From: Candidatus Nanoarchaeia archaeon
Lineage (GTDB): Archaea > Nanobdellota > Nanobdellia > SCGC-AAA011-G17 > GW2011-AR18
Length of the DNA stretch: 64,000 bases
NCBI GenBank assembly: GCA_035289605.1
Contig: DATDWR010000022.1
Span: 45,295 to 109,294 of the forward strand
Reading direction: 5' to 3'
In this document: positions 1 to 64,000 of the stretch, one piece after another
Numbering within the stretch: position 1 is the stretch's first letter
Layout: the number at the start of each line of letters is the position of its first letter
Made by a program: the position numbers and the translations under genes
Notes under the pieces: generated by a model
Seen by the model: the letters and a program-made list of their open reading frames with translations, nothing else
Database searches by the model: none
What the model was told of the DNA's origin: nothing

Positions 1-488
1 AGTAGCTTGTCTTCTACTTTTCCTGCAGATACTGATGTTATTAGGTCTTTCATTGGTATTCCAGCATCTGCTAGTGCTAGTGATGCTGCTGTTATTCCAG
101 CGCACCTTGTTCCTGCATCTGTTTGTATTAGTTCTATGAATACATCTACAACTGCTCCCGAGTAGTCGCTTAAGTCAAGCATTGGCAGTAATGCTTTTTC
201 TGTCACTAGAGAAATTTCTTTTGACCTCCTGTTTCCTCCAGGTCTTACTCTTTCTCCGCTTCCTGAGAATGCTGTCATGTTGTATTCGCATCTTAGTATT
301 CCTTTTGTTGGGTCTTGCAGGAATGCCGGATACAACTCTTTTGGGCCGTATACTGCTGCTATTGCTACTGTGTTTCCGACCTTGAACATTGCGCTGCCAT
401 TTGCCCTAGGAACAACTCCTACCTTTACTTCCATGGGCCTTAGCTCATCAAATTTTCTTCCGTCAAATCTTTTATTGTAAGCTACCAC
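1..488 (-). CDS. rrp41: Exosome complex exonuclease Rrp41 (RNase PH-like), N-terminal part; gene continues beyond window start
   Basis: Reverse-complement translation near 420-480 gives ...NKRFDGRKFDELRPMEVKVG..., the conserved Rrp41 N-terminal motif. No in-frame ATG, so a GTG start near 486-488 overlapping the Rrp4 stop is likely. Position is as expected downstream of Rrp4 in the archaeal superoperon. Confidence 0.7.
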   Translation of the reverse strand, partial: MVAYNKRFDGRKFDELRPMEVKVGVVPRANGSAMFKVGNTVAIAAVYGPKELYPAFLQDPTKGILRCEYNMTAFSGSGERVRPGGNRRSKEISLVTEKALLPMLDLSDYSGAVVDVFIELIQTDAGTRCAGITAASLALADAGIPMKDLITSVSAGKVEDKL

Positions 489-1173
489 TTTCTTTCTCCA
501 AGTATTCTTTTATCCTATCAGTAAGTCCTGACATGAAGCTTTCTTTTTCTATTTTCTTTATCGTCCTTACAGCAAGATCTTCTTTGTAAACATTATCGCC
601 GCTTATCCATATGAAGCCGTTTTGTCCTACAGAGATTTTGCACCCTGTGTATTCTTTTATCAGGTTTATCATGCTTCCTTGTTTTCCTATTACTCTCGGC
701 ACTTTTGTGCTTCCTATTTTTATTATCCTTCCTTCTCCAAGCTTTCTGAGTCCTGGTCCTTTTATTGAAAGGTCTATGATTTTCATGCTTGCAATATTTA
801 CTATCTGTGCCATTATGTAGTCTCCATGGCTTAGGTATTTGCTTAGGTCTGCTCCCTTTGCTATGTAGTCTGAGCTTGCATCTTTGATTGATAGGTTTGC
901 TTCAAATGCCCACCCTATGTCTACTCTCCATCCGCTTAATCCTATAGAAGTTACCTTTCCTATTACTATATCATCTCTTTTTGGTACATAAGGTCCTGTT
1001 AGTGGTACAAGCTTGATAAGTCTTCCGCTTAAGCTTGCCATGCCTACTTTTGTTGCTATGAGCTTTTCCTTTTCTCTTATTATGTCTTCTCCAGGCAGAT
1101 ATTCCATGCTTTCTGCTATTACTTGTCCTGGAACTACAAGTTCCTTGTCATTGATCATTATTCCCTGTGTCAT
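472..1173 (-). CDS. rrp4: Exosome complex RNA-binding subunit Rrp4 (S1 + KH domains)
   Basis: 233 aa. N-terminal S1-like segment and C-terminal KH-like segment (…KQGSMINLIKEYTGCKISVGQNGFIWI…). Conserved neighbourhood PsmA-SBDS-Rrp4-Rrp41. Confidence 0.85.
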   Translation of the reverse strand: MTQGIMINDKELVVPGQVIAESMEYLPGEDIIREKEKLIATKVGMASLSGRLIKLVPLTGPYVPKRDDIVIGKVTSIGLSGWRVDIGWAFEANLSIKDASSDYIAKGADLSKYLSHGDYIMAQIVNIASMKIIDLSIKGPGLRKLGEGRIIKIGSTKVPRVIGKQGSMINLIKEYTGCKISVGQNGFIWISGDNVYKEDLAVRTIKKIEKESFMSGLTDRIKEYLEKESGSLQ

Positions 1174-1871
1174 TTTTTCTTTAGTATGCTTATCTCAACT
1201 GTGCCTTTTGTTAATCTATTTAAATCTACCTCTAGTTCTTCTTGCAGTCCTGCGGGTATTTCTAGCATTACGCTTAAGCTGCCGTCGTTTTCCCATCTTT
1301 CGCTTATTAGCTTTCCATAGTGTTTTAATGTGTTGAATGATTTTCCTGCATACTGTGGTGCTACTCTTATTCCAAGCTCTCTTATTTCATATTTTATTGG
1401 CAGGATCTTTTTAAGCCCGTCTATTACGTCTTTTACTTGCTGCTCTGCTGGTTTGTTTTCTACTCTTATTTTCGCTTCTGCTATTGCATTTTCTATTCTT
1501 TGCGGAGGATGCGGCTTTCCTGTGTTCGGGTCTACTGTGCTTCTGTGCACCAAGTTGACTACTTGTTTTCTTGTCTGTTCAAGTTCCTTTCTCAGCATTT
1601 CTGCAGTTATTTGCACAATTCCATTTTTTACTATAGTTTTGCATATCTCTAGTTTGTCGTCTGTGCCGAATAATTTTTCAAGGTCTTTTTCAGAAGCCCT
1701 TAACCCTTTTTTTGCATCGCTGTAAATCTCTTCGCTGACAACAACATCTGTTATAGAAATATTTTTTCCTGCTTTGAAGTCTGCTGCATTTTGTGGATCA
1801 ACTAGAATCTCAAAGTCTTTTCCTTCTTTTCTTGCCTTCGCTATTACTGCTTCATTTACATTCCTGATCAT
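1170..1871 (-). CDS. sdo1: SBDS/Sdo1 family ribosome maturation protein
   Basis: 233 aa. N-terminus MIRNVNEAVIAKARKEGKDFEILVDP… is typical of the archaeal SBDS family. Conserved position between psmA and rrp4. Start overlaps the rrp4 stop by 4 nt. Confidence 0.85.
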   Translation of the reverse strand: MIRNVNEAVIAKARKEGKDFEILVDPQNAADFKAGKNISITDVVVSEEIYSDAKKGLRASEKDLEKLFGTDDKLEICKTIVKNGIVQITAEMLRKELEQTRKQVVNLVHRSTVDPNTGKPHPPQRIENAIAEAKIRVENKPAEQQVKDVIDGLKKILPIKYEIRELGIRVAPQYAGKSFNTLKHYGKLISERWENDGSLSVMLEIPAGLQEELEVDLNRLTKGTVEISILKKK

Positions 1872-1878
1872 ATCGCAT

Positions 1879-2604
1879 TCAGACCTTTTTGGCCAATTTT
1901 TTTAAGGATTCCTTGTCTAGTCTTCTAAATTGCCTGTCGCTTGTTTTTATGTAAGCCCCGTCTATTCTGTCTGCATCAAAGTCTTTTCCGAATACTCTCT
2001 TGAATGCACTGACTGCAAGCTTCATTCCCTGCTCGAGGTTCATTTCCGAATCATATTCTTTTTCTAGTATTTCTTTTAGTTGTGTTTCTGCTTCGCCTAT
2101 AACTGTTGCCTTGTACTGGAAATATATTCCTGTTACGTCTGTTACGTAAAGCTGCGGGCCCTCATCATCTACTCCTGCAAATAGTATGCTCACTCCGAAT
2201 GGTCTTGCTCCTCCGAACTGTGTGTAAGCCTGTTTCATGTTTGCTATGTCTTTGACTAGAGAAAGTATGTCCATTGAACTGTCATATGTTACCTTGTATT
2301 GTTGTGCTATTAGCTGTGCTCTTTCTATTAGAACCCTTCCGTCCATCAAGTATCCTGTTGCGCTTGCTCCTATATGGTCGTCAACCTGGAATACTTTTTC
2401 TATGCTTTGCCCTATCATTAGTTTTTCTAGAATTCTTTTGTCTGCTAGTAATAATACTCCGTCTTTGCATACTATTCCTAAGGATGTTGTGCCTTGCCTG
2501 ACTGCTTTTTTTGCATATTCTACCTGAAGCAGTCTTCCGTCTGGGCTGAACATTGTGCTGCTCCTGTCATATCCCATCATTTGGTGTGTTATTGTTGGCT
2601 GCAC
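1879..2604 (-). CDS. psmA: Proteasome alpha subunit
   Basis: 241 aa. …YDRSSTMFSPDGRLLQVEYAKKAVRQGTTSLGI… is the proteasome alpha signature. Confidence 0.9.
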   Translation of the reverse strand: MQPTITHQMMGYDRSSTMFSPDGRLLQVEYAKKAVRQGTTSLGIVCKDGVLLLADKRILEKLMIGQSIEKVFQVDDHIGASATGYLMDGRVLIERAQLIAQQYKVTYDSSMDILSLVKDIANMKQAYTQFGGARPFGVSILFAGVDDEGPQLYVTDVTGIYFQYKATVIGEAETQLKEILEKEYDSEMNLEQGMKLAVSAFKRVFGKDFDADRIDGAYIKTSDRQFRRLDKESLKKLAKKV

Positions 2605-2951
2605 TATGATGCACCTCTATGCAGAAATTTGGATCTGGATTTGTTTATCATTCCTGAAGCTCCTAAGCTCCTAAGAAGAATGTCTTCTTTATTAATCTTT
2701 CTCACGAAGCAGAAGCTCGCCCTCAAATGGTCTAGATATTTGTTGTTTAGTTTTATTACTCCCCTGTTTTTCTGGAATTCTAAAAAGTTCAAGTTTGCTT
2801 TTGATAGTGTAAAGTTTCCGAAGTATTCTCTAAATTTTTCAGTTACTTCTTCTTTAAGTTTCTTGTATTCTATGTTGCCTTCGCTTATTACTTCATACAC
2901 TAGGTATCTTTTCTTTTCTCTTAAGCTCGGCTTCAGCAATTTTTGTTTCAT
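2604..2951 (-). CDS. rnp2: RNase P protein component 2 (Pop5-like)
   Basis: 115 aa basic protein immediately upstream of psmA, with a 1-nt overlap. This is the conserved Pop5 position in the superoperon. N-terminal …REKKRYLVYEVISE… resembles Pop5. Confidence 0.55.
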   Translation of the reverse strand: MKQKLLKPSLREKKRYLVYEVISEGNIEYKKLKEEVTEKFREYFGNFTLSKANLNFLEFQKNRGVIKLNNKYLDHLRASFCFVRKINKEDILLRSLGASGMINKSRSKFLHRGAS

Positions 2952-2988
2952 AATTTCACAAAGATATAATATTTAGTTTATCTTCTTC

Positions 2989-5900
2989 TCACAATTTTTT
3001 TGTACTGTTATAGGATTTATAAGCCTTTGGGTAGTTGTATGGTATGTATCTTAGGTGTGGCAGAGTATTGTCTTTTTTCGGCCTTCTCCACTCCGTAAAG
3101 AATACTAGTGCGATTATTATAGTCATTAATAGCAGGAAGTTTAGTCCGTCTATTATTGGAAGCTTGACATCTATTGCAGGATTTATTTTTATTGGACCTT
3201 TTGTTGTTAATTTAATGTCCAGTTTTGGAACAGTTATTCCTCCTGTTGCATTCACGAATCTTATTAGTATCTCGCCTATGCCTTTTGTAGTGTTTAGTAT
3301 TAGGTCATATGATCCTCCTTCTCCTTTTGTGGAGTGTATTATTATAGCTCCTTCTTCAGTTTCTATTATCTTTGTCCCTTCAGGTATTTCTGCAGGTTTT
3401 TCAGGTTCTTGTGGTTCTTGCTGTGGTTCTTCTTGTAATGGTATTTGAGGTTTGGCATCTCCTCCTCCATTTCCATTTCCGCCACCTCCTCCTCCGCCTC
3501 CTTCACCGCCTCCTGATACTGGTGTTTCCTCGCTTGAATATGTAGTAAAGGTGTTGACTGAAAATGTAAATATGCCGCTCGAGTAGCTTATCTCTGTACA
3601 GCTTCCGCAGAAATCATAGGATCCGCTGTCCTGCAAATCTATTAATGGTCTTGGGTTTGTGAATGTTAGGCTGTTTATTGTTATATTAGCGCTTGTATTA
3701 AACGCCCAAGCTGCTGTGCTGTTCACCCTTACGAAATTGCTGTTTATTGCTATGTTTCCCGTAGTGTTTATAGCATTTTCTTTTGTGATGTTTACTGTAA
3801 TATTTTCATATCTTATGCTTCCGTTTTCGTTTCTTAGTGTTATATTTATGGCTGTAAAATTTGTATAGTTAATATAATATAGAAGCCCACTTGTTATATT
3901 AGTTAGTGTTGTGCCGTTTGCTCCTGCAAGATAGAAATCATATGATGTTGCATTTATTATTAAATCAGAGTAATTGGCATTTGTTGTGTCTACTGCATAT
4001 ATTCCTTTTCCTTCTTGTCCTGTAGATAGCAGAGTGCTGGATGTTATGTTTGTGCTTTTGGTTCCTGTTCCAAAGATTATTGCACTTGCATTATAGCCTG
4101 TGCTTTCAAATTTATTGTTGTTTATCCTGTTCTGGTTCGCTACATCTATATATAATATGTGGGAATTATTATTGTAGGTTGTTAGGTTATTGTCGCTTAT
4201 ATTATTCCTTAGTGTGCTTGACCTGAGGTATATTGCAGAAGATTCTACTCCTAATGTTGTTATGTTATTTGATATTATGAGATTTCCGCTGCTCTGCATC
4301 CTTATTCCGTGTGATGGCAGTCCAGTGCTTGTTGCACCTTCTGTGTAAATTATATTTTCTGTAACATTGTTGGCTCCTCCATCTCCGTTTAAGTCCAGTC
4401 CTGAAGTTATTGTAGTAGCGTAGCTGCGTATAACATTCTTAGTTATATTGTGATGAGAGACTCCAGTTAGCGCCAATGTGACAGTTGTAGAGCCAAACGA
4501 AGTTAGATTATTGAATGCTATGTTATTGTCCGCTATTGATCCTGAAGTTGACTGTGAAGCAAGTATCGCTTCTGCTGTTCCTCCAAATGTGGTTATATTA
4601 TTAGACAGAATGTTGTTAAATCTTGTCTGTCTTAATAGGTTTATGCCTTCTGCATTGCTTCCTGCAAGGGTTGTAAATGTAAAAATTATATTGTTTGTTA
4701 TGTTATTATAATCAGAAAAGAAGTTTGTTGATCCTATTCTATTTCCGGAAATTTTTATTCCAGCTGCACTTGTTCCGTTTGTCTCTATTTTGTTGTAAGA
4801 AATATTGGAGTTGCCGGTTTGGTTTAGCATTATTCCTGCACCATTAGTGAAGTTAATTAGAATTGTATTATTAAACACAACGCTGTTTGACGAATGATTC
4901 AATACTATACCATTCCTGAAATAGCTTACATTGCAGTTTTTGATGTAGCTGTCGCTTATGTTGTTAAACCATGCCCCTACTCCTGTTGTGTGGTTTCCAA
5001 GTATTTCGTAGCCGTTACAGTCAAATACTATGCTGCTGGCATTCAATATTATTCCGTCGCCATTGCATATATTTCCTCCTGTGCTGTTTATTATTCCTGC
5101 ATCTAGTGATATGTTCGTTGCTAAGTAGCTTCCGCATGTCAAATTTATTGTTGTGTAGTTGCTCAGTCCTGTAACATTAAAAATTCTCGGATTGTTGGAA
5201 ATTTTGTTGCAGCTTGGAGGTCTGCACTGCACATTATTTCTTAGGATAGTATAAGCATCTGTAGAGCTTGAGTTTGCATCATTGAATGTTATTGTTATTG
5301 AAGTGCTCCTGTTGTATATTTCTGAATTGTTTAGTATATTTGCATTGTTGCTGGTAAAATCTATGTCATTGGTTGTGTTGGACATGGTGTCAGATTCTAG
5401 TAATGTCATGTTAATTAAATTGATGTTTGTTGTTGAGTTTCCTAAGCTCAGATTATAGAATGTAGAATAAGACTCAACAATTGTTATCTTGCTGACTAGA
5501 TGATTGTCTAAAAATGTTATGTTTATTGATTTATTCAAGTAAATGTCTATTTGGCTGTTGTTTGATATTGTGTTGTTGGAGAAGCTAGCATTAGTCAATG
5601 CGCCTAGTGCAACACCGTAAGTGTTGTTGTATATTGTTGTGTTTATTATTGTTAGATTATACAAGTTTATCATTCTGGAGTTTATGCCGTAGAGTGAGCT
5701 TGTTATGTTGCAGTTTCTTATGAGCGTATTATTAAATCCTCCATCTATTAGTATGCTGCTGTTTGCGCTTGTCCCGTTTCCTTCTATTCTATTTCCCTGG
5801 CAGTCTAAAATAATATTGTTAGCTTTTATGTTTATGCAACTTCCATGTGAAGTTATATTGCTAGTTAGTTGTATTAAATTATTTGCCGTTGCTGCTGCAC

Positions 5901-6030
5901 TGTCACAGCTGCTACAAGTATCGCATGTTGCTGCTTCTGCATTAGCTGCTAGAATTAATATTAGAGAAAACAAAATTGTTGCAACTATATAAAATCTGTT
6001 CTCAGTTGTTAATTTATTTAAATTTATCAT
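2989..6030 (-). CDS. Giant cell-surface glycoprotein SP1: N-terminal signal/anchor, parallel beta-helix-like NxT/S-rich repeats, Gly-rich and P/E/Q-rich linker, C-terminal TM anchor
   Basis: 1013 aa. Hydrophobic N-terminus FYIVATILFSLILILAANAEA. Dozens of N-x-S/T sequons in short beta-helix-like repeats. Gly-rich tract GGGEGGGGGGGGNGNGGGDAKP followed by a P/E/Q-rich linker PQIPLQEEPQQEPQEPEKP. C-terminal helix LLLMTIIIALVFF followed by basic residues. Confidence 0.7.
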   Translation of the reverse strand: MINLNKLTTENRFYIVATILFSLILILAANAEAATCDTCSSCDSAAATANNLIQLTSNITSHGSCINIKANNIILDCQGNRIEGNGTSANSSILIDGGFNNTLIRNCNITSSLYGINSRMINLYNLTIINTTIYNNTYGVALGALTNASFSNNTISNNSQIDIYLNKSINITFLDNHLVSKITIVESYSTFYNLSLGNSTTNINLINMTLLESDTMSNTTNDIDFTSNNANILNNSEIYNRSTSITITFNDANSSSTDAYTILRNNVQCRPPSCNKISNNPRIFNVTGLSNYTTINLTCGSYLATNISLDAGIINSTGGNICNGDGIILNASSIVFDCNGYEILGNHTTGVGAWFNNISDSYIKNCNVSYFRNGIVLNHSSNSVVFNNTILINFTNGAGIMLNQTGNSNISYNKIETNGTSAAGIKISGNRIGSTNFFSDYNNITNNIIFTFTTLAGSNAEGINLLRQTRFNNILSNNITTFGGTAEAILASQSTSGSIADNNIAFNNLTSFGSTTVTLALTGVSHHNITKNVIRSYATTITSGLDLNGDGGANNVTENIIYTEGATSTGLPSHGIRMQSSGNLIISNNITTLGVESSAIYLRSSTLRNNISDNNLTTYNNNSHILYIDVANQNRINNNKFESTGYNASAIIFGTGTKSTNITSSTLLSTGQEGKGIYAVDTTNANYSDLIINATSYDFYLAGANGTTLTNITSGLLYYINYTNFTAINITLRNENGSIRYENITVNITKENAINTTGNIAINSNFVRVNSTAAWAFNTSANITINSLTFTNPRPLIDLQDSGSYDFCGSCTEISYSSGIFTFSVNTFTTYSSEETPVSGGGEGGGGGGGGNGNGGGDAKPQIPLQEEPQQEPQEPEKPAEIPEGTKIIETEEGAIIIHSTKGEGGSYDLILNTTKGIGEILIRFVNATGGITVPKLDIKLTTKGPIKINPAIDVKLPIIDGLNFLLLMTIIIALVFFTEWRRPKKDNTLPHLRYIPYNYPKAYKSYNSTKKL

Positions 6031-6548
6031 CTATTCCTCTTTTTTTTGGAGTTGTTGTATGCGGTCCAAACAGTCCTGTCATCTCTTTTGATGGCTAGCG
6101 CAATTTCGTGATAGCTAAATCTGAGATTTTCTTTTAAGTAAACAACAAGCGATTCTAGGGCAGATAACTCTGAATCTGCAAGAATTGCTACAGGTATTTG
6201 TATAGAATTTTTATCAATCGAAAGTTTTGATTTGTGTTTTTTCTTTGAATTGTCGAATGCATGCCAGATGTTTCTTTGGTCTCTTTTGAGCAGCCTAGAA
6301 ATATCGCATAGTGGAATATTACTTTCTTCTTTTAAGTATTTTACAACAGATTCTAGCACTGTTAATCTTTTGTTGAGAATTGAAACAGGAAAGCTTGCTT
6401 CCTGCTGTATTATCTGCAGTATTTCTTCATGCGATAAGCTATGCTTCTCTTTTAATGTAGAAATTAATTCTTTTATTTTTTTAATACTTAGTATATCATT
6501 CTTGTCTAATGCTGGATTAGTATGCCTAAAACCAGGTTTTTCCATCAA
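6027..6548 (-). CDS. Small DNA-binding protein with tandem sigma-70-region-4-like HTH repeats (HTH1)
   Basis: 173 aa. Two internal repeats, …LESVVKYLKEESNIPLCDISRLLKRDQRNIWHAFDNSKKK… and …LESLVVYLKENLRFSYHEIALAIKRDDRTVWTAYNNSKKKR…. The pattern LSYxEIA…TV…A.KK matches ECF sigma region 4. Stop overlaps the SP1 start by 4 nt. Paralogous to 27265..27828. Confidence 0.6.
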   Translation of the reverse strand: MMEKPGFRHTNPALDKNDILSIKKIKELISTLKEKHSLSHEEILQIIQQEASFPVSILNKRLTVLESVVKYLKEESNIPLCDISRLLKRDQRNIWHAFDNSKKKHKSKLSIDKNSIQIPVAILADSELSALESLVVYLKENLRFSYHEIALAIKRDDRTVWTAYNNSKKKRNR

Positions 6549-6570
6549 TTAATAGATTAAACAGAGTTTA

Positions 6571-6642
6571 AATAATTTACGTATTATATAAGTATAAAAA
6601 GCTTAATAAAAAATAATTTTACGTATTATATAAGTATAAAAA
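6571..6642. promoter_or_regulatory. Two copies of a ~30-bp direct repeat carrying the inverted repeat TACGTA-N5-TAAGTA plus TATA-like sequence, upstream of HTH1
   Basis: aataatttacgtattatataagtataaaaa at 6571-6600 and again at 6612-6642, with a 41-42 bp period. These lie 28-95 nt upstream of the HTH1 start. Same 6-5-6 palindrome type as the array at 27079-27260. Confidence 0.45.
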
Positions 6643-6643
6643 T

Positions 6644-7138
6644 TTAGACAAAATTGCAGAGGCTTAAAGCATAATCTGCTTCATTTCCAGTCATCCCCAT
6701 AATCCTAAGTAAGCTCAAGAAATCTATTCTTCCTATCATCTGATATTTGTTTGAGGCAAAGCTGAAGAAGAAAATTTTTACTTTGTATTTCCTGCACAGT
6801 TTTATGCTTTTCATAACCCAGTTTAGTTCTATATTTGAATTAATTTTGTTAATGCTGAAAGCCACAGCAATTTCATTTTTCCTTGCAGCCTCGCACATTA
6901 TGTGATCAAGTCCTATTCTGTCTGTTGAATATGTATCTTTTTTTCCAAATAAATGAGGGTTAAGCAGTAATTTTATTCTTTTGTTTTCTATTAAATTTCT
7001 TGCTTCCGAATATGTTTTTGCTTCCTGCATTCCAAACTTTTTGATGTCATCTTTGAAGTAAATTTTTGAGTATCCTAAAAGCTTAGCAAAGTTTTTAGTG
7101 TCACTATTCTCTTCCATTAATGTGATATCGCAAAACAT
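6644..7138 (-). CDS. rnp3: RNase P protein component 3 (Rpp30/Rpp1-like, short form)
   Basis: 164 aa. C-terminal …KLCRKYKVKIFFFSFASNKYQMIGRIDFLSLLRIMGM… resembles the Rpp30 TIM-barrel C-terminus (…KYKVRRFLTSSA…DLISLGVVIGM…). Sits in the superoperon neighbourhood. Confidence 0.55.
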   Translation of the reverse strand: MFCDITLMEENSDTKNFAKLLGYSKIYFKDDIKKFGMQEAKTYSEARNLIENKRIKLLLNPHLFGKKDTYSTDRIGLDHIMCEAARKNEIAVAFSINKINSNIELNWVMKSIKLCRKYKVKIFFFSFASNKYQMIGRIDFLSLLRIMGMTGNEADYALSLCNFV

Positions 7139-7190
7139 TATTTAATCTTGTTTAGTAAGGTTTATAAATATTATTTAAGGTACTCATTGA

Positions 7191-7898
7191 ATGGAACCAA
7201 CAAATAATAAGGTACCTAAGCATATTGGGATCATTCTTGATGGAAATCGTAGATTTGCTAAAAGATTAATGTTAAAACCACTTAAAGGCCACGAATGGGG
7301 TTATGAAAAAATAAAGAAGATAATGGAATGGTGCAAGGAGTTTAATATAAAGGAGCTCACATTATATACATTTTCTATTGAAAATTTTGACAGGCCTAAG
7401 AAAGAGTTTGATTATCTTATGAAATTATTTGTAAGGGCATTTAAAGAATTGAAGAATGATTGGAATAAAATAAAAGAACTTAAAGTAAGATTTATTGGCA
7501 GAATCTTCATGTTTCCTGAAAAGGTTCAGCAGTCTATGAAAGACTTGATGGAATCCACAATTAATAATGGGCCTTATACTTTGAACTTTGCTATGGCTTA
7601 TGGCGGAAGGGCTGAGATTGTTGATGCCACTAAAAAGATTGCGCAGCAGGTTAAGGAAGGAAAGCTTGACATTGACAATATCAATGAAGAAAATTTTAAG
7701 AAAAATCTGTATTTGGATTCAGATCCTGATCTTATTATTAGAACTTCAGAATCAAGGTTGTCCGGATTTTTACTGTATCAAGGAGCATATTCTGAAATTA
7801 TTTTCCTGCCTGAGAAATTATGGCCTGAATTTGAGAAGGAAGATTTTGTTAAATGCTTGGAAGAATACTCTAATAGAGAGAGAAGGTTTGGCAAGTAA
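7191..7898 (+). CDS. uppS: cis-prenyltransferase (undecaprenyl/dolichyl diphosphate synthase)
   Basis: 235 aa. HIGIILDGNRRFAK and the remainder are the classic UPPS family signature. Confidence 0.85.
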   Translation: MEPTNNKVPKHIGIILDGNRRFAKRLMLKPLKGHEWGYEKIKKIMEWCKEFNIKELTLYTFSIENFDRPKKEFDYLMKLFVRAFKELKNDWNKIKELKVRFIGRIFMFPEKVQQSMKDLMESTINNGPYTLNFAMAYGGRAEIVDATKKIAQQVKEGKLDIDNINEENFKKNLYLDSDPDLIIRTSESRLSGFLLYQGAYSEIIFLPEKLWPEFEKEDFVKCLEEYSNRERRFGK

Positions 7899-7904
7899 AA
7901 AATT

Positions 7905-8396
7905 TTAGAGCTTTTTAATTTCACTAATTATTTTACTAATATTTTTATTCAAGTTATTTTCAGATGTATTGACTACAATAATTTTATGCTTATTTTCTAG
8001 AGCCTCAACTAAGCATACGTCAAATATTTCTGCATCTAAATTCTCTCTTATTTTATCCTTGCTGTATTCTCTCGCCTCCAGCCGCTTCTTCAAATCTTTT
8101 ATTTCGCATTTGCACACAATACACAAATCTATGTATTTAGTATCTAAGTAGTGGCTTAAGTGGCTGTCAATTATGAGATTTTCTTTTGATTCTTTGATTA
8201 ATCTCTCCAAAAATTTATTTAGTTTTTCTGCATCAACTTCATGTGTATCTAATTTTTTTATGTATTTTCCTTGTAACTTATTTTCTTTAATTAATTCACT
8301 TACATCAATATATTTATACTTTAATTTTTTAGATAGTTCCTTTGCTATTGTTGTTTTGCCACTTGCCACGCTTCCAGTTACGCATATTGTTTTCAT
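7905..8396 (-). CDS. P-loop NTPase, putative nucleotide/adenylate kinase (Fap7-like)
   Basis: 163 aa. Walker A motif TGSVASGKTT at the N-terminus. Small kinase-like size. Confidence 0.5.
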   Translation of the reverse strand: MKTICVTGSVASGKTTIAKELSKKLKYKYIDVSELIKENKLQGKYIKKLDTHEVDAEKLNKFLERLIKESKENLIIDSHLSHYLDTKYIDLCIVCKCEIKDLKKRLEAREYSKDKIRENLDAEIFDVCLVEALENKHKIIVVNTSENNLNKNISKIISEIKKL

Positions 8397-8399
8397 TTT

Positions 8400-8687
8400 T
8401 TAGTCTACTGTAAACAGTTCATTGTCATGGTCTACATCAAATACTCCGATTCTTGCTCCTGCATCTAGCCAACCATGAGCATAATTTAATGCAGCAAATG
8501 CTGTTACATAGTCTCCTTTTTTCATGAAGTGTTTTGCATCTTCGTAGTATCTTTGTGCCATGTCTAAGAATATTTCTGCAGTTTCTTTTGTGTTTATCTT
8601 TATCCCCGGGTTTATCTTTACTTTCTTCAATGCTCTTCCTGTTACTTCAAAATATTTCTTCAATTTATGTTCTGTTATCTCTTTCAT
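8400..8687 (-). CDS. Small conserved archaeal protein (DUF357-like)
   Basis: 95 aa with an …ALNYAHGWLDAGARIG… motif. Family assignment is from memory only. Confidence 0.3.
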   Translation of the reverse strand: MKEITEHKLKKYFEVTGRALKKVKINPGIKINTKETAEIFLDMAQRYYEDAKHFMKKGDYVTAFAALNYAHGWLDAGARIGVFDVDHDNELFTVD

Positions 8688-8721
8688 AGTATAAACAAAA
8701 ATTAAAGAATTAAATACTTAT

Positions 8722-10254
8722 CTAACAAGCACTATATTTATTTAATTGTTGTGGTACATAGTCTTTAGAATATATAGCATATACATTCCCAACACTATCA
8801 ACATCAACATCAGTAATTAAACCGTCTGGACCATATGTATTATTTTGAGGGAAAAAAACTTCATTTTTGACTACTGTAGTTACATATTTCCCATTATTGT
8901 CGAATTTCCACACAGCACTCTTTGACCTATCTGCAACAAATAAGGCTTTATCTTGTGCTTTTGATGCAGCTAGTTTCAGATTACGAGACGAGAATTTCTC
9001 ACTTTGTGGTCCTGTAAGTGCATAAAGCAGTTGATTGGCTGGTGATATTTTTATTACTCTGCTTTCTCTCCAAGGAACTACATTAAAATTGAATGTTGAA
9101 GCTACATAAAGCCCTTGAGGGCTAGTTTGTTCAAAAATTAAGGACATTGGATAAACACTTGTGGTTGTTGGAACAACTGTCTTCAAATCAAAGCTAGGCA
9201 ATTCCTGTCCTGCAGCAGTAAACATGAATACTTTGTCGCTGAATGCTACTGCGAAGTCTCCATTAGATTTAACATTCATAACAAATCCTCCAGCATTATT
9301 ATGTGCTTTCTGCACAAATGGAGTCAGAGTTTTGGTTACAGTGTTAAACTTAGCGACATAAAAAGTGCCGGATTTTGCATATGCTAAATACAGGTTATTC
9401 GCTGGTGCGTTAAATACTCTTGGACTGTATATTCCAGGCAATGCTTGGGTGTATTTTATAGCTCCTAGGTTATTAGCTAAGGCATCATATGCTGTTAATA
9501 CTAAATTAGGAGAATAAGATATCGGTTGTATAACAACATAAAATTTGTCCCCGCTTATTGTAAAATCCTTGCCTTCACCATTTAGCGCTATATCTTTCAA
9601 TAAATCTCCTGTATCACTTTTAAATAATCTTAATTTATATCTTGTTAACATCGCACTCAATGTAGGACCTATCTGCATAAATTTATAGCTATACTGTTCT
9701 CCAGTGTCTTTAGAGTAGATTTGTGAATATAGTTTAGGTGAGCCATCGTTATTTGTTAGTAATGTCCCTGAAGAATCTTTGCATTGTCCTATGCATCTAG
9801 ATGGTTGGGAAGTAGAAGTTGTGCTAAGGCATCCGTTTGTACACTTCTGGCTTTTTGTTGCAGGGCATGTTGCGCCTGTTTTAGAAGTTGATGTTGTTAT
9901 TAGTGTATTATAGTCTGTGCATGTTATTCTTTCTTTACAGTCATTTGTTGGCTGTGTTGTTGTTTTTTGCTTACTGCAAGTCCCGCCTATCGAAGCGCTG
10001 CAAATGTATCCAGCAGGGCAGGTTCCTTGTTTGCCTGGTCCTCCAGTGCACTTCTGTGTTGATGTATGAAAGAATTCTCCTGTGCTTTCTTCTACACTCG
10101 AATCTCCTAAAAAATTATTTCCTGTAAGTATTAATGCAAATGCTAAGACTAAAACTCCTGCAATAACAAGATATTTGTTAGAATTATTAGTAGATTTCTT
10201 TAATTCCATTTCTGTAACTATTTCACCTCTAACATTTTTTAGGTTGAAAGGCAT
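8722..10254 (-). CDS. Secreted/membrane-anchored Cys/Thr-rich protein with C-terminal beta-propeller-like (NHL-type) repeats
   Basis: 510 aa. N-terminal TM helix YLVIAGVLVLAFALILT. Cys- and Thr-rich stalk. Repeated beta-strand-rich segments, e.g. GPDGLITDVDVDSVGNVYAIYS. Confidence 0.5.
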   Translation of the reverse strand: MPFNLKNVRGEIVTEMELKKSTNNSNKYLVIAGVLVLAFALILTGNNFLGDSSVEESTGEFFHTSTQKCTGGPGKQGTCPAGYICSASIGGTCSKQKTTTQPTNDCKERITCTDYNTLITTSTSKTGATCPATKSQKCTNGCLSTTSTSQPSRCIGQCKDSSGTLLTNNDGSPKLYSQIYSKDTGEQYSYKFMQIGPTLSAMLTRYKLRLFKSDTGDLLKDIALNGEGKDFTISGDKFYVVIQPISYSPNLVLTAYDALANNLGAIKYTQALPGIYSPRVFNAPANNLYLAYAKSGTFYVAKFNTVTKTLTPFVQKAHNNAGGFVMNVKSNGDFAVAFSDKVFMFTAAGQELPSFDLKTVVPTTTSVYPMSLIFEQTSPQGLYVASTFNFNVVPWRESRVIKISPANQLLYALTGPQSEKFSSRNLKLAASKAQDKALFVADRSKSAVWKFDNNGKYVTTVVKNEVFFPQNNTYGPDGLITDVDVDSVGNVYAIYSKDYVPQQLNKYSAC

Positions 10255-10718
10255 TTAAATACTTTTGGATTAGATCGAGCTTTGTTTGATAAGTGCTCAA
10301 AAATAACCTCAATTAAATTTTTTTTCTAGCCATAAAATTAGAGTAGCACAAAAGACTTTACTTTTTACACAAATCCGATTTAGATCTAGCTTTTAGTAAA
10401 AAATAGAAAAATAAATTTAAATTATTCTCTGTCCGATTGCTGCCATCCCTTCATGTCAGTAGAGTCTAATCTTTTTTCTTTTCGTAGCGGGTTCTGTGGT
10501 GGCTTGTAGTGTCTGCTTCTCTCAAGCTTTACCTTATTAAGGTATTCTATTGCAGGAATTTTCATGATAAATTTATATTATGGACGAAGTTTTATATAAA
10601 TGTTAGGTTCACTAAACAGTAGCAGAAAAAATTGGAATGAAGTAAAAATGAATTTACCATATAGTTTCTAAAAAGATAATAACTAAACAAATCTAATTGG
10701 CTAAAGATAAAAATACAA

Positions 10719-10848
10719 CGCCGACGCCAGGATTTGAACCTAGAATTCCTTGCGGAACTAGTTTACTATTCTGGATTCGAGATACATCAACAATCACATT
10801 GCAAGTAGCGAAAGTTTCTAGCGCCTTACCAGATTAGGCTACGTCGGC
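10719..10848 (-). tRNA. tRNA gene with non-canonical intron(s); anticodon not resolved
   Basis: Minus-strand read starts GCCGACG-UA-GCCU-AAUCUGGUA-AGGC-G and ends CUAGG-UUCAAAU-CCUGG-CGUCGGC-G. This gives a perfect 7-bp acceptor stem, a D-arm with GG, a T-arm with a UUCAAAU loop and discriminator G, followed by an oligo-T run. About 80 nt lie between the D- and T-arms, so one or two introns are implied. Confidence 0.55.
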
Positions 10849-11051
10849 ATACTATTTTGAAGAGTTTCTACTTTTATAAGATTAATGTTATGTATTAGTT
10901 CTCATTCCGAATTACTTATTTTCTTTACATTTTACATCATAAAACTAATAAAAGTCTTACTAGAATATATACTCTGTAGACCGGATGTAGCTACAACATT
11001 AAGATTAATCAAATTCGAAATCTTTTTATTTCGCTTAAATATTAAATTTGT

Positions 11052-11930
11052 ATGGGTTTTTGGAAGAGGCAAAAAAGCAAAATTCTAATTGGTGGCGCAT
11101 TACTAACTATCGCAACAGGGGCATTAGGAGTTCTAAAAAGTGAAGAAGCAAGACTAAAAAGAGAAATTGTAGGATGTGAGAGAATAATAGAAAGTAAAAC
11201 AAGAGATGGTGGCATTCCAGAAGAATTGAAAAGAATAAAAGAAGCAATAAAGCAAAGAGAACAATTGCAAGAACAACAAGAAGAAGTTCAAGTTGGAGAA
11301 GGAGAATTAGCCGAACTGATAGAAAATCTAAAAAAATGGGAATTTGAATTTTCAGAAGAAAGAAAAGCTAAATCTTATAGTTTTGCTGGAGTAAATTTAC
11401 AAGCGTATAAAAAGAAATTTGATATGGGAAAAGAAGCATTAGTATTTTTCACAAGATTTTCAGATGAAAAAGCAGCACTATGGTATAACTATCGTAGACG
11501 TGACATTCTTAAAGATTGCAAAGACTTTCTTGAAGAATTAAATGGGTTTTTTCCGAGCGGCTTGTTTAAAGGATTTTACGAAGAATTCTATTCTGCGGAT
11601 ATTCCTATGTTTGACGAAACTTATGAGGATTTGCTTTACCAAGTATATCATCAAGTATTGCGGCCATTAAAATGGAATATTGAAGACATACAAGAAATAA
11701 AAAAAGCATTAATAGATATATCTAATGAAACAAATGACCTAATAGTTAAGTTAACAAAATCAGAAGAATTAAGAAAAAGACTGAAAGAGTATACAGAAAA
11801 AATGAATGATTTAAATTCAAAAACCACAGAATATCTAGATAAACTTGATATAATTCTTGACTATCTTCAAAACACCAAAGATCAATTAGAAAAAGAGATG
11901 CAGAGAAAGGGAATAAAAATTAGAGATTAA
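11052..11930 (+). CDS. Membrane-anchored coiled-coil protein, unknown function
   Basis: 292 aa. N-terminal TM helix ILIGGALLTIATGALGVL, then a highly charged coiled-coil-like sequence. Confidence 0.4.
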   Translation: MGFWKRQKSKILIGGALLTIATGALGVLKSEEARLKREIVGCERIIESKTRDGGIPEELKRIKEAIKQREQLQEQQEEVQVGEGELAELIENLKKWEFEFSEERKAKSYSFAGVNLQAYKKKFDMGKEALVFFTRFSDEKAALWYNYRRRDILKDCKDFLEELNGFFPSGLFKGFYEEFYSADIPMFDETYEDLLYQVYHQVLRPLKWNIEDIQEIKKALIDISNETNDLIVKLTKSEELRKRLKEYTEKMNDLNSKTTEYLDKLDIILDYLQNTKDQLEKEMQRKGIKIRD

Positions 11931-12033
11931 AAACTTAATAATTAAATCTTCTTTCATAATCTTTATGATCGAACCATTCTAGAATTAAGCTTACTACAAT
12001 AACTTCATCACGAGCTATAGAATAAATTAACCT

Positions 12034-12270
12034 TCAGCCTTTAGGAAGGTCATACTTCCAAATATTTGTTACTCCATAATTCTGAATGTAAACCTTAGGA
12101 ATTAATTTCTTAGGTATCTGTATTCCACAAAAAGCGTTCTTTTCAATATTATCTATTGCCTGATTAATTAATCTAAACAATTCTCTTTCTTGATCATCGC
12201 CATTTTCCAATTTATAAAAAGCTTCCTTAACTTTCTTGTCTGCAAATTTTACATCTGATGGCAACTTCAT
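12034..12270 (-). CDS. Small protein, possible RelE/ParE-like toxin (second gene of a two-gene cassette)
   Basis: 78 aa. C-terminal …NIWKYDLPKG is reminiscent of RelE/YoeB-type toxins. Overlaps the upstream gene by 4 nt (ATGA). Confidence 0.3.
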   Translation of the reverse strand: MKLPSDVKFADKKVKEAFYKLENGDDQERELFRLINQAIDNIEKNAFCGIQIPKKLIPKVYIQNYGVTNIWKYDLPKG

Positions 12271-12560
12271 TTTTTTCTACCTAAATCTTTCCTAGAATGG
12301 TATTTTCTTGCTAGTTCAGGATTATATATCCAACCAACTTTGCTTTCTTTGTCTATAGCTATCTTTCCAGAATATAGTAAATAATCGATTATAACACAAA
12401 ATGTCTGATACATCATCTTTTTAGGCAATGATTCCCATAATTTCCTTTTCTTGAATTCTCCATCATGCTCTCTAATGAAACTTTCTACCATAAGAACAGT
12501 ATCTAATCTGGGATATCTTAATATGTCTTCAATATTCATACTTTCTGTCTCGGTTATCAT
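12267..12560 (-). CDS. Small protein, possible antitoxin/regulator (first gene of the cassette)
   Basis: 97 aa. Start codon abuts a perfect 18-bp palindrome. Translationally coupled to the downstream small gene. Confidence 0.3.
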   Translation of the reverse strand: MITETESMNIEDILRYPRLDTVLMVESFIREHDGEFKKRKLWESLPKKMMYQTFCVIIDYLLYSGKIAIDKESKVGWIYNPELARKYHSRKDLGRKK

Positions 12561-12561
12561 G

Positions 12562-12579
12562 TTATATCAATTGATATAA
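12562..12579. promoter_or_regulatory. Perfect 18-bp palindrome TTATATCAATTGATATAA immediately upstream of the start codon of 12267..12560
   Basis: The sequence is its own reverse complement. Its position at the start codon suggests an operator for an autoregulated small-gene pair. Confidence 0.4.
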
Positions 12580-12726
12580 TATAAATATATAAACCTTTCT
12601 ATTAATTGCACTAACATTACATTTGTAGTCATGTTGTCGCTACAATAGACAGACAAAGATTTAATCAACAACTCTTTTGCTTGTTCTTAAAGATAATTAA
12701 ATTATTCCTAATTATACTCTTTACTA

Positions 12727-14022
12727 ATGAGAAGATTTATATATAAGTACTCATTACTAATGAGTATGTTAGATAAGGATAATTTAAGGAAAATAGTAAT
12801 TAGGCAAAAACAGGATATTTCAGTAAAACAAAGTTTTGTTAGAAGAGAATTGCTTGATGAAATTTTAAAATGGTTTAAGGATAACAGAGTAATAATTCTT
12901 ACAGGCATTAGAAGATGCGGCAAGTCAACATTACTTAAGGAAATCATGCAAAATGTATCAAACTGGTGCTATGTCAATTTTGAAGACGAGAGATTCTTGG
13001 ATTTTAGAGCTCAGGACTTTGAAATGCTTAACGAAGTTCTTATTGAGCAATATGATAACATAAACATTTATTTTTTTGATGAAATACAAAATATAGAAAA
13101 ATTTGAGACATTTGTAAGAAGACTACAGGATGAAGGGAAAAAAGTCATAATAACAGGATCAAATGCTTCTTTACTCAGCAAAGAATTTGGAACAAGATTA
13201 ACAGGAAGATACAAGCCTTTTGAAGTGTATCCATTCTCTTTTCACGAGTTCCTTCAATTTAATGATATAAAATTAAACAAAAATGATTTCTACATTATAG
13301 AAAATAAAGTTAGCCTGATAAAACTTTTCAGAGAATATCTAATATCTGGAGGGCTGCCAGAATACCTAAAAAACAAAGATAAAGAATACGTCAGAACAGT
13401 TTATGAAAATATTTTGTATAAAGATGTTATATCTAGATATGCCATAAGAAAACAAAAAATAATTAAAGAATTAATAAATATATTAAGCACAAATATTTCC
13501 TCACAATTTACATATAATTCATTGAAAAATTCTATTGGATTGGGGAATGCGATAACAGTAAAAGAATATATATCTTATTTGGCTAATTCTTATCTATTTT
13601 TTGAATTGTTGAAATTTTCTTACTCAGTAAGACAACAACTTAATTCACCAAGAAAAATATACTTGATAGACTCTGCTTTTAATCAAATATGCGGATTGAA
13701 CTTTTCAGAAAATAAAGGAAAAGTACTAGAGAACATGGTATTTATTCAATTGAAAAGAAAAAATAAAGAAATATACTATTATGCAGATAAAAATGAATGC
13801 GACTTCATAATAAAAGACAAAACAAAAATAACAGAAGCAATACAAGTATGTTATACTCTGAATGAGAGCAACAAAGAAAGAGAAATAGGTGGGCTGCTTG
13901 AAGCTATGGAAAGATTCAAGTTGAAAAAAGGTATAATACTAACCTATGAACAAACTGAAGAAATAAATATAAAGGGTAAAAAAATTCAAGTACTGCCAGT
14001 ATATAAATGGATACTAGAATAA
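12727..14022 (+). CDS. AAA+ ATPase of the archaeal ATPase family (AAA_14 + DUF4143-like)
   Basis: 431 aa. Walker A GIRRCGKSTL and Walker B IYFFDEIQ. The C-terminal half is typical of the DUF4143 family. The true start is probably the internal Met (MSMLDK…). Confidence 0.7.
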   Translation: MRRFIYKYSLLMSMLDKDNLRKIVIRQKQDISVKQSFVRRELLDEILKWFKDNRVIILTGIRRCGKSTLLKEIMQNVSNWCYVNFEDERFLDFRAQDFEMLNEVLIEQYDNINIYFFDEIQNIEKFETFVRRLQDEGKKVIITGSNASLLSKEFGTRLTGRYKPFEVYPFSFHEFLQFNDIKLNKNDFYIIENKVSLIKLFREYLISGGLPEYLKNKDKEYVRTVYENILYKDVISRYAIRKQKIIKELINILSTNISSQFTYNSLKNSIGLGNAITVKEYISYLANSYLFFELLKFSYSVRQQLNSPRKIYLIDSAFNQICGLNFSENKGKVLENMVFIQLKRKNKEIYYYADKNECDFIIKDKTKITEAIQVCYTLNESNKEREIGGLLEAMERFKLKKGIILTYEQTEEINIKGKKIQVLPVYKWILE

Positions 14023-14251
14023 TTTACTTAGTAAAACGTATTTTTGACAAAGGCTATCCAGTCGTTCGCTGATGCTCACTACACAGCAAGCTGCGGGGTA
14101 TTAGACCAAAATGGGAATAAACATATAATTGAAAGTCTAAACTTAAAATCAGGAGAAGAGATTCAAATTACAGTACCAGATAAAAAACATATTCTATTGA
14201 CTTTGGAATAAACAACAATATATTTAAACAAATAATTATATAATCCATTAT

Positions 14252-14980
14252 ATGCAGGATAAATTACTTGAAATGTTGATGCAGAAGGATGAGATTACAT
14301 GGCAGACTATAATCCTAGATTTAATAAAAACTGGAGAGATGGATCCTTGGGATATAGATATTTCAATACTGTCAAATAAGTATTTAGAAACCATAAAAAA
14401 AATGCAGGAATCAAATTTATTCATTTCAGGAAAAGTTATTTTGGCGTCTGCAATTTTATTGAAAATTAAATCAGAAAAGCTTCTTGTAGAAGGTATAGCC
14501 GCTTTAGATAATTTAATGTTCCCTTCAGATGACATAGAAGAATTAGACCAGTTTGTTGGTGATAAAAAAATAATTCTGGACGCTGAGCCAAAATTGACAA
14601 TTAAAACTCCCCAGACAAGAAAGAAAAAAGTTAGTGTTGATGACCTTATAGGCGCTCTTGAAAAGGCATTGGAAGTGAATGAGAGAAGATTATTAAGGCT
14701 GGCTGAAAGAAATAGGATTCCTGAAAATATGACAATACCTGAAAAGCCTATAGATATAACTTTGATAATAAAGCAGCTTTATGAAAAGATAAAAATTGTT
14801 TTTGCCAAGAAGCCTGTGATAACCTTTAGCGAATTAATAAGTAGTGGGCAAAAACAGGAAAAATTAGCAACATTTGTTCCCTTGTTGCATTTATCCAATC
14901 TGGAAAAAGTAGATCTAAATCAGGAAGAGCATTTCGGAGAGATTTACATAAAATTATATAAACAGCAAGAAGAGAATTAA
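14252..14980 (+). CDS. scpA: Segregation and condensation protein A (kleisin ScpA)
   Basis: 242 aa. …GEMDPWDIDISILSNKYLETI…LFISGKVILASAILLKIKSEKLL… is the ScpA N-terminal signature. Confidence 0.75.
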   Translation: MQDKLLEMLMQKDEITWQTIILDLIKTGEMDPWDIDISILSNKYLETIKKMQESNLFISGKVILASAILLKIKSEKLLVEGIAALDNLMFPSDDIEELDQFVGDKKIILDAEPKLTIKTPQTRKKKVSVDDLIGALEKALEVNERRLLRLAERNRIPENMTIPEKPIDITLIIKQLYEKIKIVFAKKPVITFSELISSGQKQEKLATFVPLLHLSNLEKVDLNQEEHFGEIYIKLYKQQEEN

Positions 14981-15351
14981 GGAGTTTGTCTTTTTATATC
15001 TAAATTGTCAAAATCTGAATCATAGCTTAGAATACATTCACAATTATTTAGCATAGCAATAGTATAATGTACTAAATCTATAAATCTTAATTTTTTATTT
15101 GCATCTGATCTTTTCATAGCCTCAAAAACTGTATTAACATCCACATTAATTATAATTAAATTTAATTTTAAAATTGACTTTATCGATTTTACAGCTCTTT
15201 CTCTGCTAGATTCAAATTCTATTATGTTAAAAGCTTCAATTAAATTTAATGAATCTATTATTCCCCCTTCTCTTAAAGCCTGCTGACAAAGATCCTGATG
15301 TTCATTCTCATAAAAAGCATAAGCTAAGATTGTGCTGTCTATAAATCTCAT
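14977..15351 (-). CDS. vapC: PIN-domain toxin (VapC)
   Basis: 124 aa. MRFIDSTILAY…FIDLVHYTIAML… fits the PIN fold acidic-residue pattern. Overlaps the upstream antitoxin by 4 nt. Confidence 0.75.
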   Translation of the reverse strand: MRFIDSTILAYAFYENEHQDLCQQALREGGIIDSLNLIEAFNIIEFESSRERAVKSIKSILKLNLIIINVDVNTVFEAMKRSDANKKLRFIDLVHYTIAMLNNCECILSYDSDFDNLDIKRQTP

Positions 15352-15581
15352 CTAAACATCCTCTGATTCAGTTCTTTCATTTGCCTTACTGTTAAATTAT
15401 GCTTCGGTTTAACATTCTTAGCTTCTCTAAAAACTTCTTCCACATCTTCTTCAATTGGTTTTATTAATATATTGCCATTTTTTTCTTCTATTTCTACTTT
15501 ACTTCCAACCTCCAAACCTAAATGGTTTCTTATATCTGAAGGAATTGTTATTTGCAGACCTTTGCTTATTGTTACTATCAT
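15348..15581 (-). CDS. vapB: AbrB/MazE/SpoVT-type antitoxin (VapB)
   Basis: 77 aa. MIVTISKGLQITIPSDIRNHLGLEVGSKVEIEEKNGNILIKP is a swapped-hairpin domain. Confidence 0.7.
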   Translation of the reverse strand: MIVTISKGLQITIPSDIRNHLGLEVGSKVEIEEKNGNILIKPIEEDVEEVFREAKNVKPKHNLTVRQMKELNQRMFR

Positions 15582-15696
15582 TTTAACCTCCTAATTGTTA
15601 ATTATTAATTAAGCATTATTAATATATAAACATTTCTATTTTTTGAGCTGTAGCCTTATAGGTTTATAAAAAAGAAAAATTTATTCTTCTATTTTA

Positions 15697-16374
15697 TTAT
15701 TGATCATCTTTATATTCACCTAATGTCTTTTGTTTTTTAGATTTCTTCCCACTTGCATATTCTTGGTATGGTGCCCATGAGTGTCTGAATATTTCAGGAT
15801 ATTTGTTCCAGTTTTCCTTCAAGAATTGTTTAGTTTTAGGATCAGAGACATACCCAGAACCAAAGTCAATTCCTATTCTCTTTTTTATTAATAAAACTTC
15901 TTCCTCTCTTGCGCACTTTGCTAATATTGAAGCAGCCCCTACAGCAACGAAATTTTTGTCGGCATGGTGTTCACATCTTAGTGAGGAATTTATTTTTATT
16001 TTGTTTTTCAAGAATTGTGCGAATGCTTTTTTATTGTTGCTTGGACAATCAACTACAACTTGGTCTGGCTTAAGATAGTTTATTATTTCAGCCATTTTTT
16101 CCCCTTCCAGAAAATTTAAATTAGAAACTCCATCAGACATTACAGCTTTGTCAACTTCTTCAGGATATACTTTTATTATTTTGTAATCCTTAACAATTTT
16201 CACTATTTCCTTGCAAATCCTTTCTCTCTGTTTTTGCGTCAATAATTTAGAATCTTTTACTCCAATAGACTTCAGTTTATCTAAATCATTTTCTTCTATT
16301 AATACTCCAGCCATTATCATTGGACCTATTACTGGGCCACGGCCAGCATCATCAATACCACAAATTAATGTCAT
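15697..16374 (-). CDS. rnhB: Ribonuclease HII
   Basis: 225 aa. N-terminal GIDDAGRGPVIGPMIMAGV is the RNase HII active-site motif. Confidence 0.85.
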   Translation of the reverse strand: MTLICGIDDAGRGPVIGPMIMAGVLIEENDLDKLKSIGVKDSKLLTQKQRERICKEIVKIVKDYKIIKVYPEEVDKAVMSDGVSNLNFLEGEKMAEIINYLKPDQVVVDCPSNNKKAFAQFLKNKIKINSSLRCEHHADKNFVAVGAASILAKCAREEEVLLIKKRIGIDFGSGYVSDPKTKQFLKENWNKYPEIFRHSWAPYQEYASGKKSKKQKTLGEYKDDQ

Positions 16375-16549
16375 AAAAATTTATCTTTTCTTTATAATAT
16401 AAAACTTTCTAGAACATAAAATAGTCTAAATTATTCTTATAGCTTTCAGAAAGAACCAAACTAGGATTATTAACATACCTATCCAAAAAATTATTACCCA
16501 TAAAGTTGTTCTATATGCACTTTGGCCACTGGACACGACAGGAACGGGC

Positions 16550-17212
16550 GTGGAGTTTATAAATAAAAACTCACTTAATTATAAAATGAAATTGGAAAAA
16601 GAAATATTTTTAGCTTCGCATGTAAGTGCTGATGGTTGGCTATCAAAATATATAGAAAAAAATTGTCTGCAGATAGTTCATGGAAGAAGATATTATAAAA
16701 ATAGAATGAGATATACTATAGGTTATTGTAATAACAATAAGGTTCTGATAGAATTATTTGTGAGAAATATGTTTGATGCTTTTAGTTTAAAACCTAGATA
16801 TGCCAAGAATAAAACCCAAGTAATTTTTAGATCAAAAAGAGTGTATGATCAATTAAAAGAGTTAGGTACAGGGGATAGTTATAATTGGTTTATTCATAAA
16901 TCTGTTTATAAAAGAAAAAGATTAATGCAAATATGGTTGAGATCTTTTTATGATGACGAGTCTACTTTAAATGGTAAAAGAGTAATTGTAGATAGTGTAA
17001 ATAAAAATGGTCTAAGACAAGTAAGTCAGCTATTAAAAAAACTTAAAATTAATCACATTTTCAGAGAATATAATTTCAAGTATAAAGGATTAATAAAGAA
17101 AAGATATAGAATTACTGCTTATAATTTAGAGCAATATTATAATTTAATAGGTTTTAACAATACAGAAAAGAAATCTAAAATTTTAAAGTTGCTAAGGAAA
17201 TACAGAGTATAG
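16550..17212 (+). CDS. Free-standing LAGLIDADG homing endonuclease (double-motif)
   Basis: First motif FLASHVSADGWLS and second motif WLRSFYDDESTL, at the right spacing. ORF opens with GTG at 16550. The more probable start is ATG at 16586 (MKLEKEIF…). Preceded by the conserved 80-nt leader. Confidence 0.75.
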   Translation: MEFINKNSLNYKMKLEKEIFLASHVSADGWLSKYIEKNCLQIVHGRRYYKNRMRYTIGYCNNNKVLIELFVRNMFDAFSLKPRYAKNKTQVIFRSKRVYDQLKELGTGDSYNWFIHKSVYKRKRLMQIWLRSFYDDESTLNGKRVIVDSVNKNGLRQVSQLLKKLKINHIFREYNFKYKGLIKKRYRITAYNLEQYYNLIGFNNTEKKSKILKLLRKYRV

Positions 17213-17220
17213 CGGGAGTT

Positions 17221-17490
17221 CTCCAGAGCAACTTTCGTCAACCCTTTTGGATTTGAACCAACGACCCAACCGTGCTAATAGCATTTCGGGTATCGCAAAG
17301 AGTGCTTAACTCCTTATGAGCCTTCCGCGATAAGACATTCCATCAATTATCTCGACGGACATTTAGGCACTATAAGTGTCTCCTAGTTGGACGTATAAAT
17401 TACTCTGTCCTATCCTTATAGGCCCAAAGGCTCGCTATGGTATCAGCTTTCCGCTACCTCTGCAGAATTCAGAATCCCAGTTATTTTTAT
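17221..17490. ncRNA. GC-rich structured RNA candidate (minus strand favoured); possible reduced RNase P RNA or other structured ncRNA
   Basis: About 270 nt with no ORF and about 45% GC in a roughly 30% GC genome. Ends can pair (UCUGCAGAG / CUCUGGAGA). Minus-strand read contains GCGGAAAGCUGAUACCAUAGCGAGCC (compare RNase P CR-I GGAAAGUCCGGGCUCCAUAGGGCA), CUUAUCG (compare GGCUUAUCGG) and a GGUUCAAAUCC T-loop-like motif. Confidence 0.35.
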
Positions 17491-17533
17491 AAACCTTTTG
17501 TATCTTATTTATCACAGCACTTAAGGTAAAAAG

Positions 17534-18175
17534 ATGTATCAGCAAGTAAACCCAAAAGAGCTGAAGGAAATTGAGAGTAATATAGCTAAAGGTATTAGCC
17601 TTAAAGATAGTTTTAGTTTTGTTAAGACAGTTGCCGCTTTTGATATAGCTTATTCAGAAAAGACTTACAAGTGTGTTGCAGTAGTTATAGATATTGAAAA
17701 CTTAAAGGAATTAGAAGTCAAGCACATAGAGGGAGAAGAAATAATGCCTTATTCTCCAAAGCTGGTAATTTTCAGAGAAGGTCCTGTAATTTTAGAGTCT
17801 TATAGAAGTTTATCCATAAAACCTGACATATTAATAGTTAAGGGTAATGGCTTTATGAAGAAAAGTTCCATAGGTTTGGCTAGTTATGTTGGTGTCTTGC
17901 TTAATAAGCCTGTTATTGGTGTTGCTAAAGAACTTGTTGCTGGCAGGCTTGATGAGGATAAGATTATTGCAAATAATGATGTTGTCGGCTTTGCCTTGAA
18001 GGCCAAGGAGTTTGCAAATCCTGTGTATATCACTCCAGGCCATAATATTTGTTTGGATTCAAGTGTTAAAATAATTAAGAAAGTTCTTTCTCCTTCATAC
18101 AAGCTTCCATTGCCTATGCACATGGCACATAAATATGTTAATAAAATAAAAAAAGAATATATACAAAAGATTTAA
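17534..18175 (+). CDS. nfi: Endonuclease V (deoxyinosine 3' endonuclease)
   Basis: 213 aa. …AAFDIAY… and …ILIVKGNGFMKKSSIGLASYVGVLLNKPVIGVAKE… match EndoV conserved blocks. Confidence 0.8.
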   Translation: MYQQVNPKELKEIESNIAKGISLKDSFSFVKTVAAFDIAYSEKTYKCVAVVIDIENLKELEVKHIEGEEIMPYSPKLVIFREGPVILESYRSLSIKPDILIVKGNGFMKKSSIGLASYVGVLLNKPVIGVAKELVAGRLDEDKIIANNDVVGFALKAKEFANPVYITPGHNICLDSSVKIIKKVLSPSYKLPLPMHMAHKYVNKIKKEYIQKI

Positions 18176-18179
18176 AATC

Positions 18180-18839
18180 TTGAAAGCTTTGGTAGTTTTT
18201 ATGAATTACTCTGTAAAAAAATTTGGGTTCTTGTCTTATTCAAATATAGAGATTATAGATATTACAAAGGCTTGGTTCGCAATTTCTGTGGCTTTTGGTA
18301 TAGTTCTCGGCGGGCTAAGTTCGCTTTTCTTCAAGGCTTTTATTATTTCTGCTGTTGCTGTAGGTCTTGGTTTTCTTCTTCATGAATTAAGCCACAAGGT
18401 TGTTGCTCAAAGGTATAAGTATAAGGCTGAGTTCAGAAGCTTTGATGAGATGCTGTTCCTGGCTGTTATCATGAGTTTTTTCGGCTTCGTTATTGCAGCG
18501 CCAGGAGCAGTAATGATTCAGGCATTTAAATATAATAATAAACATAATGGCATGATATCTGCTGCAGGTCCATTGACAAATATAATATTGGCATTATTGT
18601 TTTTAGCTGCTATGTTTTTAACAGGAAATTTTAGTTTATTGGATAAGCCTGTAGGAACTGTAGTTTCTCTTCCTATTTTTAGCTCTATTTTGCTTATTGG
18701 TTTTTTTGTTAACAGCTGGCTTGCTTTGTTCAACATGATTCCTGTTTGGCAGTTTGATGGTGCTAAGATTTTTAGGTGGAATAAAATAATTTATTTTTCA
18801 ATTGTTATTGTTTCTGCTTTCCTGGTTTTCGGCTTGTAA
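18180..18839 (+). CDS. Polytopic membrane protein with HExxH motif (possible M50/site-2-protease-like metalloprotease)
   Basis: 219 aa with about 6 TM helices. HELSH motif lies in a TM segment. Confidence 0.4.
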   Translation: MKALVVFMNYSVKKFGFLSYSNIEIIDITKAWFAISVAFGIVLGGLSSLFFKAFIISAVAVGLGFLLHELSHKVVAQRYKYKAEFRSFDEMLFLAVIMSFFGFVIAAPGAVMIQAFKYNNKHNGMISAAGPLTNIILALLFLAAMFLTGNFSLLDKPVGTVVSLPIFSSILLIGFFVNSWLALFNMIPVWQFDGAKIFRWNKIIYFSIVIVSAFLVFGL

Positions 18840-18862
18840 TTATAAAAAATATGTTTTGTGCT

Positions 18863-21800
18863 TCACTTTTTTAGTTTAACTCTATAATGTTTTTTTGCTT
18901 TTATTGCATCTAAATCTACATTGTATTTATTGTGCGCCAGTATAAGTGCTATCATTAGTAGTAACGCGCCGCTGGCAGTTATTAATGAATAGAATATTAA
19001 TTTTTTTGTGTTGAATCTTCCTCCTGCATATTCTTTCGTCTCTAGTTTGCTGTATTCAGTTTTTGTTTCTTCTTCAGCTGGCTCTTTTCTGCGTTCTATT
19101 CCTACCAAATATAAACTCAATTTGTCGCTTTGTGCTGTATATTTCAGATTTCCGTTTTCTTCTCCATTATAATTAGTTTTTTTAGCAACCCATTTGCTGC
19201 CTTCCAGCCTGAATAATTTTATGTCATTAGGGCTGGCTTTATTATTTGTTATAAACTTCTTTTCTACTAAGAAAACCATTTCTATATCCTTAGCTTCTAT
19301 AGGTTGTATTTGGTTGGTTTGTGATTTGACAGCAAGTATTTCAAATGCTTTGTAAACAATATAATTTTCACTTTCTACATTTTTTTTGATGACCTGCAAT
19401 TTTATTCCCTCTATGTCAATGGACGGTTTGAAGGAGATTTCCATGATGCCTAACTCCCTGTTTTCAGGCTTGTAATTTATTGTAGATCCTCTTTTCGCGT
19501 TTTCTATATTTAAGACATTGGAAGCAGGAGGTAATGATCCTCTTTGTCCTCCGCCTCCTGAGCTTCTTCCTCCGCCTCCTCCATTTCCTTCACTGCTTTT
19601 CGCAGCAGATGTTGAGGGCTCAAACAACCATTCAGTAGCGCACCCGCTGCTTGAAAAGCTAGTATCTATAGTCTCGACGCACCAGAAATATTTTTTGCTG
19701 TTGTCTAATCCCAATGTTATATTACGCATCTGTTGCATGTTGCCGAAGGTGCCTGCTGCTGGTTTGCTTGAAAAACCGAAAACTTCGCTGATCACATCTC
19801 TCGCGCCAGATGAGGATCCTATTCTTAGTCTGTAATACAATCCGTCATTAGGTGTTTCAGTGTCATTTCCTGAAGTCCAGCTGAAATTTATAATATTATC
19901 TGAGTGGTCTATGAAGAAAAGTTGAGGCCTGTTTGGTCTTGTATTCGTATTCTCAATTTTATTTGTGTAAACAAAAGATCTTGCTTGAGAGGAAGTGTTT
20001 CCTGTCAGTATCATGTCCAGCTTTGTGTCGTTGTTTAAATCCATCAATAAAAGCACTGAAAAGTCCAGTGCTGTTAAATTATTGTTTAATGAGCTGTTTG
20101 AAGCAAAGCTTGTGCCGTTGTTTGTGTAAATTTTGGTGATTATGTCTGTGCCTGAACAGCTGGATCCTGTGTTGCATCCTGCTACAGCAAGATCAAGTTT
20201 GCCGTCATTGTTTACGTCGCCCAATTGTGCTTCTCCTCTGGCTGCAGTGTCAAGATCAACTTCCCATGTGGTGTTTCTTACAAAGCCGCTTCCGTTATTC
20301 TGGTAAATAATTCTGAATACAGTTCCGTTGTAGCCGTACCATGCAAGGTCCATGTCCCTGTCATTGTCTATGTCTCCGGATGCTATTGATGCCAATGCTG
20401 ATACAAAATTAACGCTCCATGTGCTGTTTGTCACATAGCTTGTTCCGTTGTTTTCATAAAACTGAGAGAATGGTCCCGAACCGCAATTAGTTGATTCATC
20501 ATTTGTTGATGGGCATCCTGACATGACTAAGTCTAAGTCATTGTCGTTGTCAGCATCTGTAAAAATGCTTGACCCGAATGCAAGGAATGTTATATTATTT
20601 GAGTAAGTATTGTTATAAATGAAAGAAGTTCCGTTGTTTGTGTAAACACCGCCGCTGGAGCTTGGGCAGGAAGTTGAGTTGCATCCTGTAATAAATAAGT
20701 CTATTAGTCCGTCTTCATTGATGTATCCTAATTGCACATTGCCTAAATACAAGTCTGTAGCATTCATTCCCCAGACTCTGTCTTCTGCAAAGCTTGTGCC
20801 GTTGTTAAGGAATACTTGTGTGTATATTGTTTTGTTTGCATCTCTTCCCATAGCAACAAGGTCTGTGTCTCCGTCCCTGTCTATGTCAGCTAACGCTCCT
20901 GAAGGTTGCCCGAGACCAGTTAGGTTTATCCCCCAGCTGTTGTTGACAGCGAGTGCAGTTCCATTATTGATGAACACCTTTCCGAAGCAGTCAGCGCTTC
21001 TGTTTACAGCATAGTCTGTGCAGCTGGAGCTGTCTCCAAAGATTATGACATCATTATAGCTGTCATTGTTTACATCGCCTCCTATTATTGCTCCCTTGAA
21101 TAATGCTGTTAGATTGTCTCCGAACGTGAAATTTTGCAGGAAGAATATATTTATTATGCTTGTAGTTATGTTGATGCTGCTGTTGGCCAGCGCATCGTTG
21201 CTTATGTTTACTCTGATTCCTGCTGTATAGTTTCCTATGGACTTGCTTGCTACTTGTAGTGTTGTCTCAAAGCTTGTTCCCCTTCCGGCAATGTTCCTTA
21301 TTGTAAAATTTGTGCTTGTATCATTAAACATTGCTGTGTCAGCGTTGTTGAAGTTAAATACGTAAACTGTTATGTTTTCTGTCTGGTTTCCGTCTCCGTC
21401 ATTTCTTATGGTTATTGTATAGCTCGTATTTGTGTCTGAATCTATAGTTTTATCAAACAAGTTGGTGCTCACGTTTAATTCTTTTAAATTCAGCAGGCTG
21501 ATCCTGGGCAGGTAGTCATTGGTCACGTTTTTGGCTGTGGTGTTTGTTACATTTACAGGTATGTCGCAGAAATCATTAGTGTTTATATCTAAGCATCCTT
21601 CTATCGGCCTGTCAAATTCCTGCCATAAGTTTCCTCCGCCTTCAGATGATGATGTGTTCCAGCTGTTGTTAAATCCGTCATCTATTATATTGCTTTTGTT
21701 TGTGAAGTTGTTCATGAATATCAGGCTGTTGTTTGTTCCCTTGTCCAAAGTTATAGTGTACCCAAAACATTTGGAAAATGTGTTATTATACATTCTGTTT

Positions 21801-23926
21801 TGTAGTGATCCTTGGCCTGCTATGCAGTCCCCGCCTCCATCGCCTGTGATATTTACATATATAGTATTAAGATAAATGCTGTTATTGTTTGCATTCTGTA
21901 TTTTTATTGCATCGCCTCCTCCTGAAAGCTTGTCTGAATTTGTCATTGTTATATTATTGTTGAAAAGAGAATTATTATTTGAATCTTGAAGCCATACGCC
22001 TATGTCTGTTCCATTAACCCCTATAATATTAGAAATTATATAAGTGTTATTAGAGCCTGTCTGCAGGTATATAGCGTGGCTCGTATTGTCTGTTCCGTTT
22101 ATTTTGTTGAATGTTATGTTATTATATAATGCCTGGCTTGTTGTAATTGCGTAAAAGCGTCCAGACTTTAGTCCTGTTGATATGCTGAAGTTATTGTTGT
22201 TTATTACTGTAAAGCTGGTGTTGCTTACTAGTTCTATAGCTGCCAGGCCTGTACTGCTGGAAGTATACCTTGTTATGTTAAAGAGATTGAAGCTGATATT
22301 AACATTTCTTGAGTTGGAGATGGATGCTATTCCGTATAATATATTGTTGTAAACTAAGTTATTGTCTGCCCTGTTTTGCATTCTTATGGTTATGTTGTTG
22401 CTGTCTATCATATCTATGGTGTTGTTCTCTGCAGTGATATTTCTAGAACCGTCTATGTCTATTCCTAGTCCTTTTCCTGCTATTGTATTGTTTGATATTG
22501 TTATGTTGGATCCGCTGACTTCTATGGCGCTGTCTGCTGTTGTTATTAGTGTTGACATGTTTATCACGTTGTATCTTAGCAGGCTGTTGTTCATGGCTGG
22601 TGATATAATCACTCCATTGGTATTGTCTCTTGTGACTATTAGTGTGTTGTTCTCAAAAGTGTGGTTTGTTCCTGATACAAACCTTACAAGATATCCTCCT
22701 GAAGGGTCTGAATTCGTGCTGAATATCTTATTATGCTTCATGACGCTGTGGTTGTTGTCTATTGATATGCCACTGGTGGTTGTTCCTGATGTTCCTGAGC
22801 CTATAGATGTAAAATTGGAGTTTACAGCATTAAATGTCGTGTTGGGATTTACTTCTATATAATAATTTTTAGTTCCGTCAGCTGTTAATGATGTCAATCT
22901 ACTGTAATTTATGCTTAGGTTGCCGTAATTTTGCAGGTAAAATTCTCCTGTGCTTGAGCTGTTGAAGTTTAATGACACATTGTAGATATTTAGTTCTCCT
23001 CCTGCTATGACTTTTATTATTGCTGTGGATATTACGAATCCTGTGGCATTGTCATAATTAAAAAATCTCGTGTTGTTGATTTCATTGTGTAGTGTCTGCA
23101 TTGTATTTCCTTTGCCTGTTACCTCTATTGTGCTTCCTGACAGGACACTCGGGTCTATTGTTACTGGAAATGAGAGTTGTTCAAACGGCGTGTCAATGAA
23201 CAGGTCAAGAAATAAGCCGTTCTCATTGGACCTGATTGCATATCTTGTATCTACTCTTCTTGGTGCTAGAACATATTGTATTATATCTCCTGATGAATTA
23301 GTTGTATTTATGGTATAGTTGTCATATCCGTATGGCTTGACTATTTCTAATGCCCTGATGTTTCCTATGCTTGTTCTTAAAACAACAGAGCCATGAGAAG
23401 ATGTATAGTTCAATGTATTTGTAACAATTTTGAAAGTAAAATTTCTAGGTGCTGTTCCATTGTGTAATGTTATTGTTTTTCTTATGCCGTATGGCAGAAC
23501 TTCATATTTTATGTCTGTGGCATTATAGGCATTATAGTAAGTTATTGTATTGTCTGTAACGTTTACACTAGTGATATTGTTATTGTTTATGAACTGCATT
23601 GTGATATTTCTTGAGGTTGATAATACTATTGCCTTTATTGTAAAGAATGATTCGTTCACGTCAACAGAGTCATCAAAATCCAGCGACAAAAATCTGCCCA
23701 GGCTGGCATTATAATTCATAATGCCTCCAGCTGATAATGTGGTATTGGCAGTTGCAGCTCCGAATCCCTGATATAGCGTTGATTGGCCGTAAACTGTTAG
23801 AGTGCTTATGATTAAAAAAAATAGGAATAAGAGAGCTAGGTATATTAGTGATTTTTTGTTGTTTGCATTGGCTTTCGTATTGTCGCAGTGCATTCCGCCT
23901 TTTTGATTTTTTATTTTCTTGCTCAT
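18863..23926 (-). CDS. Giant cell-surface glycoprotein SP3: signal anchor, beta-helix repeats, FG-GAP (integrin-alpha-like) repeats, Gly-rich linker, C-terminal TM anchor
   Basis: 1687 aa. N-terminal TM LIYLALLFLFFLIISTLTVYG. Very dense N-x-S/T sequons. Repeated DxDxDGxxD FG-GAP-like units (DIDRDGDTDLV, DADNDNDLDLV, DIDNDRDMDLA, DVNNDGKLDLA). Gly-rich linker GNGGGGGRSSGGGGQRG. C-terminal helix LITASGALLLMIALILA followed by a basic tail. Confidence 0.7.
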   Translation of the reverse strand: MSKKIKNQKGGMHCDNTKANANNKKSLIYLALLFLFFLIISTLTVYGQSTLYQGFGAATANTTLSAGGIMNYNASLGRFLSLDFDDSVDVNESFFTIKAIVLSTSRNITMQFINNNNITSVNVTDNTITYYNAYNATDIKYEVLPYGIRKTITLHNGTAPRNFTFKIVTNTLNYTSSHGSVVLRTSIGNIRALEIVKPYGYDNYTINTTNSSGDIIQYVLAPRRVDTRYAIRSNENGLFLDLFIDTPFEQLSFPVTIDPSVLSGSTIEVTGKGNTMQTLHNEINNTRFFNYDNATGFVISTAIIKVIAGGELNIYNVSLNFNSSSTGEFYLQNYGNLSINYSRLTSLTADGTKNYYIEVNPNTTFNAVNSNFTSIGSGTSGTTTSGISIDNNHSVMKHNKIFSTNSDPSGGYLVRFVSGTNHTFENNTLIVTRDNTNGVIISPAMNNSLLRYNVINMSTLITTADSAIEVSGSNITISNNTIAGKGLGIDIDGSRNITAENNTIDMIDSNNITIRMQNRADNNLVYNNILYGIASISNSRNVNISFNLFNITRYTSSSTGLAAIELVSNTSFTVINNNNFSISTGLKSGRFYAITTSQALYNNITFNKINGTDNTSHAIYLQTGSNNTYIISNIIGVNGTDIGVWLQDSNNNSLFNNNITMTNSDKLSGGGDAIKIQNANNNSIYLNTIYVNITGDGGGDCIAGQGSLQNRMYNNTFSKCFGYTITLDKGTNNSLIFMNNFTNKSNIIDDGFNNSWNTSSSEGGGNLWQEFDRPIEGCLDINTNDFCDIPVNVTNTTAKNVTNDYLPRISLLNLKELNVSTNLFDKTIDSDTNTSYTITIRNDGDGNQTENITVYVFNFNNADTAMFNDTSTNFTIRNIAGRGTSFETTLQVASKSIGNYTAGIRVNISNDALANSSINITTSIINIFFLQNFTFGDNLTALFKGAIIGGDVNNDSYNDVIIFGDSSSCTDYAVNRSADCFGKVFINNGTALAVNNSWGINLTGLGQPSGALADIDRDGDTDLVAMGRDANKTIYTQVFLNNGTSFAEDRVWGMNATDLYLGNVQLGYINEDGLIDLFITGCNSTSCPSSSGGVYTNNGTSFIYNNTYSNNITFLAFGSSIFTDADNDNDLDLVMSGCPSTNDESTNCGSGPFSQFYENNGTSYVTNSTWSVNFVSALASIASGDIDNDRDMDLAWYGYNGTVFRIIYQNNGSGFVRNTTWEVDLDTAARGEAQLGDVNNDGKLDLAVAGCNTGSSCSGTDIITKIYTNNGTSFASNSSLNNNLTALDFSVLLLMDLNNDTKLDMILTGNTSSQARSFVYTNKIENTNTRPNRPQLFFIDHSDNIINFSWTSGNDTETPNDGLYYRLRIGSSSGARDVISEVFGFSSKPAAGTFGNMQQMRNITLGLDNSKKYFWCVETIDTSFSSSGCATEWLFEPSTSAAKSSEGNGGGGGRSSGGGGQRGSLPPASNVLNIENAKRGSTINYKPENRELGIMEISFKPSIDIEGIKLQVIKKNVESENYIVYKAFEILAVKSQTNQIQPIEAKDIEMVFLVEKKFITNNKASPNDIKLFRLEGSKWVAKKTNYNGEENGNLKYTAQSDKLSLYLVGIERRKEPAEEETKTEYSKLETKEYAGGRFNTKKLIFYSLITASGALLLMIALILAHNKYNVDLDAIKAKKHYRVKLKK

Positions 23927-23938
23927 GTTTTTAGTGTT

Positions 23939-24085
23939 CTTTCACTTTCTTTTTCTTAGCTTGTTCCAGTAAGGACTCTTGCATTTCGGGCAGACTGTAG
24001 GTTCTTTGGATATGTTGTGCGGAACCCACTTGTGGCTGCATCTTTCGCAGAGAAATCCTTCTATTTTTATGAAAACCTTTGTCAT
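23939..24085 (-). CDS. Small C4 zinc-ribbon protein immediately upstream of SP3
   Basis: 48-aa ORF MTKVFIKIEGFLCERCSHKWVPHNISKEPTVCPKCKSPYWNKLRKRK with CxxC…CxxC. Not in the supplied ORF track. Lies 12 nt upstream of the SP3 start. Confidence 0.3.
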
Positions 24086-24197
24086 AGCTATTATTTTCTT
24101 ACTTTTATAGTATATTAATGTTTTGTATATTATTATAAAAGTATATAATGATAAAAAACCAAAAGTATAAAAACATGATATCTCAATAAGATTTTTA

Positions 24198-24698
24198 ATG
24201 ATAAATAAAGAGCAGAGAGTTGGCGTATTTGTAGATGTGCAGAACCTTTACTATTCTGCAAGGGCTTTGTATAATGCTAAGGTGAATTTCAAGGAAATGC
24301 TTAAGGAGGCAGTAAGGGGAAGAAAGCTTGTCAGGGCAATAGCTTATGGTGTCAAGGCAAATGAGAAAGATGAAGTGCTTTTTCATAAGGCTTTGGATGA
24401 GATAGGTTTTGAAGTTAAGCTAAAAGACTTGCAGGTTTTTTATGGCGGAGCTAAGAAGGGGGACTGGGATGTTGGCATTGCTATAGATGCTATAGAGTTG
24501 GCTCCTAAGCTTGATGTTGCAGTGCTCGTAAGTGGTGATGGTGATTATGTTCCGCTGGTTGAGCATCTTAAGCGTGCTCTTGGCTGTCGCGTGGAGGTTA
24601 TGGCCTTCGGAAGAAGCTGCAGCGGAAAATTGATAGATTCTGCTGACCAGTTCAGTGACATGGATCACAATAAAAAATATATTTTATCTAAAAAATAA
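24198..24698 (+). CDS. NYN-domain (LabA-like) protein
   Basis: 166 aa. …VGVFVDVQNLYYSA… and …VLVSGDGDYVPLVEHLK… match NYN/LabA nuclease-fold motifs. Confidence 0.7.
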   Translation: MINKEQRVGVFVDVQNLYYSARALYNAKVNFKEMLKEAVRGRKLVRAIAYGVKANEKDEVLFHKALDEIGFEVKLKDLQVFYGGAKKGDWDVGIAIDAIELAPKLDVAVLVSGDGDYVPLVEHLKRALGCRVEVMAFGRSCSGKLIDSADQFSDMDHNKKYILSKK

Positions 24699-24704
24699 AA
24701 TTTT

Positions 24705-25157
24705 ATGCCTCATGAAAGATCATTCGGAAGTGTGATAATAAGAAAAGAAGGAAATAATGTTTTTTATCTTCTTCTTTATAGAAAATCTCATGGCAATTAC
24801 AAAGAATCGTGGGACTTTCCTCGTGGCTTGATTGAAAAGGATGAGAATCCTGAAGATACAGTAAAAAGAGAAGTCAAAGAGGAAACAGGATTAACCAATT
24901 TGAAATTTATAAAAGGCTTTAAGGAAACTATTAAGTGGTTTTACAGAAAAGATGGAATGCTTATAAGCAAAGAAGCTACTTACTTTCTCGCAGAGACTAG
25001 CAGCAAGGAAATAAAATTAAGCAAAGAGCATGATGGTTATAGGTGGTGCATCTATGAAGAAGCTTTAAAATTGATTAAATTTGAGAATACTAGGAACATT
25101 CTTAATAAGGCAAGGGAATTTCTGGCTAATTCCTTATTTTTCTATTGCTGGCTTTAG
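24705..25157 (+). CDS. Nudix hydrolase
   Basis: 150 aa. Nudix box …GLIEKDENPEDTVKREVKEETGL…. Confidence 0.8.
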   Translation: MPHERSFGSVIIRKEGNNVFYLLLYRKSHGNYKESWDFPRGLIEKDENPEDTVKREVKEETGLTNLKFIKGFKETIKWFYRKDGMLISKEATYFLAETSSKEIKLSKEHDGYRWCIYEEALKLIKFENTRNILNKAREFLANSLFFYCWL

Positions 25158-25761
25158 GCTTATTTGCTTCTTTTTGTTTAAAATATTCTATTTCAGCTTG
25201 ATTAGTTAAGCGTTTTATTTGTGCAGCTTGTGCTGAAGAATAAACAAGTTGTCCTGTTGGTGATCTCATGGTTTGTATTCCTTCCTCTTCAGCTAGCCTT
25301 TGCATAAAGTCTTTTATTTGCGTTGCAGGTATTTTTTCTCCTGCAATTATTAGGCTGGTTATTAGCTCATCTGCGAGGTAATAAGTTTCTTCGCCGTCTC
25401 TGGCAGTATATTTTTCTGGATCAATTCCAGGATAATCAGCTCTTAAGTCCTCAGCTGTTTTGAATTCTTTGTCATAATATAATTGTCTGAGTGCTTTTCT
25501 CAATTTTGCTCCCAGCCTGCATCTCATCTCTCTTGATAAATCTTCAAGCCCTGATCTGGTGAAATATATATTGGATGCGCCGTTATTTCTGAACACATAG
25601 CCTGTTAATATATTATTTCTCACGCCGTTATCAACATCATCTGCAGCAATTACTTCTCCAGACAGTTGGTCCAGCCTGATATAAAGTTCAGTAGCTATTA
25701 ATTCTAGCGTTGGCTCATCCCCAGCTGTTCCATTAGACTTGTTTTTCATAAATTTTGTCAT
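25126..25761 (-). CDS. Hypothetical protein (composition atypical: G/A/D/R-rich)
   Basis: 211-aa ORF with no recognisable motif. Confidence 0.3.
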   Translation of the reverse strand: MTKFMKNKSNGTAGDEPTLELIATELYIRLDQLSGEVIAADDVDNGVRNNILTGYVFRNNGASNIYFTRSGLEDLSREMRCRLGAKLRKALRQLYYDKEFKTAEDLRADYPGIDPEKYTARDGEETYYLADELITSLIIAGEKIPATQIKDFMQRLAEEEGIQTMRSPTGQLVYSSAQAAQIKRLTNQAEIEYFKQKEANKPKASNRKIRN

Positions 25762-26079
25762 TCAAAAAAATATTTAAAGGTTATAGTTTATTTTTTAGTA
25801 TAGATGCAAAATTCAAAAATTTAAACCAAGTTTTCTGTAAACTTTATGTTTTATTTTGGGATAATTTTATAAAGACTGAAATAAATAAGATTATGTGGTA
25901 AATGATGAAAAAATAGGTTTCCATAAGGGTTGCCTCACTACTTTAAGCAAGGAAAGGGAAGAATTGCTGAAATTGGTGAACATTACTGAGCAGCTTATGG
26001 GTCTGCACTTGAATGCCTTGAAGGAATTGGGTATTGATTTGGAAAAGGAAGGCAAAAATACAGCTGAGGTAAAGCAAAA

Positions 26080-26250
26080 ATGATTGAATTAATAGATAAT
26101 AAAATTTTTATTGCTGCATCATTATTTATTGGAAGTTTTATAATATTTAAGTTTCTTACAAGAAAGAATAAAGATTTAATTAAGTTGGAAGTTGAGTACA
26201 ATGAAATTATTAATTCCGACAAACACAAAGTCAAGGGTCAGTATGATTAA
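26080..26250 (+). CDS. Small single-TM protein (56 aa)
   Basis: MIELIDNKIFIAASLFIGSFIIFKFLTRKNK…. Start overlaps the stop of the preceding small ORF (ATGA). Confidence 0.25.
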   Translation: MIELIDNKIFIAASLFIGSFIIFKFLTRKNKDLIKLEVEYNEIINSDKHKVKGQYD

Positions 26251-26292
26251 GCTGTAGAAAGGTTTAAAAATATTGTTTACTGCTCAATTGAT

Positions 26293-26490
26293 ATGATTAT
26301 TCCAATATGTTGTCTGGGCTGCGGCAAACCAGTAGCTCATTTATATGAGGATTTTAAAGATAGAACTTCTAAAGGAGAGCATCCTAAGAAAGTAATGGAT
26401 GAATTGGGTTTGGAAAGGTATTGTTGCAGGGCTTTGTTTATGGGCCATGTTGATCTTCTTGATACTGTGGCTAAATTCAAGAAAGCATAA
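26293..26490 (+). CDS. rpoN: DNA-directed RNA polymerase subunit N (Rpb10 homologue)
   Basis: 65 aa. MIIPICCLGCGKP…LGLERYCCRALFMGHVDLL is the RpoN zinc-bundle signature. Confidence 0.85.
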   Translation: MIIPICCLGCGKPVAHLYEDFKDRTSKGEHPKKVMDELGLERYCCRALFMGHVDLLDTVAKFKKA

Positions 26491-26625
26491 TTTTTAAATT
26501 GTTTTATTTTCAAAGACTAGCAGTTCTGTTTACTAGAGATTATTAAATTATTTATTTTATTGTTACTGTTTCGCGGTTTTGTCGCAGATTAATCAGTTAA
26601 TTTTGATTGTCTAATTTTGTAGTTT

Positions 26626-26945
26626 CTACTTAAAGATAAAGAATGTTAATACAAAAATTACAATCCATATTACGAATGCTACTAAGGCCCAGTCTTTTTT
26701 CCTTAAAAACGAGGTTATAGCTAGACTTAGTGTTGCTATAATTAATGGTATTAATTTTATTGGGTCTGTCATCTTACATTAGCTCCTATTACTAATAAAA
26801 AGTTTCCGAAAGCAAAAATTACTTGTGCTATAACATTTGATGGATTGGAAACTAAAAATGGTAAAGACAAAACGATTATAGCTGTAGCTGTTAATCTTAA
26901 AATAAACCCAGTTGTCAAGTGTAAATCTCCTGCTTCGTTAACCAT
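26626..26945 (-). CDS. Two translationally coupled small hydrophobic ORFs (about 58 aa and 48 aa)
   Basis: 26769..26945 encodes MVNEAGDLHLTTGFILRLTATAIIVLSLPFLVSNPSNVIAQVIFAFGNFLLVIGANVR. 26626..26772 encodes MTDPIKLIPLIIATLSLAITSFLRKKDWALVAFVIWIVIFVLTFFIFK. They share a 4-nt ATGA overlap. Both lie in an otherwise empty 750-bp gap. Confidence 0.25.
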
Positions 26946-27078
26946 CTTATTAAATTAATAAATGACTAGCCGCCTTATAACATTTTCTAAATTTTAATTT
27001 TAGTTGATGAATGCGAAAGGTTTTACTAACTGACGAGTTTCTTGACAGAACCTATTTCTGTTAGCATAAAAGTTAATA

Positions 27079-27260
27079 TACTTACATAATAAGTATATAT
27101 TACTTACTTATTAAGTAGATAAAACATAATAATAAATATAAATACTTACATAATAAGTATATAATTTTTTAATTTAATTATATATAATATTAAATGATTA
27201 TTACTTACAAAATAAGTAAAATAGATAAATTTATATATAAAATTACTTACTTAATAAGTA
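27079..27260. promoter_or_regulatory. Array of five inverted-repeat operators TACTTAC-N3-(A/T)TAAGTA (6-5-6 palindrome TACTTA-N5-TAAGTA) plus TATA box upstream of HTH2
   Basis: Units at 27079-27095, 27101-27117, 27143-27159, 27202-27218 and 27244-27260. TTTATATATA sits at about -35 to -26 from the ATG. The last unit lies between the TATA box and the start codon. Confidence 0.5.
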
Positions 27261-27264
27261 AAAA

Positions 27265-27828
27265 ATGAATAAAAGAGATAGATATAGTAATTTTTCTAGA
27301 GATTTTGCTAGTTCTAAAAATACAGAAGCAATAAATTTGTTCTTAAAGTTTTTAGAGAAAGAAAAAGATTATGCAAAGAATAATATCGAAGAAGTAATAG
27401 AAATTGTAAAAAATCTTGAAGAAAAAAAATCTTTCAATGGCTCTTTGCCTTGCAATATTTTCAATGTGAAGGAACTAAGTTCTTTAGAAATAATAGCGAA
27501 ATATATCAGGGAGGAATTTAGTCTTTCTTATCATGAAATTGCAGTAATCCTTAACAGAGACGATAGGACTATTTGGTCAACTTACAATAATTCTCTTAAA
27601 AAATATAACAGAAAACTTGAGTGGCAGGGATCAAAATATTTTATTCCTGTTTCAATATTCAAAGATAGGGTATTCGGGGTTTTGGAATTAATTTGCGAAT
27701 ATCTGAAGGATAATTTTTCTCTTTCATACCATGATGTAGCTGTGATTGTAAACAGGAATGATAGGACTGTGTGGACTGCATATCAAAGGGCTAAGAAAAA
27801 GAGGTTAAATGAAAAACTACGACGCTAA
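27265..27828 (+). CDS. Small DNA-binding protein with tandem sigma-70-region-4-like HTH repeats (HTH2, paralogue of 6027..6548)
   Basis: 187 aa. Repeats …LEIIAKYIREEFSLSYHEIAVILNRDDRTIWSTYNNSLKKY… and …LELICEYLKDNFSLSYHDVAVIVNRNDRTVWTAYQRAKKKR…. The 3' end overlaps the SP2 start by 20 nt. Confidence 0.6.
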   Translation: MNKRDRYSNFSRDFASSKNTEAINLFLKFLEKEKDYAKNNIEEVIEIVKNLEEKKSFNGSLPCNIFNVKELSSLEIIAKYIREEFSLSYHEIAVILNRDDRTIWSTYNNSLKKYNRKLEWQGSKYFIPVSIFKDRVFGVLELICEYLKDNFSLSYHDVAVIVNRNDRTVWTAYQRAKKKRLNEKLRR

Positions 27829-30800
27829 AAGAGAAGCAGCTGGGCTGAGAAGGGAGATTCAGCTTATTGAGAACAGAAAGTTAGAGGTAGTTAATGCAGT
27901 TGAATCTCTAAGAAACCAGTATTATCAAGGATTGTTAGGATATGAAGATTACAAGGAAAGAATTAATAGGTCGCTGCAGGGACTTACTCCAAGGCAGACT
28001 CTTGACAAGTATAACGAGCAGATAAGGTCATGTAAAGAAAAGATTTCAAGACTTGAAAGCGTAAGAAGTGGTGTGCAGTTAAATGGTAACGTGCTTGTAG
28101 TTGTATTACTTCTTGTTGCTGCTCTGTCTTCAGTTCTTATATTGGCGAATGCAAAGTATGACTTGTTTGGTTTAGATAGTCCTGTAGGTTTCGTAGTTAA
28201 GGATGTTACAAATGATTCATTACTAAATATAACAGAAATAGTGCCAAAACCAGAAAATAATATTTCAATTAAGGATAGTGGGGAACCTGTAATAAATGAA
28301 ACCCTGAATAATATGACAGAGTCAGTGCTTGCGCAAGAGAAAAATATCTCTAAAGAAAGTGAAAATGTAACTGTAGAAGAAAATAAAACAAAATCAGAAG
28401 ATAAAAAGAAATACAGTATAGATAATGCAACAATACCTGAGGTTCCTGAGTTTGTAAAATCTAATAAATCTATAAAGGAAATTGTTGATGAAGTAGGAAT
28501 AAGTGTCCCTGTAGAAAAGATAGTGAGTATAGACAGGCTTAGTTTTGCAGCAGATGAGATAACAGTTAAAGGAAAAGATCTTAAAACATTGGTGATACAT
28601 AAGCCTATTATCTATGGAAAATCTTTCGGAGAAGCTATACCTTTAGTAGAAAAAGACGACTTTACATATGCGGCATCACTTGAGGACACTGCTGTAGAAC
28701 TTGAATTTGATTCTCCAGAAATAAAGAATGATAAGTTAGGAAGAAAATTCAGGCAGAGCAAAATATTAGGTGATCCTTCTTGGAAGATAGGATATAATTA
28801 CTTGCTTCCTGCAGGAGACTTTAATGCCACAGTAAGGTTCAGCTCAAGCACACCTATTAATGTTGAAGATAAATATTATGGAAGGTTTGTAACAGGTAAG
28901 TTTACTTTGGATTTTGGAGCTGAAAGAGAAAATGGATTTAATATAGAAATAGAGCAGGTGCACAGCAATATTGTTTACATTAGCCTTATTAAAAATTACA
29001 CAGATGCAGGACTCAAGCCTAATGACGAAGTATTCATTGATCCTACATTATCTATTAGTAGTCTTGTATATTTATGTGGAGAAGTCATTGACTATGATAA
29101 GATAGAAGTTATGAGTAATGGTATTCTTGGTATATGCAACAGAACAGCTACTAATCCTACAGGTTATGTTAATATTACTTTGGATAATGGAATCGAGGGT
29201 AATTTTACTGTTCATCCTTCTGGAAGGATAGGTGGTGGTGGTGCTGGAGGCAGAGCAGGTGCTGGAGAGGTAACTGCTGCAACATGTTCTACTCGAGGAG
29301 AGAATAATACAGGCCAGACAGGTGCTGCTGGTTGCGTAGCCAACTGGGGAGGAGGTTCTGGCACGCAGAGAGCATCTACAGGCGATAGTGCAGGTGGCGG
29401 AGGTGGAGGTTTTGGAGGTGCTGGAGGCAGGGGAGGTCGTAGTGCAGCTGATGAAGGTTATGTTCCTTCCAACGTTACAGGATCTGCTGATGATACATAT
29501 TTGTTTATGGGTGCTGGTGGTGGTGGAAGCAATGGTGATAATCCAGCAGCAGCAGGAGGTCCTGGAGGTGGGGGTATTAAGATAAGTGCAGGTGCTGGAT
29601 GGATCGGTATTAGAGGTATACTTAATGTTTCAGGACAGAATGGTAGTAATGGTGATGGTACTGATAATTCTGGAGGTGGAGGCGGCAGCGGAGGTCACGT
29701 TATATTAAGTGCAAAGACTATTCTTATGGATTCTAATACCAAGATTTTCGCTCATGGTTCTGGCGGTGGAATTGCTGGAGGAACTGGAGATGCCTGCGGT
29801 GGTGGAAGTGGTGGTGGCGGAAGAGTATTGTTTATTTATGAGTCTCTTTCAAACACTAGTTCGTTTGTATCAATTTATGGAGGTGTAGCTCAACTAGCTA
29901 ATTCAGATGCTGCATGCGATGCTGCTTCAGATCCTGGAGATCCAGAAGCAGGTGGAATTGGTAGCGTTTTGTATAATTCAACAACTACAACATTTGCAGA
30001 CTATCCTAGACCATTATTGAACAACCCCACAGATAATGAAGTAATTGTTGCAAAATCTAGTGTTAATATTAGTTTCAACTTTACTCCTATGATTGGGGAT
30101 AATAATTTTAAGAGTGCTACAATTTATGCAGATTGGAACAAGGGAGTGTTCGGAGCGAATAACACAAACAGAACTGCATTAACTAGCGGGTCAAATACAA
30201 TTATTAATGTTTCAGGTATAGCTAATGGTACTTGGACTTGGAATGTTTATATTTGTGATGAAGCAAATAACTGCAGGTTTAACAGTACTAATTATACTTT
30301 AGTGTTCAATAATGCTCCTAATATAACAAATGTATCTATACTGCCTGCTGATACAAATACTAGTGATACTTTGCTTGCAAATATAAGTGGTTTGTTTGAC
30401 TTTGATGGAGATAATATGGTGGAGGTTAATAATGTGAGTTATAACTGGTATGTTAACCAGACGCCTTTATTGCTGTTAAATATGCCTTTCACTAATCACA
30501 TTTATTCCAAGGATAATTTTACAACATTTGACTTTAGTGATAATGTGTTAGCAGGAACAGTGTATGCTGCTAAGCAGGGTACTTATGGTTCTGGACTGCC
30601 TAAATATACTACAGACAACTGTACTATTGGTGGCTGCTACAGGTTTAACGGCACTAATTATATTAACATTAGCGATCCTTTAAACAAAACTTTGGGAATG
30701 AGAGACTGGAGTATATTGTTCTGGTATGATGCAGAGCAGAGTAGAGTTATAGATGAGATAGCATTAGGCAGTTGGAATGTAGTTTACTCTAGAAGAGAGG

Positions 30801-33250
30801 GAATAAATGATGCAGCATTTATTGGTTTAGAAGTTCAAGTTGGAAGAGATTATCTTAGTGGAGGTAATGCAGCAAACTTTATTGTATTCGTTTATTACAG
30901 AAACAGGACATTGAGTGGGGATAACCTAAAATTCAGGGACACTTCTGCAGCAAACAAAACTAGGTTTATAGCTATACTGAGAGATGGAGATACAGGAAAT
31001 ACTAGTGTTTTATTCAATGGTACATCAATAGATAGCCAGAGTGGTATATTCGGCCCGCTTGTAAATAATATTACTACTTTATATTCAACTTTAGGTATTC
31101 CATCAATATCAGGTTCTGGAGGCAGAGGATTAAATGGTACAATTGACGAGTTCCAGATATATAATAGAACATTAAGTGTTGAAGAAGTTTACCAGATATA
31201 TAACAACGGTAAGGGCAATTACAGTTTAATGGTTCAGGAAGAAACAGCAGTGGATGAAGTCTGGAATGTTACAGCAGTTCCAGTTGATAAAACAGGTGCG
31301 AATGGATCAATGGTTAGGTCCACTAGTGTTACAATTATAAGTACAGACCCTCCGACAGTTAATTTAAATTACCCTATTTCAATAATACCCGGAACAAAAC
31401 CTACCATAATTGATCCTAGATTTAATATTAGCTTTAATTTCACGCCTACAGCAGGAGGTAACAGTTTAAAGAATGCAACTATTTGGGGTAACTGGAGTAA
31501 TGGCGTACAAAAACCGAATGCTACAAACATTTACTCATTGGAAAATAATGCTCCTTCATATATTAACGTCTCAGGCATTCCTAATGGTACTTGGTCATGG
31601 ACAGTTTACGTATGCGATACAGCACATCGTTGTGCATACAATACATCAAATGTAACATTTGTTGCAAATAATGCGCCTAATATTTCCATTGTTAAAATAC
31701 TTCCTTCAGATATATCTGTGGGAGATAATTTAACAGCAAACTTAACAAAACTTGTAGATGAAGATGGAAACTATCAGGTTAACCATAACAATATTAGTTA
31801 TAATTGGTACAACAATCAGACATCAATTACCTTGCTTAATGTACCATTTACTAATCCAATATATTCAAAGGATAATTTTTCAACATTTGATTTCAGCGGC
31901 TACAATCACAATTTATCCTCTTATGACCTGGCATGGGATGCTTCCACTGGTGCCCAATATACAAATGAGAACTGTACAATTGGAGGTTGTTATAGATTCA
32001 ACGGAAGTATAGATTCATTCTTGCAGATAAGGAATATTACAGGAGTAGGGGCTCCAAATGAATTGTTGGGAATGGTAAATTGGAGTATGATATTTTGGTA
32101 TGATCCTGAAGGAAAGGTAAGAGATAACGTTGATGGAAACGAGAGAATAATATATGATGCAAGCGGCGGCACACCTACAGGATATAGTCCTAGAGTGGCA
32201 ACTCTTCTAAACTCGCCTCAACTACAAATAAAAGTATACATAACAAACACAAGTCTTGACCAGTTTTCCGCAACATTTTCTTCAAATCCTCAGCTTGGCA
32301 ATCCTCAAAAGAAGTTTATTGCTGTAATAAGAAATGGAAATACTGGTAACGTTACTGTCATATTTAATGGGACACAATCAACAAGTTCATCTGCATCTTA
32401 TGGTCCTATGGTTAATGCTACATGGTTGGATGGTTCAGTGATTACTATAGGAGGAAAATCAGGAGGAACTAATGACGATATTAATGGCACTCTTGATGAG
32501 TTCATGATTTTTAACAGAACTTTGACTCCTGAGCAGGTCTATGAATTTTATAATAACCATATCGGTAATTACAGCAAGATAGTAAACCAAGAGTTGAAAG
32601 CAGGAGAAATTTGGAATGTTACAGCAGTTCCTATTGACAATGATGGACTGAATGGTTCAATGATCAGATCAGCAAATATAACTATACCTACTGCGGCACA
32701 GCCTACAGCAATATCTTGCATATGGAGTGATGCAGCATTAAACATTAGTTTCGGTGAAGGATTATCTCAGTCCTTATCCCAAGGAGTTATATATAATGCT
32801 TCTAAGAACTTCGAAGGTTATATTGGTGGAAGCAATCAAAATGTAGGTATTAACTGGACCCATTATAATGTGACAGCAGACTCTACAAATACAGCTCCAG
32901 TTAACATAACTATAAAGGGAGATCATTTATTGTCAGGATCAAATGTTTTGGGTATTACAAACATTACTTGGATGACTAATGAAACTAATGGTAATGCTAC
33001 AGATGTGTCTGGAGAGTTATGGAACTTCACATATTTGGGCAAGAACGTGAAAGATTCAAACTTTGAGGGATTCAACTTGACTTTAATAAAAGATGGTGAT
33101 CCTAAGTTGGCAGTAAGAAACAGGAACTTCTCAAACCAGTTGACAGCAGGAAGCAGTATGTGGTACAGGTTTTGGCTGCATGTTCCTACAGCTCAGATAC
33201 AGGGAAGTTATGTGGGTAATTACACAATGGAGTGCAGTGCAGCATCATAA
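27809..33250 (+). CDS. Giant cell-surface glycoprotein SP2: N-terminal coiled-coil + signal anchor, Gly-rich region, two tandem ~430-aa modules each ending in a LamG/ConA-like lectin domain
   Basis: 1813 aa. TM VLVVVLLLVAALSSVLILANA follows about 95 charged residues. Gly-rich tracts (GGGGAGGRAGAGE…, GGGGGGFGGAGGRGG…). Duplicated modules NNAPNI(T/S)…YNWY(V/N)NQT…CTIGGCYRFNG…W(S/M)I(L/F)FWYD…DEF(Q/M)I(Y/F)NRTL(S/T)(V/P)E(E/Q)VY(Q/E)(I/F)YNN… carry the LamG-type LDEV(R)IYNRALS-like motif. Confidence 0.7.
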   Translation: MKNYDAKREAAGLRREIQLIENRKLEVVNAVESLRNQYYQGLLGYEDYKERINRSLQGLTPRQTLDKYNEQIRSCKEKISRLESVRSGVQLNGNVLVVVLLLVAALSSVLILANAKYDLFGLDSPVGFVVKDVTNDSLLNITEIVPKPENNISIKDSGEPVINETLNNMTESVLAQEKNISKESENVTVEENKTKSEDKKKYSIDNATIPEVPEFVKSNKSIKEIVDEVGISVPVEKIVSIDRLSFAADEITVKGKDLKTLVIHKPIIYGKSFGEAIPLVEKDDFTYAASLEDTAVELEFDSPEIKNDKLGRKFRQSKILGDPSWKIGYNYLLPAGDFNATVRFSSSTPINVEDKYYGRFVTGKFTLDFGAERENGFNIEIEQVHSNIVYISLIKNYTDAGLKPNDEVFIDPTLSISSLVYLCGEVIDYDKIEVMSNGILGICNRTATNPTGYVNITLDNGIEGNFTVHPSGRIGGGGAGGRAGAGEVTAATCSTRGENNTGQTGAAGCVANWGGGSGTQRASTGDSAGGGGGGFGGAGGRGGRSAADEGYVPSNVTGSADDTYLFMGAGGGGSNGDNPAAAGGPGGGGIKISAGAGWIGIRGILNVSGQNGSNGDGTDNSGGGGGSGGHVILSAKTILMDSNTKIFAHGSGGGIAGGTGDACGGGSGGGGRVLFIYESLSNTSSFVSIYGGVAQLANSDAACDAASDPGDPEAGGIGSVLYNSTTTTFADYPRPLLNNPTDNEVIVAKSSVNISFNFTPMIGDNNFKSATIYADWNKGVFGANNTNRTALTSGSNTIINVSGIANGTWTWNVYICDEANNCRFNSTNYTLVFNNAPNITNVSILPADTNTSDTLLANISGLFDFDGDNMVEVNNVSYNWYVNQTPLLLLNMPFTNHIYSKDNFTTFDFSDNVLAGTVYAAKQGTYGSGLPKYTTDNCTIGGCYRFNGTNYINISDPLNKTLGMRDWSILFWYDAEQSRVIDEIALGSWNVVYSRREGINDAAFIGLEVQVGRDYLSGGNAANFIVFVYYRNRTLSGDNLKFRDTSAANKTRFIAILRDGDTGNTSVLFNGTSIDSQSGIFGPLVNNITTLYSTLGIPSISGSGGRGLNGTIDEFQIYNRTLSVEEVYQIYNNGKGNYSLMVQEETAVDEVWNVTAVPVDKTGANGSMVRSTSVTIISTDPPTVNLNYPISIIPGTKPTIIDPRFNISFNFTPTAGGNSLKNATIWGNWSNGVQKPNATNIYSLENNAPSYINVSGIPNGTWSWTVYVCDTAHRCAYNTSNVTFVANNAPNISIVKILPSDISVGDNLTANLTKLVDEDGNYQVNHNNISYNWYNNQTSITLLNVPFTNPIYSKDNFSTFDFSGYNHNLSSYDLAWDASTGAQYTNENCTIGGCYRFNGSIDSFLQIRNITGVGAPNELLGMVNWSMIFWYDPEGKVRDNVDGNERIIYDASGGTPTGYSPRVATLLNSPQLQIKVYITNTSLDQFSATFSSNPQLGNPQKKFIAVIRNGNTGNVTVIFNGTQSTSSSASYGPMVNATWLDGSVITIGGKSGGTNDDINGTLDEFMIFNRTLTPEQVYEFYNNHIGNYSKIVNQELKAGEIWNVTAVPIDNDGLNGSMIRSANITIPTAAQPTAISCIWSDAALNISFGEGLSQSLSQGVIYNASKNFEGYIGGSNQNVGINWTHYNVTADSTNTAPVNITIKGDHLLSGSNVLGITNITWMTNETNGNATDVSGELWNFTYLGKNVKDSNFEGFNLTLIKDGDPKLAVRNRNFSNQLTAGSSMWYRFWLHVPTAQIQGSYVGNYTMECSAAS

Positions 33251-33316
33251 TTACTTTGCCCTTACAATATGATAAAAAATAGAAAAGTTTAAATAAATGT
33301 AAGGGTAAAAATAATT

Positions 33317-34171
33317 ATGGAAATAGTGAATAAAAATGGATACTATTATTTGAAGCATTCTTATAGGAAAAATAATAAAATTGTAACAAAAGAGAAATAT
33401 CTTGGAAAAGTAATACCTGAAAATATTGAAAAACTAAAAAAAGAGTTACAAAGTGAAAGTAAAAAATTAGTATATGAGAAAATTAGAAGAATCAGGAATA
33501 ATTATAAAAAAGAATGGAATAAATATCCTCATTCTGTAAAAAGAGAGTTATTAATAAATCTCTCAGTAAATTTTACATACAATACTAATGCGATAGAAGG
33601 CTCACCGATAACAAAGGAAGAAACAGAAGATATAATAAAAAGAAAAATAGCCCCAAATAGGTCGCTGGACGATATTAAGGAAACTATAAATCATTCAAAA
33701 ATTTTTCTTGATATGTTGAATGAAAAGAAAGAATTAAGCCTGCAATTAATATTAAAATGGCATAAAGGAATATTCCTAGAATCTAAGCCTGATATTGCTG
33801 GCAAATTAAGGGATTATAATGTAAAAGTAGGGGAATATAGATGTCCTGATTGGCAGGACGTAAAGAACTTTACAGATAAATTTCTAAATTGGTATAATAA
33901 AAATAAATATAAAGAACATCCTGTAGAGCTAGCCGCACTTATGCATTACAAATTTGTCAAAATACATCCTTTTGGCGATGGCAATGGGAGAATTGCAAGA
34001 GTTATAACAAACTTTATTCTTCATAAATATAAATATCCATTAATTATTATAGATTATAAAAATAGGAGGTCTTATTATAAAGCACTTAAAAAAGCTGACT
34101 CTAAGGGGGAATATGAATTTATAAAATATTTTATTCGGAGATACTTATCTGATTATAAAAGATATTTATAA
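33317..34171 (+). CDS. Fic-domain protein (AMPylase family)
   Basis: 284 aa. Canonical Fic motif HPFGDGNGRIAR and upstream …TNAIEGS…. Confidence 0.8.
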   Translation: MEIVNKNGYYYLKHSYRKNNKIVTKEKYLGKVIPENIEKLKKELQSESKKLVYEKIRRIRNNYKKEWNKYPHSVKRELLINLSVNFTYNTNAIEGSPITKEETEDIIKRKIAPNRSLDDIKETINHSKIFLDMLNEKKELSLQLILKWHKGIFLESKPDIAGKLRDYNVKVGEYRCPDWQDVKNFTDKFLNWYNKNKYKEHPVELAALMHYKFVKIHPFGDGNGRIARVITNFILHKYKYPLIIIDYKNRRSYYKALKKADSKGEYEFIKYFIRRYLSDYKRYL

Positions 34172-34231
34172 TAAAAAATAGAAAAATTTAGTCAGATATA
34201 AGATTAATAATTATCCAAGCAATAGTAAAAC

Positions 34232-34486
34232 TTGAATACCAATATGACAACAAAGACAATTAAGAGTGTAGATGATGAGGTTTGGTATAAATTTAGGTTT
34301 CTTGCTGTTAAAAATAGGCTTGGAATGGGAAAATTATTGGGAGAGATGATAAATGAGTATGAATTTAAGTCAAAAGAATTTTGGAAAGAAATTCTAGAAG
34401 GTGAGAGATTATTAACAGACAAGGAAGCGTCTGAATTATTAAGCGAAATAAAAAAATCAAGAAAAGAGCATGGATTTAGAAAATGA
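34232..34486 (+). CDS. Putative antitoxin partner of downstream PIN toxin
   Basis: 84-aa small charged protein. Its stop overlaps the start of the PIN gene (ATGA). Fold not assignable from sequence. Confidence 0.4.
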   Translation: MNTNMTTKTIKSVDDEVWYKFRFLAVKNRLGMGKLLGEMINEYEFKSKEFWKEILEGERLLTDKEASELLSEIKKSRKEHGFRK

Positions 34487-34875
34487 GCCTAATTTTTGAT
34501 AATTCTGTATTAATAGAGCTAGAAAGAAGAAACACAATTATAATAGACAAAATAAAAACGTATGTAGAAATTTACCCATCGCCTGCAGGTATTACATTTA
34601 TTAATTATTTTGAATTTTATCACTGCCTGAAAAACAAAGAGATTAAAAATAAAGAAAAAGCAATGTCTTTTATTAATAAATTCAATGTGCTTAAAGTAAC
34701 AAAAAAAACTGCAGAAATATTAAGTGAATTGAAAAAGGAATGTAAAAATAAGGGAGAAATGCTGCCATTAGCAGATTTATTGATTGCAAGCCAGGTTATA
34801 GAGAATAATTGTGTTTTAGTGACTCTGGATAAGGATTTTAAGAGGATAGAAAAATTAAATAAACTAATTTTATAA
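34483..34875 (+). CDS. vapC: PIN-domain toxin (VapC-like)
   Basis: 130 aa. MSLIFDNSVLIEL… and …LADLLIASQVIENNCVLVTLDKDF… fit the PIN acidic-residue pattern. Confidence 0.65.
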   Translation: MSLIFDNSVLIELERRNTIIIDKIKTYVEIYPSPAGITFINYFEFYHCLKNKEIKNKEKAMSFINKFNVLKVTKKTAEILSELKKECKNKGEMLPLADLLIASQVIENNCVLVTLDKDFKRIEKLNKLIL

Positions 34876-34938
34876 TGTGAATAATATTTCTAAAACTTCA
34901 CAATAAGCTTTAAATATAGACTTATTTGTTGGATACTG

Positions 34939-35895
34939 ATGGATAAAAAGCTTGATTTGATTATTAGAAATATAGCTGAGATTCTTAATGAAAACAAATT
35001 AAGCTCCATATTAAAAAAGAAAAATCCTGTTGCTTATTGTGGCTATGAACCTTCAGGCCAAATACATCTCGGGCATTTAGTAACTATTACTAAGCTTTTG
35101 GATTTGCAGAACGCAGGTTTTCATGTTAAAGTATTGCTCGCAGACTGGCATGCATGGCTTAATAAGAAAGGTGGCTGGGATTTCATTAACGAGCAAGTAA
35201 AATTATGGAAGCAGGGGTTTAAGGCTGCCGGCTTAAAGAATGCTGAATTCGTAGTAGGTACAAGTTTCCAAAAAAAATCTGAATATCTTGATGATGTCAT
35301 GAAGATGGCTTTATCTGTTACGATGAATAGGGCTTTGAGAAGCATGCAACAAGTTGCTAGAGATGTAGAAAACGCCAAAGTCAGCCAAGTTATTTATCCT
35401 TTGATGCAGATAGCAGATATCAAGCACCTGAATATCGATCTAGTTCAGGCAGGTATAGAACAAAGAAAGATACATGCCTTGGGTATCGAGTTATTTAAGG
35501 AAATAAATTACGACACTCCTGTCTTTATTCACACTCCTTTGATATCTTCTCTTCAAGGTCCAGGATCTAAGATGAGCAGCTCTATTCCTGAGTCTATGAT
35601 AAGCATAAACGATAGTGAGAAAAACATAGAGGAAAAAATTAGAAAAAGTTATTGCCCTGAAGGAATAGCTGAAGGTAATTCTATTTTGGAAATATGTAGA
35701 TTAATAATATTTCCTAGAATAAAATCTTTTGATATAAAAAGGCCCGTGAAATTTGGAGGTAATATTTCCTTCGCAAGATATGAAGATCTTGAAAAGAGTT
35801 TTTTGGAGAAGAAGGTGCACCCTTTGGATTTGAAGAATTCTGTCAGTATTTATTTGGAAGAAATAATTTCTCCAATAAGAAAGAATTTTAAATAA
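34939..35895 (+). CDS. tyrS: Tyrosyl-tRNA synthetase (archaeal type)
   Basis: 318 aa. Class I HIGH motif (…GYEPSGQIHLGHLV…) and KMSKS-like …GSKMSSS…. Confidence 0.85.
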   Translation: MDKKLDLIIRNIAEILNENKLSSILKKKNPVAYCGYEPSGQIHLGHLVTITKLLDLQNAGFHVKVLLADWHAWLNKKGGWDFINEQVKLWKQGFKAAGLKNAEFVVGTSFQKKSEYLDDVMKMALSVTMNRALRSMQQVARDVENAKVSQVIYPLMQIADIKHLNIDLVQAGIEQRKIHALGIELFKEINYDTPVFIHTPLISSLQGPGSKMSSSIPESMISINDSEKNIEEKIRKSYCPEGIAEGNSILEICRLIIFPRIKSFDIKRPVKFGGNISFARYEDLEKSFLEKKVHPLDLKNSVSIYLEEIISPIRKNFK

Positions 35896-35944
35896 TTTAG
35901 GTGACTACATTTATAAGCTTTTCTACAATTAGGTGGACACATAA

Positions 35945-37636
35945 TTATTTGTGGCAGAACCAGAATTCATATTTTCCGTTTTTTATGTTGTCAAGTATTA
36001 AGAAGCCAAATCTTTCTGCTTGTATTCTCTCATCAACTTTAACATTCTTCACCGCGCTCTCCGCCAGTCCATCGACGATAGTAGCGTCTTCCATCATTAT
36101 GCTGCACTTAATCAAATTGTCTTGAACTGGTAAATAATGTATTATTTTTCCTTTGTTTTTTGCTTCTTTGTATTTCTCATATTCTGTGCTGTCAAATATG
36201 AATTTTCCTTTTTTATAAATAAAATTCATGCAGTCCATAAGCCTGTGCAGTTTTCCTTCTGTTTTAAGTTCGTCTAAATCTTGCTTTGTAACGTAAAAAT
36301 AGCCGTCTGTTTCCATTTTTCTCATTCCTCTTTTAGGGTCGTCAGGATGCAGCGCTATTTCAACTTTTATTGTTGGCGAGTTTTCTATTCTTATCTTTTC
36401 AGGATTTACTAAAACAAAATATCTGTTGCATTTCTTGTCAAGTGCTCTTCTGTTTATCGCTGCTAGAACGCTGAAATCTAGATTTGTTTCTGTAGGGCTT
36501 AGTCCTACTTCCTTTACAAGTTCGTAGTATGTTTCTCTTTCTATTCCTCTTCTCTTCAATGCTTTTAATGTCACAAGTCTTGGGTCATCCCATCCTATTA
36601 CTTTTTTCTGTTCTATTAGTTCTCTTATTTCTCTTCCTTGTGTTATTTTGTCATTTACATTGAATCTTCCGTACTGGATCTCTTTTGGGTTTTCCATTTT
36701 GAATAGCATTCTTATATAGTTTTGTAACTCTGTTCTCATTGTCCCGAACTCGCTGCTCCTTAGTATGTAATTTATTCCTAGTAGGTGTTCTTCTATTGCA
36801 TTGTAGAAATCATACATCGGCCACGCGCAGTATTTTTCTCCATGCCTGTAGTGTTTCGTGTAGCTTATTCTGAATACAACAGGATCTCTCATTGTCTGGT
36901 TTTTTGCTTTCATGTCTATTTTCAACCTTAGTGTGCATTCTCCTTCTCTGTATTTTCTCTCAAGCATCGCTTTCCATTCTTTTTTGTTTTCTTTTGCTTC
37001 TTTTCTTCTGCACTTGCATTCTTTTCCGTTGTGCCTTAGTTCCTGCATTAATTCTCTGTCGCAGAAGCACACATACGCAAGTCCCCTGTCGACTAATTGC
37101 TCTGCATAATCATATAATTTTTCAGCATCATCTGAAATATAGACAACCTTTGAAGGCTTTATTCCTAAATAGTTTTTCACATCATCCATTATGCTATCCG
37201 CATATTCTTGCTTTACTTTTTCAGGATTACAGTCCTCAAACCTTAGTATGCATTTTCCTTTGTATTTTTCTGCATACAGGTAATTTATCAAGAATGTCAG
37301 TGCATGTCCTAAATGTAGATGCTTGGATGGTTCTGGCGCTATTCTTGTTGCAAATTTTCCTTCTGCTGCTCCTGGAAGCTCTTTTAGTTCTTTTTTTTCT
37401 TCTTTTTTTTCTTCAAGAAGTTCTGGGGCTGTTTGTTTTAGTTTTCTTAGCTGCTCTTCCAGCTTCATTGAGTTTACTTCTTTTATTACAGAATTAATTA
37501 TTTTTTTTAGTTCTGCTATTCTTTCTTTTAGTTCTGGGTTTTCATTTAGAACTTTTCCCATTACTGCTCCAGCATTTGCTTTTCCATCGAATTTTACTGC
37601 ATTCTGGAGTGCGTACTTGTATGCTATATCTCTCAT
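35945..37636 (-). CDS. gltX: Glutamyl-tRNA synthetase (non-discriminating archaeal GluRS)
   Basis: 563 aa. …FATRIAPEPSKHLHLGHALTF… (HIGH) and …ILRFEDCNP… are Glx-RS catalytic-domain signatures. Confidence 0.8.
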   Translation of the reverse strand: MRDIAYKYALQNAVKFDGKANAGAVMGKVLNENPELKERIAELKKIINSVIKEVNSMKLEEQLRKLKQTAPELLEEKKEEKKELKELPGAAEGKFATRIAPEPSKHLHLGHALTFLINYLYAEKYKGKCILRFEDCNPEKVKQEYADSIMDDVKNYLGIKPSKVVYISDDAEKLYDYAEQLVDRGLAYVCFCDRELMQELRHNGKECKCRRKEAKENKKEWKAMLERKYREGECTLRLKIDMKAKNQTMRDPVVFRISYTKHYRHGEKYCAWPMYDFYNAIEEHLLGINYILRSSEFGTMRTELQNYIRMLFKMENPKEIQYGRFNVNDKITQGREIRELIEQKKVIGWDDPRLVTLKALKRRGIERETYYELVKEVGLSPTETNLDFSVLAAINRRALDKKCNRYFVLVNPEKIRIENSPTIKVEIALHPDDPKRGMRKMETDGYFYVTKQDLDELKTEGKLHRLMDCMNFIYKKGKFIFDSTEYEKYKEAKNKGKIIHYLPVQDNLIKCSIMMEDATIVDGLAESAVKNVKVDERIQAERFGFLILDNIKNGKYEFWFCHK

Positions 37637-37680
37637 GCTGTATAATAAGTTTTATATAGGATTTAAATAATTATTTAATT

Positions 37681-38472
37681 ATGCTAAATAAGGGAGGTAT
37701 AATTAAGTTTCTGGCTGTTTTAACTATAATTGTTTTTAGCACATTTGTTTTTTCATTGAATAATTCCATGACAGGAAAAATTATTACAGAAGCTCCTGAT
37801 TTGGTTTTGGCTGATTTGGGTGTAAATATTCATGATAAGGGTTATAATAAGCCTTTTCTAGCTAACAGGGTTGTTGCTGTTGTATGCAATAATGATAGAA
37901 GATATGCAGTTTCTAATTTTGATGTCAGGTTTTATTTGCATGGTAGATTGATTAATGAGCTTAAGAACGGCAGGTTGGAGCCTAGTGAGTGTTCTGATGT
38001 TAGTGTTCCGTTCAAGCCGTATTTGGAGAATGTTAGGTATGTTGACGCATTTGCTATTGTGGATCCTGCAAATAGGATTTTAGAGACTAATGAGAATAAT
38101 AACAGGTTCAGGTCAGTATTAAATCTTTCATTGTACGGCCCTAATTTGGAAATTTCAGATGTTGATCTGGTGGATTCACAAAATTTCAATGATATAATAT
38201 TTAGAGTAAGGTTCTGTAATACTTCTCCAAAAGTCTCTGTCAAGAACAGATTTTATGTTGGTGTAATGATAGATGGTATTAAAAGGCAGTTTCAGTATCC
38301 TGTAAATTTGCCCCCGAATAGCTGTGATAATTTATACACAACATCTTTAGAGGGTTTTGGTATACAAAGGAAAAGCGAGGTTTTTGTGGAAACAGTTGTA
38401 GACTTCACAAACTTCGTTGTAGAATCTGAGGAGAATGATAATTATTTTTCAAGAAAATTCAGTCTGGACTAA
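37681..38472 (+). CDS. Secreted protein with two CARDB-like domains
   Basis: 263 aa. Signal/anchor FLAVLTIIVFSTFVFSL. Repeats of the …DPANRILETNENNNRF… / …VVESEENDNYF… type characteristic of CARDB domains. Confidence 0.5.
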   Translation: MLNKGGIIKFLAVLTIIVFSTFVFSLNNSMTGKIITEAPDLVLADLGVNIHDKGYNKPFLANRVVAVVCNNDRRYAVSNFDVRFYLHGRLINELKNGRLEPSECSDVSVPFKPYLENVRYVDAFAIVDPANRILETNENNNRFRSVLNLSLYGPNLEISDVDLVDSQNFNDIIFRVRFCNTSPKVSVKNRFYVGVMIDGIKRQFQYPVNLPPNSCDNLYTTSLEGFGIQRKSEVFVETVVDFTNFVVESEENDNYFSRKFSLD

Positions 38473-38475
38473 ATA

Positions 38476-39333
38476 ATGAGCTTAAAGGATATTTCTAAAT
38501 CAACAATTGTCTTATTAGTTGTAGTTATTTTATCTATTCTGGCCTTCTTGTTTCTGCCATTGCTGCTTGCCGTAGCTGTTTTCTTGGCTGTCCTTCTTCC
38601 GGTTATAATTTTTGTATTGATAAAAAAATGGATTTCAAAGACTTTTGCATCTGTTGTCTTTTCTTTTTCTGTTTGGCTTAATATTGTTATAGTTTTAATT
38701 CCGCTGTTTGCTGGCTTTGCAGCTCTTAATTTTGCTGAATTCTCAAAAAGCTTGTCAAGCAATGATAAAGTTATAGCTATTGACGATAATGGATTGATTT
38801 TTGCTTTTCAGTTTAAGGATTTTAACAATGTGCAGTCAGTAAAAATTTATTCCAGTCGAGAGTTAAAAAATTTAAGGGAAAATTTAGCATCTGATAATTT
38901 GAACAATCTGATGATATTTATTATAAATAAAAAGATTTTTGATCCTGTTAAGAGTATTTCTATGTCGGGAATTGTTTTAAGTAATGATGAAGCTTTTGAG
39001 TTTCTAGCTTCAGAAGACTCGAATGCTTTCCTATCAAAGAAATTAGGAGCTGCCCAGAAAGATATTAGCTCAGATAATATGAAGGTCATGGCTGTGTTTA
39101 AGTTGTTTGAGGGAATTCTGAATGAAAACTCAGCTATTTATATTGTGTCTTCCTACAAGAGTGGATTAATAGAAGTGTATCCTGATTATTTCTCACTAAG
39201 GCTTATCAAGTATCTTCCTGATGCTGTTTTGGAAAATGCTGTTTCATCTCTAATGCCATCGCAGAAAAGCAGTAATAAAAATGTAAACAAACAGGATATT
39301 AAGCATGATCAACCGCTGCTTTTAGCGCCTTGA
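38476..39333 (+). CDS. Membrane protein, unknown function
   Basis: 285 aa. Three N-terminal TM helices, then a soluble domain. Confidence 0.35.
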   Translation: MSLKDISKSTIVLLVVVILSILAFLFLPLLLAVAVFLAVLLPVIIFVLIKKWISKTFASVVFSFSVWLNIVIVLIPLFAGFAALNFAEFSKSLSSNDKVIAIDDNGLIFAFQFKDFNNVQSVKIYSSRELKNLRENLASDNLNNLMIFIINKKIFDPVKSISMSGIVLSNDEAFEFLASEDSNAFLSKKLGAAQKDISSDNMKVMAVFKLFEGILNENSAIYIVSSYKSGLIEVYPDYFSLRLIKYLPDAVLENAVSSLMPSQKSSNKNVNKQDIKHDQPLLLAP

Positions 39334-40192
39334 TAGCTACTTGCACTTGCTTGTTGTCTGGTTCTTTTGTTGTTATCTTTTGTATTAGTAATCCTGGAAG
39401 TATTAGAGCTTTAAGGAAGCTGAATCTTGCTCCTAGTCTTAGTATCTCATAGCTTATGCTGGCAATTACAGGAAGTAGAATTATTCTCAGGCCTAGCTTT
39501 GTTGCAAAATTATAATTTTTAGGTATAAATAAATAGACTATTATGCTTATGAATAACACTAGAAACACGAATGTTGTTCCGCATCTCTTGTGTATTGTGG
39601 AAAATTTTTGTGTTTCCTCTACTGTAAGTTTTTTCTTGTTTTCATGGCATGCAACTGCCTTGTGTTCTGCTCCGTGGTATTGGAAGACTCTGTATACTTC
39701 TTTGTTTAGTGATATTAAATAAATGTATCCAACAAATAATACTATTTTTATTATTCCGTCAATAAAATTAAATAAGATGTTATTTACGTTTGCTGCTCTG
39801 TTTATTATTGTTGTTAGCAATAATGGCAGGAATTTAAATAGCACTATTGCGAGAATAACCGCAAATGCAATGCTGAATACCATTTCTTTTGTGCTGATTT
39901 TCTCTTCCTTCCCTAGCTGCATGTTGCTTGAGTAATTCAAAGCTTTGATTCCTATGTATAATATTACAAACAGGTTTATTATTCCTCTCCAGAATGGTAT
40001 TTTGCTGTCTTTTATTTTTAGTTTCTCTTTTTTGACAGCTATTTTTCCGTTCTTTTTTCTTACTGCTATGGCTATGTTATCTTTATATTTCATCATCACC
40101 CCTTCTATTAATGCCTGTCCTCCAACATAGTATTTTGTCATAATTTTTACCAGCTCAAGTTTTTGGTGAACACTACAAGGTTTGAATGCCAC
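39299..40192 (-). CDS. DUF1385-like membrane protein
   Basis: 297 aa. N-terminal …YYVGGQALIEGVMMK… motif and multiple TM helices. Family assignment is from memory. Confidence 0.4.
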   Translation of the reverse strand: MAFKPCSVHQKLELVKIMTKYYVGGQALIEGVMMKYKDNIAIAVRKKNGKIAVKKEKLKIKDSKIPFWRGIINLFVILYIGIKALNYSSNMQLGKEEKISTKEMVFSIAFAVILAIVLFKFLPLLLTTIINRAANVNNILFNFIDGIIKIVLFVGYIYLISLNKEVYRVFQYHGAEHKAVACHENKKKLTVEETQKFSTIHKRCGTTFVFLVLFISIIVYLFIPKNYNFATKLGLRIILLPVIASISYEILRLGARFSFLKALILPGLLIQKITTKEPDNKQVQVAIKALKAAVDHA

Positions 40193-40908
40193 TTGTGAAG
40201 TTTGCTCACGCTCTTTCCTACTACATAATTCTTCTTGTTTTTAATGTTATCTAAAAATTCTCCAATGTTGTCTGCATATGAGCATGTTAGAGTGTTTCCA
40301 AGAAATTTCAGCATATGGGCATCGCTTCCGCCTGTTGCGCCTTTGGCTGTTCCATGAGCCCATTCTATTGCTTTTGAATTTATGCTGGGATACATTATAG
40401 AATTAATTACTTCTATGCCTTCCAGTCTGTTTACTAGCCATTTATTTCTTTGTGAGTATTTGTAGCTGTTTTTAGGTCCTATTGAGAAGGGGTGCGGCAA
40501 TATTAGAAGTGTTGCATATTCCTTGGTTTTTTCTATTAGTTCTTCTGTGCTCCATTTTAGTTTTCTCATATTAAATCCTTTGTTTTTCAGATGATATCCA
40601 TTTATGTATTTTGTATAATAGTCTATCATGTCTCTCTCTTTGTAAAAGTAAGCCAGAAAATCTATGGAATCTTTTGATGTAACTTCTATTCCAGGTATTC
40701 CTATTTTTTCTCTGCACGCTTTTAAGCTAGAGCTTATTTCATTGTGGTCTGTTATGCTTATTTTTATATTCATATTTTTGGCTTTTTGTATTAATTCTTC
40801 TGCTGTGTTTCTGCCGTCAGAAGCAGTGGTATGAGAATGCATGTCAATCTTCATCATTCCTTTTATTTCTTCTAAATTATGCGGACTTTTTATTATTATT
40901 TTTATCAT
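40147..40908 (-). CDS. PHP-domain metal-dependent phosphoesterase
   Basis: 253 aa. MKIDMHSHTTASDG… and …GGSDAH… are PHP family motifs. Confidence 0.7.
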   Translation of the reverse strand: MIKIIIKSPHNLEEIKGMMKIDMHSHTTASDGRNTAEELIQKAKNMNIKISITDHNEISSSLKACREKIGIPGIEVTSKDSIDFLAYFYKERDMIDYYTKYINGYHLKNKGFNMRKLKWSTEELIEKTKEYATLLILPHPFSIGPKNSYKYSQRNKWLVNRLEGIEVINSIMYPSINSKAIEWAHGTAKGATGGSDAHMLKFLGNTLTCSYADNIGEFLDNIKNKKNYVVGKSVSKLHKWHSNLVVFTKNLSW

Positions 40909-40998
40909 CGCTTCTTTGGTTTGTATGTTCTAAATTAAAGCTTTGTGTTTTCATGCAGATCGCAAAACTTTTAATAATGTAGTAAGTATTGAATTTTT

Positions 40999-41772
40999 AT
41001 GAAAGTTGAGAATGAGCCGTTTCAGCTGGATTATGAAAGGTTTTCTATTGCACAAAACCTTAAGGAAATAGCTAAAAGGTATAATATTAAGACTGCTTTG
41101 GAAGCTCCTGCTCCCGGGCTTAAGGCAATGCCTTCTCTGTATTCTTTAGGTTTGGGTGAAGCAGGTTGTGATGTAACTTTGGTTAATCCTGAGGCTGAAG
41201 GAGTAAAAGTTTGGAAAGATTTAAAATTTAAGGTAACCGCTAAAAAGACAAACGACTTGGCAAAACTTCCTTTCAAAGATAATTCTTTTGATTTTGTCTG
41301 GAATTTTAATACTCTGTCATTGCACAAGAATTATGATGAAATATTGAAGGAATTTATCAGGGTTTCAAAAAAACATGTTTGCTTGTTGTGTGTTAATGGT
41401 TATAATGTAGGTTCTCCGATGCACAGGATACTGCATTATTTCAAGAATGTTCCTTGGACTCATGGTGACAAGATGTTTTTGTATCCTGAAAAGGTTAAAA
41501 AATTAATGAGTAACAATGGATTGAAAATAGTTAAAGTTGGTGTTATGAATTGTCCTGTATGGCCTGATACTGTAGGTTTTAGGGATATGAAATTTCATAA
41601 AATTGAATCACAGCTAAAAAATTTGAAGTGGCATGCAAACACTATTGATTTTATGAAGAATAATTCTTATCCTAAATGGATTTATAGTATGTACAAGTTT
41701 GAGAAGATGCCTATGGTTTGGCCAATTAAATTATTGTATGCCCACCTTTTTTATGTTGTTGGGGAAAAATAA
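40999..41772 (+). CDS. Class I SAM-dependent methyltransferase-like protein
   Basis: 257 aa. …LEAPAPGLKAM…GCDVTLVNPE… and …NSFDFVWNFNTL…FIRVSKKHV… resemble MTase motifs I-III. Confidence 0.45.
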   Translation: MKVENEPFQLDYERFSIAQNLKEIAKRYNIKTALEAPAPGLKAMPSLYSLGLGEAGCDVTLVNPEAEGVKVWKDLKFKVTAKKTNDLAKLPFKDNSFDFVWNFNTLSLHKNYDEILKEFIRVSKKHVCLLCVNGYNVGSPMHRILHYFKNVPWTHGDKMFLYPEKVKKLMSNNGLKIVKVGVMNCPVWPDTVGFRDMKFHKIESQLKNLKWHANTIDFMKNNSYPKWIYSMYKFEKMPMVWPIKLLYAHLFYVVGEK

Positions 41773-42063
41773 CTAGATTCTTGACTCTATAACGCTAAAC
41801 CTTCTATCTAAACTGCTAAAATTATTCTCTAATAAAGAAACTCTATTATCTAAGCTATGAACATCATCTCTAATTTCCTTTACTGCAATAACTACAGTAT
41901 CTACTTTATATGAATATTCTCCAAGCTTTTTAACTACAGCCATAAGAGTAACCAAACCGACACCATAAGGAATTGCCTTTATTATCGCTGGAGTATTTAT
42001 ATAACCAAGATCTTTAGCTAAAAACCATAAGAATAGTATAATAACTCCTATCCAAAAATCCAA
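41773..42063 (-). CDS. Small membrane protein
   Basis: 96 aa. N-terminal TM helix FWIGVIILFLWFLA. Confidence 0.3.
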   Translation of the reverse strand: MDFWIGVIILFLWFLAKDLGYINTPAIIKAIPYGVGLVTLMAVVKKLGEYSYKVDTVVIAVKEIRDDVHSLDNRVSLLENNFSSLDRRFSVIESRI

Positions 42064-42224
42064 AACACTATAGACCAGTCAATTTTTATTTCTAATCTTT
42101 TCATAATATTATTGAGGTATTGAAATTTATAAAATTTATAAGTCTTTCCTAGAAATTGATGTAAAATATTCAAAATTTGTAAAAAGAACGAAACTAATAT
42201 AAGTTTAACTGAAAATTTTAATTT

Positions 42225-43106
42225 ATGAAATCAGTCTCTGTTGTTGTAATTACATATAATGAGGAAAAAAATATTGAAGACTGCTTGAATTCTTTAGTTA
42301 GTCAAGACTATCCAAAGGGCAAATATGAAATAATTGTTGTTGATGCTTCCTTAGACAAGACAGCTGAATTAGCTTCTAAATTCAAAAATGTAAAAGTTCA
42401 CAAGTCTAAGGAAAAAGGTTTTGCTGTACAGAGGAACCTGGGAATTAAGTTAGCAAAAAACGAGCTTATTGCTTCTACTGATGCTGACTGCATTGCTCCT
42501 AGGGACTGGTTAAAAAGGCTTGTCAGCAGTTTAGAAAAAAATAATGTTTCTGGTGTTGGTGGTAGCGCTTTTCCTCCTAAAGATTCTTGCTATATAGGCT
42601 TGTGCATTGCTTGTCTTGGTTTTCCTGCTGGCGGTGCTTTGGGTTTGAATAAGAATGACTCTATATCCATTGGTAATTCTATTTTTTACAAAAAAGTTCT
42701 GGAAGATGTTAATGGTTTCAATCCTAATATGAAGTATGGAGGGGAGGACACAGATTTAACTAAAAGATTAAAAAAGAAAGGATATAAAATAATTATCGAG
42801 CCTGATTTGTTTGTCTATCATAAGACAAGAAACTTTAAAGAATTTTTATCATGGTGTTTCAGAAGAGGAAAGGCAAAGTTTCATTTGTCCAAAAGTCCTG
42901 TGCAAATTTTAATGCCTTTAGCGATTTTAATTTATCCTTTCAATAGTAAGTTTTGGAGAGTGGTAACGAAAAGGAAAGCTATAAAAATAGACCTTTTTTC
43001 TGTATTTTTAGTCGTTCCTTGTCTTTTCTTTTTAAGGCAGGTGTTTATGACATTAGGGTGGTCTTATGAATTTGCCAGATGCTTTATCAGGAAGGAGAAG
43101 TATTAG
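42225..43106 (+). CDS. Family 2 glycosyltransferase (membrane-associated)
   Basis: 293 aa. VSVVVITYNEEKNIEDCLNSL… and …ASTDADCIAP… are GT2 signatures. C-terminal TM helices. Confidence 0.75.
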   Translation: MKSVSVVVITYNEEKNIEDCLNSLVSQDYPKGKYEIIVVDASLDKTAELASKFKNVKVHKSKEKGFAVQRNLGIKLAKNELIASTDADCIAPRDWLKRLVSSLEKNNVSGVGGSAFPPKDSCYIGLCIACLGFPAGGALGLNKNDSISIGNSIFYKKVLEDVNGFNPNMKYGGEDTDLTKRLKKKGYKIIIEPDLFVYHKTRNFKEFLSWCFRRGKAKFHLSKSPVQILMPLAILIYPFNSKFWRVVTKRKAIKIDLFSVFLVVPCLFFLRQVFMTLGWSYEFARCFIRKEKY

Positions 43107-44412
43107 AACTTTCAAGCAAGATCCAGTTCCTGACTCTATAGTTAAGGAAATTCTCCATGCAGGCATTTTAGCTCCTGCTCCTTCTAACAGGCAGCAGTGG
43201 GAGGTTGTTATTGTTAATGATAAAAAAGTAATAGAAAGGCTTCATAAGGAAGCTGGTGCTCAGGAGACTGTTCTTAATTGCCCTATTCTTTTTGTTGTTA
43301 TTGTTGATATGGAATTTAATAAGGAGAATTTTTCTAATGTTCAGGCTACAGCAGCTGCAGTTCAGAACATGCAGTTAAAGGCTTTTGATTTAGGTTACGG
43401 TAGCTGTTGCATGGCAGGCATTGGTGACGTTAACAAAATTAAAGAAATATTAGGTATTCAAGATCCTTGGCTTCCTGTTTGTTATATGATGCTTGGTGTT
43501 CCTGCAGAAGCCCCTACTATGCCTCCTAAAAAAGAGTTGGGAGAAATTTATCATTATAATAAGTATGTTCAGAAGTCTGAGAGGATGCAGTCTAGTGTTT
43601 TTCCTAAGGACTGGACTTTGAATCAGTTGAGGATGCATCAGAAATTTGTATCAAGAGCTTACAAGCTGGGCACTGACTACGAGTTTTATGATGCTGATGA
43701 AATAGATAATATAAAAAAAGTTCTTAAGGATTATTTGTCTTACAAGAGAAAAGTTCTTGCTTTGCTTAGTTATGATGGAACTGTTATAAGGCAGCTGGAA
43801 AAGTTGTTTGATGGCCACGAGTTGGTTTGTTGTGAGCTAAGCAGGGAAGCAGCAGATTTTGTTCAGTTCAAGACCAAAAAACCTTCTTTCACAACATTTA
43901 ATGATAAAATACAAAATGTTGAGGATAATTCTATCGATCTTGTGCTTATAACTTTCTCTTTGGAGAAGGTTCCTGATCCTGAGATTTTTCTTAAGGAAGC
44001 TAAGAGGGTTGTTTCTAAGGATGGAAAAATTATTCTCTTCTTTAAAAGTAAGGGTTCTATGTATGGCTTGATGTATTCAGGAATTACTAAAGGCCTTGGT
44101 GTTAAGCACATGGAAGGTTTTTATGTTCGTTCCGGTCCGTTTGCTCCCCTTAGTGTTTCTGAAATGAAAGAAAATGTGAATAATTTAAATTTAAAAATTG
44201 TTTCTAAGGGAGGTTTCTTTTTTGTTCCTGCTGAAATAAAGATTTATCAGCAAAAGCTTGACGGTTATATGAGAAGGCATGGGAAGAAATTGAGTGTTGC
44301 AAAGTATCTTGTCAAGCCTGCAATTGGTTTTGGAAATTTTCTTTTCAATGCAACAAAAAGCTACAACAAGCATGCTCTTGCAGTTACTCGTTACTGGATT
44401 CTTCAGAAGTAA
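43066..44412 (+). CDS. Nitroreductase-family domain fused to a class I SAM methyltransferase domain
   Basis: 448 aa. N-terminal …RRSIRTFKQDPVPDSIVKEILHAGILAPAPSNRQQWEVVIV… is nitroreductase-like. C-terminal …DLVLITFSLEKVPDPEIFLKEAKRVVSKDGKIILFF… resembles MTase motifs. Overlaps the GT2 gene by 41 nt. Confidence 0.6.
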   Translation: MNLPDALSGRRSIRTFKQDPVPDSIVKEILHAGILAPAPSNRQQWEVVIVNDKKVIERLHKEAGAQETVLNCPILFVVIVDMEFNKENFSNVQATAAAVQNMQLKAFDLGYGSCCMAGIGDVNKIKEILGIQDPWLPVCYMMLGVPAEAPTMPPKKELGEIYHYNKYVQKSERMQSSVFPKDWTLNQLRMHQKFVSRAYKLGTDYEFYDADEIDNIKKVLKDYLSYKRKVLALLSYDGTVIRQLEKLFDGHELVCCELSREAADFVQFKTKKPSFTTFNDKIQNVEDNSIDLVLITFSLEKVPDPEIFLKEAKRVVSKDGKIILFFKSKGSMYGLMYSGITKGLGVKHMEGFYVRSGPFAPLSVSEMKENVNNLNLKIVSKGGFFFVPAEIKIYQQKLDGYMRRHGKKLSVAKYLVKPAIGFGNFLFNATKSYNKHALAVTRYWILQK

Positions 44413-44490
44413 TTAAAATTTTTAGATTATTTGTAGACTTTTCAGAAAAATTAGGGCAATGCTTTTAAATTTAAAAAACATACTAATTTT

Positions 44491-44754
44491 ATGGATGAGA
44501 ATAAATCGCTTGTAGTTTTTCAGAATAAGAAGATTAGAAGAATTTGGCATAATAATGAGTGGTTTTTTTCTGTTGTTGATATAATAGCAATTCTGACAGA
44601 ACAAAAGGATTTTCAAATAGCAAGAAAATATTGGAATAAGCTAAGTCAAAGACTTAAAGAGGAAGGAAGCGAAACGGTTACAATTTGTCACCAATTGAAA
44701 TTGATAGCTGAAGATAGAAAATTAAGAGAAACAGATTGCGCAAGGATATATTAA
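44491..44754 (+). CDS. Bro-N/KilA-N-like DNA-binding domain protein (mobile-element/viral type)
   Basis: 87 aa. …LVVFQNKKIRRIWHNNEWFFSVVDIIAILT… fits the Bro-N pattern (F..IR….G..WF…D.A..L). Confidence 0.4.
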   Translation: MDENKSLVVFQNKKIRRIWHNNEWFFSVVDIIAILTEQKDFQIARKYWNKLSQRLKEEGSETVTICHQLKLIAEDRKLRETDCARIY

Positions 44755-44872
44755 GTATTATAAAAAAAGTTTTGAGTGTAGATAAATAATCAAAAAATGA
44801 AATTAAGTTTCCGTTGGACACGACACAAGAAACGCACGCCAGATTTATAAACAATAAAAATATTATAAATTA

Positions 44873-45553
44873 ATGAAATTAACAGAACAAGATATTAAAA
44901 ATTTGTATGAAGAGGTTAATGATTTAACTGATAATTTTAAGAGTATTAGCCCGGTTATAATTTTGCATAATACAAATTGGTTTAAAATATTAAATCTATT
45001 AAAAGAAAGCTATAGATCAGCAAATGAATTAACCTCAATTAGTTATAGTATGGGTGGCATAAAAAATAATGAAAATATGATTAAATATATAGCAATGAAA
45101 TATTGGCTACTTGTGAATTATTCAGGACATAAAACAAAAAGTAAATTTTTAGATAAATTTTTATATAATGGGGAGATATTTATTAGCAAGTTATTGGATG
45201 AATTAAAAATTGATCACAAATCTCAGTATATAATAAAAAATTCTATCTGTGGATATAATATTCCAAGATTAGTAGATGAATTTATATATCCAAATAAAGT
45301 GATTGAAATAAAGAATATTGATATGTTATCTGAAAACAATTTAAAAACGAATCAGGGACCAATTTTCGAATTAATAGGACAATTTATGTCATTAAACAAA
45401 TTTAATCCCGAATACAAGTTTATAACTATAATATCAGACAAAGATGACAAAATTAATAAGTTGCCACAAAGAGTATTTGATTCATTAAATATGCATGGAA
45501 TATATTCGATTTATACACTTGACAATTTAGAGGAGCTAAAAAATGTTGTCTGA
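44873..45553 (+). CDS. Hypothetical protein preceded by the conserved 80-nt leader (possible nuclease)
   Basis: 226-aa ORF with no clear motif. Shares its 5' leader and MKL start with the LAGLIDADG gene. Confidence 0.35.
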   Translation: MKLTEQDIKNLYEEVNDLTDNFKSISPVIILHNTNWFKILNLLKESYRSANELTSISYSMGGIKNNENMIKYIAMKYWLLVNYSGHKTKSKFLDKFLYNGEIFISKLLDELKIDHKSQYIIKNSICGYNIPRLVDEFIYPNKVIEIKNIDMLSENNLKTNQGPIFELIGQFMSLNKFNPEYKFITIISDKDDKINKLPQRVFDSLNMHGIYSIYTLDNLEELKNVV

Positions 45554-48044
45554 CAAAGAAATGAAAAAAGAATTTAAAATTATAGCTCAGAAAGAGCCAC
45601 AAAAATATTATCCGACTGAAACACTAAAAAATTTAGATTTTAAAAGAAAGAAGTGTAGTAAATGTGGAACATTCTTTTGGACAACAACAGAAAGAATAAT
45701 TTGTGATGATCCTCAATGTTCTGGAGGATTTAGATTTTTAGGAAAAACACCAGCAAAAAACAAATTAGAATATCTAGAAGTCTGGGAAAAATTTTCAAAA
45801 ACTTTTAAGAAGTTTGGATATACACCAATTAAAAGAATGCCCGTAGTTGCAAGATGGAATCCTTCTGTTGATTTTACTATAGCAAGCATAACTGCATTTC
45901 AACCATTTGTAGTTTCAGGAGAAGTTAAACCTCCAGTTAATCCATTAGTTATACCTCAAGTTTGTTTAAGGTTTTCCGACGTAGACAATATCGGAGTGAC
46001 AGGTCACTTTGTAGGATTTATTATGATGGGGCAACATTGTTTTGTTCCGCCAAAAGATTATAATACAAATAAATATCTAGAAGAGATTTATAATTGGTTA
46101 AATAAAGGCTTAGGAATTCCAAAAAATGAGTTAACGTTCCATGAAGATGCTTGGGCTGGTGGAGGAAATTTTGGGAGTAGTATAGAATTTTTCTCAAGAG
46201 GTTTAGAATTGGGCAATCAAGTATATATGCAATATGAACAAGCACAAACAGGATATAAAGAGCTGCCAATTAAAGTCTTAGATATGGGTGCTGGTCAAGA
46301 AAGAGCCGCGTGGTTTACCCAAGGAGAAGGAACTTCTTATGATGCTGCATTTCCAACGGTTTGTAATTCCCTTTACAAGTTAACAGGATTATGGCCGGAA
46401 AAAGATCTAACAAAAAGATTTTTGCCTTTAGCCAGCTATTTGAATGTTGATGAGGTTGAGGATTTGGAAAAATCTTGGAGAATAATTAGCAAGAAGATTG
46501 AAATGAATGTTGAAATTTTAAAGCAGAAAATTCTTCCTCTAAGTGAGTTATATAGTATAGGCGAGCATAGTCGCAGTTTGCTTTTCGCGTTAAATGATGG
46601 AGCTTTGTTCAGTAATTCTGGCGGTGGTTATAATTTGAGAATGCTTGCAAGAAGGTGTTTTAATTTTATAGAAAAAAATAACTGGCAGATTAGTTTGCCT
46701 GAGGTTTGTGAGTGGCATGCTAAATATTTGAAGAAGCAGTATCCGGAAGTAACTGAGAATTTAGCTGAGGTCAGAAAACTTCTTGACGTTGAAAAGTTTA
46801 AGTATGATTCTACAAAGCAAAAGTCTAAAGAGATTGTTGAGAAAATTATTAAAAATAAGGAGAATGTGACTGCTGACAAGCTGATTGAACTATATGACAG
46901 CAATGGTATTCAACCTGAAGTTATAAAAGAAGAATTAAATAAAGTTAACGTAAACATTAAAGTTCCTGATAATTTTTATAGCTTGGTCGCAGGCAGGCAC
47001 GAAAATAAGGAACAAGTTCACGCAACAGTAAAGGAGATAAATATTAGTTTGGATAATCTTCCTGAAACAAAAACATTATATTATAAGGACTATAAGTTAA
47101 GTGAATTTGACGCAAAAGTTCTCAAATCTCAAGGCCCTTATCTAGTTCTTGATCAGACAGTTTTCTACCCCACTTCAGGAGGCCAGCTTCATGACGTTGG
47201 TGTGATCAACAATTTAAAAGTTTTAGATGTTGTTAAGCAGGGAAAGATTATAGTTCATGTTCTAGAAAATAATACTCTTAAAGAAGGTGAAAAGGTTCAC
47301 GGCAAGATAGATTATGATAGAAGAATACAGCTAGCTCAGCACCACACTTCCACTCATATAATTAATGCAGCTGCAAGAGATGTTCTCGGTAAGCATGTTA
47401 ATCAAGCAGGCGCTAAGAAGACTTTGGAAAAAGCCCATATTGATATTACTCACTATCAGAGTTTGTCAGATGAAGAATTGAAGAAAATTGAAAAAGAAGC
47501 TAATAAAATAATTAAGGATGGAATTGGAATAAATAAAAGTTTTATGCCAAGGGAAGCAGCTGAAAAGAAATATGGTTTTGTTATTTATCAGGGAGGTGTT
47601 CCTATAGGTAAAGAGTTGCGTATAGTAGATATCAAAGGAATTGATGTTGAAGCTTGCGGTGGTACTCATTTGGATAATACTAAGGAAGCTGTAAAAATAA
47701 AGATTTTAAAATCTACTAAGATTTCAGATTCTATTGTCCGTATTGAGTTTGTTGCTGGAAAGAAAGCTTCTGAAGAGGAGCACAAGGAGAAGAATACTAT
47801 AAATGAATTAGCCAAATTATTGTATTGCAAACCTTCTCAAGTACCCTTTAGAGTTGAAGAATTATTTAATCTTTGGAAAGATGTTGTCAAGAAGAATAAG
47901 CCTTTCGAGTTTGTATTGATAAGCAATAATGAATTTCATGGTGACATTATTTCTAAGTCATGCGAAATTTTGAAGACTCAGCCTGAGCATTTGGTTAATA
48001 CTGTTATTAGATTTATTAAAGAAATTAAGGATAAGAAACATTAA
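45543..48044 (+). CDS. alaS: Alanyl-tRNA synthetase (archaeal type)
   Basis: 833 aa. Class II AlaRS catalytic core, editing-domain Zn motif …HHTSTHIINAAARDVLG…, and C-terminal …CGGTH…. Confidence 0.9.
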   Translation: MLSDKEMKKEFKIIAQKEPQKYYPTETLKNLDFKRKKCSKCGTFFWTTTERIICDDPQCSGGFRFLGKTPAKNKLEYLEVWEKFSKTFKKFGYTPIKRMPVVARWNPSVDFTIASITAFQPFVVSGEVKPPVNPLVIPQVCLRFSDVDNIGVTGHFVGFIMMGQHCFVPPKDYNTNKYLEEIYNWLNKGLGIPKNELTFHEDAWAGGGNFGSSIEFFSRGLELGNQVYMQYEQAQTGYKELPIKVLDMGAGQERAAWFTQGEGTSYDAAFPTVCNSLYKLTGLWPEKDLTKRFLPLASYLNVDEVEDLEKSWRIISKKIEMNVEILKQKILPLSELYSIGEHSRSLLFALNDGALFSNSGGGYNLRMLARRCFNFIEKNNWQISLPEVCEWHAKYLKKQYPEVTENLAEVRKLLDVEKFKYDSTKQKSKEIVEKIIKNKENVTADKLIELYDSNGIQPEVIKEELNKVNVNIKVPDNFYSLVAGRHENKEQVHATVKEINISLDNLPETKTLYYKDYKLSEFDAKVLKSQGPYLVLDQTVFYPTSGGQLHDVGVINNLKVLDVVKQGKIIVHVLENNTLKEGEKVHGKIDYDRRIQLAQHHTSTHIINAAARDVLGKHVNQAGAKKTLEKAHIDITHYQSLSDEELKKIEKEANKIIKDGIGINKSFMPREAAEKKYGFVIYQGGVPIGKELRIVDIKGIDVEACGGTHLDNTKEAVKIKILKSTKISDSIVRIEFVAGKKASEEEHKEKNTINELAKLLYCKPSQVPFRVEELFNLWKDVVKKNKPFEFVLISNNEFHGDIISKSCEILKTQPEHLVNTVIRFIKEIKDKKH

Positions 48045-48413
48045 TTTTTAAAATTATGAACTTGTAAATTCCTCAAATGAGATTTAATCCAGATTTTAAT
48101 CTCCTGAATCGACTTCTCATCTTTAGCTATATAAATAATAAAGTTTTCAGCATTTTTATAATCTATATCTAATGTTAACATATAAAAAGCTAAAAACATC
48201 TGAGCAACCATATGAGCAATTCTTTTATTTCCGTCATTAAAAGCGTGTTTTGTGGCAAATTCTTTGTAGCATAACAGATGCAATTTCAACAGGATCTGAA
48301 TTATTCTGAATTTTCTTAATAATTTTATGAATAATATAATAAAGAGTTCCCTTATCTCTAACTCCAAATACTTTATAATTTTGTGAAGAATTACTAATTA
48401 TATAATCATGCAT
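48041..48413 (-). pseudogene. doc: Doc (death-on-curing/Fic-family) toxin gene interrupted by a frameshift
   Basis: N-terminal part (ATG at 48413, MHDYIISNSSQNYKVFGVRDKGTLYYIIHKI…ICHKTRF*) and C-terminal part carrying the Doc motif HAFNDGNKRIAHMV are in different frames. They join near an A-run (ccacaaaacacgc). Confidence 0.5.
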
Positions 48414-48713
48414 GGTAATTATATTTTCAAAGAATATTTACTCCAAAGATTTCATTGGCTCAATGCTTCGCGAGTGCATCAAAAAGCTTTTTATCTTTAT
48501 TATAGATAAATCTGCACAAATCAAGCAAATAACCCCTATCCTTTAACTTTTCTAGTAAATCCGATTGGTTTCTTTTTATCATAGAAAGTCTATAGATATA
48601 AGTATATTTAAACATTACTATGTATTTTGTGTTTTTATTAAAGAAATTAAGGATAAGAAGAATAAAATTAATTTATTTTTTGCGCATTAATTCAAGATCA
48701 AGAAGTTTAAGGC

Positions 48714-48944
48714 TTATCTTCTTCTGGGAACTTCTATGCTGTAAATAAAATTATCGCCTGCTCTATGAATAATATAAACTCCTAGCTTTCCTTTAAGCTT
48801 TTCATCATCTAATAATTGTAGATAATAACCAGCCAATAATTCTCCATCAATATAAACTTGGGTAATTATTAATTCATCATCATCTATGCATGAAGCTGGA
48901 AGAGTTTTTACTTTAACACCTTTCAAATTAGCTAACACATCCAC
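48714..48944 (-). CDS. Hypothetical small protein
   Basis: 76-aa ORF, no motif. Confidence 0.25.
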   Translation of the reverse strand: MDVLANLKGVKVKTLPASCIDDDELIITQVYIDGELLAGYYLQLLDDEKLKGKLGVYIIHRAGDNFIYSIEVPRRR

Positions 48945-49047
48945 TACTCTTACTGCAGTTCCGGGAGGACTGTCAACATGTGCAGTTCTATTAAGAAATA
49001 ATTTGTCTTCTAATGTGATTTCCTTGTTAATTCTTTTTCTCTTGCCA

Positions 49048-49524
49048 TTATCTGAGATATTTTGTTACTGTATCTGGAAGTTCATTAATTACTTCAAATT
49101 TTCCAGTTTTTAAGTCTCTTTGTACCCATGTTCCGTCTCTAAGCTTGCCGTAGAATGTTCTGTGTTCTACTTTTGCTCTTCCTTGGTCATCAAAACCTGT
49201 CAAGCTTCCAACTAGTACATGAGGGTTTTCTGCGCCTCTGCAGTCATTTATGTAAACTGGAAATGCTTTACTTGGTATCATGTTTCCATAATTGTCAACT
49301 GCCCCACCCTCTTCTACTGGAACAGCTTTGAAATTGCATTCTCTTGAAGTAGGATCATATTCTAATCTCCCATCGGTAAAAGTTTGTGTATCTCCTGTGG
49401 CTAGATCTGTTAATTGCAAGTCAAATCTTATTTTTTTAGAAGGTTCAGTTGTTGCGCATGCATCTATGCCTAAAGCAGCTCCTGCAACAAGTACCATTGA
49501 TGTTAATGTGTTTTTCATTGCCAT
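49048..49524 (-). CDS. Secreted lipoprotein-like protein (composition atypical)
   Basis: 158 aa. Signal peptide with a lipobox-like …GAALGIDAC. G/D/T/R-rich, unlike the K/N/I-rich genome average. Confidence 0.45.
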   Translation of the reverse strand: MAMKNTLTSMVLVAGAALGIDACATTEPSKKIRFDLQLTDLATGDTQTFTDGRLEYDPTSRECNFKAVPVEEGGAVDNYGNMIPSKAFPVYINDCRGAENPHVLVGSLTGFDDQGRAKVEHRTFYGKLRDGTWVQRDLKTGKFEVINELPDTVTKYLR

Positions 49525-49686
49525 CTTTAAATTGTAACTACTTAATAATAGATATTGATTATCACTACTTATTTATAAAGCTTTCGGTAAATATGGAATT
49601 TGTTGTCAGTTTAATAGAAATTTTTATAAGCATATTCCAAATTCCACAAAGTGTTCTAAAAAAAGTTAGGAGGTAGAATAACAAAA

Positions 49687-51330
49687 ATGGCGCAAAATCA
49701 ACCAATTTTCATTTTAGCTGAAGGTTCGCAAAGAACTCAAGGCAGGGATGCTCAAAGAAATAATATCATGGCAGCTAAATTAGTTGCTGAAACAGTAAGG
49801 ACTACCTTAGGTCCTAAGGGCATGGACAAGATGCTGGTTGATTCTCTAGGTGATATCATTGTTACTAATGATGGAGTTACTATACTTCAGGAAATGAAGA
49901 TCGAGCATCCTGCAGCAAAGATGGTTGTTGAGGTTGCTAAAACCCAGGAAAAAGAAGTTGGTGACGGCACAACTACAGCAGTTATTCTTGCTGGTGAATT
50001 GTTAAAAAATGCAGAATTATTATTAGATAAAGAGATTCATCCTACTGTTATAACTAAAGGTTATAGGATGGCTGCTGAGAAATCTCAGGATGTTCTAAAT
50101 AATATTGCTGAAGATGTTAGCCTAAAAGATATTAACACTCTAAAAAATATTGCTATTACTGCAATGACTGGCAAGGGCGCTGAAGTTGCTAAGGAAATTT
50201 TAAGCGATTTGATTATTGATGCAGTAAAGCATGTCATGATCGATAGTGGAAAAGAAATTGTAATTGATGCAGAAAATATAAAATTAGAAAAGAAAGTTGG
50301 TGGTGGTATTGGAGATTCTGAATTGATTGTGGGTATTGTTTTGGATAATGAAAAGGTACATCCTGGAATGCCTGTTGAAGTTAAGGATGCCAAGATTGCT
50401 TTGCTTGATCTTGCTTTGGAAGTTAAGAATACTGAGATAGATGCTAAAATACAGATTACAGATCCTTCTCAGATGCAGGCTTTTATTGATATGGAAGACA
50501 AGATGTTGAATAATATGGTTGAGAAAATTTTCAGATCAGGAGCTAATGTTGTTCTTTGTCAAAAAGGCATTGATGATTTAGCACAGCATTATCTAGCTAA
50601 AAAGGGAATTTATGCAGCTAGAAGAATAAAGAAAAGTGACATGGAAAAGTTAGCTAAGGCTACTGGTGGAAATATGGTTAGTAAGCTGGATGATTTAAGT
50701 GTTAAAGATCTTGGATTTGCTGGCCTTGTTCAGGAGAGAAAGTTTGGTGATGAAAACATGACTTTTGTTACTGAGTGCAAGAAGGCAAAAGCAGTTACTA
50801 TTATTGTTAAAGGCGGGACACAGCATGTTGTTGACGAGGTTGAAAGAGCATTGAAAGATGCAATTGGTGATATAGCAGCATCATTAAAGGAAGGAAAAGT
50901 TGTTGCTGGCGCTGGCAGTTGTGAAGTTGAGGTTGCTCGTAGCTTGAGAAAGTTTGCTAACTCATTGAGTGGAAGGGAGCAGCTTGCTGTTCTTTCATTT
51001 GCAGATGCTTTGGAAGTTATACCTATTACACTAGCAGAAAACGCAGGCCTGGATCCTATTGATACATTAACTGAATTAAAAGCTTCTCATGACAAGGGAT
51101 TGAAGTGGGCTGGCTTGGATGTTTTTAGTGGTAAGGTTGTTGATGCTTGGAAGCGTGGAGTTATAGAGCCTTTGAAGACTAAGACGCAGGCTATTAAGAG
51201 TGCTTCAGAAGTTTGTGATTTGATTCTAAGAATTGACGATGTATTGGCTTCAGGAACTAAATCTGGCGGTATGCCTAGTATGCCTCATGGTCCTGGTGGT
51301 ATGCATCCTGATTTTGGAGGTATGGAATAA
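49687..51330 (+). CDS. ths: Thermosome subunit (group II chaperonin)
   Basis: 547 aa. …[27 protein letters not shown]… and …[16 protein letters not shown]… are group II chaperonin signatures. C-terminal GGM repeats. Confidence 0.9.
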
Positions 51331-51370
51331 ATTTTTTAATAGATAACTTTTAATAATTCTCTGCTTATCT

Positions 51371-52621
51371 TTGAATATGTTTGATGCTCATTTCCATGAA
51401 AGATTACCTGAAGATGTTGAAGAAGTTTTAGCATCAGCAGGAATAGAAACTAGAAGACAAGTTTTAGTTGATAGAATAAGAAATAATAAGATTTCTATGG
51501 ATGGCATTCCAATTCCTACTTCTCTATTGCCTAGAGTTTTTCCTGGTAGTTATAGATGTGTTATTGAAGATACTTGCAGAAAAGCTACAGAACAACATTT
51601 CAAATGGCTTTCTTCTCAAACTGATGAGGATGTGTTAAATGGTTTGAAGCTGAATAATGCTTTGGTAAGAGTTGGTGTTCTTAGGAATATACCTGATGTC
51701 CTCACTGGAGTTATTCGTTATGACTTAGCTGTTGTGGGCGAACCTTCAATAAGTAATCCTCCAGTTTTTATTGAACTGAATGCCTTGAATTATCACGGTC
51801 CTGCGTGGAATCATCGTCTGCCTAAAGCATATTTAGAAGCATTTCCAGAACTATCTGATCTTGTTGATTTTCATGATGTAATGTCTGATTTTGATGCAAA
51901 TTTTTCTGAGATTGCTAGAAATAAAAAAGTATTAATGGTTATTGAAGAGGATCCAGAATATGAAGAATATACTACCTTTGCTAACGAGATGGAAGCGAGA
52001 GATTTTCAAGTGCATGTAATATCTGATAATGAAATGAAAGAGGCAGTTAAAGAAAGAAGAATAAAAATGTATCCTGATAGAGCTATATACAATGGCAGGC
52101 ACTACGATATGTTATTCTTAAGAACATATGATGATACTCTAGGTGTTAATAAAAATAGGAGTGTTCTTCGTAATATTGTTCAGTCTGGTGTTCCTATTCA
52201 CGATCATCCTGCTGTTTTGTTGCTTGAAGATAAGCTTAGAGTTGCCAAGCCAGTTACTAGAAGAATGATGAAAATGTTAAAGCACAATCCTGGATCTCAT
52301 GTTTTGAAAAGAAGAATTGGTTCTGGGGGTAGAGGAGTTTACGTTGGTTATAGCATGACTCAAGTTCTTTCCAATATTAATCCGGCAAAATGGTGTATCC
52401 AAGATAGATATGATTTTAATACTACAGAAACCCATCCTACTGACGGTGATAGAAATAAAGCGATTATAGATCTTGCTGCTTATTTTGCTTACAAGTGGGA
52501 AAGAGGAAAAGGCCTTACTAGAGGAAAATTATCTGGTATAATGGTAAGGTCTTCTCAAACTGGTTATGTAGTAAACCTTAGTAGTGGTGGTTGTTTTGTC
52601 CCTGTCTTCTATAAGAAGTAA
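51371..52621 (+). CDS. Hypothetical protein, possibly ATP-grasp-like
   Basis: 416 aa. C-terminal …GIMVRSSQTGYVVNLSSGGCFVPV… is faintly ATP-grasp-like. No firm assignment. Confidence 0.3.
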   Translation: MNMFDAHFHERLPEDVEEVLASAGIETRRQVLVDRIRNNKISMDGIPIPTSLLPRVFPGSYRCVIEDTCRKATEQHFKWLSSQTDEDVLNGLKLNNALVRVGVLRNIPDVLTGVIRYDLAVVGEPSISNPPVFIELNALNYHGPAWNHRLPKAYLEAFPELSDLVDFHDVMSDFDANFSEIARNKKVLMVIEEDPEYEEYTTFANEMEARDFQVHVISDNEMKEAVKERRIKMYPDRAIYNGRHYDMLFLRTYDDTLGVNKNRSVLRNIVQSGVPIHDHPAVLLLEDKLRVAKPVTRRMMKMLKHNPGSHVLKRRIGSGGRGVYVGYSMTQVLSNINPAKWCIQDRYDFNTTETHPTDGDRNKAIIDLAAYFAYKWERGKGLTRGKLSGIMVRSSQTGYVVNLSSGGCFVPVFYKK

Positions 52622-54013
52622 TTATAATTTTTTAATCAAATGTCCTTTTTCTGTGTCATCGACATAGTATCCTTTTTGTTTTATTTTTTCTCTTAGCTCG
52701 TCTGCTAGCTTGAAGTCTTTTTCTTCTCTTGCTTTCTGCCTCTTGTCAGCCAATATTTTAACTTCTTTGGGTATTTTCTGCTCTTTTTCAGGCAGTATTC
52801 CAAAAACTGAGTCTGTTTCTTCCATGAAATTAAGTATATTTTCTGAGTCTTTTTCTGATATTTTTCCTTCTGAAATTAGTTTGTTTGTTTCTTTGATAAA
52901 TTCAAATATTGCTGTTATTGCATTGTGTGTTTCAAAATCATTGTCCATTGCTTTCTCAAAATTTGATTTAGCTCTTTTAATTAGTTCTTTTACATTGGAA
53001 TTATTTTTTGTTTTTGACTTATTATTTCTCAGTCTTAGCATGAACTCGTTTATTTTTTGTACTGAATTTTTTGCTTGTTTCATGCTTTCTTCTGAGAACT
53101 CAAGTGGTTTTCTGTAGTGTGTAGATATCATCATAAATCTTATTGTTTGCTTGTTGTATTTAGTTAGCGCTTCTCTTAACGTCATGAAATTCTCTAGAGA
53201 TTTTGACATTTTTTGTGATCTTACAATTAAAAAGCCTGCATGCATCCAGTATCTTACAAATGGTTTTTTTCCAGACACTGCCTCCATTTGCGCTATTTCT
53301 GCTTCATGGTGTGGAAACATTAAGTCTGTTGCTGCTCCATGTACATCATATTGTGACCCGAATTCTTTTTCAGTTATTGCAGTGTCTTCTATATGCCATC
53401 CTGGACGTCCAGATCCGATATCGACTTCCCAGTATGGTTCATTTTCTTTTCTGAATTTCCATAAGCAAAAGTCTGCTTTGTGTTTTTTCTCTAAGTTTTC
53501 ATCTATTCTAGAAAGAGAGTCTTCTGCTTCTTCCTGTGTTCTTCTTGCTAGTTTTCCATAGTCTTTAAACTTGGAGGCGTCAAAGTAGTATCCGTCGGTT
53601 ATTTTGTATGCGTATCCTTTTTGTATTAGTCTTTTTACTTGTGATATTATTTCCTTTATGTAGTATGTTGCTCTTGCGTATTTGTTTATCGAGTCCACGC
53701 CTGCATTCTTTATATCTAGTATATAGGCTTCTTCATATTTTTTTGCTATTGTTTTCCAGTCTGTTTTTTCTTCTGCTGCCTTCTTTATTGTTTTGTCATC
53801 TATGTCTGTAATGTTTTGTAAGTAAAATACTTTATATCCTTTGTATCTTAAATATTTCACAATTATGTCAAATTGTATGTATGTTTTGGCATTTCCCAAG
53901 TGTATGTAATTATAGACTGTTGGGCCGCATACAAACATTTTTACTTCTTTGCCTTTTATTGGTTTGAAAGCTTCTATCTTTCTGGTTAAAGTATTGTATA
54001 GCTTTAATTCCAT
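52622..54013 (-). CDS. cysS: Cysteinyl-tRNA synthetase
   Basis: 463 aa. …VKMFVCGPTVYNYIHLGNAKTY… (HIGH region) and …KMSKSLENF… (KMSKS). Confidence 0.85.
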   Translation of the reverse strand: MELKLYNTLTRKIEAFKPIKGKEVKMFVCGPTVYNYIHLGNAKTYIQFDIIVKYLRYKGYKVFYLQNITDIDDKTIKKAAEEKTDWKTIAKKYEEAYILDIKNAGVDSINKYARATYYIKEIISQVKRLIQKGYAYKITDGYYFDASKFKDYGKLARRTQEEAEDSLSRIDENLEKKHKADFCLWKFRKENEPYWEVDIGSGRPGWHIEDTAITEKEFGSQYDVHGAATDLMFPHHEAEIAQMEAVSGKKPFVRYWMHAGFLIVRSQKMSKSLENFMTLREALTKYNKQTIRFMMISTHYRKPLEFSEESMKQAKNSVQKINEFMLRLRNNKSKTKNNSNVKELIKRAKSNFEKAMDNDFETHNAITAIFEFIKETNKLISEGKISEKDSENILNFMEETDSVFGILPEKEQKIPKEVKILADKRQKAREEKDFKLADELREKIKQKGYYVDDTEKGHLIKKL

Positions 54014-54406
54014 AGGATTTTAGCATTTGCTCAATTTTTATAGTTTTCTAGTTATATCCTTTGAAAAGAATGACCTGGTATCATAAAGCTTTTATATTCT
54101 TAAAATTTAATTAATCAAAGTTCTCATTAGGAATGCCGCCAAATACTTTAAAGGATATTTACGATAAACTTAGGGGTAATTAGATTTTATTAATAACCAT
54201 GGATTCACTGTTTTTAATTTTTTTAGGAAGACCAAATTAAGATATAGTAAACTACGTAAGTTTTTAGGTGTTGTCTGGTTTACTAACAGTAGACAGCAAA
54301 CATAAAAAACAACTAATTACTTTGTTGGTTGGCTATATTTATAGAATACACTCTAAACCACAGTAAAATTAATAAATGCTCTGCCTGTGTCTGTTAAAGA
54401 GAATAT

Positions 54407-55879
54407 ATGAAGATTTCCCTGTTTACTAAACCTGTAGAAGAATTGCAGACAGAAGCATTAGTTATAGGTGTTTATGAAAAGCTGGACAATTTAGATTTTG
54501 ATAAATACAACGCTATTTCTGATGGTTTGCTTGATGAATTGATTAAAAATAAGGAATTCCAAGGAAAGTTCGGCAAGTTTTCCATGCTTAGGTTAAAGGG
54601 AAATATAAAAAGGCTTGTTCTTGTAGGTCTTGGAAAGCGTGATGAATTTAATCTAGCAAAAGCAAGGGAGATTTCAGGAAAGACAGCAGTTTATGTTAGG
54701 GATAATAACATTAAGGAGTTTAGTTTTGTATTGTTCGATGACTTGAATCCTTTTGACTCTGCGTTTTCAGCAGTGGAGGGAGTAAGGCTTGCTCTTTATT
54801 ATTTTACTGACTTCAAGACCCAGAATTTGGACGAAATAAAAAAGATTGAGCGCTTGACTATTATCGCAAGCGGAAATAATTTTATAGAAATTGATAATGC
54901 CATAAAGGAATCTTTGGTTATTACAGATTCAGTATGTTATGTTAGGGATCTTCAAAATAGGCCTAGTAATGTTGTCACTCCAACTTATCTTGCAAATGAG
55001 GCTGTTAGTCTTGCTAAAAAATTTAGTTTGAAATGTATAGTTTTTGAAAAGAAAGACTTGAAAAAATTTGGGATGGGAGGAATTCTTGCAGTTAATAGGG
55101 GAAGCGATCACCCTCCGAAGCTGATAATTCTTGAATATAATGGCGGGAAGGAAACAATTTGCTTGGTTGGTAAGGGGATAACTTTTGATTCTGGCGGCAT
55201 TTCCTTGAAGTCTTCTAAGGATATGGATGATATGAAGTTTGATATGAGTGGTGGAGCGATAGTTTTGGGTATTATGCAGGCAGCTGCAAGGCTTAAGCTT
55301 CCTTACAAAATAGTTGGCTTAATTCCTTCTACTGAGAACCTTCCAGGGGGTAATGCTTACAAGCCTGGTGACATTATAAAATTTCACAACGGTAAAACTG
55401 CAGAGGTTATAGATACTGATGCTGAAGGAAGATTGGTATTGGCTGATGCCCTAGCTTATACTAAAAAATTTAGTCCAAGTGCAGTTGTTGACTTTGCAAC
55501 TCTTACCGGTGCTTGTGTAGTATCTTTGGGTGATGTTCATACTGGTTTGTTTTCAAATGATGAAGCTTTTGCCAATAAGTTGATTAGTGCTGGTGAAAAA
55601 ACTGGTGAGCTTGTCTGGAGACTTCCTATTCATGATAAATATGCTGAGCACATAAAAAGCAATATTGCTGATTTGAAGAATTGCGGTCCTAGGGATGCTG
55701 GAGCAATTACTGCTGCCATGTTTTTAAGGGAATTTGTTGACTGTAAGAGATGGGCTCATTTGGACATTGCAGGAACAGCCTATACTAAAAATGGCAAAGA
55801 TGTTCTCAAGCCATATGGTGGTACAGGTATTGGTGTAAAATTAGTTGTTGAAATGCTTAAAAATTTGAAAAATAATTAG
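54407..55879 (+). CDS. pepA: Leucyl aminopeptidase (M17 family)
   Basis: 490 aa. …VGKGITFDSGGISLK… and …VIDTDAEGRLVLADAL… are M17 active-site signatures. Confidence 0.85.
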   Translation: MKISLFTKPVEELQTEALVIGVYEKLDNLDFDKYNAISDGLLDELIKNKEFQGKFGKFSMLRLKGNIKRLVLVGLGKRDEFNLAKAREISGKTAVYVRDNNIKEFSFVLFDDLNPFDSAFSAVEGVRLALYYFTDFKTQNLDEIKKIERLTIIASGNNFIEIDNAIKESLVITDSVCYVRDLQNRPSNVVTPTYLANEAVSLAKKFSLKCIVFEKKDLKKFGMGGILAVNRGSDHPPKLIILEYNGGKETICLVGKGITFDSGGISLKSSKDMDDMKFDMSGGAIVLGIMQAAARLKLPYKIVGLIPSTENLPGGNAYKPGDIIKFHNGKTAEVIDTDAEGRLVLADALAYTKKFSPSAVVDFATLTGACVVSLGDVHTGLFSNDEAFANKLISAGEKTGELVWRLPIHDKYAEHIKSNIADLKNCGPRDAGAITAAMFLREFVDCKRWAHLDIAGTAYTKNGKDVLKPYGGTGIGVKLVVEMLKNLKNN

Positions 55880-57783
55880 CTGATTTTTAGTTCTGGTGGT
55901 TTTTCGTCCTGTCTTTTTTTCATGAAATATATTCCAGCTATTAATATTGCAAATATTACAGGAAGTATATAGTAAAGTATTTTCCTGTCTTTCTCACCCT
56001 CGACATTTGTTATGTTTATTTGCTTTTGTGTTTCAGGTGTTGCCTGTTGTTGTACTTGTTGTGTTGCCTGTTGTGTTGTCTGCTGTTCTTGTGCAGGTTG
56101 TGCTTCAGATTCTGAAGCATTCGCTCCTGTTCCAGCTCCTGCTGTTTCGCTGTTTCCTGTTTTGTAGCTGAAGCTCGAGAAGTGTGAAGCTGCAAAAGAA
56201 AACCTGTTATTCTGGCAGCTCACACTTGTGCATGAAGGTGATGATGTTGAGTTGCAGGGGTTTGACATGTTCAACAATTGATTTCTGCTAGTTGAAAATC
56301 CTTCATAATATACAGGCACTAAATCTGATGCGCATGTTACATTATAGAAATGAATTGTTGCGCTGCTGTTAAATGTTGCATCCAATGCAGTGGTATTAAT
56401 ACTTGCTATTCCCTCGTCAAAATTAATCGAATTGTCAAAATCTTGATTATAAGCATTAACCTTTCTGTCCCATATAATCTTAACCTTAAGGTTGTATAAT
56501 GTAAATTCTGATACATTTTTTAGGTCTTCTGCTTTTGTTAAGTCTGTTGTTCCTGAAAATGCAAACTCTGTTGCTTTTGGATATTTTATTTCAAAGACAA
56601 AGGTCTTTTCATATGAATCTGCTGTCATTGTTGTTAAATTGTTGATTCCAGATAAGGTTAGTTCAACATTGTACGTTGGTGTTGATGTTGTGCTTGCTGA
56701 AATTGTTTTAGATAATAGTTGTGTTAGAGATTTTCCTGAGCTGTCTGTAATTAATGATTTTTCTGTCTTGTTGTTGTAGTTGATATTTATTTTTACGTTG
56801 TTTAGTGGAGAGTTTGTTGAGTTTACTACGCTTATCAGTAACTGTTTGTAAACTAGAGCTTTGTTGTTGTCTGTTATAGAAAGTTTATTAGGATCATAGG
56901 TAGAATTTATTAGTGTAATATTTCCTTCTGCGCTTGGCATTGCCAAGTTGGTTGTTGCAGAGCTAATGTCTGAGTCTGTTATGTAATTGTTGAATGAGTT
57001 TTCATTTTTTAATGCAGTATTCCCGTTTATTTTGGAGTTTATTATTGAGTTGTTTGTTTTTTGCAGGTTGTAAAACACTACTCCATTTTCTGTGTTTTGT
57101 ATATTAACATTGTCTATCATGTTGTTCCCGCTGCTTCCTTCTAATATAATTCCAAATTTTAAATTGTCCATTAAGCTGTCTTTTACAATGTTGCTGTTTG
57201 AGTTTATTACATGGAATGCTGTGCTTTGAGAGTCTGAAAATGTAAAATTAGCAAATGTATTGCTTGATCCTGAAACATTTACTGCAGTATTTTGGTTGCC
57301 TGTATCTGTAATTAAAAAGTTTTTAATGATATTGCTGTTTGATCTTGCCTCCAGTGCAGTGTTTGGTGTTTTTATTATGCAGTTTTTGATAAGATTGTTG
57401 CTTGATTGTATGGCTATAGCAGGGCTTCCAGCACTTATTATGTAATTGTTGCAGTCTAAAGTTAATGAATTATCATTTAGTATTATGCATGCTGTGCTGT
57501 TTGTTTCATTTAGATCAGATGTTAAAGTTAAGCTGTTTGTTATCATTCCAGGGCATAAGTAACTATTCACATTTGATGTTTGGTTGTTTTCTGTCTGGTT
57601 GTTTGCTTGATTGCTTGTCTGGTTTGTTTCAGTTTGGTTCAAGTCCAGAACATCAAACCCTACAATTGGGAAATAGGATAAATTATTAGTTAGATTTTTT
57701 ACATACAAAAACGTCAAGAAAGCTATAGAGAGTACAATTAAGCTGACAATAACTTTAGGGTGCTTTGCTCTTCTCTTCTTCAT
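55876..57783 (-). CDS. Large cell-surface glycoprotein SP4: signal anchor, beta-helix NxT/S repeats, Q/T-rich linker, C-terminal TM anchor
   Basis: 635 aa. N-terminal TM VIVSLIVLSIAFLTFLYV. Many N-x-S/T sequons. Linker QEQQTTQQATQQVQQQATPETQKQ. C-terminal helix YYILPVIFAILIAGIYFM plus a basic tail. Confidence 0.6.
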   Translation of the reverse strand: MKKRRAKHPKVIVSLIVLSIAFLTFLYVKNLTNNLSYFPIVGFDVLDLNQTETNQTSNQANNQTENNQTSNVNSYLCPGMITNSLTLTSDLNETNSTACIILNDNSLTLDCNNYIISAGSPAIAIQSSNNLIKNCIIKTPNTALEARSNSNIIKNFLITDTGNQNTAVNVSGSSNTFANFTFSDSQSTAFHVINSNSNIVKDSLMDNLKFGIILEGSSGNNMIDNVNIQNTENGVVFYNLQKTNNSIINSKINGNTALKNENSFNNYITDSDISSATTNLAMPSAEGNITLINSTYDPNKLSITDNNKALVYKQLLISVVNSTNSPLNNVKININYNNKTEKSLITDSSGKSLTQLLSKTISASTTSTPTYNVELTLSGINNLTTMTADSYEKTFVFEIKYPKATEFAFSGTTDLTKAEDLKNVSEFTLYNLKVKIIWDRKVNAYNQDFDNSINFDEGIASINTTALDATFNSSATIHFYNVTCASDLVPVYYEGFSTSRNQLLNMSNPCNSTSSPSCTSVSCQNNRFSFAASHFSSFSYKTGNSETAGAGTGANASESEAQPAQEQQTTQQATQQVQQQATPETQKQINITNVEGEKDRKILYYILPVIFAILIAGIYFMKKRQDEKPPELKIS

Positions 57784-57832
57784 TTAGTGTTAAAAACAAC
57801 TAAACTAGTAAATAAATTTATCTGTTTAACAT

Positions 57833-58804
57833 TTGGAAAATTTTAAAAATGAAAACATACTATTAAAATATATGAATAATGATAAGCTTTTCTTTATTAT
57901 AACCTTGTTCCTTTTGGTATTGTCTGTTTCAACTTTAGGTGTTTATACTTCTAATACTGTTAAGGACATTAAGGAGGATTATAACTCTAAGATTATACAG
58001 AATAAGCAGGATTATGAAAATAAGCTTTCTACATTTCAGAAGGATTTTGATTTAAAGCTGAACAGTCTCTCAAAAGAACTGAATTATTCTACAAAGAATT
58101 TGAATACAAAGCTTGATAGTACACAGCAGAAGTTTAGTGAAAATATTGATACTTTAGGTTCAGAAATAAATAAGGTAAAGGAAGAATCTTCTACAAAAAT
58201 AGCAGATTTGCAGAAAGAATTACTTAATATAAACATCAAAAGCCAGGATTTCACTTCTGTAATAAATGATGTGATTAAGTCTGTTGTTAGCATTAAGACT
58301 GAGAATTCTGTTGGTTCCGGCTTCATAGTTGATTCAAGAGGATATATAGTTACTAATTATCATGTTATTCAAGACAAGAATAGTTTGAATGTTATGGGTG
58401 TGGATGGCTCTACTCGTAGTGCAAGGGTTGTTGGTTTTGATGGTAGTGCAGATATTGCTGTGCTCAAGATAGAAGGAACTTATGATAAGCTTGATTTTGC
58501 AGACTCAAATAGTATTGCTATTGGTGAGAAGGTTATTGCTTTGGGCAGCCCTGCTGGCTTTGATTTTAGTGTTACTGAAGGTATTGTTAGCGCAACCAAT
58601 CGTGTATCCAATGGTATAAAATACATTCAGACTGATGTTCCTATTAATCCTGGAAATTCCGGAGGTCCTTTGGTCAATAAGGCAGGCTTAGTTGTTGGTG
58701 TTAATACTTTAAAGATTTCTGGTTTTGAAGGTATTGGTTTTGCTATTGCTTCCAATGACGTGAAAGTTATTGCTGACAGGTTAATTTCTCAGGATTCTAG
58801 CTAG
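57833..58804 (+). CDS. Membrane-anchored trypsin-like serine protease (HtrA/S1C core, no obvious PDZ)
   Basis: 323 aa. TM near the N-terminus, a coiled-coil region, then …GSGFIVDSRGYIVTNYHVI… and …GNSGGPLVN… forming the catalytic triad context. Confidence 0.75.
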   Translation: MENFKNENILLKYMNNDKLFFIITLFLLVLSVSTLGVYTSNTVKDIKEDYNSKIIQNKQDYENKLSTFQKDFDLKLNSLSKELNYSTKNLNTKLDSTQQKFSENIDTLGSEINKVKEESSTKIADLQKELLNINIKSQDFTSVINDVIKSVVSIKTENSVGSGFIVDSRGYIVTNYHVIQDKNSLNVMGVDGSTRSARVVGFDGSADIAVLKIEGTYDKLDFADSNSIAIGEKVIALGSPAGFDFSVTEGIVSATNRVSNGIKYIQTDVPINPGNSGGPLVNKAGLVVGVNTLKISGFEGIGFAIASNDVKVIADRLISQDSS

Positions 58805-58805
58805 T

Positions 58806-59159
58806 TTAATCATGCTTAGCATCAACTTCAACCTCCACTTGTCTTTTTTCATAAAGTTCTGTTACTCTTCTACTTAAATCATCCAGATGGGTTAAATCAG
58901 AAGCTAATTCTACATTAACATCTAATACACCTTCATAACCTCCTGGATTTTTTTCTGTTTTAACGCCTACAACTGCGGTAATACCGCTTCTGTGGTAGAC
59001 CCTAGAAACATAATATTGTTGCCCAAACAAGTCAACAATGAATGGACCAGCAACTTGTCTCATATTTTGTCTGAAAAAAGACAATACAGCTTCTTTTAAA
59101 ATGGAATAATTTAGTGCTGCAGGTTCTTTGATCCTGAAACTAACAGTTTTAACATTCAT
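58806..59159 (-). CDS. Hypothetical protein downstream of rps10
   Basis: 117-aa ORF, no motif recognised. Confidence 0.3.
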   Translation of the reverse strand: MNVKTVSFRIKEPAALNYSILKEAVLSFFRQNMRQVAGPFIVDLFGQQYYVSRVYHRSGITAVVGVKTEKNPGGYEGVLDVNVELASDLTHLDDLSRRVTELYEKRQVEVEVDAKHD

Positions 59160-59185
59160 TATTTTAGCCCAAGTCCTGTAATGTT

Positions 59186-59497
59186 TTACCTCTCTAGTAA
59201 ATTTATTTCTATATTAACGCCTTTAGGCAGTGGAACTCTCATTATCAGCCTTAACGCCCTCTCATCAACCCCTAAATCAATTAGTCTTTTATGGACTCTC
59301 ATCTCAAACCTGTCAAAGCTTGCTTTTCCATCTCCGCATGGTGTTTTTCTTGTTGTTATTTTTAGTCTTTTTGTAGGGAAGGGTATTGGTCCTTTTATTA
59401 TTGTGTTAGTTTTCTTTGCTATGTCTACTATTGAATTTAGTACATCATTCAGCTTGTCCATTTCTGCGCTTGCTAGTTTTATTCTTGCTGTCTGCAT
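59186..59497 (-). CDS. rps10: 30S ribosomal protein S10
   Basis: 103 aa. …GPIPFPTKRLKITTRKTPCGDGKASFDRFEMRVHKRLIDL… is strongly S10-like. Confidence 0.85.
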   Translation of the reverse strand: MQTARIKLASAEMDKLNDVLNSIVDIAKKTNTIIKGPIPFPTKRLKITTRKTPCGDGKASFDRFEMRVHKRLIDLGVDERALRLIMRVPLPKGVNIEINLLER

Positions 59498-59570
59498 ATT
59501 GTTGAGAATTAATTGTAGTTTTATAAAGGTTTCTAATTATTCCAGTATCTCCGAATGAACTTATTTAGTG

Positions 59571-59592
59571 AGATTCAGCTTCGGCTGAATCT
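59571..59592. other. Perfect hairpin, 9-bp stem with UUCG tetraloop (AGATTCAGC-TTCG-GCTGAATCT)
   Basis: Lies between the transposase gene 3' end and the rps10 start. Followed on the plus strand by GGTTTTTG. Confidence 0.4.
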
Positions 59593-59603
59593 AGGCACAA
59601 ACC

Positions 59604-60740
59604 AGTGGTTTTTGCATTTTCCTTTCAGATGAAGCTTAGCTTCTGCTTATTTTAATACTAATTTCCCCTCAGTTTAATAGAGCTCCCGCTATTCCCCTAA
59701 TCAGCAAGAGTCATTGTTGAATGTTTTTTCAAGTTGTTTGTAAGTTTCTCTTACAAATTTTTTGAAAGTGATTTCTGTTTTATGATATAGATTCCATGCA
59801 AGTAAAAGCAACATAGAGATTGTGAAGTAAAACATTCTTATTACTGGATTAGTGCTTTTACTTTTTATTTTTGCTTCATCATGAACACGAAACATTGTTT
59901 CTATGTTCCATCGTTTCTTGTATAAAGAAACATATTTTCTTGCTTCCTGCAAGAAAATGTTTGAAGCAAAAACCCAGTCATGTTCTTTGAAGTTTTTTAT
60001 TAATGTAATATTTGTTTGTGCTTTATGTTTGCTTTTGTTTTTTGAATACTTTACTCTATATTCTATTACTGCTTGTTTTTCTACTGATTCAAGCATTGGC
60101 TTGAATGCTTTATTTTTTGGAACAAAAATAAGATAGTTTGCATTTTTCATTTGCAAAGTGCCTATTATGTCTCCTGAATAAAATCCTCGATCGAAAAGTA
60201 AGCAACTGAATTTTATTCCAATGTTGTTTGCATAGCCTATTGCTTTTCCTAAGTATTCTGTCTTGAAAGCTCCTACAGGCAGAATACTTATGTAAAATGG
60301 AATCATCTGATTTCTAAACAAAATTGCCACAACCAGAAACCTGAACTTTCCTACAATTCCTTTTTCTCCAGTCCAGCCATGAATATACAAACTGGAAGTT
60401 TTTCCATAGAAATCTTCTTCAGTTATATCTGCAACTAATTTTACGCAACCAAGTCTTTGTTTGCGTATGAGTTCTTTAGCGAACCTAAAGAACTCGATAG
60501 TTATTGTTTCTGAATAATTTTTATTTATATTCCAATGTAAACTATCTGCTATACATTCATTTATATTTTCTACATAAGTATTTTCTTTGCTAGCTTCAGA
60601 AACCGCAAGTATTACCTCTTCCCTGTTAATACAAAGCTTTTTTAAAAAGCTTTTCACTAATCTCTTCACGTTTGATTCAGAGATTAATCAATGCACAACT
60701 AGTGCATTGATTTTTCTCTAAATTCTGAAGTAGTAAAAAT
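59604..60740 (-). mobile_element. Putative IS element carrying the transposase gene; boundaries approximate
   Basis: Only weak candidate terminal inverted repeats were found: GTGGTTTTTGC… at about 59606 versus GTGATTTTTAC… reverse complement at about 60737. No clear target-site duplication. Confidence 0.3.
59701..60669 (-). CDS. IS4/IS5-superfamily DDE transposase
   Basis: 322 aa. …LLFDRGFYS… and …YKKRWNIETMFRVHDEAKIK… (Y-2-R-3-E-6-K type) are characteristic of IS4-like transposases. Confidence 0.7.
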   Translation of the reverse strand: MKRLVKSFLKKLCINREEVILAVSEASKENTYVENINECIADSLHWNINKNYSETITIEFFRFAKELIRKQRLGCVKLVADITEEDFYGKTSSLYIHGWTGEKGIVGKFRFLVVAILFRNQMIPFYISILPVGAFKTEYLGKAIGYANNIGIKFSCLLFDRGFYSGDIIGTLQMKNANYLIFVPKNKAFKPMLESVEKQAVIEYRVKYSKNKSKHKAQTNITLIKNFKEHDWVFASNIFLQEARKYVSLYKKRWNIETMFRVHDEAKIKSKSTNPVIRMFYFTISMLLLLAWNLYHKTEITFKKFVRETYKQLEKTFNNDSC

Positions 60741-60743
60741 CAC

Positions 60744-61595
60744 TTAGGAGACACTGTGTTTTAGTGCAAGCACTAAAACATAACCAACAAGACACCCTAT
60801 GGTTAGAAAAGGCATTGCAGGATAAAACTTTTTCTTCTCTGCAAGGAAAAATAACAAGGTCAATGCTATTGCTGCAGAAGCAGAAACTATTAAAGCGTAT
60901 TGAAGGCCAAAAATCTTCATAATGACGCCTGAAAAAAGCAGCGGAAATCCAATGTCGCCGCCGCCAAGAATTGCCTGTTCGACAGCTGCTGATTTTGCAG
61001 ATTTCACGTTCTTTGCCTTTATGCTTTTTACAGAATAAGGAACAAAAAGACCTGCAAAAACATTTGACTCAGCCTGGAACTTTGCCAAAGAAACCATGTG
61101 CTTAGTCTTCCAGACAGCAATAAAATCATAAATGGATATCAATACCAAGAGAACTGCTGCAGAAACTACATTAAGGACAGGAACAAAAATTGCAGCAAGG
61201 CCTCCATATATAAAAAGTTCTGTAAAGTTATGCACAATTATTGAAGGCTTGAATATCTTTACAATAGAAAAAATCAAGGCAACAGCAACAGCTACAATCT
61301 CTGGAAGAAACGAATTGAATGATATTGACAATGTTATAAAGACGCTGAGAAAAAACCAAAGCTTCCACAATCTCACAGCCCTGAACTTCAGGAGAAGCAA
61401 AGCAAGAGCAGTAGCCACAATTATAGTCACAAATATTGGAAAATAAGAAGTTTTCTCGTCGAATTCAGGCTTTTGGATGTTCAGTGGAAGGGGCTGCTCA
61501 TCTGGCAGGTAATGCTTTACAATAAATAAGCCAATAACATGAGATGCAAGAAACAAGAATACAAGCAATAAAGTAATCTTAAGATCATGCTTCAT
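60744..61595 (-). CDS. Polytopic membrane protein, possible presenilin/signal-peptide-peptidase-like (A22) intramembrane aspartyl protease
   Basis: 283 aa with about 8 TM helices. …SIYDFIAV… (YD), …LGGGDIGFP… (GxGD) and …YPAMPFL… (PAL-like) lie in successive helices. Confidence 0.45.
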   Translation of the reverse strand: MKHDLKITLLLVFLFLASHVIGLFIVKHYLPDEQPLPLNIQKPEFDEKTSYFPIFVTIIVATALALLLLKFRAVRLWKLWFFLSVFITLSISFNSFLPEIVAVAVALIFSIVKIFKPSIIVHNFTELFIYGGLAAIFVPVLNVVSAAVLLVLISIYDFIAVWKTKHMVSLAKFQAESNVFAGLFVPYSVKSIKAKNVKSAKSAAVEQAILGGGDIGFPLLFSGVIMKIFGLQYALIVSASAAIALTLLFFLAEKKKFYPAMPFLTIGCLVGYVLVLALKHSVS

Positions 61596-61645
61596 AAGTA
61601 TAATCCTTTTCTATGGTTTATTTAAAACTTTGGTCGATTATGAAC

Positions 61646-62329
61646 CTATAAAATTGTGTAAAGCATCCATACTCCAAGTGCAATTAATACTAATCCTATC
61701 AGTAATCTCATCAATCCCTTATGCTTCTGTCTCCACTTTTCAAACTTTTCTGCAGACATTTTCCTATAAACAAGAAGAAGTATCACAACAAGAGGAAGCA
61801 CGAAAATAATATTGTATATTATAAGGAGAAGAACATTTGATATTGTAACACCACTAATTGACATCAGAGCCAAAACAGCAAGGTAAACAGCACCTGTGCA
61901 AGGAAGCTCAACAAGGGCAACAAATACACCCAAGAAAAATGCAGTTGCCGGCCTGTCGCTAACTCCTTTAATATACTTTTTAATTCTTTCAGCCTCTGAA
62001 GGAAATATGCTAAGAGAAAGCCACTTTCCGTAGACAAAAAAGTCCTTAATTTCCAGCAGTCCAGCTATTATTACGATGCCTGCAATCACAATGTATGAAA
62101 TTACAGAGAATGCCCCTAATTTTTGAATTAATGGAAGAAGAATCAAACCTGCAACAAAATAGGTTGTGAAAACTGCGATTATGTAAATCATTCCGTTCAG
62201 AAGCATCTTACTCTTCTTAGAGGACTTAGCCAGATAAGCAAGAAGGAATATCAACACTCCGAATGCGCATGGATTTATTCCGTCTATCAAAGATGCACCA
62301 ACAACTATAGGAAGATTAATGTCAACCAT
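61646..62329 (-). CDS. ccdA: Cytochrome c-type biogenesis / thiol-disulfide transfer membrane protein CcdA (DsbD family)
   Basis: 227 aa, 6 TM. Two conserved Cys in TM1 (…GINPCAFGVL…) and TM4 (…ELPCTGAVY…). Confidence 0.7.
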   Translation of the reverse strand: MVDINLPIVVGASLIDGINPCAFGVLIFLLAYLAKSSKKSKMLLNGMIYIIAVFTTYFVAGLILLPLIQKLGAFSVISYIVIAGIVIIAGLLEIKDFFVYGKWLSLSIFPSEAERIKKYIKGVSDRPATAFFLGVFVALVELPCTGAVYLAVLALMSISGVTISNVLLLIIYNIIFVLPLVVILLLVYRKMSAEKFEKWRQKHKGLMRLLIGLVLIALGVWMLYTIL

Positions 62330-62470
62330 TTAACAGAACTCGCAAACCTTCTTTCTCTTTGACAATTTGAATTTTTTGCAGCATTCATTACAGCAGAACT
62401 TTTTACCTTCGTAACTTATTACTTTAGATTTCAGCAGACTTTTGCATACTTTACAAACATTATTTTTCAT
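62330..62470 (-). CDS. Small Cys-rich zinc-ribbon (TRASH/YHS-like) protein immediately upstream of ccdA
   Basis: 46-aa ORF MKNNVCKVCKSLLKSKVISYEGKKFCCNECCKKFKLSKRKKVCEFC with pattern CxxC-x16-CCxxCC. Not in the ORF track. Stop abuts the ccdA start. Confidence 0.35.
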   Translation of the reverse strand: MKNNVCKVCKSLLKSKVISYEGKKFCCNECCKKFKLSKRKKVCEFC

Positions 62471-62641
62471 TTTGCACCCTTTTTTAGTTTTTCTGGATTT
62501 TAAGTTAAATTGATTATTTATAAATTTTATTGGGAGTTCTTTTCTAAAAATCTTCTTTTATTATTAACTGTATAGTAATAACAAATAGAAAGCTTTATAA
62601 ATCCTCTAGTTGTTTCTAAATAGTTATAAACAGAGAAGAAA

Positions 62642-63427
62642 ATGATAGTAAGAGAAGATCTGCTTAAAAAGCTTAGAAGCACATTTAACCTTAACATTTA
62701 TGAGGTTAAGATATGGACAGCATTGCTCAGCAAGGGATCTGCAACAGCAGGAGAACTAAGCGACATGAGCAATGTACCTAGAAGCAGAAGCTATGACATT
62801 CTAGAAAGCCTTGAAAAGAAGGGATTTATAATCATGAAGCTCGGAAGGCCGATAAAATACCTGGCTGTACCACCACAAGAAATCATAAAAAGAGTAAAGA
62901 AAAGCCTTCAGGAAAAGGCTGAAGAAGAAGTCAAGCTTCTGGAGGATGTACAAAATACAGATGTATTCCAAGAACTAAGCCTGTTATTCAAACACGGAAT
63001 AGAAAGCATAGACCCAAGCTCAATAGCAGGAAGCTTCAAAGGAAGAAAAAATGTATACAACCACATAGCCAACTTAATGTCAAATGCTAAAAAAGAAGTC
63101 ATAATAGTAACAACAGCAGACGGGATTGTGAGAAAAGCTGAATACATGAAGTCGACATTAAGAAAACTAAAAAACAATAAGATTAATATAAAGATTGCAG
63201 CTTCCCTGAAAACTGAAGAGGCGAAAAAAGCAGCAGAAGAATTAAAACAGTATGCTGATGTGATAGACCTTGACTTAAATGCAAGATTTGTCATAGTAGA
63301 CAACAAAGAAATAGTCTTCATGGTAGGCGACAAAGTACATGAAAATGCAGATGTCGGGATATGGGCAACAACACCATTTTTTGCAAATGCTCTAAAATCA
63401 ATGCTGGACAAGGTCTGGGGCAAATAA
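62642..63427 (+). CDS. trmB: TrmB-family transcriptional regulator
   Basis: 261 aa. N-terminal wHTH …LNIYEVKIWTALLSKGSATAGELSDMSNVPRSRSYDILESLEKKGFI… is typical of TrmB. Confidence 0.7.
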   Translation: MIVREDLLKKLRSTFNLNIYEVKIWTALLSKGSATAGELSDMSNVPRSRSYDILESLEKKGFIIMKLGRPIKYLAVPPQEIIKRVKKSLQEKAEEEVKLLEDVQNTDVFQELSLLFKHGIESIDPSSIAGSFKGRKNVYNHIANLMSNAKKEVIIVTTADGIVRKAEYMKSTLRKLKNNKINIKIAASLKTEEAKKAAEELKQYADVIDLDLNARFVIVDNKEIVFMVGDKVHENADVGIWATTPFFANALKSMLDKVWGK

Positions 63428-63428
63428 A

Positions 63429-63755
63429 ATGACAGATGAATTCTATTGTGCAAATCTTGGAGCGAATGGCGGATATGCTTTAGAATTATTTGAATATGGA
63501 CGCAGAAGCGTACTACAACCAGATTTACCATTATCTGAATTGCCTTCTCAAATAGAGGGTCTAATTAGAGGTGGATACACTATTCATTATAACTTGCCAA
63601 CAAGAGAGGATTCTAAAATGAGAAAATGTAATCCTAAAAAATTTGATGCGGATGAACTTAGAGTAATATTACAAGGCCTTAGAGATCCCAAAGCAATAAT
63701 AGACTGCAAAAAAGCATTATATGAAATGGCTTTTGAAAGCGGTTCTGAAGGATAA
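63429..63755 (+). CDS. Hypothetical protein
   Basis: 108-aa ORF with a 2-nt gap after trmB. No motif. Confidence 0.3.
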   Translation: MTDEFYCANLGANGGYALELFEYGRRSVLQPDLPLSELPSQIEGLIRGGYTIHYNLPTREDSKMRKCNPKKFDADELRVILQGLRDPKAIIDCKKALYEMAFESGSEG

Positions 63756-63789
63756 GATATTTAAACCAACTATTTTCTAATATACTTGA

Positions 63790-64000
63790 TGCATGACATA
63801 AAAAAGATAGTGAGACAATTACATCCTTTAGAAAGGAAAATACTGCCATTCTTAAAATCTTACAACACCTTAATTCAAATAACAAAAAATTCAGGAATGC
63901 AAGAAATAGAAGCTATAAGAGCACTACAATGGCTTGAAGCAAAAGGTATAGTAAAAACAGAGCAAATTGCGGTTAATGTTGCAAGGCCAACCAGCACGGG
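63790..64000 (+). CDS. pheS: Phenylalanyl-tRNA synthetase alpha subunit, N-terminal part (runs off window)
   Basis: MHDIKKIVRQLHPLERKILPFLKSYNTLIQITKNSGMQEIEAIRALQWLEAKGIVK… resembles the archaeal PheS N-terminal winged-helix region. Confidence 0.45.

Follow-up and report, generated by a model that had tools for sequence, protein, structure and literature searches.

A tandem region-4-like HTH protein and its overlapping surface-protein gene as a putative autoregulatory module in DPANN archaea

The 64,000-nucleotide stretch analysed here (the window), from a Candidatus Nanoarchaeia archaeon, contains two gene pairs in which a tandem helix-turn-helix (HTH) protein is encoded immediately before, and overlapping with, a surface protein. 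Arrays of a 17-bp palindrome lie 5' of the two HTH genes as well as of homologous genes from other genomes, and the symmetry of the palindrome covaries with the recognition helices of the adjacent HTH protein. The arrays and the covariation are new here; they were absent from the first-pass annotation of the window and are the strongest functional evidence. Fold, gene linkage and fusions, operator arrays and protein-DNA covariation were shown by computation. We consider it probable that the HTH protein is a pseudo-dimeric DNA-binding autoregulator that works as a module with its surface protein. If true, this would offer a circuit, open to experimental test, through which symbiotic Woesearchaeota-type DPANN archaea regulate their cell-surface proteins.

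Two overlapping gene pairs in the window

The genes and their junctions are as follows.
2989-6030, minus strand: SP1 gene, 1013 aa
6027-6548, minus strand: HTH1 gene, tandem sigma-r4-like HTH protein, 173 aa
6027-6030, minus strand: ATGA overlap of the HTH1 stop (TGA) with the SP1 start (ATG)
6036-6040, minus strand: Shine-Dalgarno-like AGAGG, 5 nt 5' of the SP1 ATG
27265-27828, plus strand: HTH2 gene, tandem sigma-r4-like HTH protein, 187 aa
27800-27804, plus strand: Shine-Dalgarno-like AGAGG, 4 nt 5' of the SP2 ATG, within the HTH2 KKKR codons
27809-33250, plus strand: SP2 gene, 1813 aa

The reading frames of HTH1 and SP1, the ATGA overlap and the recurrence of the arrangement at 27265-33250 with an HTH paralogue had all been described in the first-pass annotation and were confirmed. 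HTH1 starts with TTG and has an ATG as the next codon (6545). The AGAGG of SP1 sits within the HTH1 codons for the conserved C-terminal KKKR, and the HTH2 and SP2 genes overlap by 20 nt. Alignment shows the two HTH proteins to be paralogues (39% identity over 152 aa, E 9e-36); no further HTH copy was found by tblastn within the window. Comparison of SP1 with SP2 gave no real similarity (best E 0.007 over 68 aa), so the pairs do not reflect a recent segmental duplication, in agreement with the first-pass annotation. The context is archaeal and includes RpoN (26293-26490), RNase P p30/Pop5, PsmA, and Rrp4. The HTH1-SP1 pair splits the conserved gene string p30 / Pop5-PsmA-SBDS-Rrp4.

SP1 has a signal-like hydrophobic segment at its N terminus, a body of right-handed beta-helix/NosD repeats, and a C-terminal transmembrane (TM) helix followed by a basic tail of 35 aa. 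SP2 begins with a conserved, coiled-coil-like cytoplasmic domain of ~93 aa and one TM helix (about aa 94-114), and its large extracellular part carries a Gly-rich region and two Laminin_G_3 domains. Pfam and NCBIfam profile searches found no anti-sigma domain in SP2, and its N-terminal domain retrieved one close homologue only from an indexed database. The conserved N-terminal cytoplasmic domain of other partners was not found in SP1. Sequons (N-X-S/T) number 63 in SP1 (6.2 per 100 aa versus 3.1 expected from composition) and 93 in SP2 (5.1 versus 1.7). The surface proteins may thus be glycosylated, a reading taken from this sequon excess.

Two region-4-like domains per chain

Cross-alignment, the family alignment and AlphaFold (AF2) models all give two clear repeats of ~57 aa in HTH1 and HTH2. 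The models (pLDDT 88.9 and pTM 0.73 for HTH1, 87.2 and 0.72 for HTH2) show a strand and three helices per repeat, and the whole chain consists of N-terminal helices plus the two repeats. In Foldseek comparisons single repeats superpose on SigD4, SigR4, SigC4, and SigE4-DNA at 0.5-0.9 A. Each protein is confidently modelled as two sigma-70-region-4-like HTH domains. The first-pass annotation had counted 2.5 repeats; the two full repeats stand, but the additional N-terminal half repeat of HTH1 is only weakly indicated, its 6.7 bits with a single-repeat HMM falling within shuffled controls (maximum 8.8). Elsewhere in the family, this segment exceeds 10 bits in 4 of 29 members versus 0 of 580 shuffles.

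The likeness to sigma-70 region 4 noted earlier is borne out at the family level, where Pfam Sigma70_r4_2 (PF08281) matches 25 of 26 members and is preferred over GerE by sequence profiles. HTH2 scores 35.1 bits (E 1.1e-8), above the gathering score of 25.7, but HTH1 alone stays below it (14.4 bits, E 0.031). No Sigma70_r2 match was listed for either protein in Pfam at E <= 10, and this family is missing from the 25 commonest Pfam families across the 26 members. NCBIfam sigma models score 14-26 bits, with cut-offs of 136-323. With no sigma region 2 in these searches, HTH1 and HTH2 are most probably not sigma factors.

Operator-like arrays at the HTH promoters

The candidate operator is TACTTA-N5-TAAGTA. 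The window contains 16 strand-matches to the pattern versus 1.02 expected, and seven of its eight sites sit upstream of HTH1 (two) or HTH2 (five).
6578-6594, minus strand: HTH1 proximal operator-like site, TACTTATATAATACGTA, asymmetric type
6620-6636, minus strand: HTH1 distal operator-like site, TACTTATATAATACGTA again, 42 bp from the proximal site
27079-27095, plus strand: HTH2 operator-like site 1, TACTTACATAATAAGTA, symmetric type
27101-27117, plus strand: HTH2 operator-like site 2, TACTTACTTATTAAGTA
27143-27159, plus strand: HTH2 operator-like site 3, TACTTACATAATAAGTA, 42 bp from site 2
27202-27218, plus strand: HTH2 operator-like site 4, TACTTACAAAATAAGTA, just 5' of the TATA-like element
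27230-27239: HTH2 TATA-like element, tttatatata
27244-27260, plus strand: HTH2 operator-like site 5, TACTTACTTAATAAGTA, 42 bp from site 4

Site 5 of HTH2 falls downstream of the TATA-like element and ahead of the ATG at 27265. The proximal site of HTH1 is centred at about -41 from the ATG; its spacer is TATA-like, and a variant half-site, TACGTA, faces the gene. Across 80 loci, the 600-nt stretches 5' of the HTH starts make up 4% of the sequence yet contain 108 of 128 sites. In 20 of 32 loci the proximal site is centred no more than 42 nt from the start codon. One locus (L016) has as many as 11 sites in the 600 nt 5' of its HTH gene. It also has a second array of the motif ahead of a RIO kinase gene, so that the predicted regulon extends beyond the HTH operon itself.

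HTH2 carries the canonical recognition helix DRT[IV]W in both repeats. HTH1 has a variant helix in repeat 1 (KRDQRNIWHAF) and a canonical one in repeat 2 (KRDDRTVWTAY). Among related modules with any site, two canonical helices go with symmetric sites in 26 of 26; 13 of the 39 loci with two such helices (RT/RT) have no site matching the pattern used. An asymmetric site, TACTTA-N5-TA[CT]GTA, accompanies all 17 modules that carry one [RK]N[IVM]W helix, HTH1 among them. The association between helix type and site symmetry is strong (Fisher 2.4e-12, modules being counted regardless of kinship). The variant half-site lies on the gene side if repeat 1 carries the variant helix (9/9) and on the far side if repeat 2 does (8/8). 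The variant helix is found in either repeat, hence in at least two lineages. Inverted repeats at the gene's own promoter that covary with its recognition helix are the sequence pattern of an autoregulator. DNA binding, and with it regulation of whichever sign, is what we infer from these sites.

Gene linkage and fused relatives

The HTH family comprises 2,239 clusters at 50% identity. GTDB species representatives yielded 321 HTH loci, of which 80 were kept for analysis; these are labelled Woesearchaeota, Nanoarchaeota, Nanoarchaeia, "archaeon" or "uncultured Methanosarcinales". Going by these labels, the family appears specific to Woesearchaeota/Nanoarchaeota, having been found in their genomes only. 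The modules are multicopy per genome.

A same-strand ORF directly follows the HTH gene in 70 of 78 related loci. It overlaps the HTH gene in 65 of these 70, with an ATGA (-4) overlap in 24, and a Shine-Dalgarno-like motif lies 5' of the partner start in 35. An N-terminal hydrophobic anchor is predicted for 58 of the 70 partners (83% versus 35% background), and 38 are large (54% versus 10%). The expected link to anchored surface proteins thus holds, but not the expected size: at least ~43% of partners reach 1000 aa or more, and many others have 150-460 aa. An N-terminal cytoplasmic domain is common to 33 partners, including SP2, whose total lengths range from 187 to >3300 aa; the extracellular parts differ while this domain is kept.

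Linkage also persists in other forms. Some relatives have the reversed gene order, with the surface gene before the HTH gene. In others (P0130, P0131, P0134, P0135, P0147, P0149, P0153, P0162, and P0264) the HTH module is fused to a giant protein with an extracellular region of 800 to >5000 aa, in the order giant protein, C-terminal hydrophobic helix, poly-Lys/Arg run and four HTH repeats. The hydrophobic helix is short (15-mer Kyte-Doolittle 1.65-2.1) and is followed by 7-9 K/R within 12 residues in the four fusions for which this was computed. A DNA-binding domain and a TM segment are present in one polypeptide in, for example, P0130, P0135, P0147, P0149, and P0162, and not in HTH1 or HTH2. 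The P0130 fusion ORF is unbroken on two independent contigs, and the operator motif type of the split loci recurs 5' of fusion genes. The first-pass annotation had proposed a dedicated regulator of giant surface proteins. The conserved linkage agrees with this, but reverse order and true fusions point to a link beyond co-transcription, and its overall interpretation is partly supported.

Proposed circuit and alternative explanations

In the proposed circuit, the HTH protein would act as a single-chain pseudo-dimer, one polypeptide occupying one 17-bp operator, with repeat 1 reading the half-site nearer the gene and repeat 2 the one farther away. As the operator arrays lie over and just 5' of the HTH gene's own core promoter, the protein is predicted to autoregulate its operon. 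The regulated unit would be an operon of two translationally coupled cistrons, the HTH gene and that of its membrane-anchored, sequon-rich surface protein. Many partners, with a conserved ~95-aa cytoplasmic N-terminal domain and a single TM helix, have an anti-sigma-like topology. Tethering or sequestration of the HTH protein by the cytoplasmic portion of its partner would be the likeliest mechanism. Through it, the condition of the surface protein, which could be its assembly, load, host contact or proteolysis, might feed back on transcription of its own operon and of paralogous operons with a common operator. Co-transcription, tethering and any signal are what we infer from gene layout and predicted topology. 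Tethering is least supported for the HTH1-SP1 copy, since SP1 is without the conserved N-terminal cytoplasmic domain and offers a 35-aa tail only.

It is less likely, though a reasonable alternative, that the HTH protein is a plain dedicated transcription factor that controls its own operon and is connected with the partner neither physically nor by signalling, the overlap merely ensuring co-expression. This is essentially the view of the first-pass annotation. Operator arrays and covariation require DNA binding alone, SP1 is without the conserved domain, and many partners are small secreted proteins, all of which would fit. Such a factor does not account for the repeated, independent fusions of HTH modules to the cytoplasmic C terminus of giant surface proteins, for the retention of a cytoplasmic domain in 33 partners with differing extracellular parts, or for a pair that stays together across several gene orders. 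The fusions, which put the DNA-binding module at the membrane, together with sites at the module's own gene and arrays as dense as that of L016 (11 sites in 600 nt), would also suit a role in tethering the gene locus to the membrane, which would help very long surface proteins to insert co-translationally. We regard this as improbable: many partners are small, the split-form HTH proteins, including both window copies, are soluble, and sites over the TATA element and transcription start predict an effect on initiation anyway.

Even less probable is a mobile surface-protein cassette, in which the palindromes would serve as terminal or recombination sites and the HTH protein would be the domesticated DNA-binding domain of a paired-like transposase. 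Secondary Pfam matches to the transposase-type HTH_23 and HTH_38, one source that labels a homologue "transposase", the multicopy modules and the split p30 / Pop5-PsmA-SBDS-Rrp4 string speak for it. Against it, no catalytic domain was found across the family (125-370 aa), the motif in the window lies upstream of HTH genes rather than flanking a cassette, and the sites overlap the promoter in an orientation fixed relative to the gene. The least probable reading is a true sigma-like initiation factor that recruits RNA polymerase to special promoters, in keeping with the "sigma-70" label in the literature (PMC8204110). Sigma region 4 is indeed the best sequence and structure match, the sites are near the core promoter, and the gene pairing resembles extracytoplasmic-type (ECF) sigma/anti-sigma operons; however, Sigma70_r2 was not seen in the Pfam searches described above, NCBIfam sigma scores are far under their cut-offs, and the two region-4 domains would read a palindrome rather than a -35/-10 pair. 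The window is also archaeal in its RpoN, RNase P p30/Pop5, PsmA, and Rrp4 genes, and archaeal RNA polymerase works with TBP/TFB.

Comparison with known systems

Archaea are already known to have region-4-like HTH transcription factors, the Tfx family (EnfR/TON_1525, MTH0916; PDB 8hno), of which EnfR binds a pseudo-palindrome centred ~21 bp upstream of the target start codon (PMC10570040). A "sigma-70" family, fam00359, has been reported as prevalent in Woesearchaeota; no anti-sigma factor was found for it and its mechanism was called unclear (Castelle et al. 2021, PMC8204110). It probably comprises the same proteins as the HTH1/HTH2 family. In that study they are taken to be sigma factors, and neither the tandem region-4-only architecture nor the operator nor the link to surface proteins is described. 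With Tfx/EnfR and fam00359 on record and no region 2 in the chain, the earlier surprise that "sigma factors do not exist in archaea" was overstated. Tfx proteins share the sigma-r4-like HTH with our family, but they have one N-terminal HTH with an acidic C-terminal alpha+beta TFX_C domain and bind as a homodimeric "eighth note", whereas HTH1 and HTH2 have two HTH per chain and are linked to surface-protein genes. TFX_C had no Pfam match in HTH1, HTH2 or the 26-member set; the models show helices and two short strands only, with a second HTH in its place. LuxR/GerE/NarL outputs also differ, being homodimers of single-HTH chains with receiver or ligand-binding domains.

Like ToxR, TcpP, CadC, and the archaeal ArnR/ArnR1, the fused relatives unite a DNA-binding domain, at least one TM segment and an extracytoplasmic region within a single chain; ArnR/ArnR1 control surface structures in archaea (PMC6396743). 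Unlike ToxR-type proteins, the fused module is C-terminal, has four HTH repeats and is joined to the very large extracellular regions given above, and in the window copies each function has its own gene, the two overlapping. The terms DPANN, Woesearchaeota and Nanoarchaeota do not appear in the main text of a survey of transmembrane regulators (PMC10269533).

ECF sigma/anti-sigma operons (RpoE-RseA, SigW-RsiW, SigI-RsgI) differ in several respects. The HTH family is without sigma region 2 and its archaeal host is without sigma-dependent RNA polymerase, two region-4 domains per chain are predicted to read a 17-bp palindrome, no anti-sigma domain was recognised in SP2 by Pfam or NCBIfam, and partners are giant and adhesin-like, small and secreted, or fused to the HTH module. 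SP1, with its signal-like N terminus and C-terminal anchor, departs from the N-in topology of an ECF-type partner. The likeness is closest for the SP2 class: a region-4-type HTH gene comes first and overlaps the co-oriented gene of a single-pass N-in membrane protein, a layout found in SP2 and 32 related partners, and the partner has a ~90-aa cytoplasmic N-domain with a variable extracytoplasmic part. Autoregulation is likewise predicted from sites at the own promoter. As in SigI-RsgI systems, the modules described here occur as multiple paralogous pairs in a genome, and their outside domains differ. The best reading is that the module may be analogous to ECF sigma/anti-sigma pairs or to transmembrane regulators.

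Two overlapping gene pairs in the window

The window is archaeal and AT-rich (28-40% GC) and encodes RNase P p30, Pop5, proteasome alpha, SBDS, Rrp4, and RpoN. It holds two copies of a module in which the gene for a small tandem sigma-70-region-4-like helix-turn-helix protein (HTH1, HTH2) overlaps the gene for a surface protein (SP1, SP2). The reading frames and coordinates proposed for both copies in the first-pass annotation were confirmed.

2989-6030, minus strand: SP1 gene, 1013 aa
6027-6548, minus strand: HTH1 gene, 173 aa from TTG, with an ATG one codon on
6027-6030, minus strand: ATGA shared by the HTH1 stop and the SP1 start
27265-27828, plus strand: HTH2 gene, 187 aa
27809-33250, plus strand: SP2 gene, 1813 aa, overlapping HTH2 by 20 nt

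HTH1 and HTH2 align at 39% identity over 152 aa (E 9e-36), which makes them paralogues, as had been claimed for the second copy; repeat 2 of one protein also matches repeat 1 of the other. No third HTH copy was found in the window by tblastn. The surface proteins of the two modules are unrelated, their best alignment giving E 0.007 over 68 aa. A recent segmental duplication therefore does not explain the second copy, in line with the earlier statement that the copies are not near-identical. SP1 contains right-handed beta-helix/NosD repeats and SP2 two Laminin_G_3 domains. N-X-S/T sequons occur at 6.2 and 5.1 per 100 aa in SP1 and SP2, against 3.1 and 1.7 expected from composition; such richness is compatible with N-glycosylated surface proteins and is no proof of glycosylation. 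The sequence AGAGG lies 4-5 nt upstream of both SP start codons, at the point where the HTH genes encode their conserved C-terminal KKKR.

The HTH1-SP1 pair interrupts a conserved archaeal gene string (472-7138, minus strand), which suggests that this module was inserted as a cassette. One side of the pair is formed by the first gene below and the other side by the remaining four.

6644-7138, minus strand: RNase P p30
2604-2951, minus strand: Pop5/Rpp14
1879-2604, minus strand: proteasome alpha
1170-1871, minus strand: SBDS
472-1173, minus strand: Rrp4

Further predicted surface or secreted proteins, and the genes that follow SP2, are listed below.

18863-23926, minus strand: third giant ORF, 1687 aa, sequon-rich, with FG-GAP and beta-helix/NosD repeats and N- and C-terminal hydrophobic segments
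8722-10254, minus strand: predicted secreted protein, 510 aa, Cys/Thr-rich, no Pfam match
55876-57783, minus strand: predicted secreted beta-helix protein, 635 aa
33317-34171, plus strand: Fic/DOC-family gene, directly 3' of SP2
34232-34486 and 34483-34875, plus strand: overlapping small genes resembling an antitoxin/PIN-toxin pair on sequence inspection only

The third giant ORF has neither an HTH gene nor a TACTTA-N5-TAAGTA site upstream, and therefore not every giant surface gene in the window has such a regulator. The two predicted secreted proteins likewise have neither HTH gene nor operator. No tRNA genes were found in the window. A scan of 2500-7200 for sigma-70 promoters and intrinsic terminators did no better than shuffles, using bacterial models that do not apply to archaea.

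Two region-4-like domains in one chain

The likeness to sigma-70 region 4 noted in the first-pass annotation is borne out by profile and structure. HTH2 exceeds the Pfam gathering score for Sigma70_r4_2 (35.1 versus 25.7 bits, E 1.1e-8); HTH1 alone falls below it (E 0.031), and 25 of 26 aligned family members match PF08281. Weaker Pfam matches in the family include HTH_23, HTH_38, and HTH_11. The AlphaFold2 models are confident (pLDDT 87.2 and pTM 0.72 for HTH2; 88.9 and 0.73 for HTH1) and show two HTH domains, built on a common plan of two N-terminal helices followed by two units of a short strand and three helices. The only strands are the two that open the repeats with an IPxSIF motif. They presumably pair with each other, which would fit a pseudo-two-fold arrangement of both HTH domains. 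For single repeats, Foldseek gives superpositions of 0.5-0.9 A on SigD4, SigR4, and SigC4; full-length matches are weak (E >= 0.011), and only those of single repeats to sigma region 4 are meaningful. By sequence, the family profile has no significant relatives in the PDB (best E 0.35).

Two of the 2.5 internal repeats described earlier are thus full repeats, and the additional half repeat is weak. For HTH1 a single-repeat HMM gives it 6.7 bits, a score that shuffled sequences also reach; among relatives, scores above 10 bits occur in 4 of 29, compared with none of 580 shuffles. An hhalign comparison of the HTH1 N-terminus with the family alignment matched just itself.

A real sigma-like initiation factor would account for this resemblance and is very improbable. 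Pfam searches found no sigma region 2 in HTH1 or HTH2, nor among the 25 families most often matched by 26 members, and NCBIfam sigma models score an order of magnitude under their cut-offs; on these two grounds sigma factor identity was rejected.

A predicted operator and its proposed recognition

A 17-bp palindrome, TACTTA-N5-TAAGTA, is a new element of this analysis and had gone unreported in the earlier annotation. The predicted sites in the window are as follows.

27079, 27101, 27143, 27202, and 27244: five TACTTA-N5-TAAGTA copies upstream of HTH2
27230-27239: TATA-like tttatatata upstream of the HTH2 ATG
6578-6594 and 6620-6636: two copies of TACTTATATAATACGTA, 42 bp apart, upstream of HTH1

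Site 5 of HTH2 lies between the TATA-like element and the ATG, and site 4 just upstream of that element; the candidate operator duplex is TACTTACATAATAAGTA. With one mismatch allowed, a scan of the window gave 16 strand-matches against 1.02 expected (maximum 5 in 100 shuffles), and seven of the eight operator-like sites are those upstream of HTH1 and HTH2.

The scan was extended to 80 related loci with the pattern TACTTAC-N3-GTAAGTA and up to two mismatches. Within 600 nt upstream of the HTH start, a region amounting to 4% of the sequence, lay 108 of the 128 sites; 38 loci had at least one site and 27 at least two. The centre of the proximal site is at most 42 nt from the start codon in 20 of 32 loci. 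The spacing modes are about 21, 42, 53, 63, and 74 bp, and no claim of helical phasing is made because many spacings stem from duplications within a locus. At one locus from a Nanoarchaeota MAG (L016; 4313-4696 and 9470-9890), an array of about 11 copies lies upstream of the HTH gene, and a second array of 7 copies, partly in direct repeats of about 53 bp, precedes a RIO-type kinase gene located 5.5 kb away. Another locus (L024) has one operator-like site at the equivalent place. The kinase gene may be a further regulon member.

Each repeat was aligned to the single-repeat HMM, the start of the recognition helix was read off, and repeats were classed as canonical ([DEN]RT[IV]W), Asn variant ([RK]N[IVM]W), or other. 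Of the 39 modules whose repeats are both canonical, 26 had sites, all of them symmetric (TACTTA-N5-TAAGTA). Those with one Asn repeat, HTH1 included, had only asymmetric sites, TACTTA-N5-TA[CT]GTA (17/17). The association between helix type and site symmetry is strong (Fisher p = 2.4e-12, ignoring kinship among loci). Orientation follows the same rule: an Asn-type repeat 1 goes with a variant half-site on the gene side (9/9), and an Asn-type repeat 2 with one on the far side (8/8). On the simplest reading of this covariation, one polypeptide would occupy each 17-bp site, with one repeat per half-site and repeat 1 on the proximal one, and Thr or Asn would pick A or C/T, respectively, at the third base of the half-site (TAAGTA versus TA[CT]GTA). 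The distance between the half-site centres is 11 bp, or one turn of the helix, as in dimeric HTH proteins of the same superfamily.

Family and partner genes

A word-indexed search returned 184 relatives, which either had no name or were called "hypothetical". With a full HMMER scan the family grew to 2,239 clusters at 50% identity (1,195 with E <= 1e-30), and 321 loci in GTDB species representatives encode a relative. The 80 loci kept from these carry the labels Woesearchaeota, Nanoarchaeota, Nanoarchaeia, "archaeon", and "uncultured Methanosarcinales", and several genomes have more than one HTH copy. MAGs labelled "uncultured Methanosarcinales archaeon" supply about a third of the related loci, with a Woesearchaeota-type module; these labels may be wrong.

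A partner was defined as a same-strand ORF of at least 100 aa starting -75 to +30 nt from the HTH stop. It was present in 70 of the 78 loci with enough downstream sequence and overlapped the HTH gene in 65 of the 70, sharing ATGA in 24. An N-terminal hydrophobic 19-mer (Kyte-Doolittle >= 2.0) was found in 58/70 partners, compared with 35% of other ORFs in the same loci. Large partners (at least 700 aa, or running off the locus) made up 38/70 against a 10% background; 30/70 have at least 1000 aa, many exceed 3300 aa, and a second group has only 150-460 aa. Given these anchor and size counts, the HTH gene is linked to membrane-anchored or secreted partners that are often, not always, giant. The expected signal anchor therefore held for most partners, and giant size only for some. 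HTH length and partner anchor position are weakly associated (Fisher p = 0.04; loci not independent), and no weight is placed on this association. Most partners of any size carry a short [IP]TG[FYLM][AV][VI] motif soon after the N-terminal TM helix (PVGFVV in SP2), which might serve as a processing site or form the first strand of a stalk that the partners share.

Evidence for a physical link between regulator and surface protein

A coiled-coil-like, non-hydrophobic N-terminal domain of about 90-100 aa is common to 33 partners, SP2 included, with total lengths from 187 to more than 3300 aa. After this domain come a single TM helix and a short [IP]TG[FY] motif. By analogy, a cytoplasmic N-domain plus one TM helix would give SP2-class partners the topology of a bacterial anti-sigma factor. 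A homologue search with the SP2 domain returned one fragment only.

Among the best 150 matches of a representative search, 16 are fusions, 650-5919 aa long, in which the HTH module lies at the C-terminal end or close to it. The nine that were read run from a conserved extracellular domain through a 14-17-residue hydrophobic helix and poly-Lys/Arg into four HTH repeats; K/R make up 7-9 of the 12 residues after the helix in the four fusions computed. Operator-like sites of the kind described above also occur upstream of fusion genes, the proximal copy abutting the ATG. Four fusions (P0130, P0135, P0149, P0162) also begin with the SP2-type cytoplasmic domain, so both of their ends are predicted to lie inside the cell, and the P0130 ORF is unbroken on two independent contigs. 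Alternative gene orders include a giant gene followed by an HTH gene with a 4-nt overlap, and a giant gene, a 418-aa anchored protein, an HTH gene, and a giant gene. SP1 represents another class of partner: its N-terminus is signal-like, and its C-terminal TM helix is followed by a basic tail of 35 aa; the physical link is therefore least supported for the HTH1-SP1 copy.

The extracellular domain of the fusions ends in ...AQxYSTxxxGxWTI directly before the hydrophobic helix. The SP2 C-terminus (33100-33250) looks similar, ending in ...AQIQGSYVGNYTMECSAAS exactly where the fusions run on into the TM helix and HTH module, which hints that split and fused forms may interconvert. Many soluble relatives of 270-370 aa (P0121-P0129 and others) contain two complete modules, i.e., four HTH repeats, as the fusions do. 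With four repeats, one protein could span two operators, a possibility in keeping with the arrays of sites.

Proposed circuit and alternatives

On balance, we favour an autoregulating HTH transcription factor that controls the coupled operon and on which the surface protein feeds back. The HTH protein would be a single-chain pseudo-dimeric factor regulating its own gene, and the HTH and surface-protein genes would form one translationally coupled operon under its control. DNA binding and autoregulation, predicted from sequence, are the part we regard as likely. Sites between TATA and start codon suggest repression at high occupancy; those just upstream of TATA could serve activation. Cross-talk between modules is possible because the TACTTA half-site is common to HTH1 and HTH2. 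In addition, cytoplasmic segments of the surface protein would hold the HTH module by tethering or sequestration, and operon transcription would thereby respond to the state of the surface protein. This part is proposed because fusions exist and because both the cytoplasmic domain and the gene pairing are conserved, and we place it slightly short of an even chance.

A plain dedicated regulator with no physical coupling to the surface protein would share the operators and the overlapping genes; it would leave the fusions and the shared cytoplasmic domain aside, and we consider it rather unlikely. The family includes weak HTH_23 matches, and a transposase-derived or mobile cassette function is highly unlikely beside helix-matched sites that cluster upstream of the HTH genes. 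Tethering of the gene locus at the membrane would likewise join operator and membrane anchor, and is given very little weight.

A bolder extension of the favoured circuit, which we think is doubtful, is that giant Woesearchaeota-type DPANN surface proteins act as transmembrane receptors with a direct connection to transcription. Their cytoplasmic ends would hold the HTH module when split and carry it covalently when fused. Host contact, mechanical load, or proteolysis at the C-terminal hydrophobic/poly-basic segment would release or reposition the module, which would then switch its own and paralogous surface-protein operons via shared TACTTA-N5-TAAGTA operators. If true, such a switch would amount to an archaeal counterpart of sigma/anti-sigma or Notch-like signalling, controlling which adhesin is displayed.

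Significance and relation to known systems

Attachment to host cells is the way of life of DPANN archaea, and the presumed tools for it are their huge, fast-evolving surface proteins. To our knowledge, almost nothing is known about how these giant proteins are regulated. The module first noticed in the window is real and richer than proposed: it links a large lineage-specific family directly and testably to host-interaction surface proteins, with functional steps that are predicted. The analysis defines a protein family (>2,000 clusters), a predicted 17-bp operator, a one-residue/one-base specificity rule, and a fixed binding orientation, and Rosetta-stone fusions tie the regulator physically to surface proteins. 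The operator can be used for regulon prediction in uncultured genomes, and the single-chain region-4 pseudo-dimer offers a compact scaffold for DNA binding whose code can apparently be read. The unexplained report of sigma factors in Woesearchaeota becomes a concrete, testable circuit.

That report is the "sigma-70" family of Castelle et al. (fam00359, PMC8204110), which is probably the HTH1/HTH2 family. Region-4-like HTH transcription factors are established in archaea; the Tfx-family EnfR binds a pseudo-palindrome whose centre lies 21 bp upstream of the start codon (PMC10570040). The present proteins lack the C-terminal domain of the Tfx family and carry two HTH domains per chain. Bacteria and archaea are both known to have transcription regulators that span the membrane (PMC10269533; ArnR, PMC6396743), and the terms DPANN, Woesearchaeota, and Nanoarchaeota are absent from the main text of the survey PMC10269533. 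In the literature searched, neither the tandem architecture nor the operator nor the surface-protein coupling was described. In kind, the HTH proteins are sigma-4/LuxR-type HTH regulators with a sigma/anti-sigma-like or transmembrane-regulator logic, both of which are already known.

What the first reader, a model, noticed from the sequence alone, without database searches (positions are those of the whole stretch)
16518..16600. Conserved ~80-nt 5' leader shared by two unrelated ORFs (copy A, upstream of the LAGLIDADG endonuclease)
About 75% identity over roughly 80 nt between 16518-16600 and 44808-44890. This includes an identical GGACACGACA decamer, AACG…CG…AG.TTTATAAA, and the first codons ATGAAATT (MKL…). 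The downstream proteins are unrelated: a LAGLIDADG homing endonuclease versus a 226-aa unknown protein. The copy A ORF formally opens with GTG inside the leader. A shared structured leader on two possibly selfish nuclease genes could be a mobile promoter/5'UTR cassette, a regulatory RNA element, or a recombination or homing-site remnant.
Basis: seen in the sequence. Interest (0 to 1): 0.65.

Follow-up and report, generated by a model that had tools for sequence, protein, structure and literature searches.

The report
Shared promoter heading swappable endonuclease genes
The two look-alike stretches are not RNA leaders but two copies of a conserved archaeal promoter (a 14-base upstream box plus BRE/TATA, starting a leaderless mRNA) that in Woesearchaeota-type DPANN archaea mostly precedes free-standing LAGLIDADG homing-endonuclease genes, and the gene behind it has been swapped between related genomes.

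Summary
The similarity is real. TGGACACGACA, a CG dinucleotide, purines, TTTATAAA and an ATG 21-22 nt later occur at 16530-16588 and 44815-44875. The "5' leader" reading is wrong. In this genome a TATA box about 30 nt upstream of the ATG is the normal geometry of leaderless mRNAs, so the TATA, the A-rich spacer and ATGAAA are generic. No RNA structure is supported.

The specific part lies upstream of the TATA: a box (C)ACTG-GACACGACA, a 15-18 nt GC-rich spacer and a BRE-like CG-NN-RRR. I found 24 distinct copies in Woesearchaeota/Nanoarchaeia genomes and metagenomes. Six are in one genome (GW2011_AR18). Two were found without using the motif. About 18 precede LAGLIDADG genes of many unrelated architectures, inserted next to tRNA, 5S rRNA, tRNA-synthetase and ribosomal-protein genes.

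In two pairs of related genomes, flanking homology runs through the promoter, stops about 5 nt after the TATA, and in one pair resumes at the adjacent tRNA gene. Different endonuclease genes sit in between.

Best reading: a family-specific promoter, with the box as a probable factor-binding site, that forms the fixed 5' boundary of an exchangeable homing-endonuclease gene slot. Copy B drives an ORFan in such a slot. I found no published description.

The parts
16527..16540 (+). Copy A distal box CACTGGACACGACA, 15 nt upstream of the TATA box
   Evidence: The 14-mer is identical in L013, L131, L135 and the AR18 copies. L131 and L135 were found by synteny, not by the motif.
16541..16555 (+). Copy A spacer GGAACGGG plus BRE-like CGTGGAG (C at -7 and G at -6 from the TATA, then purines). 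The formal GTG start at 16550 lies inside it.
   Evidence: the CG is invariant in 22 copies although the search pattern did not require it. The spacer resembles those of L131 and L077.
16556..16563 (+). Copy A TATA box TTTATAAA, 22 nt before the ATG (leaderless geometry)
16586..17212 (+). Free-standing two-motif LAGLIDADG endonuclease gene (208 aa; motifs LASHVSADG and LRSFYDDES). Its stop codon overlaps the 3' end of the convergent tRNA.
   Evidence: LAGLIDADG_3, 21 bits, just below cut-off; orthologs at 72%
17210..17455 (-). Multi-intron tRNA(CAT) gene, the 3' boundary of the exchangeable slot. Homology with relatives resumes here.
   Evidence: It was missed by ARAGORN and Rfam. After in silico removal of the inserts it folds as tRNA-Met(cat).
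44812..44825 (+). Copy B distal box CGTTGGACACGACA (2 mismatches in the CACTG part)
44826..44843 (+). Copy B 18-nt spacer CAAGAAACGCA plus BRE-like CGCCAGA. GCACGCCAGATTTATAAA is identical to the L011 LAGLIDADG promoter.
44844..44851 (+). Copy B TATA box TTTATAAA, 21 nt before the ATG
44873..45553 (+). 226-aa ORFan in the slot behind copy B. It overlaps the AlaRS start by 11 nt.
   Evidence: no homolog in 5.8 billion proteins; pLDDT 39
44491..44754 (+). 87-aa N-terminal fragment of an Ant/Bro-like protein (full length 277 aa in AR18), truncated just upstream of copy B
   Evidence: 49% identity to the L126 277-aa protein; phrog_15286, positions 4-83 of 274
15697..16374 (-). RNase HII, the conserved left flank of the slot
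17534..18175 (+). Endonuclease V, the conserved right flank beyond the tRNA

Best explanation
Each copy is a complete archaeal promoter for a leaderless mRNA. It consists of a TATA box TTTATAAA 20-25 nt before the ATG, a BRE-like CG-NN-RRR directly upstream, and, 15-18 bp further upstream, an invariant asymmetric 14-bp box (C)ACTG-GACACGACA. In Woesearchaeota/Nanoarchaeia-type DPANN archaea this module mostly heads free-standing LAGLIDADG homing-endonuclease genes that sit beside highly conserved informational genes (tRNA, 5S rRNA, MetRS, AlaRS, ribosomal proteins). Shown: the geometry, the recurrence, the association with LAGLIDADG genes, and the fact that the module is the fixed 5' boundary of a slot whose ORF has been replaced between related genomes. 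Inferred: the box is the binding site of a sequence-specific protein (activator or repressor) that co-regulates these potentially toxic genes. Also inferred: the conserved promoter acts as the upstream homology arm for ORF exchange, with the adjacent conserved gene (here the tRNA) as the other arm. Copy A drives a resident LAGLIDADG gene between RNase HII and a multi-intron tRNA(CAT)/EndoV. Copy B drives an ORFan placed between a truncated Ant-like gene and AlaRS.
For: Geometry: TATA-like boxes cluster 26-34 nt upstream of ATGs in this genome, in 12 of 48 genes. In 20 of 22 element copies an ATG lies 19-25 nt after the TATA. Recurrence: the pattern scan of 596 Gb of genomes gave 38 hits. Eleven were in archaea, ten of them in DPANN archaea and showing every extra shared feature, including 6 in archaeon GW2011_AR18; the eleventh (L040, Methanosarcinales) is a chance match. 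Metagenomes added 8 distinct copies. Two further copies, L131 and L135, were found through EndoV synteny without using the motif. Features the pattern did not require are conserved: CACTG, CG at -7/-6, and the ATG spacing. Only TATA-part matches occur elsewhere in the window. Association: about 18 of 24 copies precede LAGLIDADG proteins that are only 20-30% identical to one another and have different added HTH domains. Slot exchange: L099 and L135 are about 97% identical over 330 nt up to about 5 nt past the TATA, then unrelated, and carry different LAGLIDADG genes. For the window against L131 (EndoV 81% identical), homology covers RNase HII and the element (16500-16569), is lost over 16570-17201, and resumes at 17202, the tRNA 3' end; the genes are 208 aa and a non-orthologous 265 aa. 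The RNase HII-EndoV slot holds at least 4 non-orthologous LAGLIDADG types, or none. Stable syntenic residence also occurs: L024, L118 and L020 all lie upstream of MetRS. Block-wise conservation (invariant box, variable spacer, conserved CG and TATA) is what protein-binding sites look like.
Against: No transcription start, binding protein or nuclease activity has been measured, so the factor-binding role of the box is inference. The exact GACACGACA, AG and TTTATAAA were required by the search pattern, so their invariance is partly ascertainment; only L131 and L135 are unbiased. One ortholog (L133) lacks the element, so it is not obligatory. Six copies precede other things: an Lhr helicase, the ORFan, an unknown protein, small ORFs, a 5S rRNA, and one contig end. 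Spacer length varies by 3 bp, which is awkward for a rigid activator-TFB contact. The spacer is near-identical among unrelated genes within AR18 but differs between genomes. That could reflect gene conversion rather than selection.
Confidence: 0.7

Rival explanations
1. Generic promoter similarity or chance. The two regions resemble each other only because both are AT-rich archaeal promoters with BRE/TATA and a Met-Lys start.
For: The TATA, the A-rich spacer and ATGAAA are generic. Other promoter pairs in the window score as high overall. The A/B pair leads only narrowly when just the TATA-upstream part is compared.
Against: The 14-bp box plus the CG is absent from all other promoters in the window. 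It recurs with the same spacing in 22 other loci from different genomes, including orthologs and two loci found without the motif.
Confidence: 0.02
2. Structured 5' leader or cis-regulatory RNA. The element is transcribed, for example from the AT-rich box about 20 nt upstream of CACTG, and folds to control translation.
For: Many copies have a second AT-rich, TATA-like block (CATAAAATA, CATTTTATT) about 43 bp upstream of the main TATA. That block could in principle start a transcript near the box. T4 endonuclease genes are regulated by RNA hairpins (PMC2988022).
Against: Folding energies are not better than shuffles and the folds differ between A and B. RNAalifold finds 0 consensus pairs in 22 copies. 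There is no Rfam match. The strictly kept TATA-to-ATG distance argues for leaderless initiation. The upstream AT block varies in orientation and is missing in several copies, including WB.
Confidence: 0.03
3. The box is a recognition site for a DNA-cutting or DNA-recombining enzyme rather than a transcription factor. It could be the target of one of the endonucleases, or an attI-like site of a recombinase, with breaks there driving ORF exchange and homogenising the copies.
For: Exchange junctions lie within a few nt of the element. Copies in one genome are near-identical, including the spacer, although the genes are unrelated. An orthologous gene has a different promoter subtype in a sister genome (L024 versus L118). 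LAGLIDADG enzymes recognise 14-40 bp asymmetric sites (general knowledge).
Against: The site is intact in every endonuclease-bearing genome, so it would be self-cleaved. It is shared by endonucleases too divergent to share specificity. No integrase or recombinase gene is seen next to the copies. The observed junction is after the TATA, not in the box.
Confidence: 0.12
4. Autoregulation by a LAGLIDADG-derived DNA-binding protein, analogous to bacterial WhiA or to I-TevI. One or more of the LAGLIDADG-HTH paralogs binds the GACAC-containing box and represses or activates the whole family.
For: WhiA, which has a degenerate LAGLIDADG fold plus an HTH, binds the asymmetric motif GACAC, including at its own promoter (PMC3781837 and PMC10243135). 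The box contains GACAC-GACA(C). Many downstream proteins carry added HTH or winged-helix domains, some with weak sigma-70 region 4-like matches. I-TevI is an autorepressor (PMC2988022).
Against: A 5-nt match is weak evidence. No WhiA-specific Pfam domains were found in the downstream proteins. The window genome's own LAGLIDADG protein has no HTH. WhiA is not known in archaea.
Confidence: 0.12

Closest known systems
Free-standing homing endonuclease genes of T4-type phages (seg/mob; 'intronless homing'), e.g. segB in the tRNA gene cluster
   Same: Endonuclease genes sit in intergenic regions between conserved genes, each with an endonuclease-specific promoter. They vary in presence and type between related genomes, lie next to the conserved genes that are their likely targets (including tRNA genes), and host-gene promoters can be embedded in them (PMC2988022). 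Here, a TTTATACA box about 33 nt upstream of the AlaRS ATG lies inside the ORFan.
   Different: This is a cellular archaeal genome, not a phage. The family is LAGLIDADG rather than GIY-YIG or HNH. All cassettes share one highly conserved promoter with a distal box, across different genomes. No mobility or cleavage has been demonstrated.
PeSL (promoter-early stem-loop) mobile regulatory cassettes of T4-type phages
   Same: A short conserved promoter sequence is repeated at many loci in front of variable, often ORFan, genes. Insertion, deletion and replacement differences between close relatives have their junctions at the cassette, attributed to recombination between copies (PMC2839356; PMC4122927).
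   Different: PeSLs pair a sigma-70 promoter with a terminator stem-loop. Here there is no stem-loop, the promoter is an archaeal BRE/TATA type with an upstream box, the cargo is mostly one protein superfamily, and mini-circles are not testable.
WhiA-GACAC and I-TevI operator (endonuclease-fold proteins acting as transcription regulators at their own promoters)
   Same: An asymmetric GACAC-containing site lies upstream of genes encoding LAGLIDADG-fold proteins with HTH domains. It offers a precedent for autoregulation of endonuclease genes.
   Different: No WhiA domains were detected. The system is archaeal. The similarity is 5 nt and has not been tested.
Archaeal upstream activating or operator sites next to BRE/TATA (e.g. 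Ptr2 UAS in Methanocaldococcus; from memory, not checked here)
   Same: A specific site sits directly upstream of BRE/TATA at a fixed distance, which suits recruitment or occlusion of TBP/TFB.
   Different: Known sites are usually dyad-symmetric and belong to metabolic or stress regulons. This box is asymmetric and tied to selfish-type genes. Its binding factor is unknown.

Membership tests
Archaeal BRE/TATA promoter of a leaderless mRNA | TATA box centred about 26-27 nt upstream of the transcription start, which coincides with the start codon | tested here: met
   TTTATAAA ends 22 nt (A) and 21 nt (B) before the ATG, and 19-25 nt in 20 of 22 copies. The same geometry holds in 12 of 48 window genes.
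Archaeal BRE/TATA promoter of a leaderless mRNA | Purine-rich BRE directly upstream of the TATA (cRnaAnt-like; consensus from memory) | tested here: met
   CG-NN-RRR, with C-7 and G-6 invariant in 22 copies though not required by the search. Function was not tested.
Archaeal BRE/TATA promoter of a leaderless mRNA | Mapped transcription start | not testable with these tools
   No transcript data are available.
Free-standing homing endonuclease gene cassette | Endonuclease-family ORF in an intergenic position between conserved host genes, not in an intron or intein | tested here: met
   LAGLIDADG_3/_2 matches. Positions are between RNase HII and tRNA/EndoV, upstream of MetRS, between the L10 and L12 genes, and next to 5S rRNA and tRNA genes. 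No group I intron was found.
Free-standing homing endonuclease gene cassette | Presence/absence or replacement polymorphism between related genomes | tested here: met
   At least 4 non-orthologous types, or none, occupy the same slot. Sharp junctions are seen.
Free-standing homing endonuclease gene cassette | Catalytic acidic residues in both LAGLIDADG motifs | tested here: met
   By inspection only..VSADG.. and ..YDDES.. in the window protein, and GDG/DEG-type motifs in the others.
Free-standing homing endonuclease gene cassette | Site-specific cleavage of the endonuclease-less allele, followed by gene conversion | not testable with these tools
   Needs enzyme assays or crosses.
PeSL-type mobile regulatory cassette | Conserved promoter repeated at many loci of one genome in front of variable genes | tested here: met
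   6 copies in GW2011_AR18, 5 of them with a near-identical 37-nt core, in front of unrelated genes.
PeSL-type mobile regulatory cassette | Terminator stem-loop coupled to the promoter | tested here: not met
   No significant fold and 0 consensus pairs.
PeSL-type mobile regulatory cassette | Rearrangement junctions at the cassette | tested here: met
   L099/L135 and window/L131.
cis-regulatory RNA leader | Conserved secondary structure with covariation, located in the transcribed 5' UTR | tested here: not met
   The conserved part is upstream of the predicted transcription start.
WhiA regulon-type operator | GACAC site bound by a WhiA-family protein (WhiA_N, LAGLIDADG_WhiA, HTH_WhiA domains) | tested here: not met
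   GACAC is present, but no WhiA Pfam domains appeared in the downstream proteins: none in the ten scanned individually at E<=0.05, and none among the 25 of 34 families displayed for all 19 at E<=0.01. Binding is not testable.
Integron-like attI/cassette system | Site-specific recombinase gene adjacent to the promoter and site | tested here: not met
   No integrase or recombinase appears among the called genes around the copies. This was not an exhaustive genome-wide test.

The most novel reading that the evidence does not exclude
Woesearchaeota-type archaea carry a promoter-bounded, exchangeable gene-slot system. An invariant 14-bp box plus BRE/TATA would be both the operator of a dedicated regulator (possibly itself LAGLIDADG-HTH derived, as WhiA is in bacteria) and the upstream recombination landmark. 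Through it, diverse LAGLIDADG endonuclease ORFs, and occasional ORFans such as the 226-aa protein, would be swapped in and out beside tRNA, 5S rRNA, synthetase and ribosomal-protein genes. Gene conversion would keep the promoter copies of one genome identical. This would be the first cellular, archaeal counterpart of phage PeSL/seg-mob cassettes and a defined regulon for selfish nucleases.
Probability: 0.3. Interest if true: 0.75.

Novelty: new variant of a known kind. Interest (0 to 1): 0.6.

Why it matters
Very little is known about transcription signals and regulators in DPANN archaea. This gives a sharply defined, multi-copy promoter with an invariant 14-bp box whose binding factor can be sought by DNA-affinity pull-down or DAP-seq with heterologously expressed proteins. 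It also shows that these reduced genomes carry families of free-standing LAGLIDADG endonuclease genes parked beside their most conserved genes, and that the ORFs are exchanged at a fixed promoter boundary. That is a phage-like mode of modular evolution in a cellular genome, and a possible source of new long-target nucleases. In practice the motif is a good marker for finding such cassettes, and the intron-rich stable-RNA genes next to them that standard tools miss.

Tried and rejected
- RNA structure. Single-sequence folds of both copies were not significant, alifold on 22 copies gave no pairs, and Rfam gathering and E<=10 scans gave nothing. Rejected.
- Inverted copy of the box downstream of the gene, as in a BHB-intron-like element. 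No minus-strand copy lies near 17213-17533.
- Viral origin. Two IMG/VR scans returned only unrelated phage coding sequences.
- Function of the 226-aa ORFan. Pfam, PHROGs, the 5.8-billion-protein search and AF2 (pLDDT 39) were all uninformative. I did not run a fold search because the model is unusable.
- PDB sequence search with the window LAGLIDADG protein: no hit at E<=1.
- Other LAGLIDADG genes in the window: none.
- Literature. Searches for the motif, for LAGLIDADG+DPANN and for homing endonuclease+Woesearchaeota found no description of this promoter.
- Dyad symmetry or an ORB-like reading of CTCCACTGGA. The left arm is not conserved across copies, so I dropped it (the ORB consensus was from memory only).
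- Distal motifs further upstream (ATTTCC-N3-GGAAAT, GATTTTCGGAA repeats). They occur only in subsets of copies and I did not pursue them.
- Methanosarcinales hit L040. It lacks all other shared features and is a chance match.

Full report
**Observation**

The two stretches are as described. Copy A reads CACTGGACACGACA (16527-16540), GGAACGGG, CGTGGAG, TTTATAAA (16556-16563), 22 nt, then ATG (16586). Copy B reads CGTTGGACACGACA (44812-44825), CAAGAAACGCA, CGCCAGA, TTTATAAA (44844-44851), 21 nt, then ATG (44873). The 11-mer TGGACACGACA occurs only at these two places in the window. A local alignment scores 23, against 11.3 +/- 2.0 for shuffles.

Inside the window this is only modestly exceptional. 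The pair ties for 4th among 1275 pairs of upstream regions. It ranks first, but narrowly, when only the sequence upstream of TATA boxes is compared.

**What is generic**

The window is a 33% GC archaeal genome. The sources name the organism "Candidatus Nanoarchaeia archaeon", and it comes from Rifle aquifer samples. Many of its genes have TTTATAAA, TTTAAATA or TTTATATA starting 26-34 nt upstream of the ATG: 12 of 48 genes, with a clear peak. This is the geometry of leaderless archaeal mRNAs.

So the TATA box, the A-rich 21-22 nt spacer and ATGAAA are ordinary. The "leader" is not transcribed from this promoter. The GTG at 16550 lies inside the BRE-like segment, and the orthologs start at the ATG.

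RNA folding is not better than shuffled sequence and differs between the copies. RNAalifold on 22 copies predicts no pairs. Rfam has nothing.

**What is specific**

The part upstream of the TATA is conserved far beyond this genome.

- The two LAGLIDADG orthologs at 72% protein identity (L011, L013) carry the same box, a CG at -7/-6 and the TATA. The 3' half of the L011 promoter (GCACGCCAGATTTATAAA) is identical to copy B rather than to copy A.
- A pattern scan of one genome per species gave 38 hits. Eleven were in archaea. Ten of these, all in DPANN archaea, have every additional shared feature: six in archaeon GW2011_AR18, three in Woesearchaeota and one in Nanoarchaeota. The eleventh (L040, Methanosarcinales) and the other 27 look like chance matches.
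- Metagenomes added eight distinct copies.
- IMG/VR viral contigs gave none.
- Two more copies (L131, L135) were found through EndoV synteny without using the motif, and both have the exact 14-mer.

Features the pattern did not demand are conserved: CACTG, the CG, and an ATG 19-25 nt after the TATA in 20 of 22 copies. The spacer between them varies in sequence and is 15-18 nt long. A profile of the element finds only the two copies in the window; everything else matches just the TATA part.

**What follows the element**

About 18 of the 24 distinct copies precede LAGLIDADG-type proteins. These proteins share only 20-30% identity. Their architectures range from plain two-motif enzymes to versions with 1-4 N-terminal HTH modules or C-terminal winged helices.

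The exceptions are:
- the 226-aa ORFan of copy B;
- an unknown protein (L036);
- an Lhr helicase (L046/L090);
- small ORFs (L019);
- a solo element upstream of a 5S rRNA gene (L077);
- a contig end (L080).

The cassettes sit beside highly conserved genes:
- a tRNA (window, L072);
- 5S rRNA (L030, L077);
- MetRS (L020, L024, L118);
- AlaRS (copy B);
- ribosomal protein genes (L033, L048);
- a MiaB-like enzyme (L100).

In three cases the endonuclease ORF ends on the 3' end of a convergent stable-RNA gene. One of these is in the window. The 246-nt conserved block at 17210-17455 (minus strand) is a tRNA(CAT) gene with several introns. ARAGORN and Rfam both miss it. After in silico removal of the inserts it folds as tRNA-Met(cat).

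**Exchange of the ORF**

Three comparisons show that the gene behind the promoter is replaced between related genomes.

- L099 and L135 are about 97% identical for 330 nt upstream, through the box and the TATA. They become unrelated about 5 nt after the TATA and carry non-orthologous LAGLIDADG genes.
- The window and L131 (EndoV 81% identical) share RNase HII and the element (16500-16569). They lose all similarity over 16570-17201 and regain it at 17202, the tRNA 3' end. The window has a 208-aa enzyme and L131 a 265-aa enzyme of another type.
- Across relatives, the RNase HII-tRNA-EndoV slot holds at least four non-orthologous LAGLIDADG types, other genes, or nothing.

Some cassettes are also stably syntenic: the HTH-LAGLIDADG gene upstream of MetRS is found in three genomes.

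Within GW2011_AR18, five copies in front of unrelated genes share a near-identical 37-nt core including the spacer. The ortholog of a sixth AR18 gene has a different promoter subtype in a sister genome. This suggests conversion between copies.

At copy B the upstream 87-aa ORF is an N-terminal fragment of a 277-aa Ant-like protein. That is consistent with a rearrangement at the 5' edge of the element.

**Interpretation**

The element is a family-specific promoter. Its block-wise conservation (invariant asymmetric box, free spacer, fixed CG and TATA) is the signature of protein binding. I infer a regulator that controls these potentially toxic genes together.

The junction data show that the promoter is also the fixed 5' edge of an exchangeable slot. 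The simplest mechanism is homologous recombination, using the promoter on one side and the conserved neighbour gene on the other.

Two alternatives cannot be excluded. The box could be the site of a nuclease or recombinase. Or the regulator could itself be a LAGLIDADG-HTH protein: bacterial WhiA, which has a LAGLIDADG fold plus an HTH, binds GACAC (PMC3781837 and PMC10243135). No WhiA domains were detected here.

**Comparison with known systems**

The closest analogues are the free-standing seg/mob endonuclease genes of T4, which have their own promoters and include segB among tRNA genes (PMC2988022). [quoted passage not shown]

This case differs in four ways. It is cellular and archaeal. It is LAGLIDADG-based. 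It lacks a stem-loop. It uses one conserved BRE/TATA promoter with a distal box across several genomes. Literature searches found no description of it.

**Verdict**

- The "shared structured leader" reading is rejected.
- The "mobile promoter cassette on selfish nuclease genes" reading is supported and sharpened.
- It is a new variant of a known kind, of moderate to high interest.

Noticed in passing
window 17210-17455 (minus strand): A conserved 246-nt tRNA(CAT) gene interrupted by several inserts (introns at non-canonical positions). ARAGORN and Rfam both miss it. Relatives have different numbers of inserts (alignment A5). After in silico removal of the inserts it folds as tRNA-Met(cat). The palindromic TTTATAAA at 17486-17493 lies about 30 nt upstream of it and also upstream of EndoV on the other strand.
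   Followed up: partly
window 10719-10848 (minus strand): An intron-containing tRNA (130 nt), found by Rfam (42.8 bits) but not by ARAGORN.
   Followed up: no
window 44491-44754: The 87-aa ORF is only the N-terminal third of an Ant/Bro-like protein family (phrog_15286; 277 aa in GW2011_AR18, L126). It is a truncated gene remnant directly upstream of copy B.
   Followed up: partly
window 45510-45517, inside the ORFan 3' end: A TTTATACA box lies about 33 nt upstream of the AlaRS ATG (45543). The AlaRS promoter may therefore be embedded in the ORFan, an arrangement that favours retention of endonuclease genes in T4.
   Followed up: no
L100 679-2916: A winged-helix plus LAGLIDADG-like ORF behind the element reads on, in frame, into a MiaB-like radical-SAM methylthiotransferase (745 aa in total). 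This is either a fusion or a lost stop codon.
   Followed up: no
L077 206-494 and L030 4282-5148: In L077 a solo element, followed only by a 21-aa ORF, lies upstream of a 5S rRNA gene. In the related L030 a LAGLIDADG gene behind the element abuts the 3' end of the 5S rRNA gene from the other side. The shared flanking genes are in inverted order relative to the element.
   Followed up: partly
window 6563-6642 and 27086-27266; also upstream of 6030(-) and 27809(+): AT-rich repeats containing ATTACTTAC..AATAAGTA inverted motifs lie upstream of two gene clusters. The ends of the genes preceding the 1013-aa and 1813-aa proteins are similar to each other and gave the highest-scoring upstream pair in the window.
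   Followed up: no
L011 1880-1925, L047, L013, L020, L024, L099, L118 upstream regions: Further upstream motifs appear in subsets of copies: repeats of GATTTTCGGAA / TTCTGAAAATC and ATTTCC-N3-GGAAAT. They may be additional factor sites.
   Followed up: no
window 18863-23926 (minus) and 27809-33250 (plus): Two very large, repeat-rich secreted or surface-type proteins (1687 and 1813 aa). The first has beta-helix/FG-GAP hits. The second contains Gly-rich and 1.35-kb internal repeats.
   Followed up: no

Follow-up and report, generated by a model that had tools for sequence, protein, structure and literature searches.

A probable initiator tRNA-Met gene in eight exons, adjoining a free-standing LAGLIDADG-like gene in a DPANN archaeon

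Archaeal tRNA genes have been reported to contain a maximum of three introns (PMC4033280, 2014; PMC8450103, 2021), a limit stated by reviews and by the tRNAscan-SE 2.0 paper. New DPANN and Asgard genomes have been reported to have incomplete sets of tRNAs, a gap attributed to unidentified disrupted tRNA genes, and loop insertions in the endonuclease of DPANN have been linked to more disrupted genes (Kaneta et al. 2018, PMC5829648). The A1:U72 pair is described in PMC5393177 as a conserved mark of archaeal and eukaryotic initiator tRNAs. The multi-intron tRNA genes of the Thermoproteales (Pyrobaculum, Thermofilum, Caldivirga) resemble the gene described here: their introns are short and sit at the canonical position 37/38 and at non-canonical positions, every junction has a bulge-helix-bulge (BHB) motif or a relaxed form of it, introns have been gained and lost between relatives, and a splicing endonuclease of broad specificity is needed. 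Three G:C pairs in the anticodon stem are a further mark of initiators. In Nanoarchaeum equitans tRNA transcription is leaderless. Phage T4 SegB is a free-standing homing endonuclease found beside tRNA genes, while the I-DmoI type represents LAGLIDADG enzymes located in archaeal rRNA introns.

The locus lies within a 64-kb window (the whole stretch of DNA that was analysed), where the gene order is rnhB (15697-16374, minus strand), a LAGLIDADG-like ORF (16550-17212, plus strand) and nfi (17534-18175, plus strand). An earlier note had described a GC-rich, ORF-free segment after the ORF, and this was borne out: the intergenic region (17213-17533) contains no ORF of at least 40 aa and has a GC content of 0.39-0.44, compared with approximately 0.19-0.27 in the upstream ORF and 0.32-0.34 at the start of nfi. 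The same note had the RNA starting 8 nt past the ORF stop, which was wrong; the RNA-coding segment (17464..17203) is on the minus strand, antisense to the ORF, and its terminal CUA (17212-17210) is the complement of the TAG stop, an arrangement found in three genomes. The minus strand gave a predicted fold of -82.2 kcal/mol (z = -2.05) and the plus strand a weaker one (-67.4 kcal/mol, z = -1.1); a plus-strand RNA was dropped on account of this poorer fold and the lack of a promoter. No uninterrupted initiator tRNA gene was found inside the 64-kb window, and no EndA among the approximately 15 window ORFs scanned against Pfam. The window contains a second interrupted tRNA (10719-10848), for which splicing models with one or two introns gave no solution.

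Joining eight blocks of the minus strand produced a 75-nt tRNA-Met(CAU). ARAGORN identified tRNA-Met(CAT) in the spliced sequences from the window and from the homologue L022, each with a 7/4/5/5 cloverleaf, and the anticodon loop CUCAUAA places CAU in a 7-nt loop with U33. The product contains A1:U72 and G29-G31:C39-C41, and the segments AGCGGGA.../...UCCCGCUA and UCGGG/CCCGA were present in all homologues; because of A1:U72 and the three G:C pairs at the base of the anticodon stem, the product was assigned as an initiator tRNA. We infer from these sequences that the gene is spliced and that the segment is very probably an initiator tRNA-Met precursor, in which 75 nt are distributed over eight exons (4-20 nt) separated by seven BHB-type introns (17-30 nt). 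All cloverleaf pairs (21/21) are standard in each of the three distinct mature sequences, and six of the seven positions that vary among these sequences form three compensatory pairs, including 7:66, whose partners lie in exons approximately 200 nt apart in the window gene. Unspliced, the gene went undetected both by the Rfam tRNA model, run on the window locus and six homologue loci, and by ARAGORN, run on the window locus and nine loci, as expected for a gene interrupted by three to seven insertions; only the spliced sequence passes. The earlier note had listed a degenerate intron-bearing tRNA among its candidates: the intron-bearing tRNA stands, whereas the conserved exons and perfect cloverleaf argue that the gene is not degenerate, and the T-loop-like GGUUCAAAUCC (17259-17249, minus strand) that it had pointed out falls in a genuine tRNA T arm.

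Eleven homologues from related groundwater archaea contain the same short blocks with variable insertions between them, making twelve genes in total (the window gene, L006, L016, L019-L022, L024, L025, L027, L030 and L032, the last comprising only the final intron and 3′ end). Spliced products were derived for ten distinct genes, and all ten yielded the same tRNA; L030 was read by eye and L032 was too short. Full-length genes carry three to seven insertions, with eight sites used overall. At six of the eight sites insertion-free alleles with unchanged exons were found, which fixes the boundaries there, while the introns at 29/30 and 37/38 occur in every homologue, so that their boundaries are set by the tRNA model and splice register alone. 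Exons were 93-100% identical and introns 45-96%, and this exon identity was maintained across genomes with nfi proteins only 62-66% identical (L015, L016, L018). Among the nfi relatives, L015, L017 and L018 did not have this gene adjoining nfi. One match from a metagenome scan (L028) was discarded as a GC-rich chance match, and a scan of viral contigs with the RNA pattern gave no match.

Table 1. Proposed parts of the interrupted tRNA gene and the adjoining ORF, with variation among homologues
Feature	Coordinates	Strand	Motif or basis	Variation among homologues
LAGLIDADG-like ORF, free-standing, convergent with the tRNA gene	16550..17212	+	220 aa from GTG	
Promoter, BRE-like AAAAGG and TATA box TTTATAAA (17493-17486)	17481..17499	-	Conserved motif	
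5′ leader UGCAGAGGUAGCGGAAAGCUGAUACCAU (28 nt)	17437..17464	-	Pairs with acceptor 3′ strand and trailer	
Exon 1 AGCG, tRNA positions 1-4	17433..17436	-	Homology with L016 and other long-form genes	Second AGCG absent from the leader in L016 and other long-form genes (basis of placement)
Intron 1, 17 nt, acceptor stem 4/5	17416..17432	-	AUAG/CUAU 4/4, bulges CG/A and AA/G (slash, cut)	Missing in L020, L022
Exon 2 GGAUAGGACAG, positions 5-15	17405..17415	-		
Intron 2, 18 nt, D loop 15/16	17387..17404	-	Central helix GGAC/GUCC 4/4	Missing in L016, L019, L021, L022, L024, L027
Exon 3 CUAGGAG, positions 16-20a	17380..17386	-		
Intron 3, 18 nt, D loop 20a/21	17362..17379	-	Central helix UAGG/CCUA 4/4	Inner hairpin CAC..GUG in window, UUUUUU..AAAAAA in L016; missing in L020, L025
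Exon 4 UGUCCGUCG, positions 21-29	17353..17361	-		
Intron 4, 30 nt, anticodon stem 29/30	17323..17352	-	Central helix CCGU/GCGG 4/4	Inner helix GAUAA/UUAUC in window, AGUAA/UUACU in L016
Exon 5 GGCUCAUA, positions 30-37, anticodon CAU	17315..17322	-		
Intron 5, 23 nt, canonical 37/38	17292..17314	-	Central helix CUCA/UGCG 3/4; 3-nt bulge AU/A (slash, cut) adjoins anticodon stem; inner hairpin GGAGU..ACUCU	
Exon 6 ACCCGAA, positions 38-44	17285..17291	-		
Intron 6, 18 nt, variable loop 44/45	17267..17284	-	CCCG/CGGU 3/4, inner helix 4 bp	Missing in L022, L030
Exon 7 GGUCGUUGGUUCAAAUCCAA, positions 45-64, T arm	17247..17266	-		
Intron 7, 28 nt, T stem 3′ strand 64/65	17219..17246	-	Central helix AUCC/GGAG 3/4; boundary uncertain by 2 nt because of repeated A's	Inner hairpin UGAC-GAAA-GUUG in window, GUAA/GUCG in L006, AAUAU/GUCA in L016; missing in L022, L025
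Exon 8 CUCCCGCUA, positions 65-73, CCA not encoded	17210..17218	-		
3′ trailer UACUCUG	17203..17209	-	Pairs with leader; overlaps final ORF codons on the opposite strand	

Splice sites were assessed by a BHB criterion comprising a 4-bp central helix and two 3-nt bulges, each located 3′ of its helix strand; cutting behind the second nucleotide of each bulge must reproduce the exon junction. In a register test covering 53 introns from nine distinct genes, every intron formed at least three of the four central-helix pairs in exact register and 28 formed all four, compared with 16.5% and 2.5%, respectively, of mis-registered controls. Within the window gene four introns have 4/4 pairs and three have 3/4; six of the seven have AA (or an A-rich pair) as their last nucleotides at the 3′ bulge, and A is the first intron nucleotide. 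The inner helix has 2-5 bp in the window, with a maximum of 9 bp elsewhere. The outer exon-exon helix has 0-2 bp in the window, but most homologues have 4 bp at intron 1. The motif thus described appears to be a relaxed form of the BHB, and since its outer helix is mostly 0-2 bp, a broad-specificity endonuclease would be required. When all seven motifs were formed together, the precursor folded at -55.9 kcal/mol versus a predicted minimum of -83.6 kcal/mol. Placing exon 1 at a second UAGCGG copy in the window leader was compatible with the register (GUAG/CUAU) but was rejected, the copy being absent in the other homologues.

Upstream of all homologues the promoter motif AAAAG(C/G)TTTAWAWAA is conserved. 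In long-form genes a distance of 21-22 nt separates its end from the start of the leader, and in the two leaderless genes 22 nt separate it from tRNA A1. The leader is exclusive to genes carrying the acceptor-stem intron. The leader-trailer duplex was predicted at -20.6 to -25.6 kcal/mol, with compensatory changes, in 8/8 genes with this intron, and at -1.9 and -3.7 kcal/mol in the 2/2 genes without it; the closing terminal helix described in the earlier note exists and covaries among homologues. The leader also contributes nucleotides -2 and -1 to the splice motif of intron 1. Two other arrangements were discarded: the leader-trailer helix acting as a splice motif that excises the tRNA would land its bulges inside the acceptor stem, and a splice motif within the window leader (GGUA/UACC) is not conserved in L016.

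These features suggest a route of maturation. Transcription would start approximately 22 nt downstream of the BRE/TATA, yielding a precursor of approximately 262 nt in which the last six nucleotides of each upstream exon would pair with the last six of the next intron as a 4-bp helix with two 3-nt bulges. The intron hairpin would be enclosed within each splice motif, the motif itself being evident in sequence and register. Because exon 1 is only 4 nt long, the 28-nt leader appears to be dedicated to the intron 1 motif, for which it would provide the missing upstream half; it also forms pairs with the trailer and with the acceptor 3′ strand, which would otherwise lack a partner, and this pairing is presumed to be functional. 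Following the established pathway, both bulges would be cleaved by the archaeal splicing endonuclease and the exons sealed by an RtcB-type ligase, after which the leader would be removed by RNase P, the trailer by an RNase Z-like activity, and CCA would be added.

The neighbouring ORF occupies the free-standing position between rnhB and nfi that had been described, while its family placement fell short of the Pfam cutoff: LAGLIDADG_3 matched at 20.6 bits (E 5.6e-4), compared with a cutoff of 22.5 bits. A homologue that is 72% identical (P0002) scored 28.9 bits, above the Pfam cutoff, and NCBIfam matched the window ORF to the RFC intein region (E 4e-6); it is on these two results that we call the ORF LAGLIDADG-like, and a free-standing LAGLIDADG-type gene adjoining a real, conserved structured RNA is supported. 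Gene calls on identical contigs start at the ATG at 16586, giving 208 aa, and this is probably the product. Among 5.8 billion proteins there were only three clusters; sequence and profile searches against the PDB gave chance-level matches only, and the AlphaFold model, in which a LAGLIDADG enzyme would show the alpha-beta-beta-alpha-beta-beta-alpha fold twice, was of low confidence (mean pLDDT 43). The window, L030, L031 and L032 share the same junction between the ORF and the tRNA 3′ end. L006 and L016 lack the ORF and carry another one between rnhB and the tRNA gene; of these two, only that of L006 was shown to be unrelated. L019/L016-type sequence around ...CCCCCGCUACUUCUCUGCAUUAAUUUU represents the ORF-less allele. 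The LAGLIDADG-like gene would have inserted directly downstream of the pre-tRNA trailer, with its frame extending across the trailer to take in the final 3 nt of the tRNA gene. It appears to be a separate, variably present selfish element, with the introns independent of it.

A strongly reduced RNase P RNA, as proposed in the earlier note, has next to no probability and this reading is rejected. In its favour, Pop5 and an Rpp30-like ORF are both encoded in the window and an Rfam scan found no RNase P RNA there, and the long terminal helix together with two sequence blocks gives the segment a superficial resemblance to one. The blocks exist, but neither is what it had been taken for: GGAAAG...CCAUAG (approximately 17452-17434, minus strand) is the 5′ leader plus tRNA nucleotides 1-2 rather than CR-I, and CUUAUCG (17334-17328, minus strand) lies inside intron 4 rather than in P4. 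In homologues GGAAAG becomes GGGAAG or GGGACGAAG, and CUUAUCG becomes CUUACUG (as in L016) or CCUACUG. RNase P models gave no match on either strand at the gathering threshold or even at E<=10, and when P1-P4, CR-I and CR-V were fitted by hand the P4 pseudoknot could not be drawn, the blocks being variable or paired elsewhere. Moreover, each conserved block is accounted for as a tRNA exon or a splice-motif strand, and the shortest homologue, L022, lacks the entire 5′ part and keeps all exons. The covariance-model search and comparison with relatives that had been suggested returned no RNase P, SRP or tRNA match, with no Rfam hit up to E<=10, but did reveal conserved blocks. SRP RNA, another earlier candidate, was dropped as unsupported, with no Rfam match to the SRP covariance model; tmRNA-like and Y-RNA-like RNAs, a group I intron and a split or permuted tRNA likewise had no Rfam matches and did not fit the architecture.

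The remaining alternatives accept the tRNA but question its maturation or use. One possibility is that the locus is a decaying pseudogene or a relic full of insertions and that another gene provides the initiator tRNA; this might be suggested by the blindness of the Rfam tRNA model and ARAGORN and by an A7.C66 mismatch in the L006 allele. L006 is, however, most likely a chimeric assembly because one of its sides resembles the window and the other resembles L019; once this allele is excluded, the three distinct spliced sequences differ in their stems only by compensatory changes. Exons stay conserved while introns drift, the promoter is conserved in sequence and spacing, and the splice register is kept by every insertion, making a pseudogene extremely unlikely. 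We also consider very unlikely a functional tRNA-derived RNA that is incompletely spliced, either as a stable RNA with a tRNA-like end or through partial removal of the insertions. Its appeal lies in the unconstrained multi-branch fold (-82 to -84 kcal/mol, with the z-score given above), which is unlike the all-motif fold, in an intron 4 segment whose sequence complements tRNA positions 6-14 and varies in step with A7/G7, and in the high conservation of some intron parts (0.87-0.96 for intron 5). Against it, insertions have been gained and lost at six sites with no change to the exons, which is the behaviour of dispensable introns and not of functional domains, and the conserved intron ends are exactly the strands that the splice motif needs.

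If the gene is indeed an initiator tRNA gene spliced in this manner, seven introns in a 75-nt tRNA, with exons of 4 to 9 nt, would be more than double the stated limit and would probe the capacity of the splicing endonuclease and ligase. It would also provide a concrete answer to incomplete-looking DPANN tRNA sets, being an essential tRNA type hidden from ARAGORN and Rfam, and similar hidden genes probably skew completeness estimates and codon-usage inferences in these lineages. The homologues, with three to seven introns at eight sites, offer a natural series on intron gain and loss and on leader evolution for a near-5′ intron, and the fixed LAGLIDADG junction is a testable case of a homing endonuclease tied to an archaeal tRNA locus. 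A more speculative and rather doubtful proposal is that the tRNA body is unable to fold before splicing ends, the seven independent motifs with exons down to 4 nt being held by the leader-trailer clamp, and that the introns may be tied to mobile-element pressure, the LAGLIDADG gene possibly targeting the locus and the introns altering the recognised DNA. Were this true, it would be a direct case for the hypothesis that introns protect tRNA genes from integrating elements.

Compared with known systems, the locus combines familiar elements in an unusual arrangement. It differs from the Thermoproteales genes in its seven introns (three to seven in relatives, at eight sites), in exons as short as 4 and 7 nt, in its host, a DPANN (Woesearchaeota-type) archaeon rather than a crenarchaeon, and in a dedicated leader, apparently a scaffold for an intron that lies 4 nt from the 5′ end. 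The spliced product resembles archaeal initiator tRNA-Met in A1:U72, CAU, the three G:C pairs, a standard GG-containing D loop and the T loop UUCAAAU, whereas the gene is divided into eight pieces, escapes both ARAGORN and the Rfam tRNA model, and encodes no CCA. As in Nanoarchaeum equitans, the short-form genes L020 and L022 lack a leader helix, and 22 nt separate their TATA box from tRNA position 1 downstream; the window gene differs in its 28-nt leader and in the RNase P protein subunits encoded by its genome. The LAGLIDADG-like ORF shares with the SegB and I-DmoI types a selfish endonuclease gene at a highly conserved RNA gene, sporadic presence among relatives and use of host junction sequence by the ORF; it differs in lying outside the introns and antisense to the tRNA, in combining the LAGLIDADG type with an archaeal chromosome, in being known from sequence alone, and in having its stop formed by the tRNA terminal CUA. 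With respect to the prediction of Kaneta et al. (2018), the window gene, which is absent from PMC5829648, would represent a concrete and extreme example for one essential tRNA.

The LAGLIDADG-like ORF that the earlier note had placed between rnhB and nfi is present, and Pfam matches identify both neighbours (see table). The GC-rich, ORF-free segment described after it was also recovered: GC in 17213-17533 is 0.39-0.44 vs ~0.19-0.27 in the upstream ORF and 0.32-0.34 at the nfi start, and no ORF of at least 40 aa was found in this gap. The minus strand folds at -82.2 kcal/mol (z = -2.05), the plus strand more poorly (-67.4, z = -1.1), and both an archaeal-type TATA box and a T-loop sequence lie on the minus strand.

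Homologous regions in related genomes, proposed in the earlier note as a check, yielded conserved blocks and compensatory pairs. The contig is identical in many groundwater assemblies, and one variant locus, L006, keeps the RNA and nfi while an unrelated 272-aa ORF replaces the LAGLIDADG-like ORF. Among species-representative genomes, a scan for nfi turned up four loci of Woesearchaeota type; L016, one of these, carries an RNA homologue upstream of nfi (nhmmer E 4.7e-31). Searching metagenomes with two blocks of the conserved region, GGAAGGCTCATAAN{8,36}GCGATACCC, recovered ten further loci and one chance match.

The shortest homologue, L022, reads AGCGGGAUGGGACAGCUAGGAG[..]UGUCCGUCG[..]GGCUCAUA[..]ACCCGAAGGUCGAAGGUUCAAAUCCUUCUCCCGCUA, by its sequence an archaeal initiator-type tRNA-Met with three interruptions. 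When all homologues were aligned to this template with splicing allowed, they showed common exon blocks separated by 3-7 insertions, with seven in the window gene. Spliced together, the eight window blocks read AGCGGGAUAGGACAGCUAGGAGUGUCCGUCGGGCUCAUAACCCGAAGGUCGUUGGUUCAAAUCCAACUCCCGCUA, from which ARAGORN predicts a tRNA-Met(CAT) with a regular cloverleaf. The pairs G29-G31:C39-C41, which mark initiator tRNAs, are present in the spliced sequence. Also present is A1:U72, the pair conserved as an initiator mark in archaea and eukaryotes (PMC5393177). The mature sequences come in three distinct versions; each of the 21 stem pairs is standard in all of them, and of the seven variable positions six make up three compensatory pairs, including 7:66, which joins exons ~200 nt apart in the genome. 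Identity to the window is 93-100% in exons and 45-96% in shared introns. ARAGORN found no tRNA at this locus in the unspliced window sequence or the nine homologue loci scanned, the three-intron L022 included; the Rfam tRNA model likewise gave no match there in the window and six homologue loci. No second initiator tRNA gene was found within the 64-kb window.

Features of the 64,000-nt window of contig DATDWR010000022.1
Feature	Position	Strand	Remarks
Pop5	2604-2951	-	Pfam, E 5e-14
Rpp30-like ORF	6644-7138	-	E 1.8e-5, below cutoff
Second tRNA gene	10719-10848	-	Rfam tRNA, 42.8 bits
MazE-type antitoxin and PIN-domain toxin pair	14977-15581	-	directly upstream of rnhB; kept in identical contigs
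rnhB	15697-16374	-	Pfam RNase_HII, E 1.5e-40
LAGLIDADG-like ORF	16550-17212	+	between rnhB and nfi
Predicted initiator tRNA-Met gene	17464-17203	-	eight exons, seven introns
T-loop sequence GGUUCAAAUCC	17259-17249	-	
Second UAGCGG copy	17456-17451	-	in window leader; not kept in other homologues
TATA box TTTATAAA	17493-17486	-	precedes the RNA
nfi	17534-18175	+	Pfam Endonuclease_5, E 3.9e-44
DDE transposase-domain ORF	59701-60669	-	Pfam DDE_Tnp_1, E 5.7e-11; further mobile element

The reduced RNase P RNA proposed in the earlier note was built on motifs that find other places in the tRNA gene. The GGAAAG...CCAUAG block likened to CR-I consists of leader sequence and tRNA positions 1-2, and homologues differ in it (GGGGAAG, GGGGACGAAG); the supposed P4 strand, CUUAUCG, lies inside intron 4, where it pairs with GAUAA, and reads CUUACUG or CCUACUG elsewhere. 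The T-loop-like block belongs to a true tRNA T arm. Covariance models for RNase P, SRP and tRNA gave nothing at the gap locus in a whole-window Rfam scan at gathering thresholds, and at E<=10 the single match in 17100-17600 was a chance snoRNA (E 8.2). The note's alternative of a degenerate intron-bearing tRNA was right about the introns and wrong about the degeneracy. No RNase P RNA was detectable anywhere in the 64-kb window; since the window holds Pop5 and an Rpp30-like ORF, the RNase P RNA would lie elsewhere.

Insertions occupy eight sites across all homologues (4/5, 15/16, 20a/21, 29/30, 37/38, 44-46, 53/54 and 59-64, standard tRNA numbering). At six of these some homologue has an insertion-free allele, so the boundaries there are fixed independently of any model. 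We scored the pairing that the archaeal splicing endonuclease needs, in which the 4 nt before the upstream exon's last two must pair with the 4 nt before the intron's last two. Four window introns form 4/4 pairs and three form 3/4; in nine genes, all 53 introns reach at least 3/4 and 28 reach 4/4, vs 16.5% and 2.5%, respectively, for out-of-register site pairs from these genes. Inside each motif a hairpin varies in sequence while its pairing is maintained, for example CAC/GUG in window intron 3 vs UUUUUU/AAAAAA in L016, and UGAC-GAAA-GUUG in window intron 7 (-GUAA-GUCG in L006, -AAUAU-GUCA in L016). Three loci (L021:3900-4300, L024:11100-11500, L025:7400-7800) have an extra 30-32-nt intron at 53/54, between T stem and T loop, with central helix CGUU/GACG (4/4), which the window gene is missing. 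These data suggest that the seven insertions of the window gene are introns removed from the tRNA by the archaeal splicing endonuclease; the splicing, its order, the enzyme set and the transcription start we infer from sequence. The outer exon-exon helix is only 0-2 bp in the window, so the motifs are relaxed and a broad-specificity endonuclease would be needed. In DPANN archaea, an additional endonuclease loop has been associated with more tRNA gene disruption (PMC5829648); a scan of window ORFs found no splicing endonuclease gene. With the seven motifs all formed together the predicted fold has -55.9 kcal/mol vs an unconstrained minimum of -83.6, which suggests either that splicing is ordered or that the endonuclease picks the conformation.

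A leader of ~28 nt before A1 (UGCAGAGGUAGCGGAAAGCUGAUACCAU in the window) is conserved in the eight genes with the 4/5 intron. The central helix of intron 1 (AUAG/CUAU) draws one strand from the last two leader nucleotides together with A1 and G2, and in most homologues the leader's UACC and G6-A9 make up the outer helix. The 'closing terminal helix' of the earlier note is the 5' part of the leader paired with the acceptor 3' strand and trailer (-20.6 to -25.6 kcal/mol), with compensatory changes CAGAGGAC/GUCCUCUG, AGAGAUU/AAUCUCU and CAGAGGAA/UUCCUCUG. The leader would thus supply the upstream half of the splice motif for an intron 4 nt from the 5' end and may also hold the free 3' strand; RNase P would be needed to take it off. 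The second UAGCGG copy in the window leader would offer an alternative 5' splice site (GUAG/CUAU, 4/4) giving a first intron of 36 nt. The short-form homologues L020 (~8600-8900) and L022 (~100-330), both on minus strands with five and three introns, have neither the 4/5 intron nor a leader-trailer helix (-3.7 and -1.9 kcal/mol). With 22 nt between TATA box and A1, their precursors probably carry almost no leader.

The LAGLIDADG-like protein scores 20.6 bits against Pfam LAGLIDADG_3, slightly under the cutoff, and aligns to the intein part of the NCBIfam RFC model (E 4e-6). Only three clusters were found among 5.8 billion proteins; one, P0002, is 72% identical and passes Pfam (28.9 bits). The predicted structure was too poor to use (pLDDT 43), and PDB searches with the protein returned nothing meaningful. 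In all three carrier genomes (window, L030/L031, L032) the ORF and the tRNA gene are convergent: the TAG stop of the ORF is complementary to the CUA that ends the tRNA, and the final ORF codons overlap the trailer. The neighbours beyond the other end of the ORF vary among these genomes. A different ORF occupies the slot in L006 and L016 (in L006 compared and unrelated), and these relatives still keep 6-7 introns, which argues that the introns are independent of the LAGLIDADG-like ORF. The ORF, a putative endonuclease, thus shows the pattern of a selfish gene, sporadic and linked to the tRNA gene's 3' end. L006 (1140-1530, minus strand) equals the window through exon 7 and L019 from intron 7 on, which leaves an A7.C66 mismatch in its spliced product; the allele is a recombinant or else a two-strain chimeric assembly.

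One other tRNA gene is interrupted and a further one probably is. In the second window tRNA gene, which ARAGORN missed, the acceptor, D and T arms are intact and the anticodon region has a ~65-nt interruption; because a brute-force search for a valid anticodon arm with one or two introns gave nothing convincing, it may have three or more. A 96-nt tRNA at L021:53-149 (+; Rfam 53.1 bits), assigned a 4-base 'anticodon' (cgaa) by ARAGORN, probably contains an intron.

Gaps in the tRNA sets of DPANN and Asgard genomes have been taken to point to unidentified disrupted tRNA genes (PMC5829648). According to a 2014 review, archaeal tRNA genes have no more than three introns (PMC4033280), and the tRNAscan-SE 2.0 paper likewise states 'up to three' (PMC8450103), whereas the window gene has seven. 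Such a gene was not described in anything that full-text literature searches returned on more than three introns, disrupted tRNAs in Woesearchaeota or the RNase P RNA of DPANN archaea. We therefore rate the window gene, as predicted here, an extreme form of the known archaeal endonuclease-spliced tRNA introns, and its seven-intron form as new.
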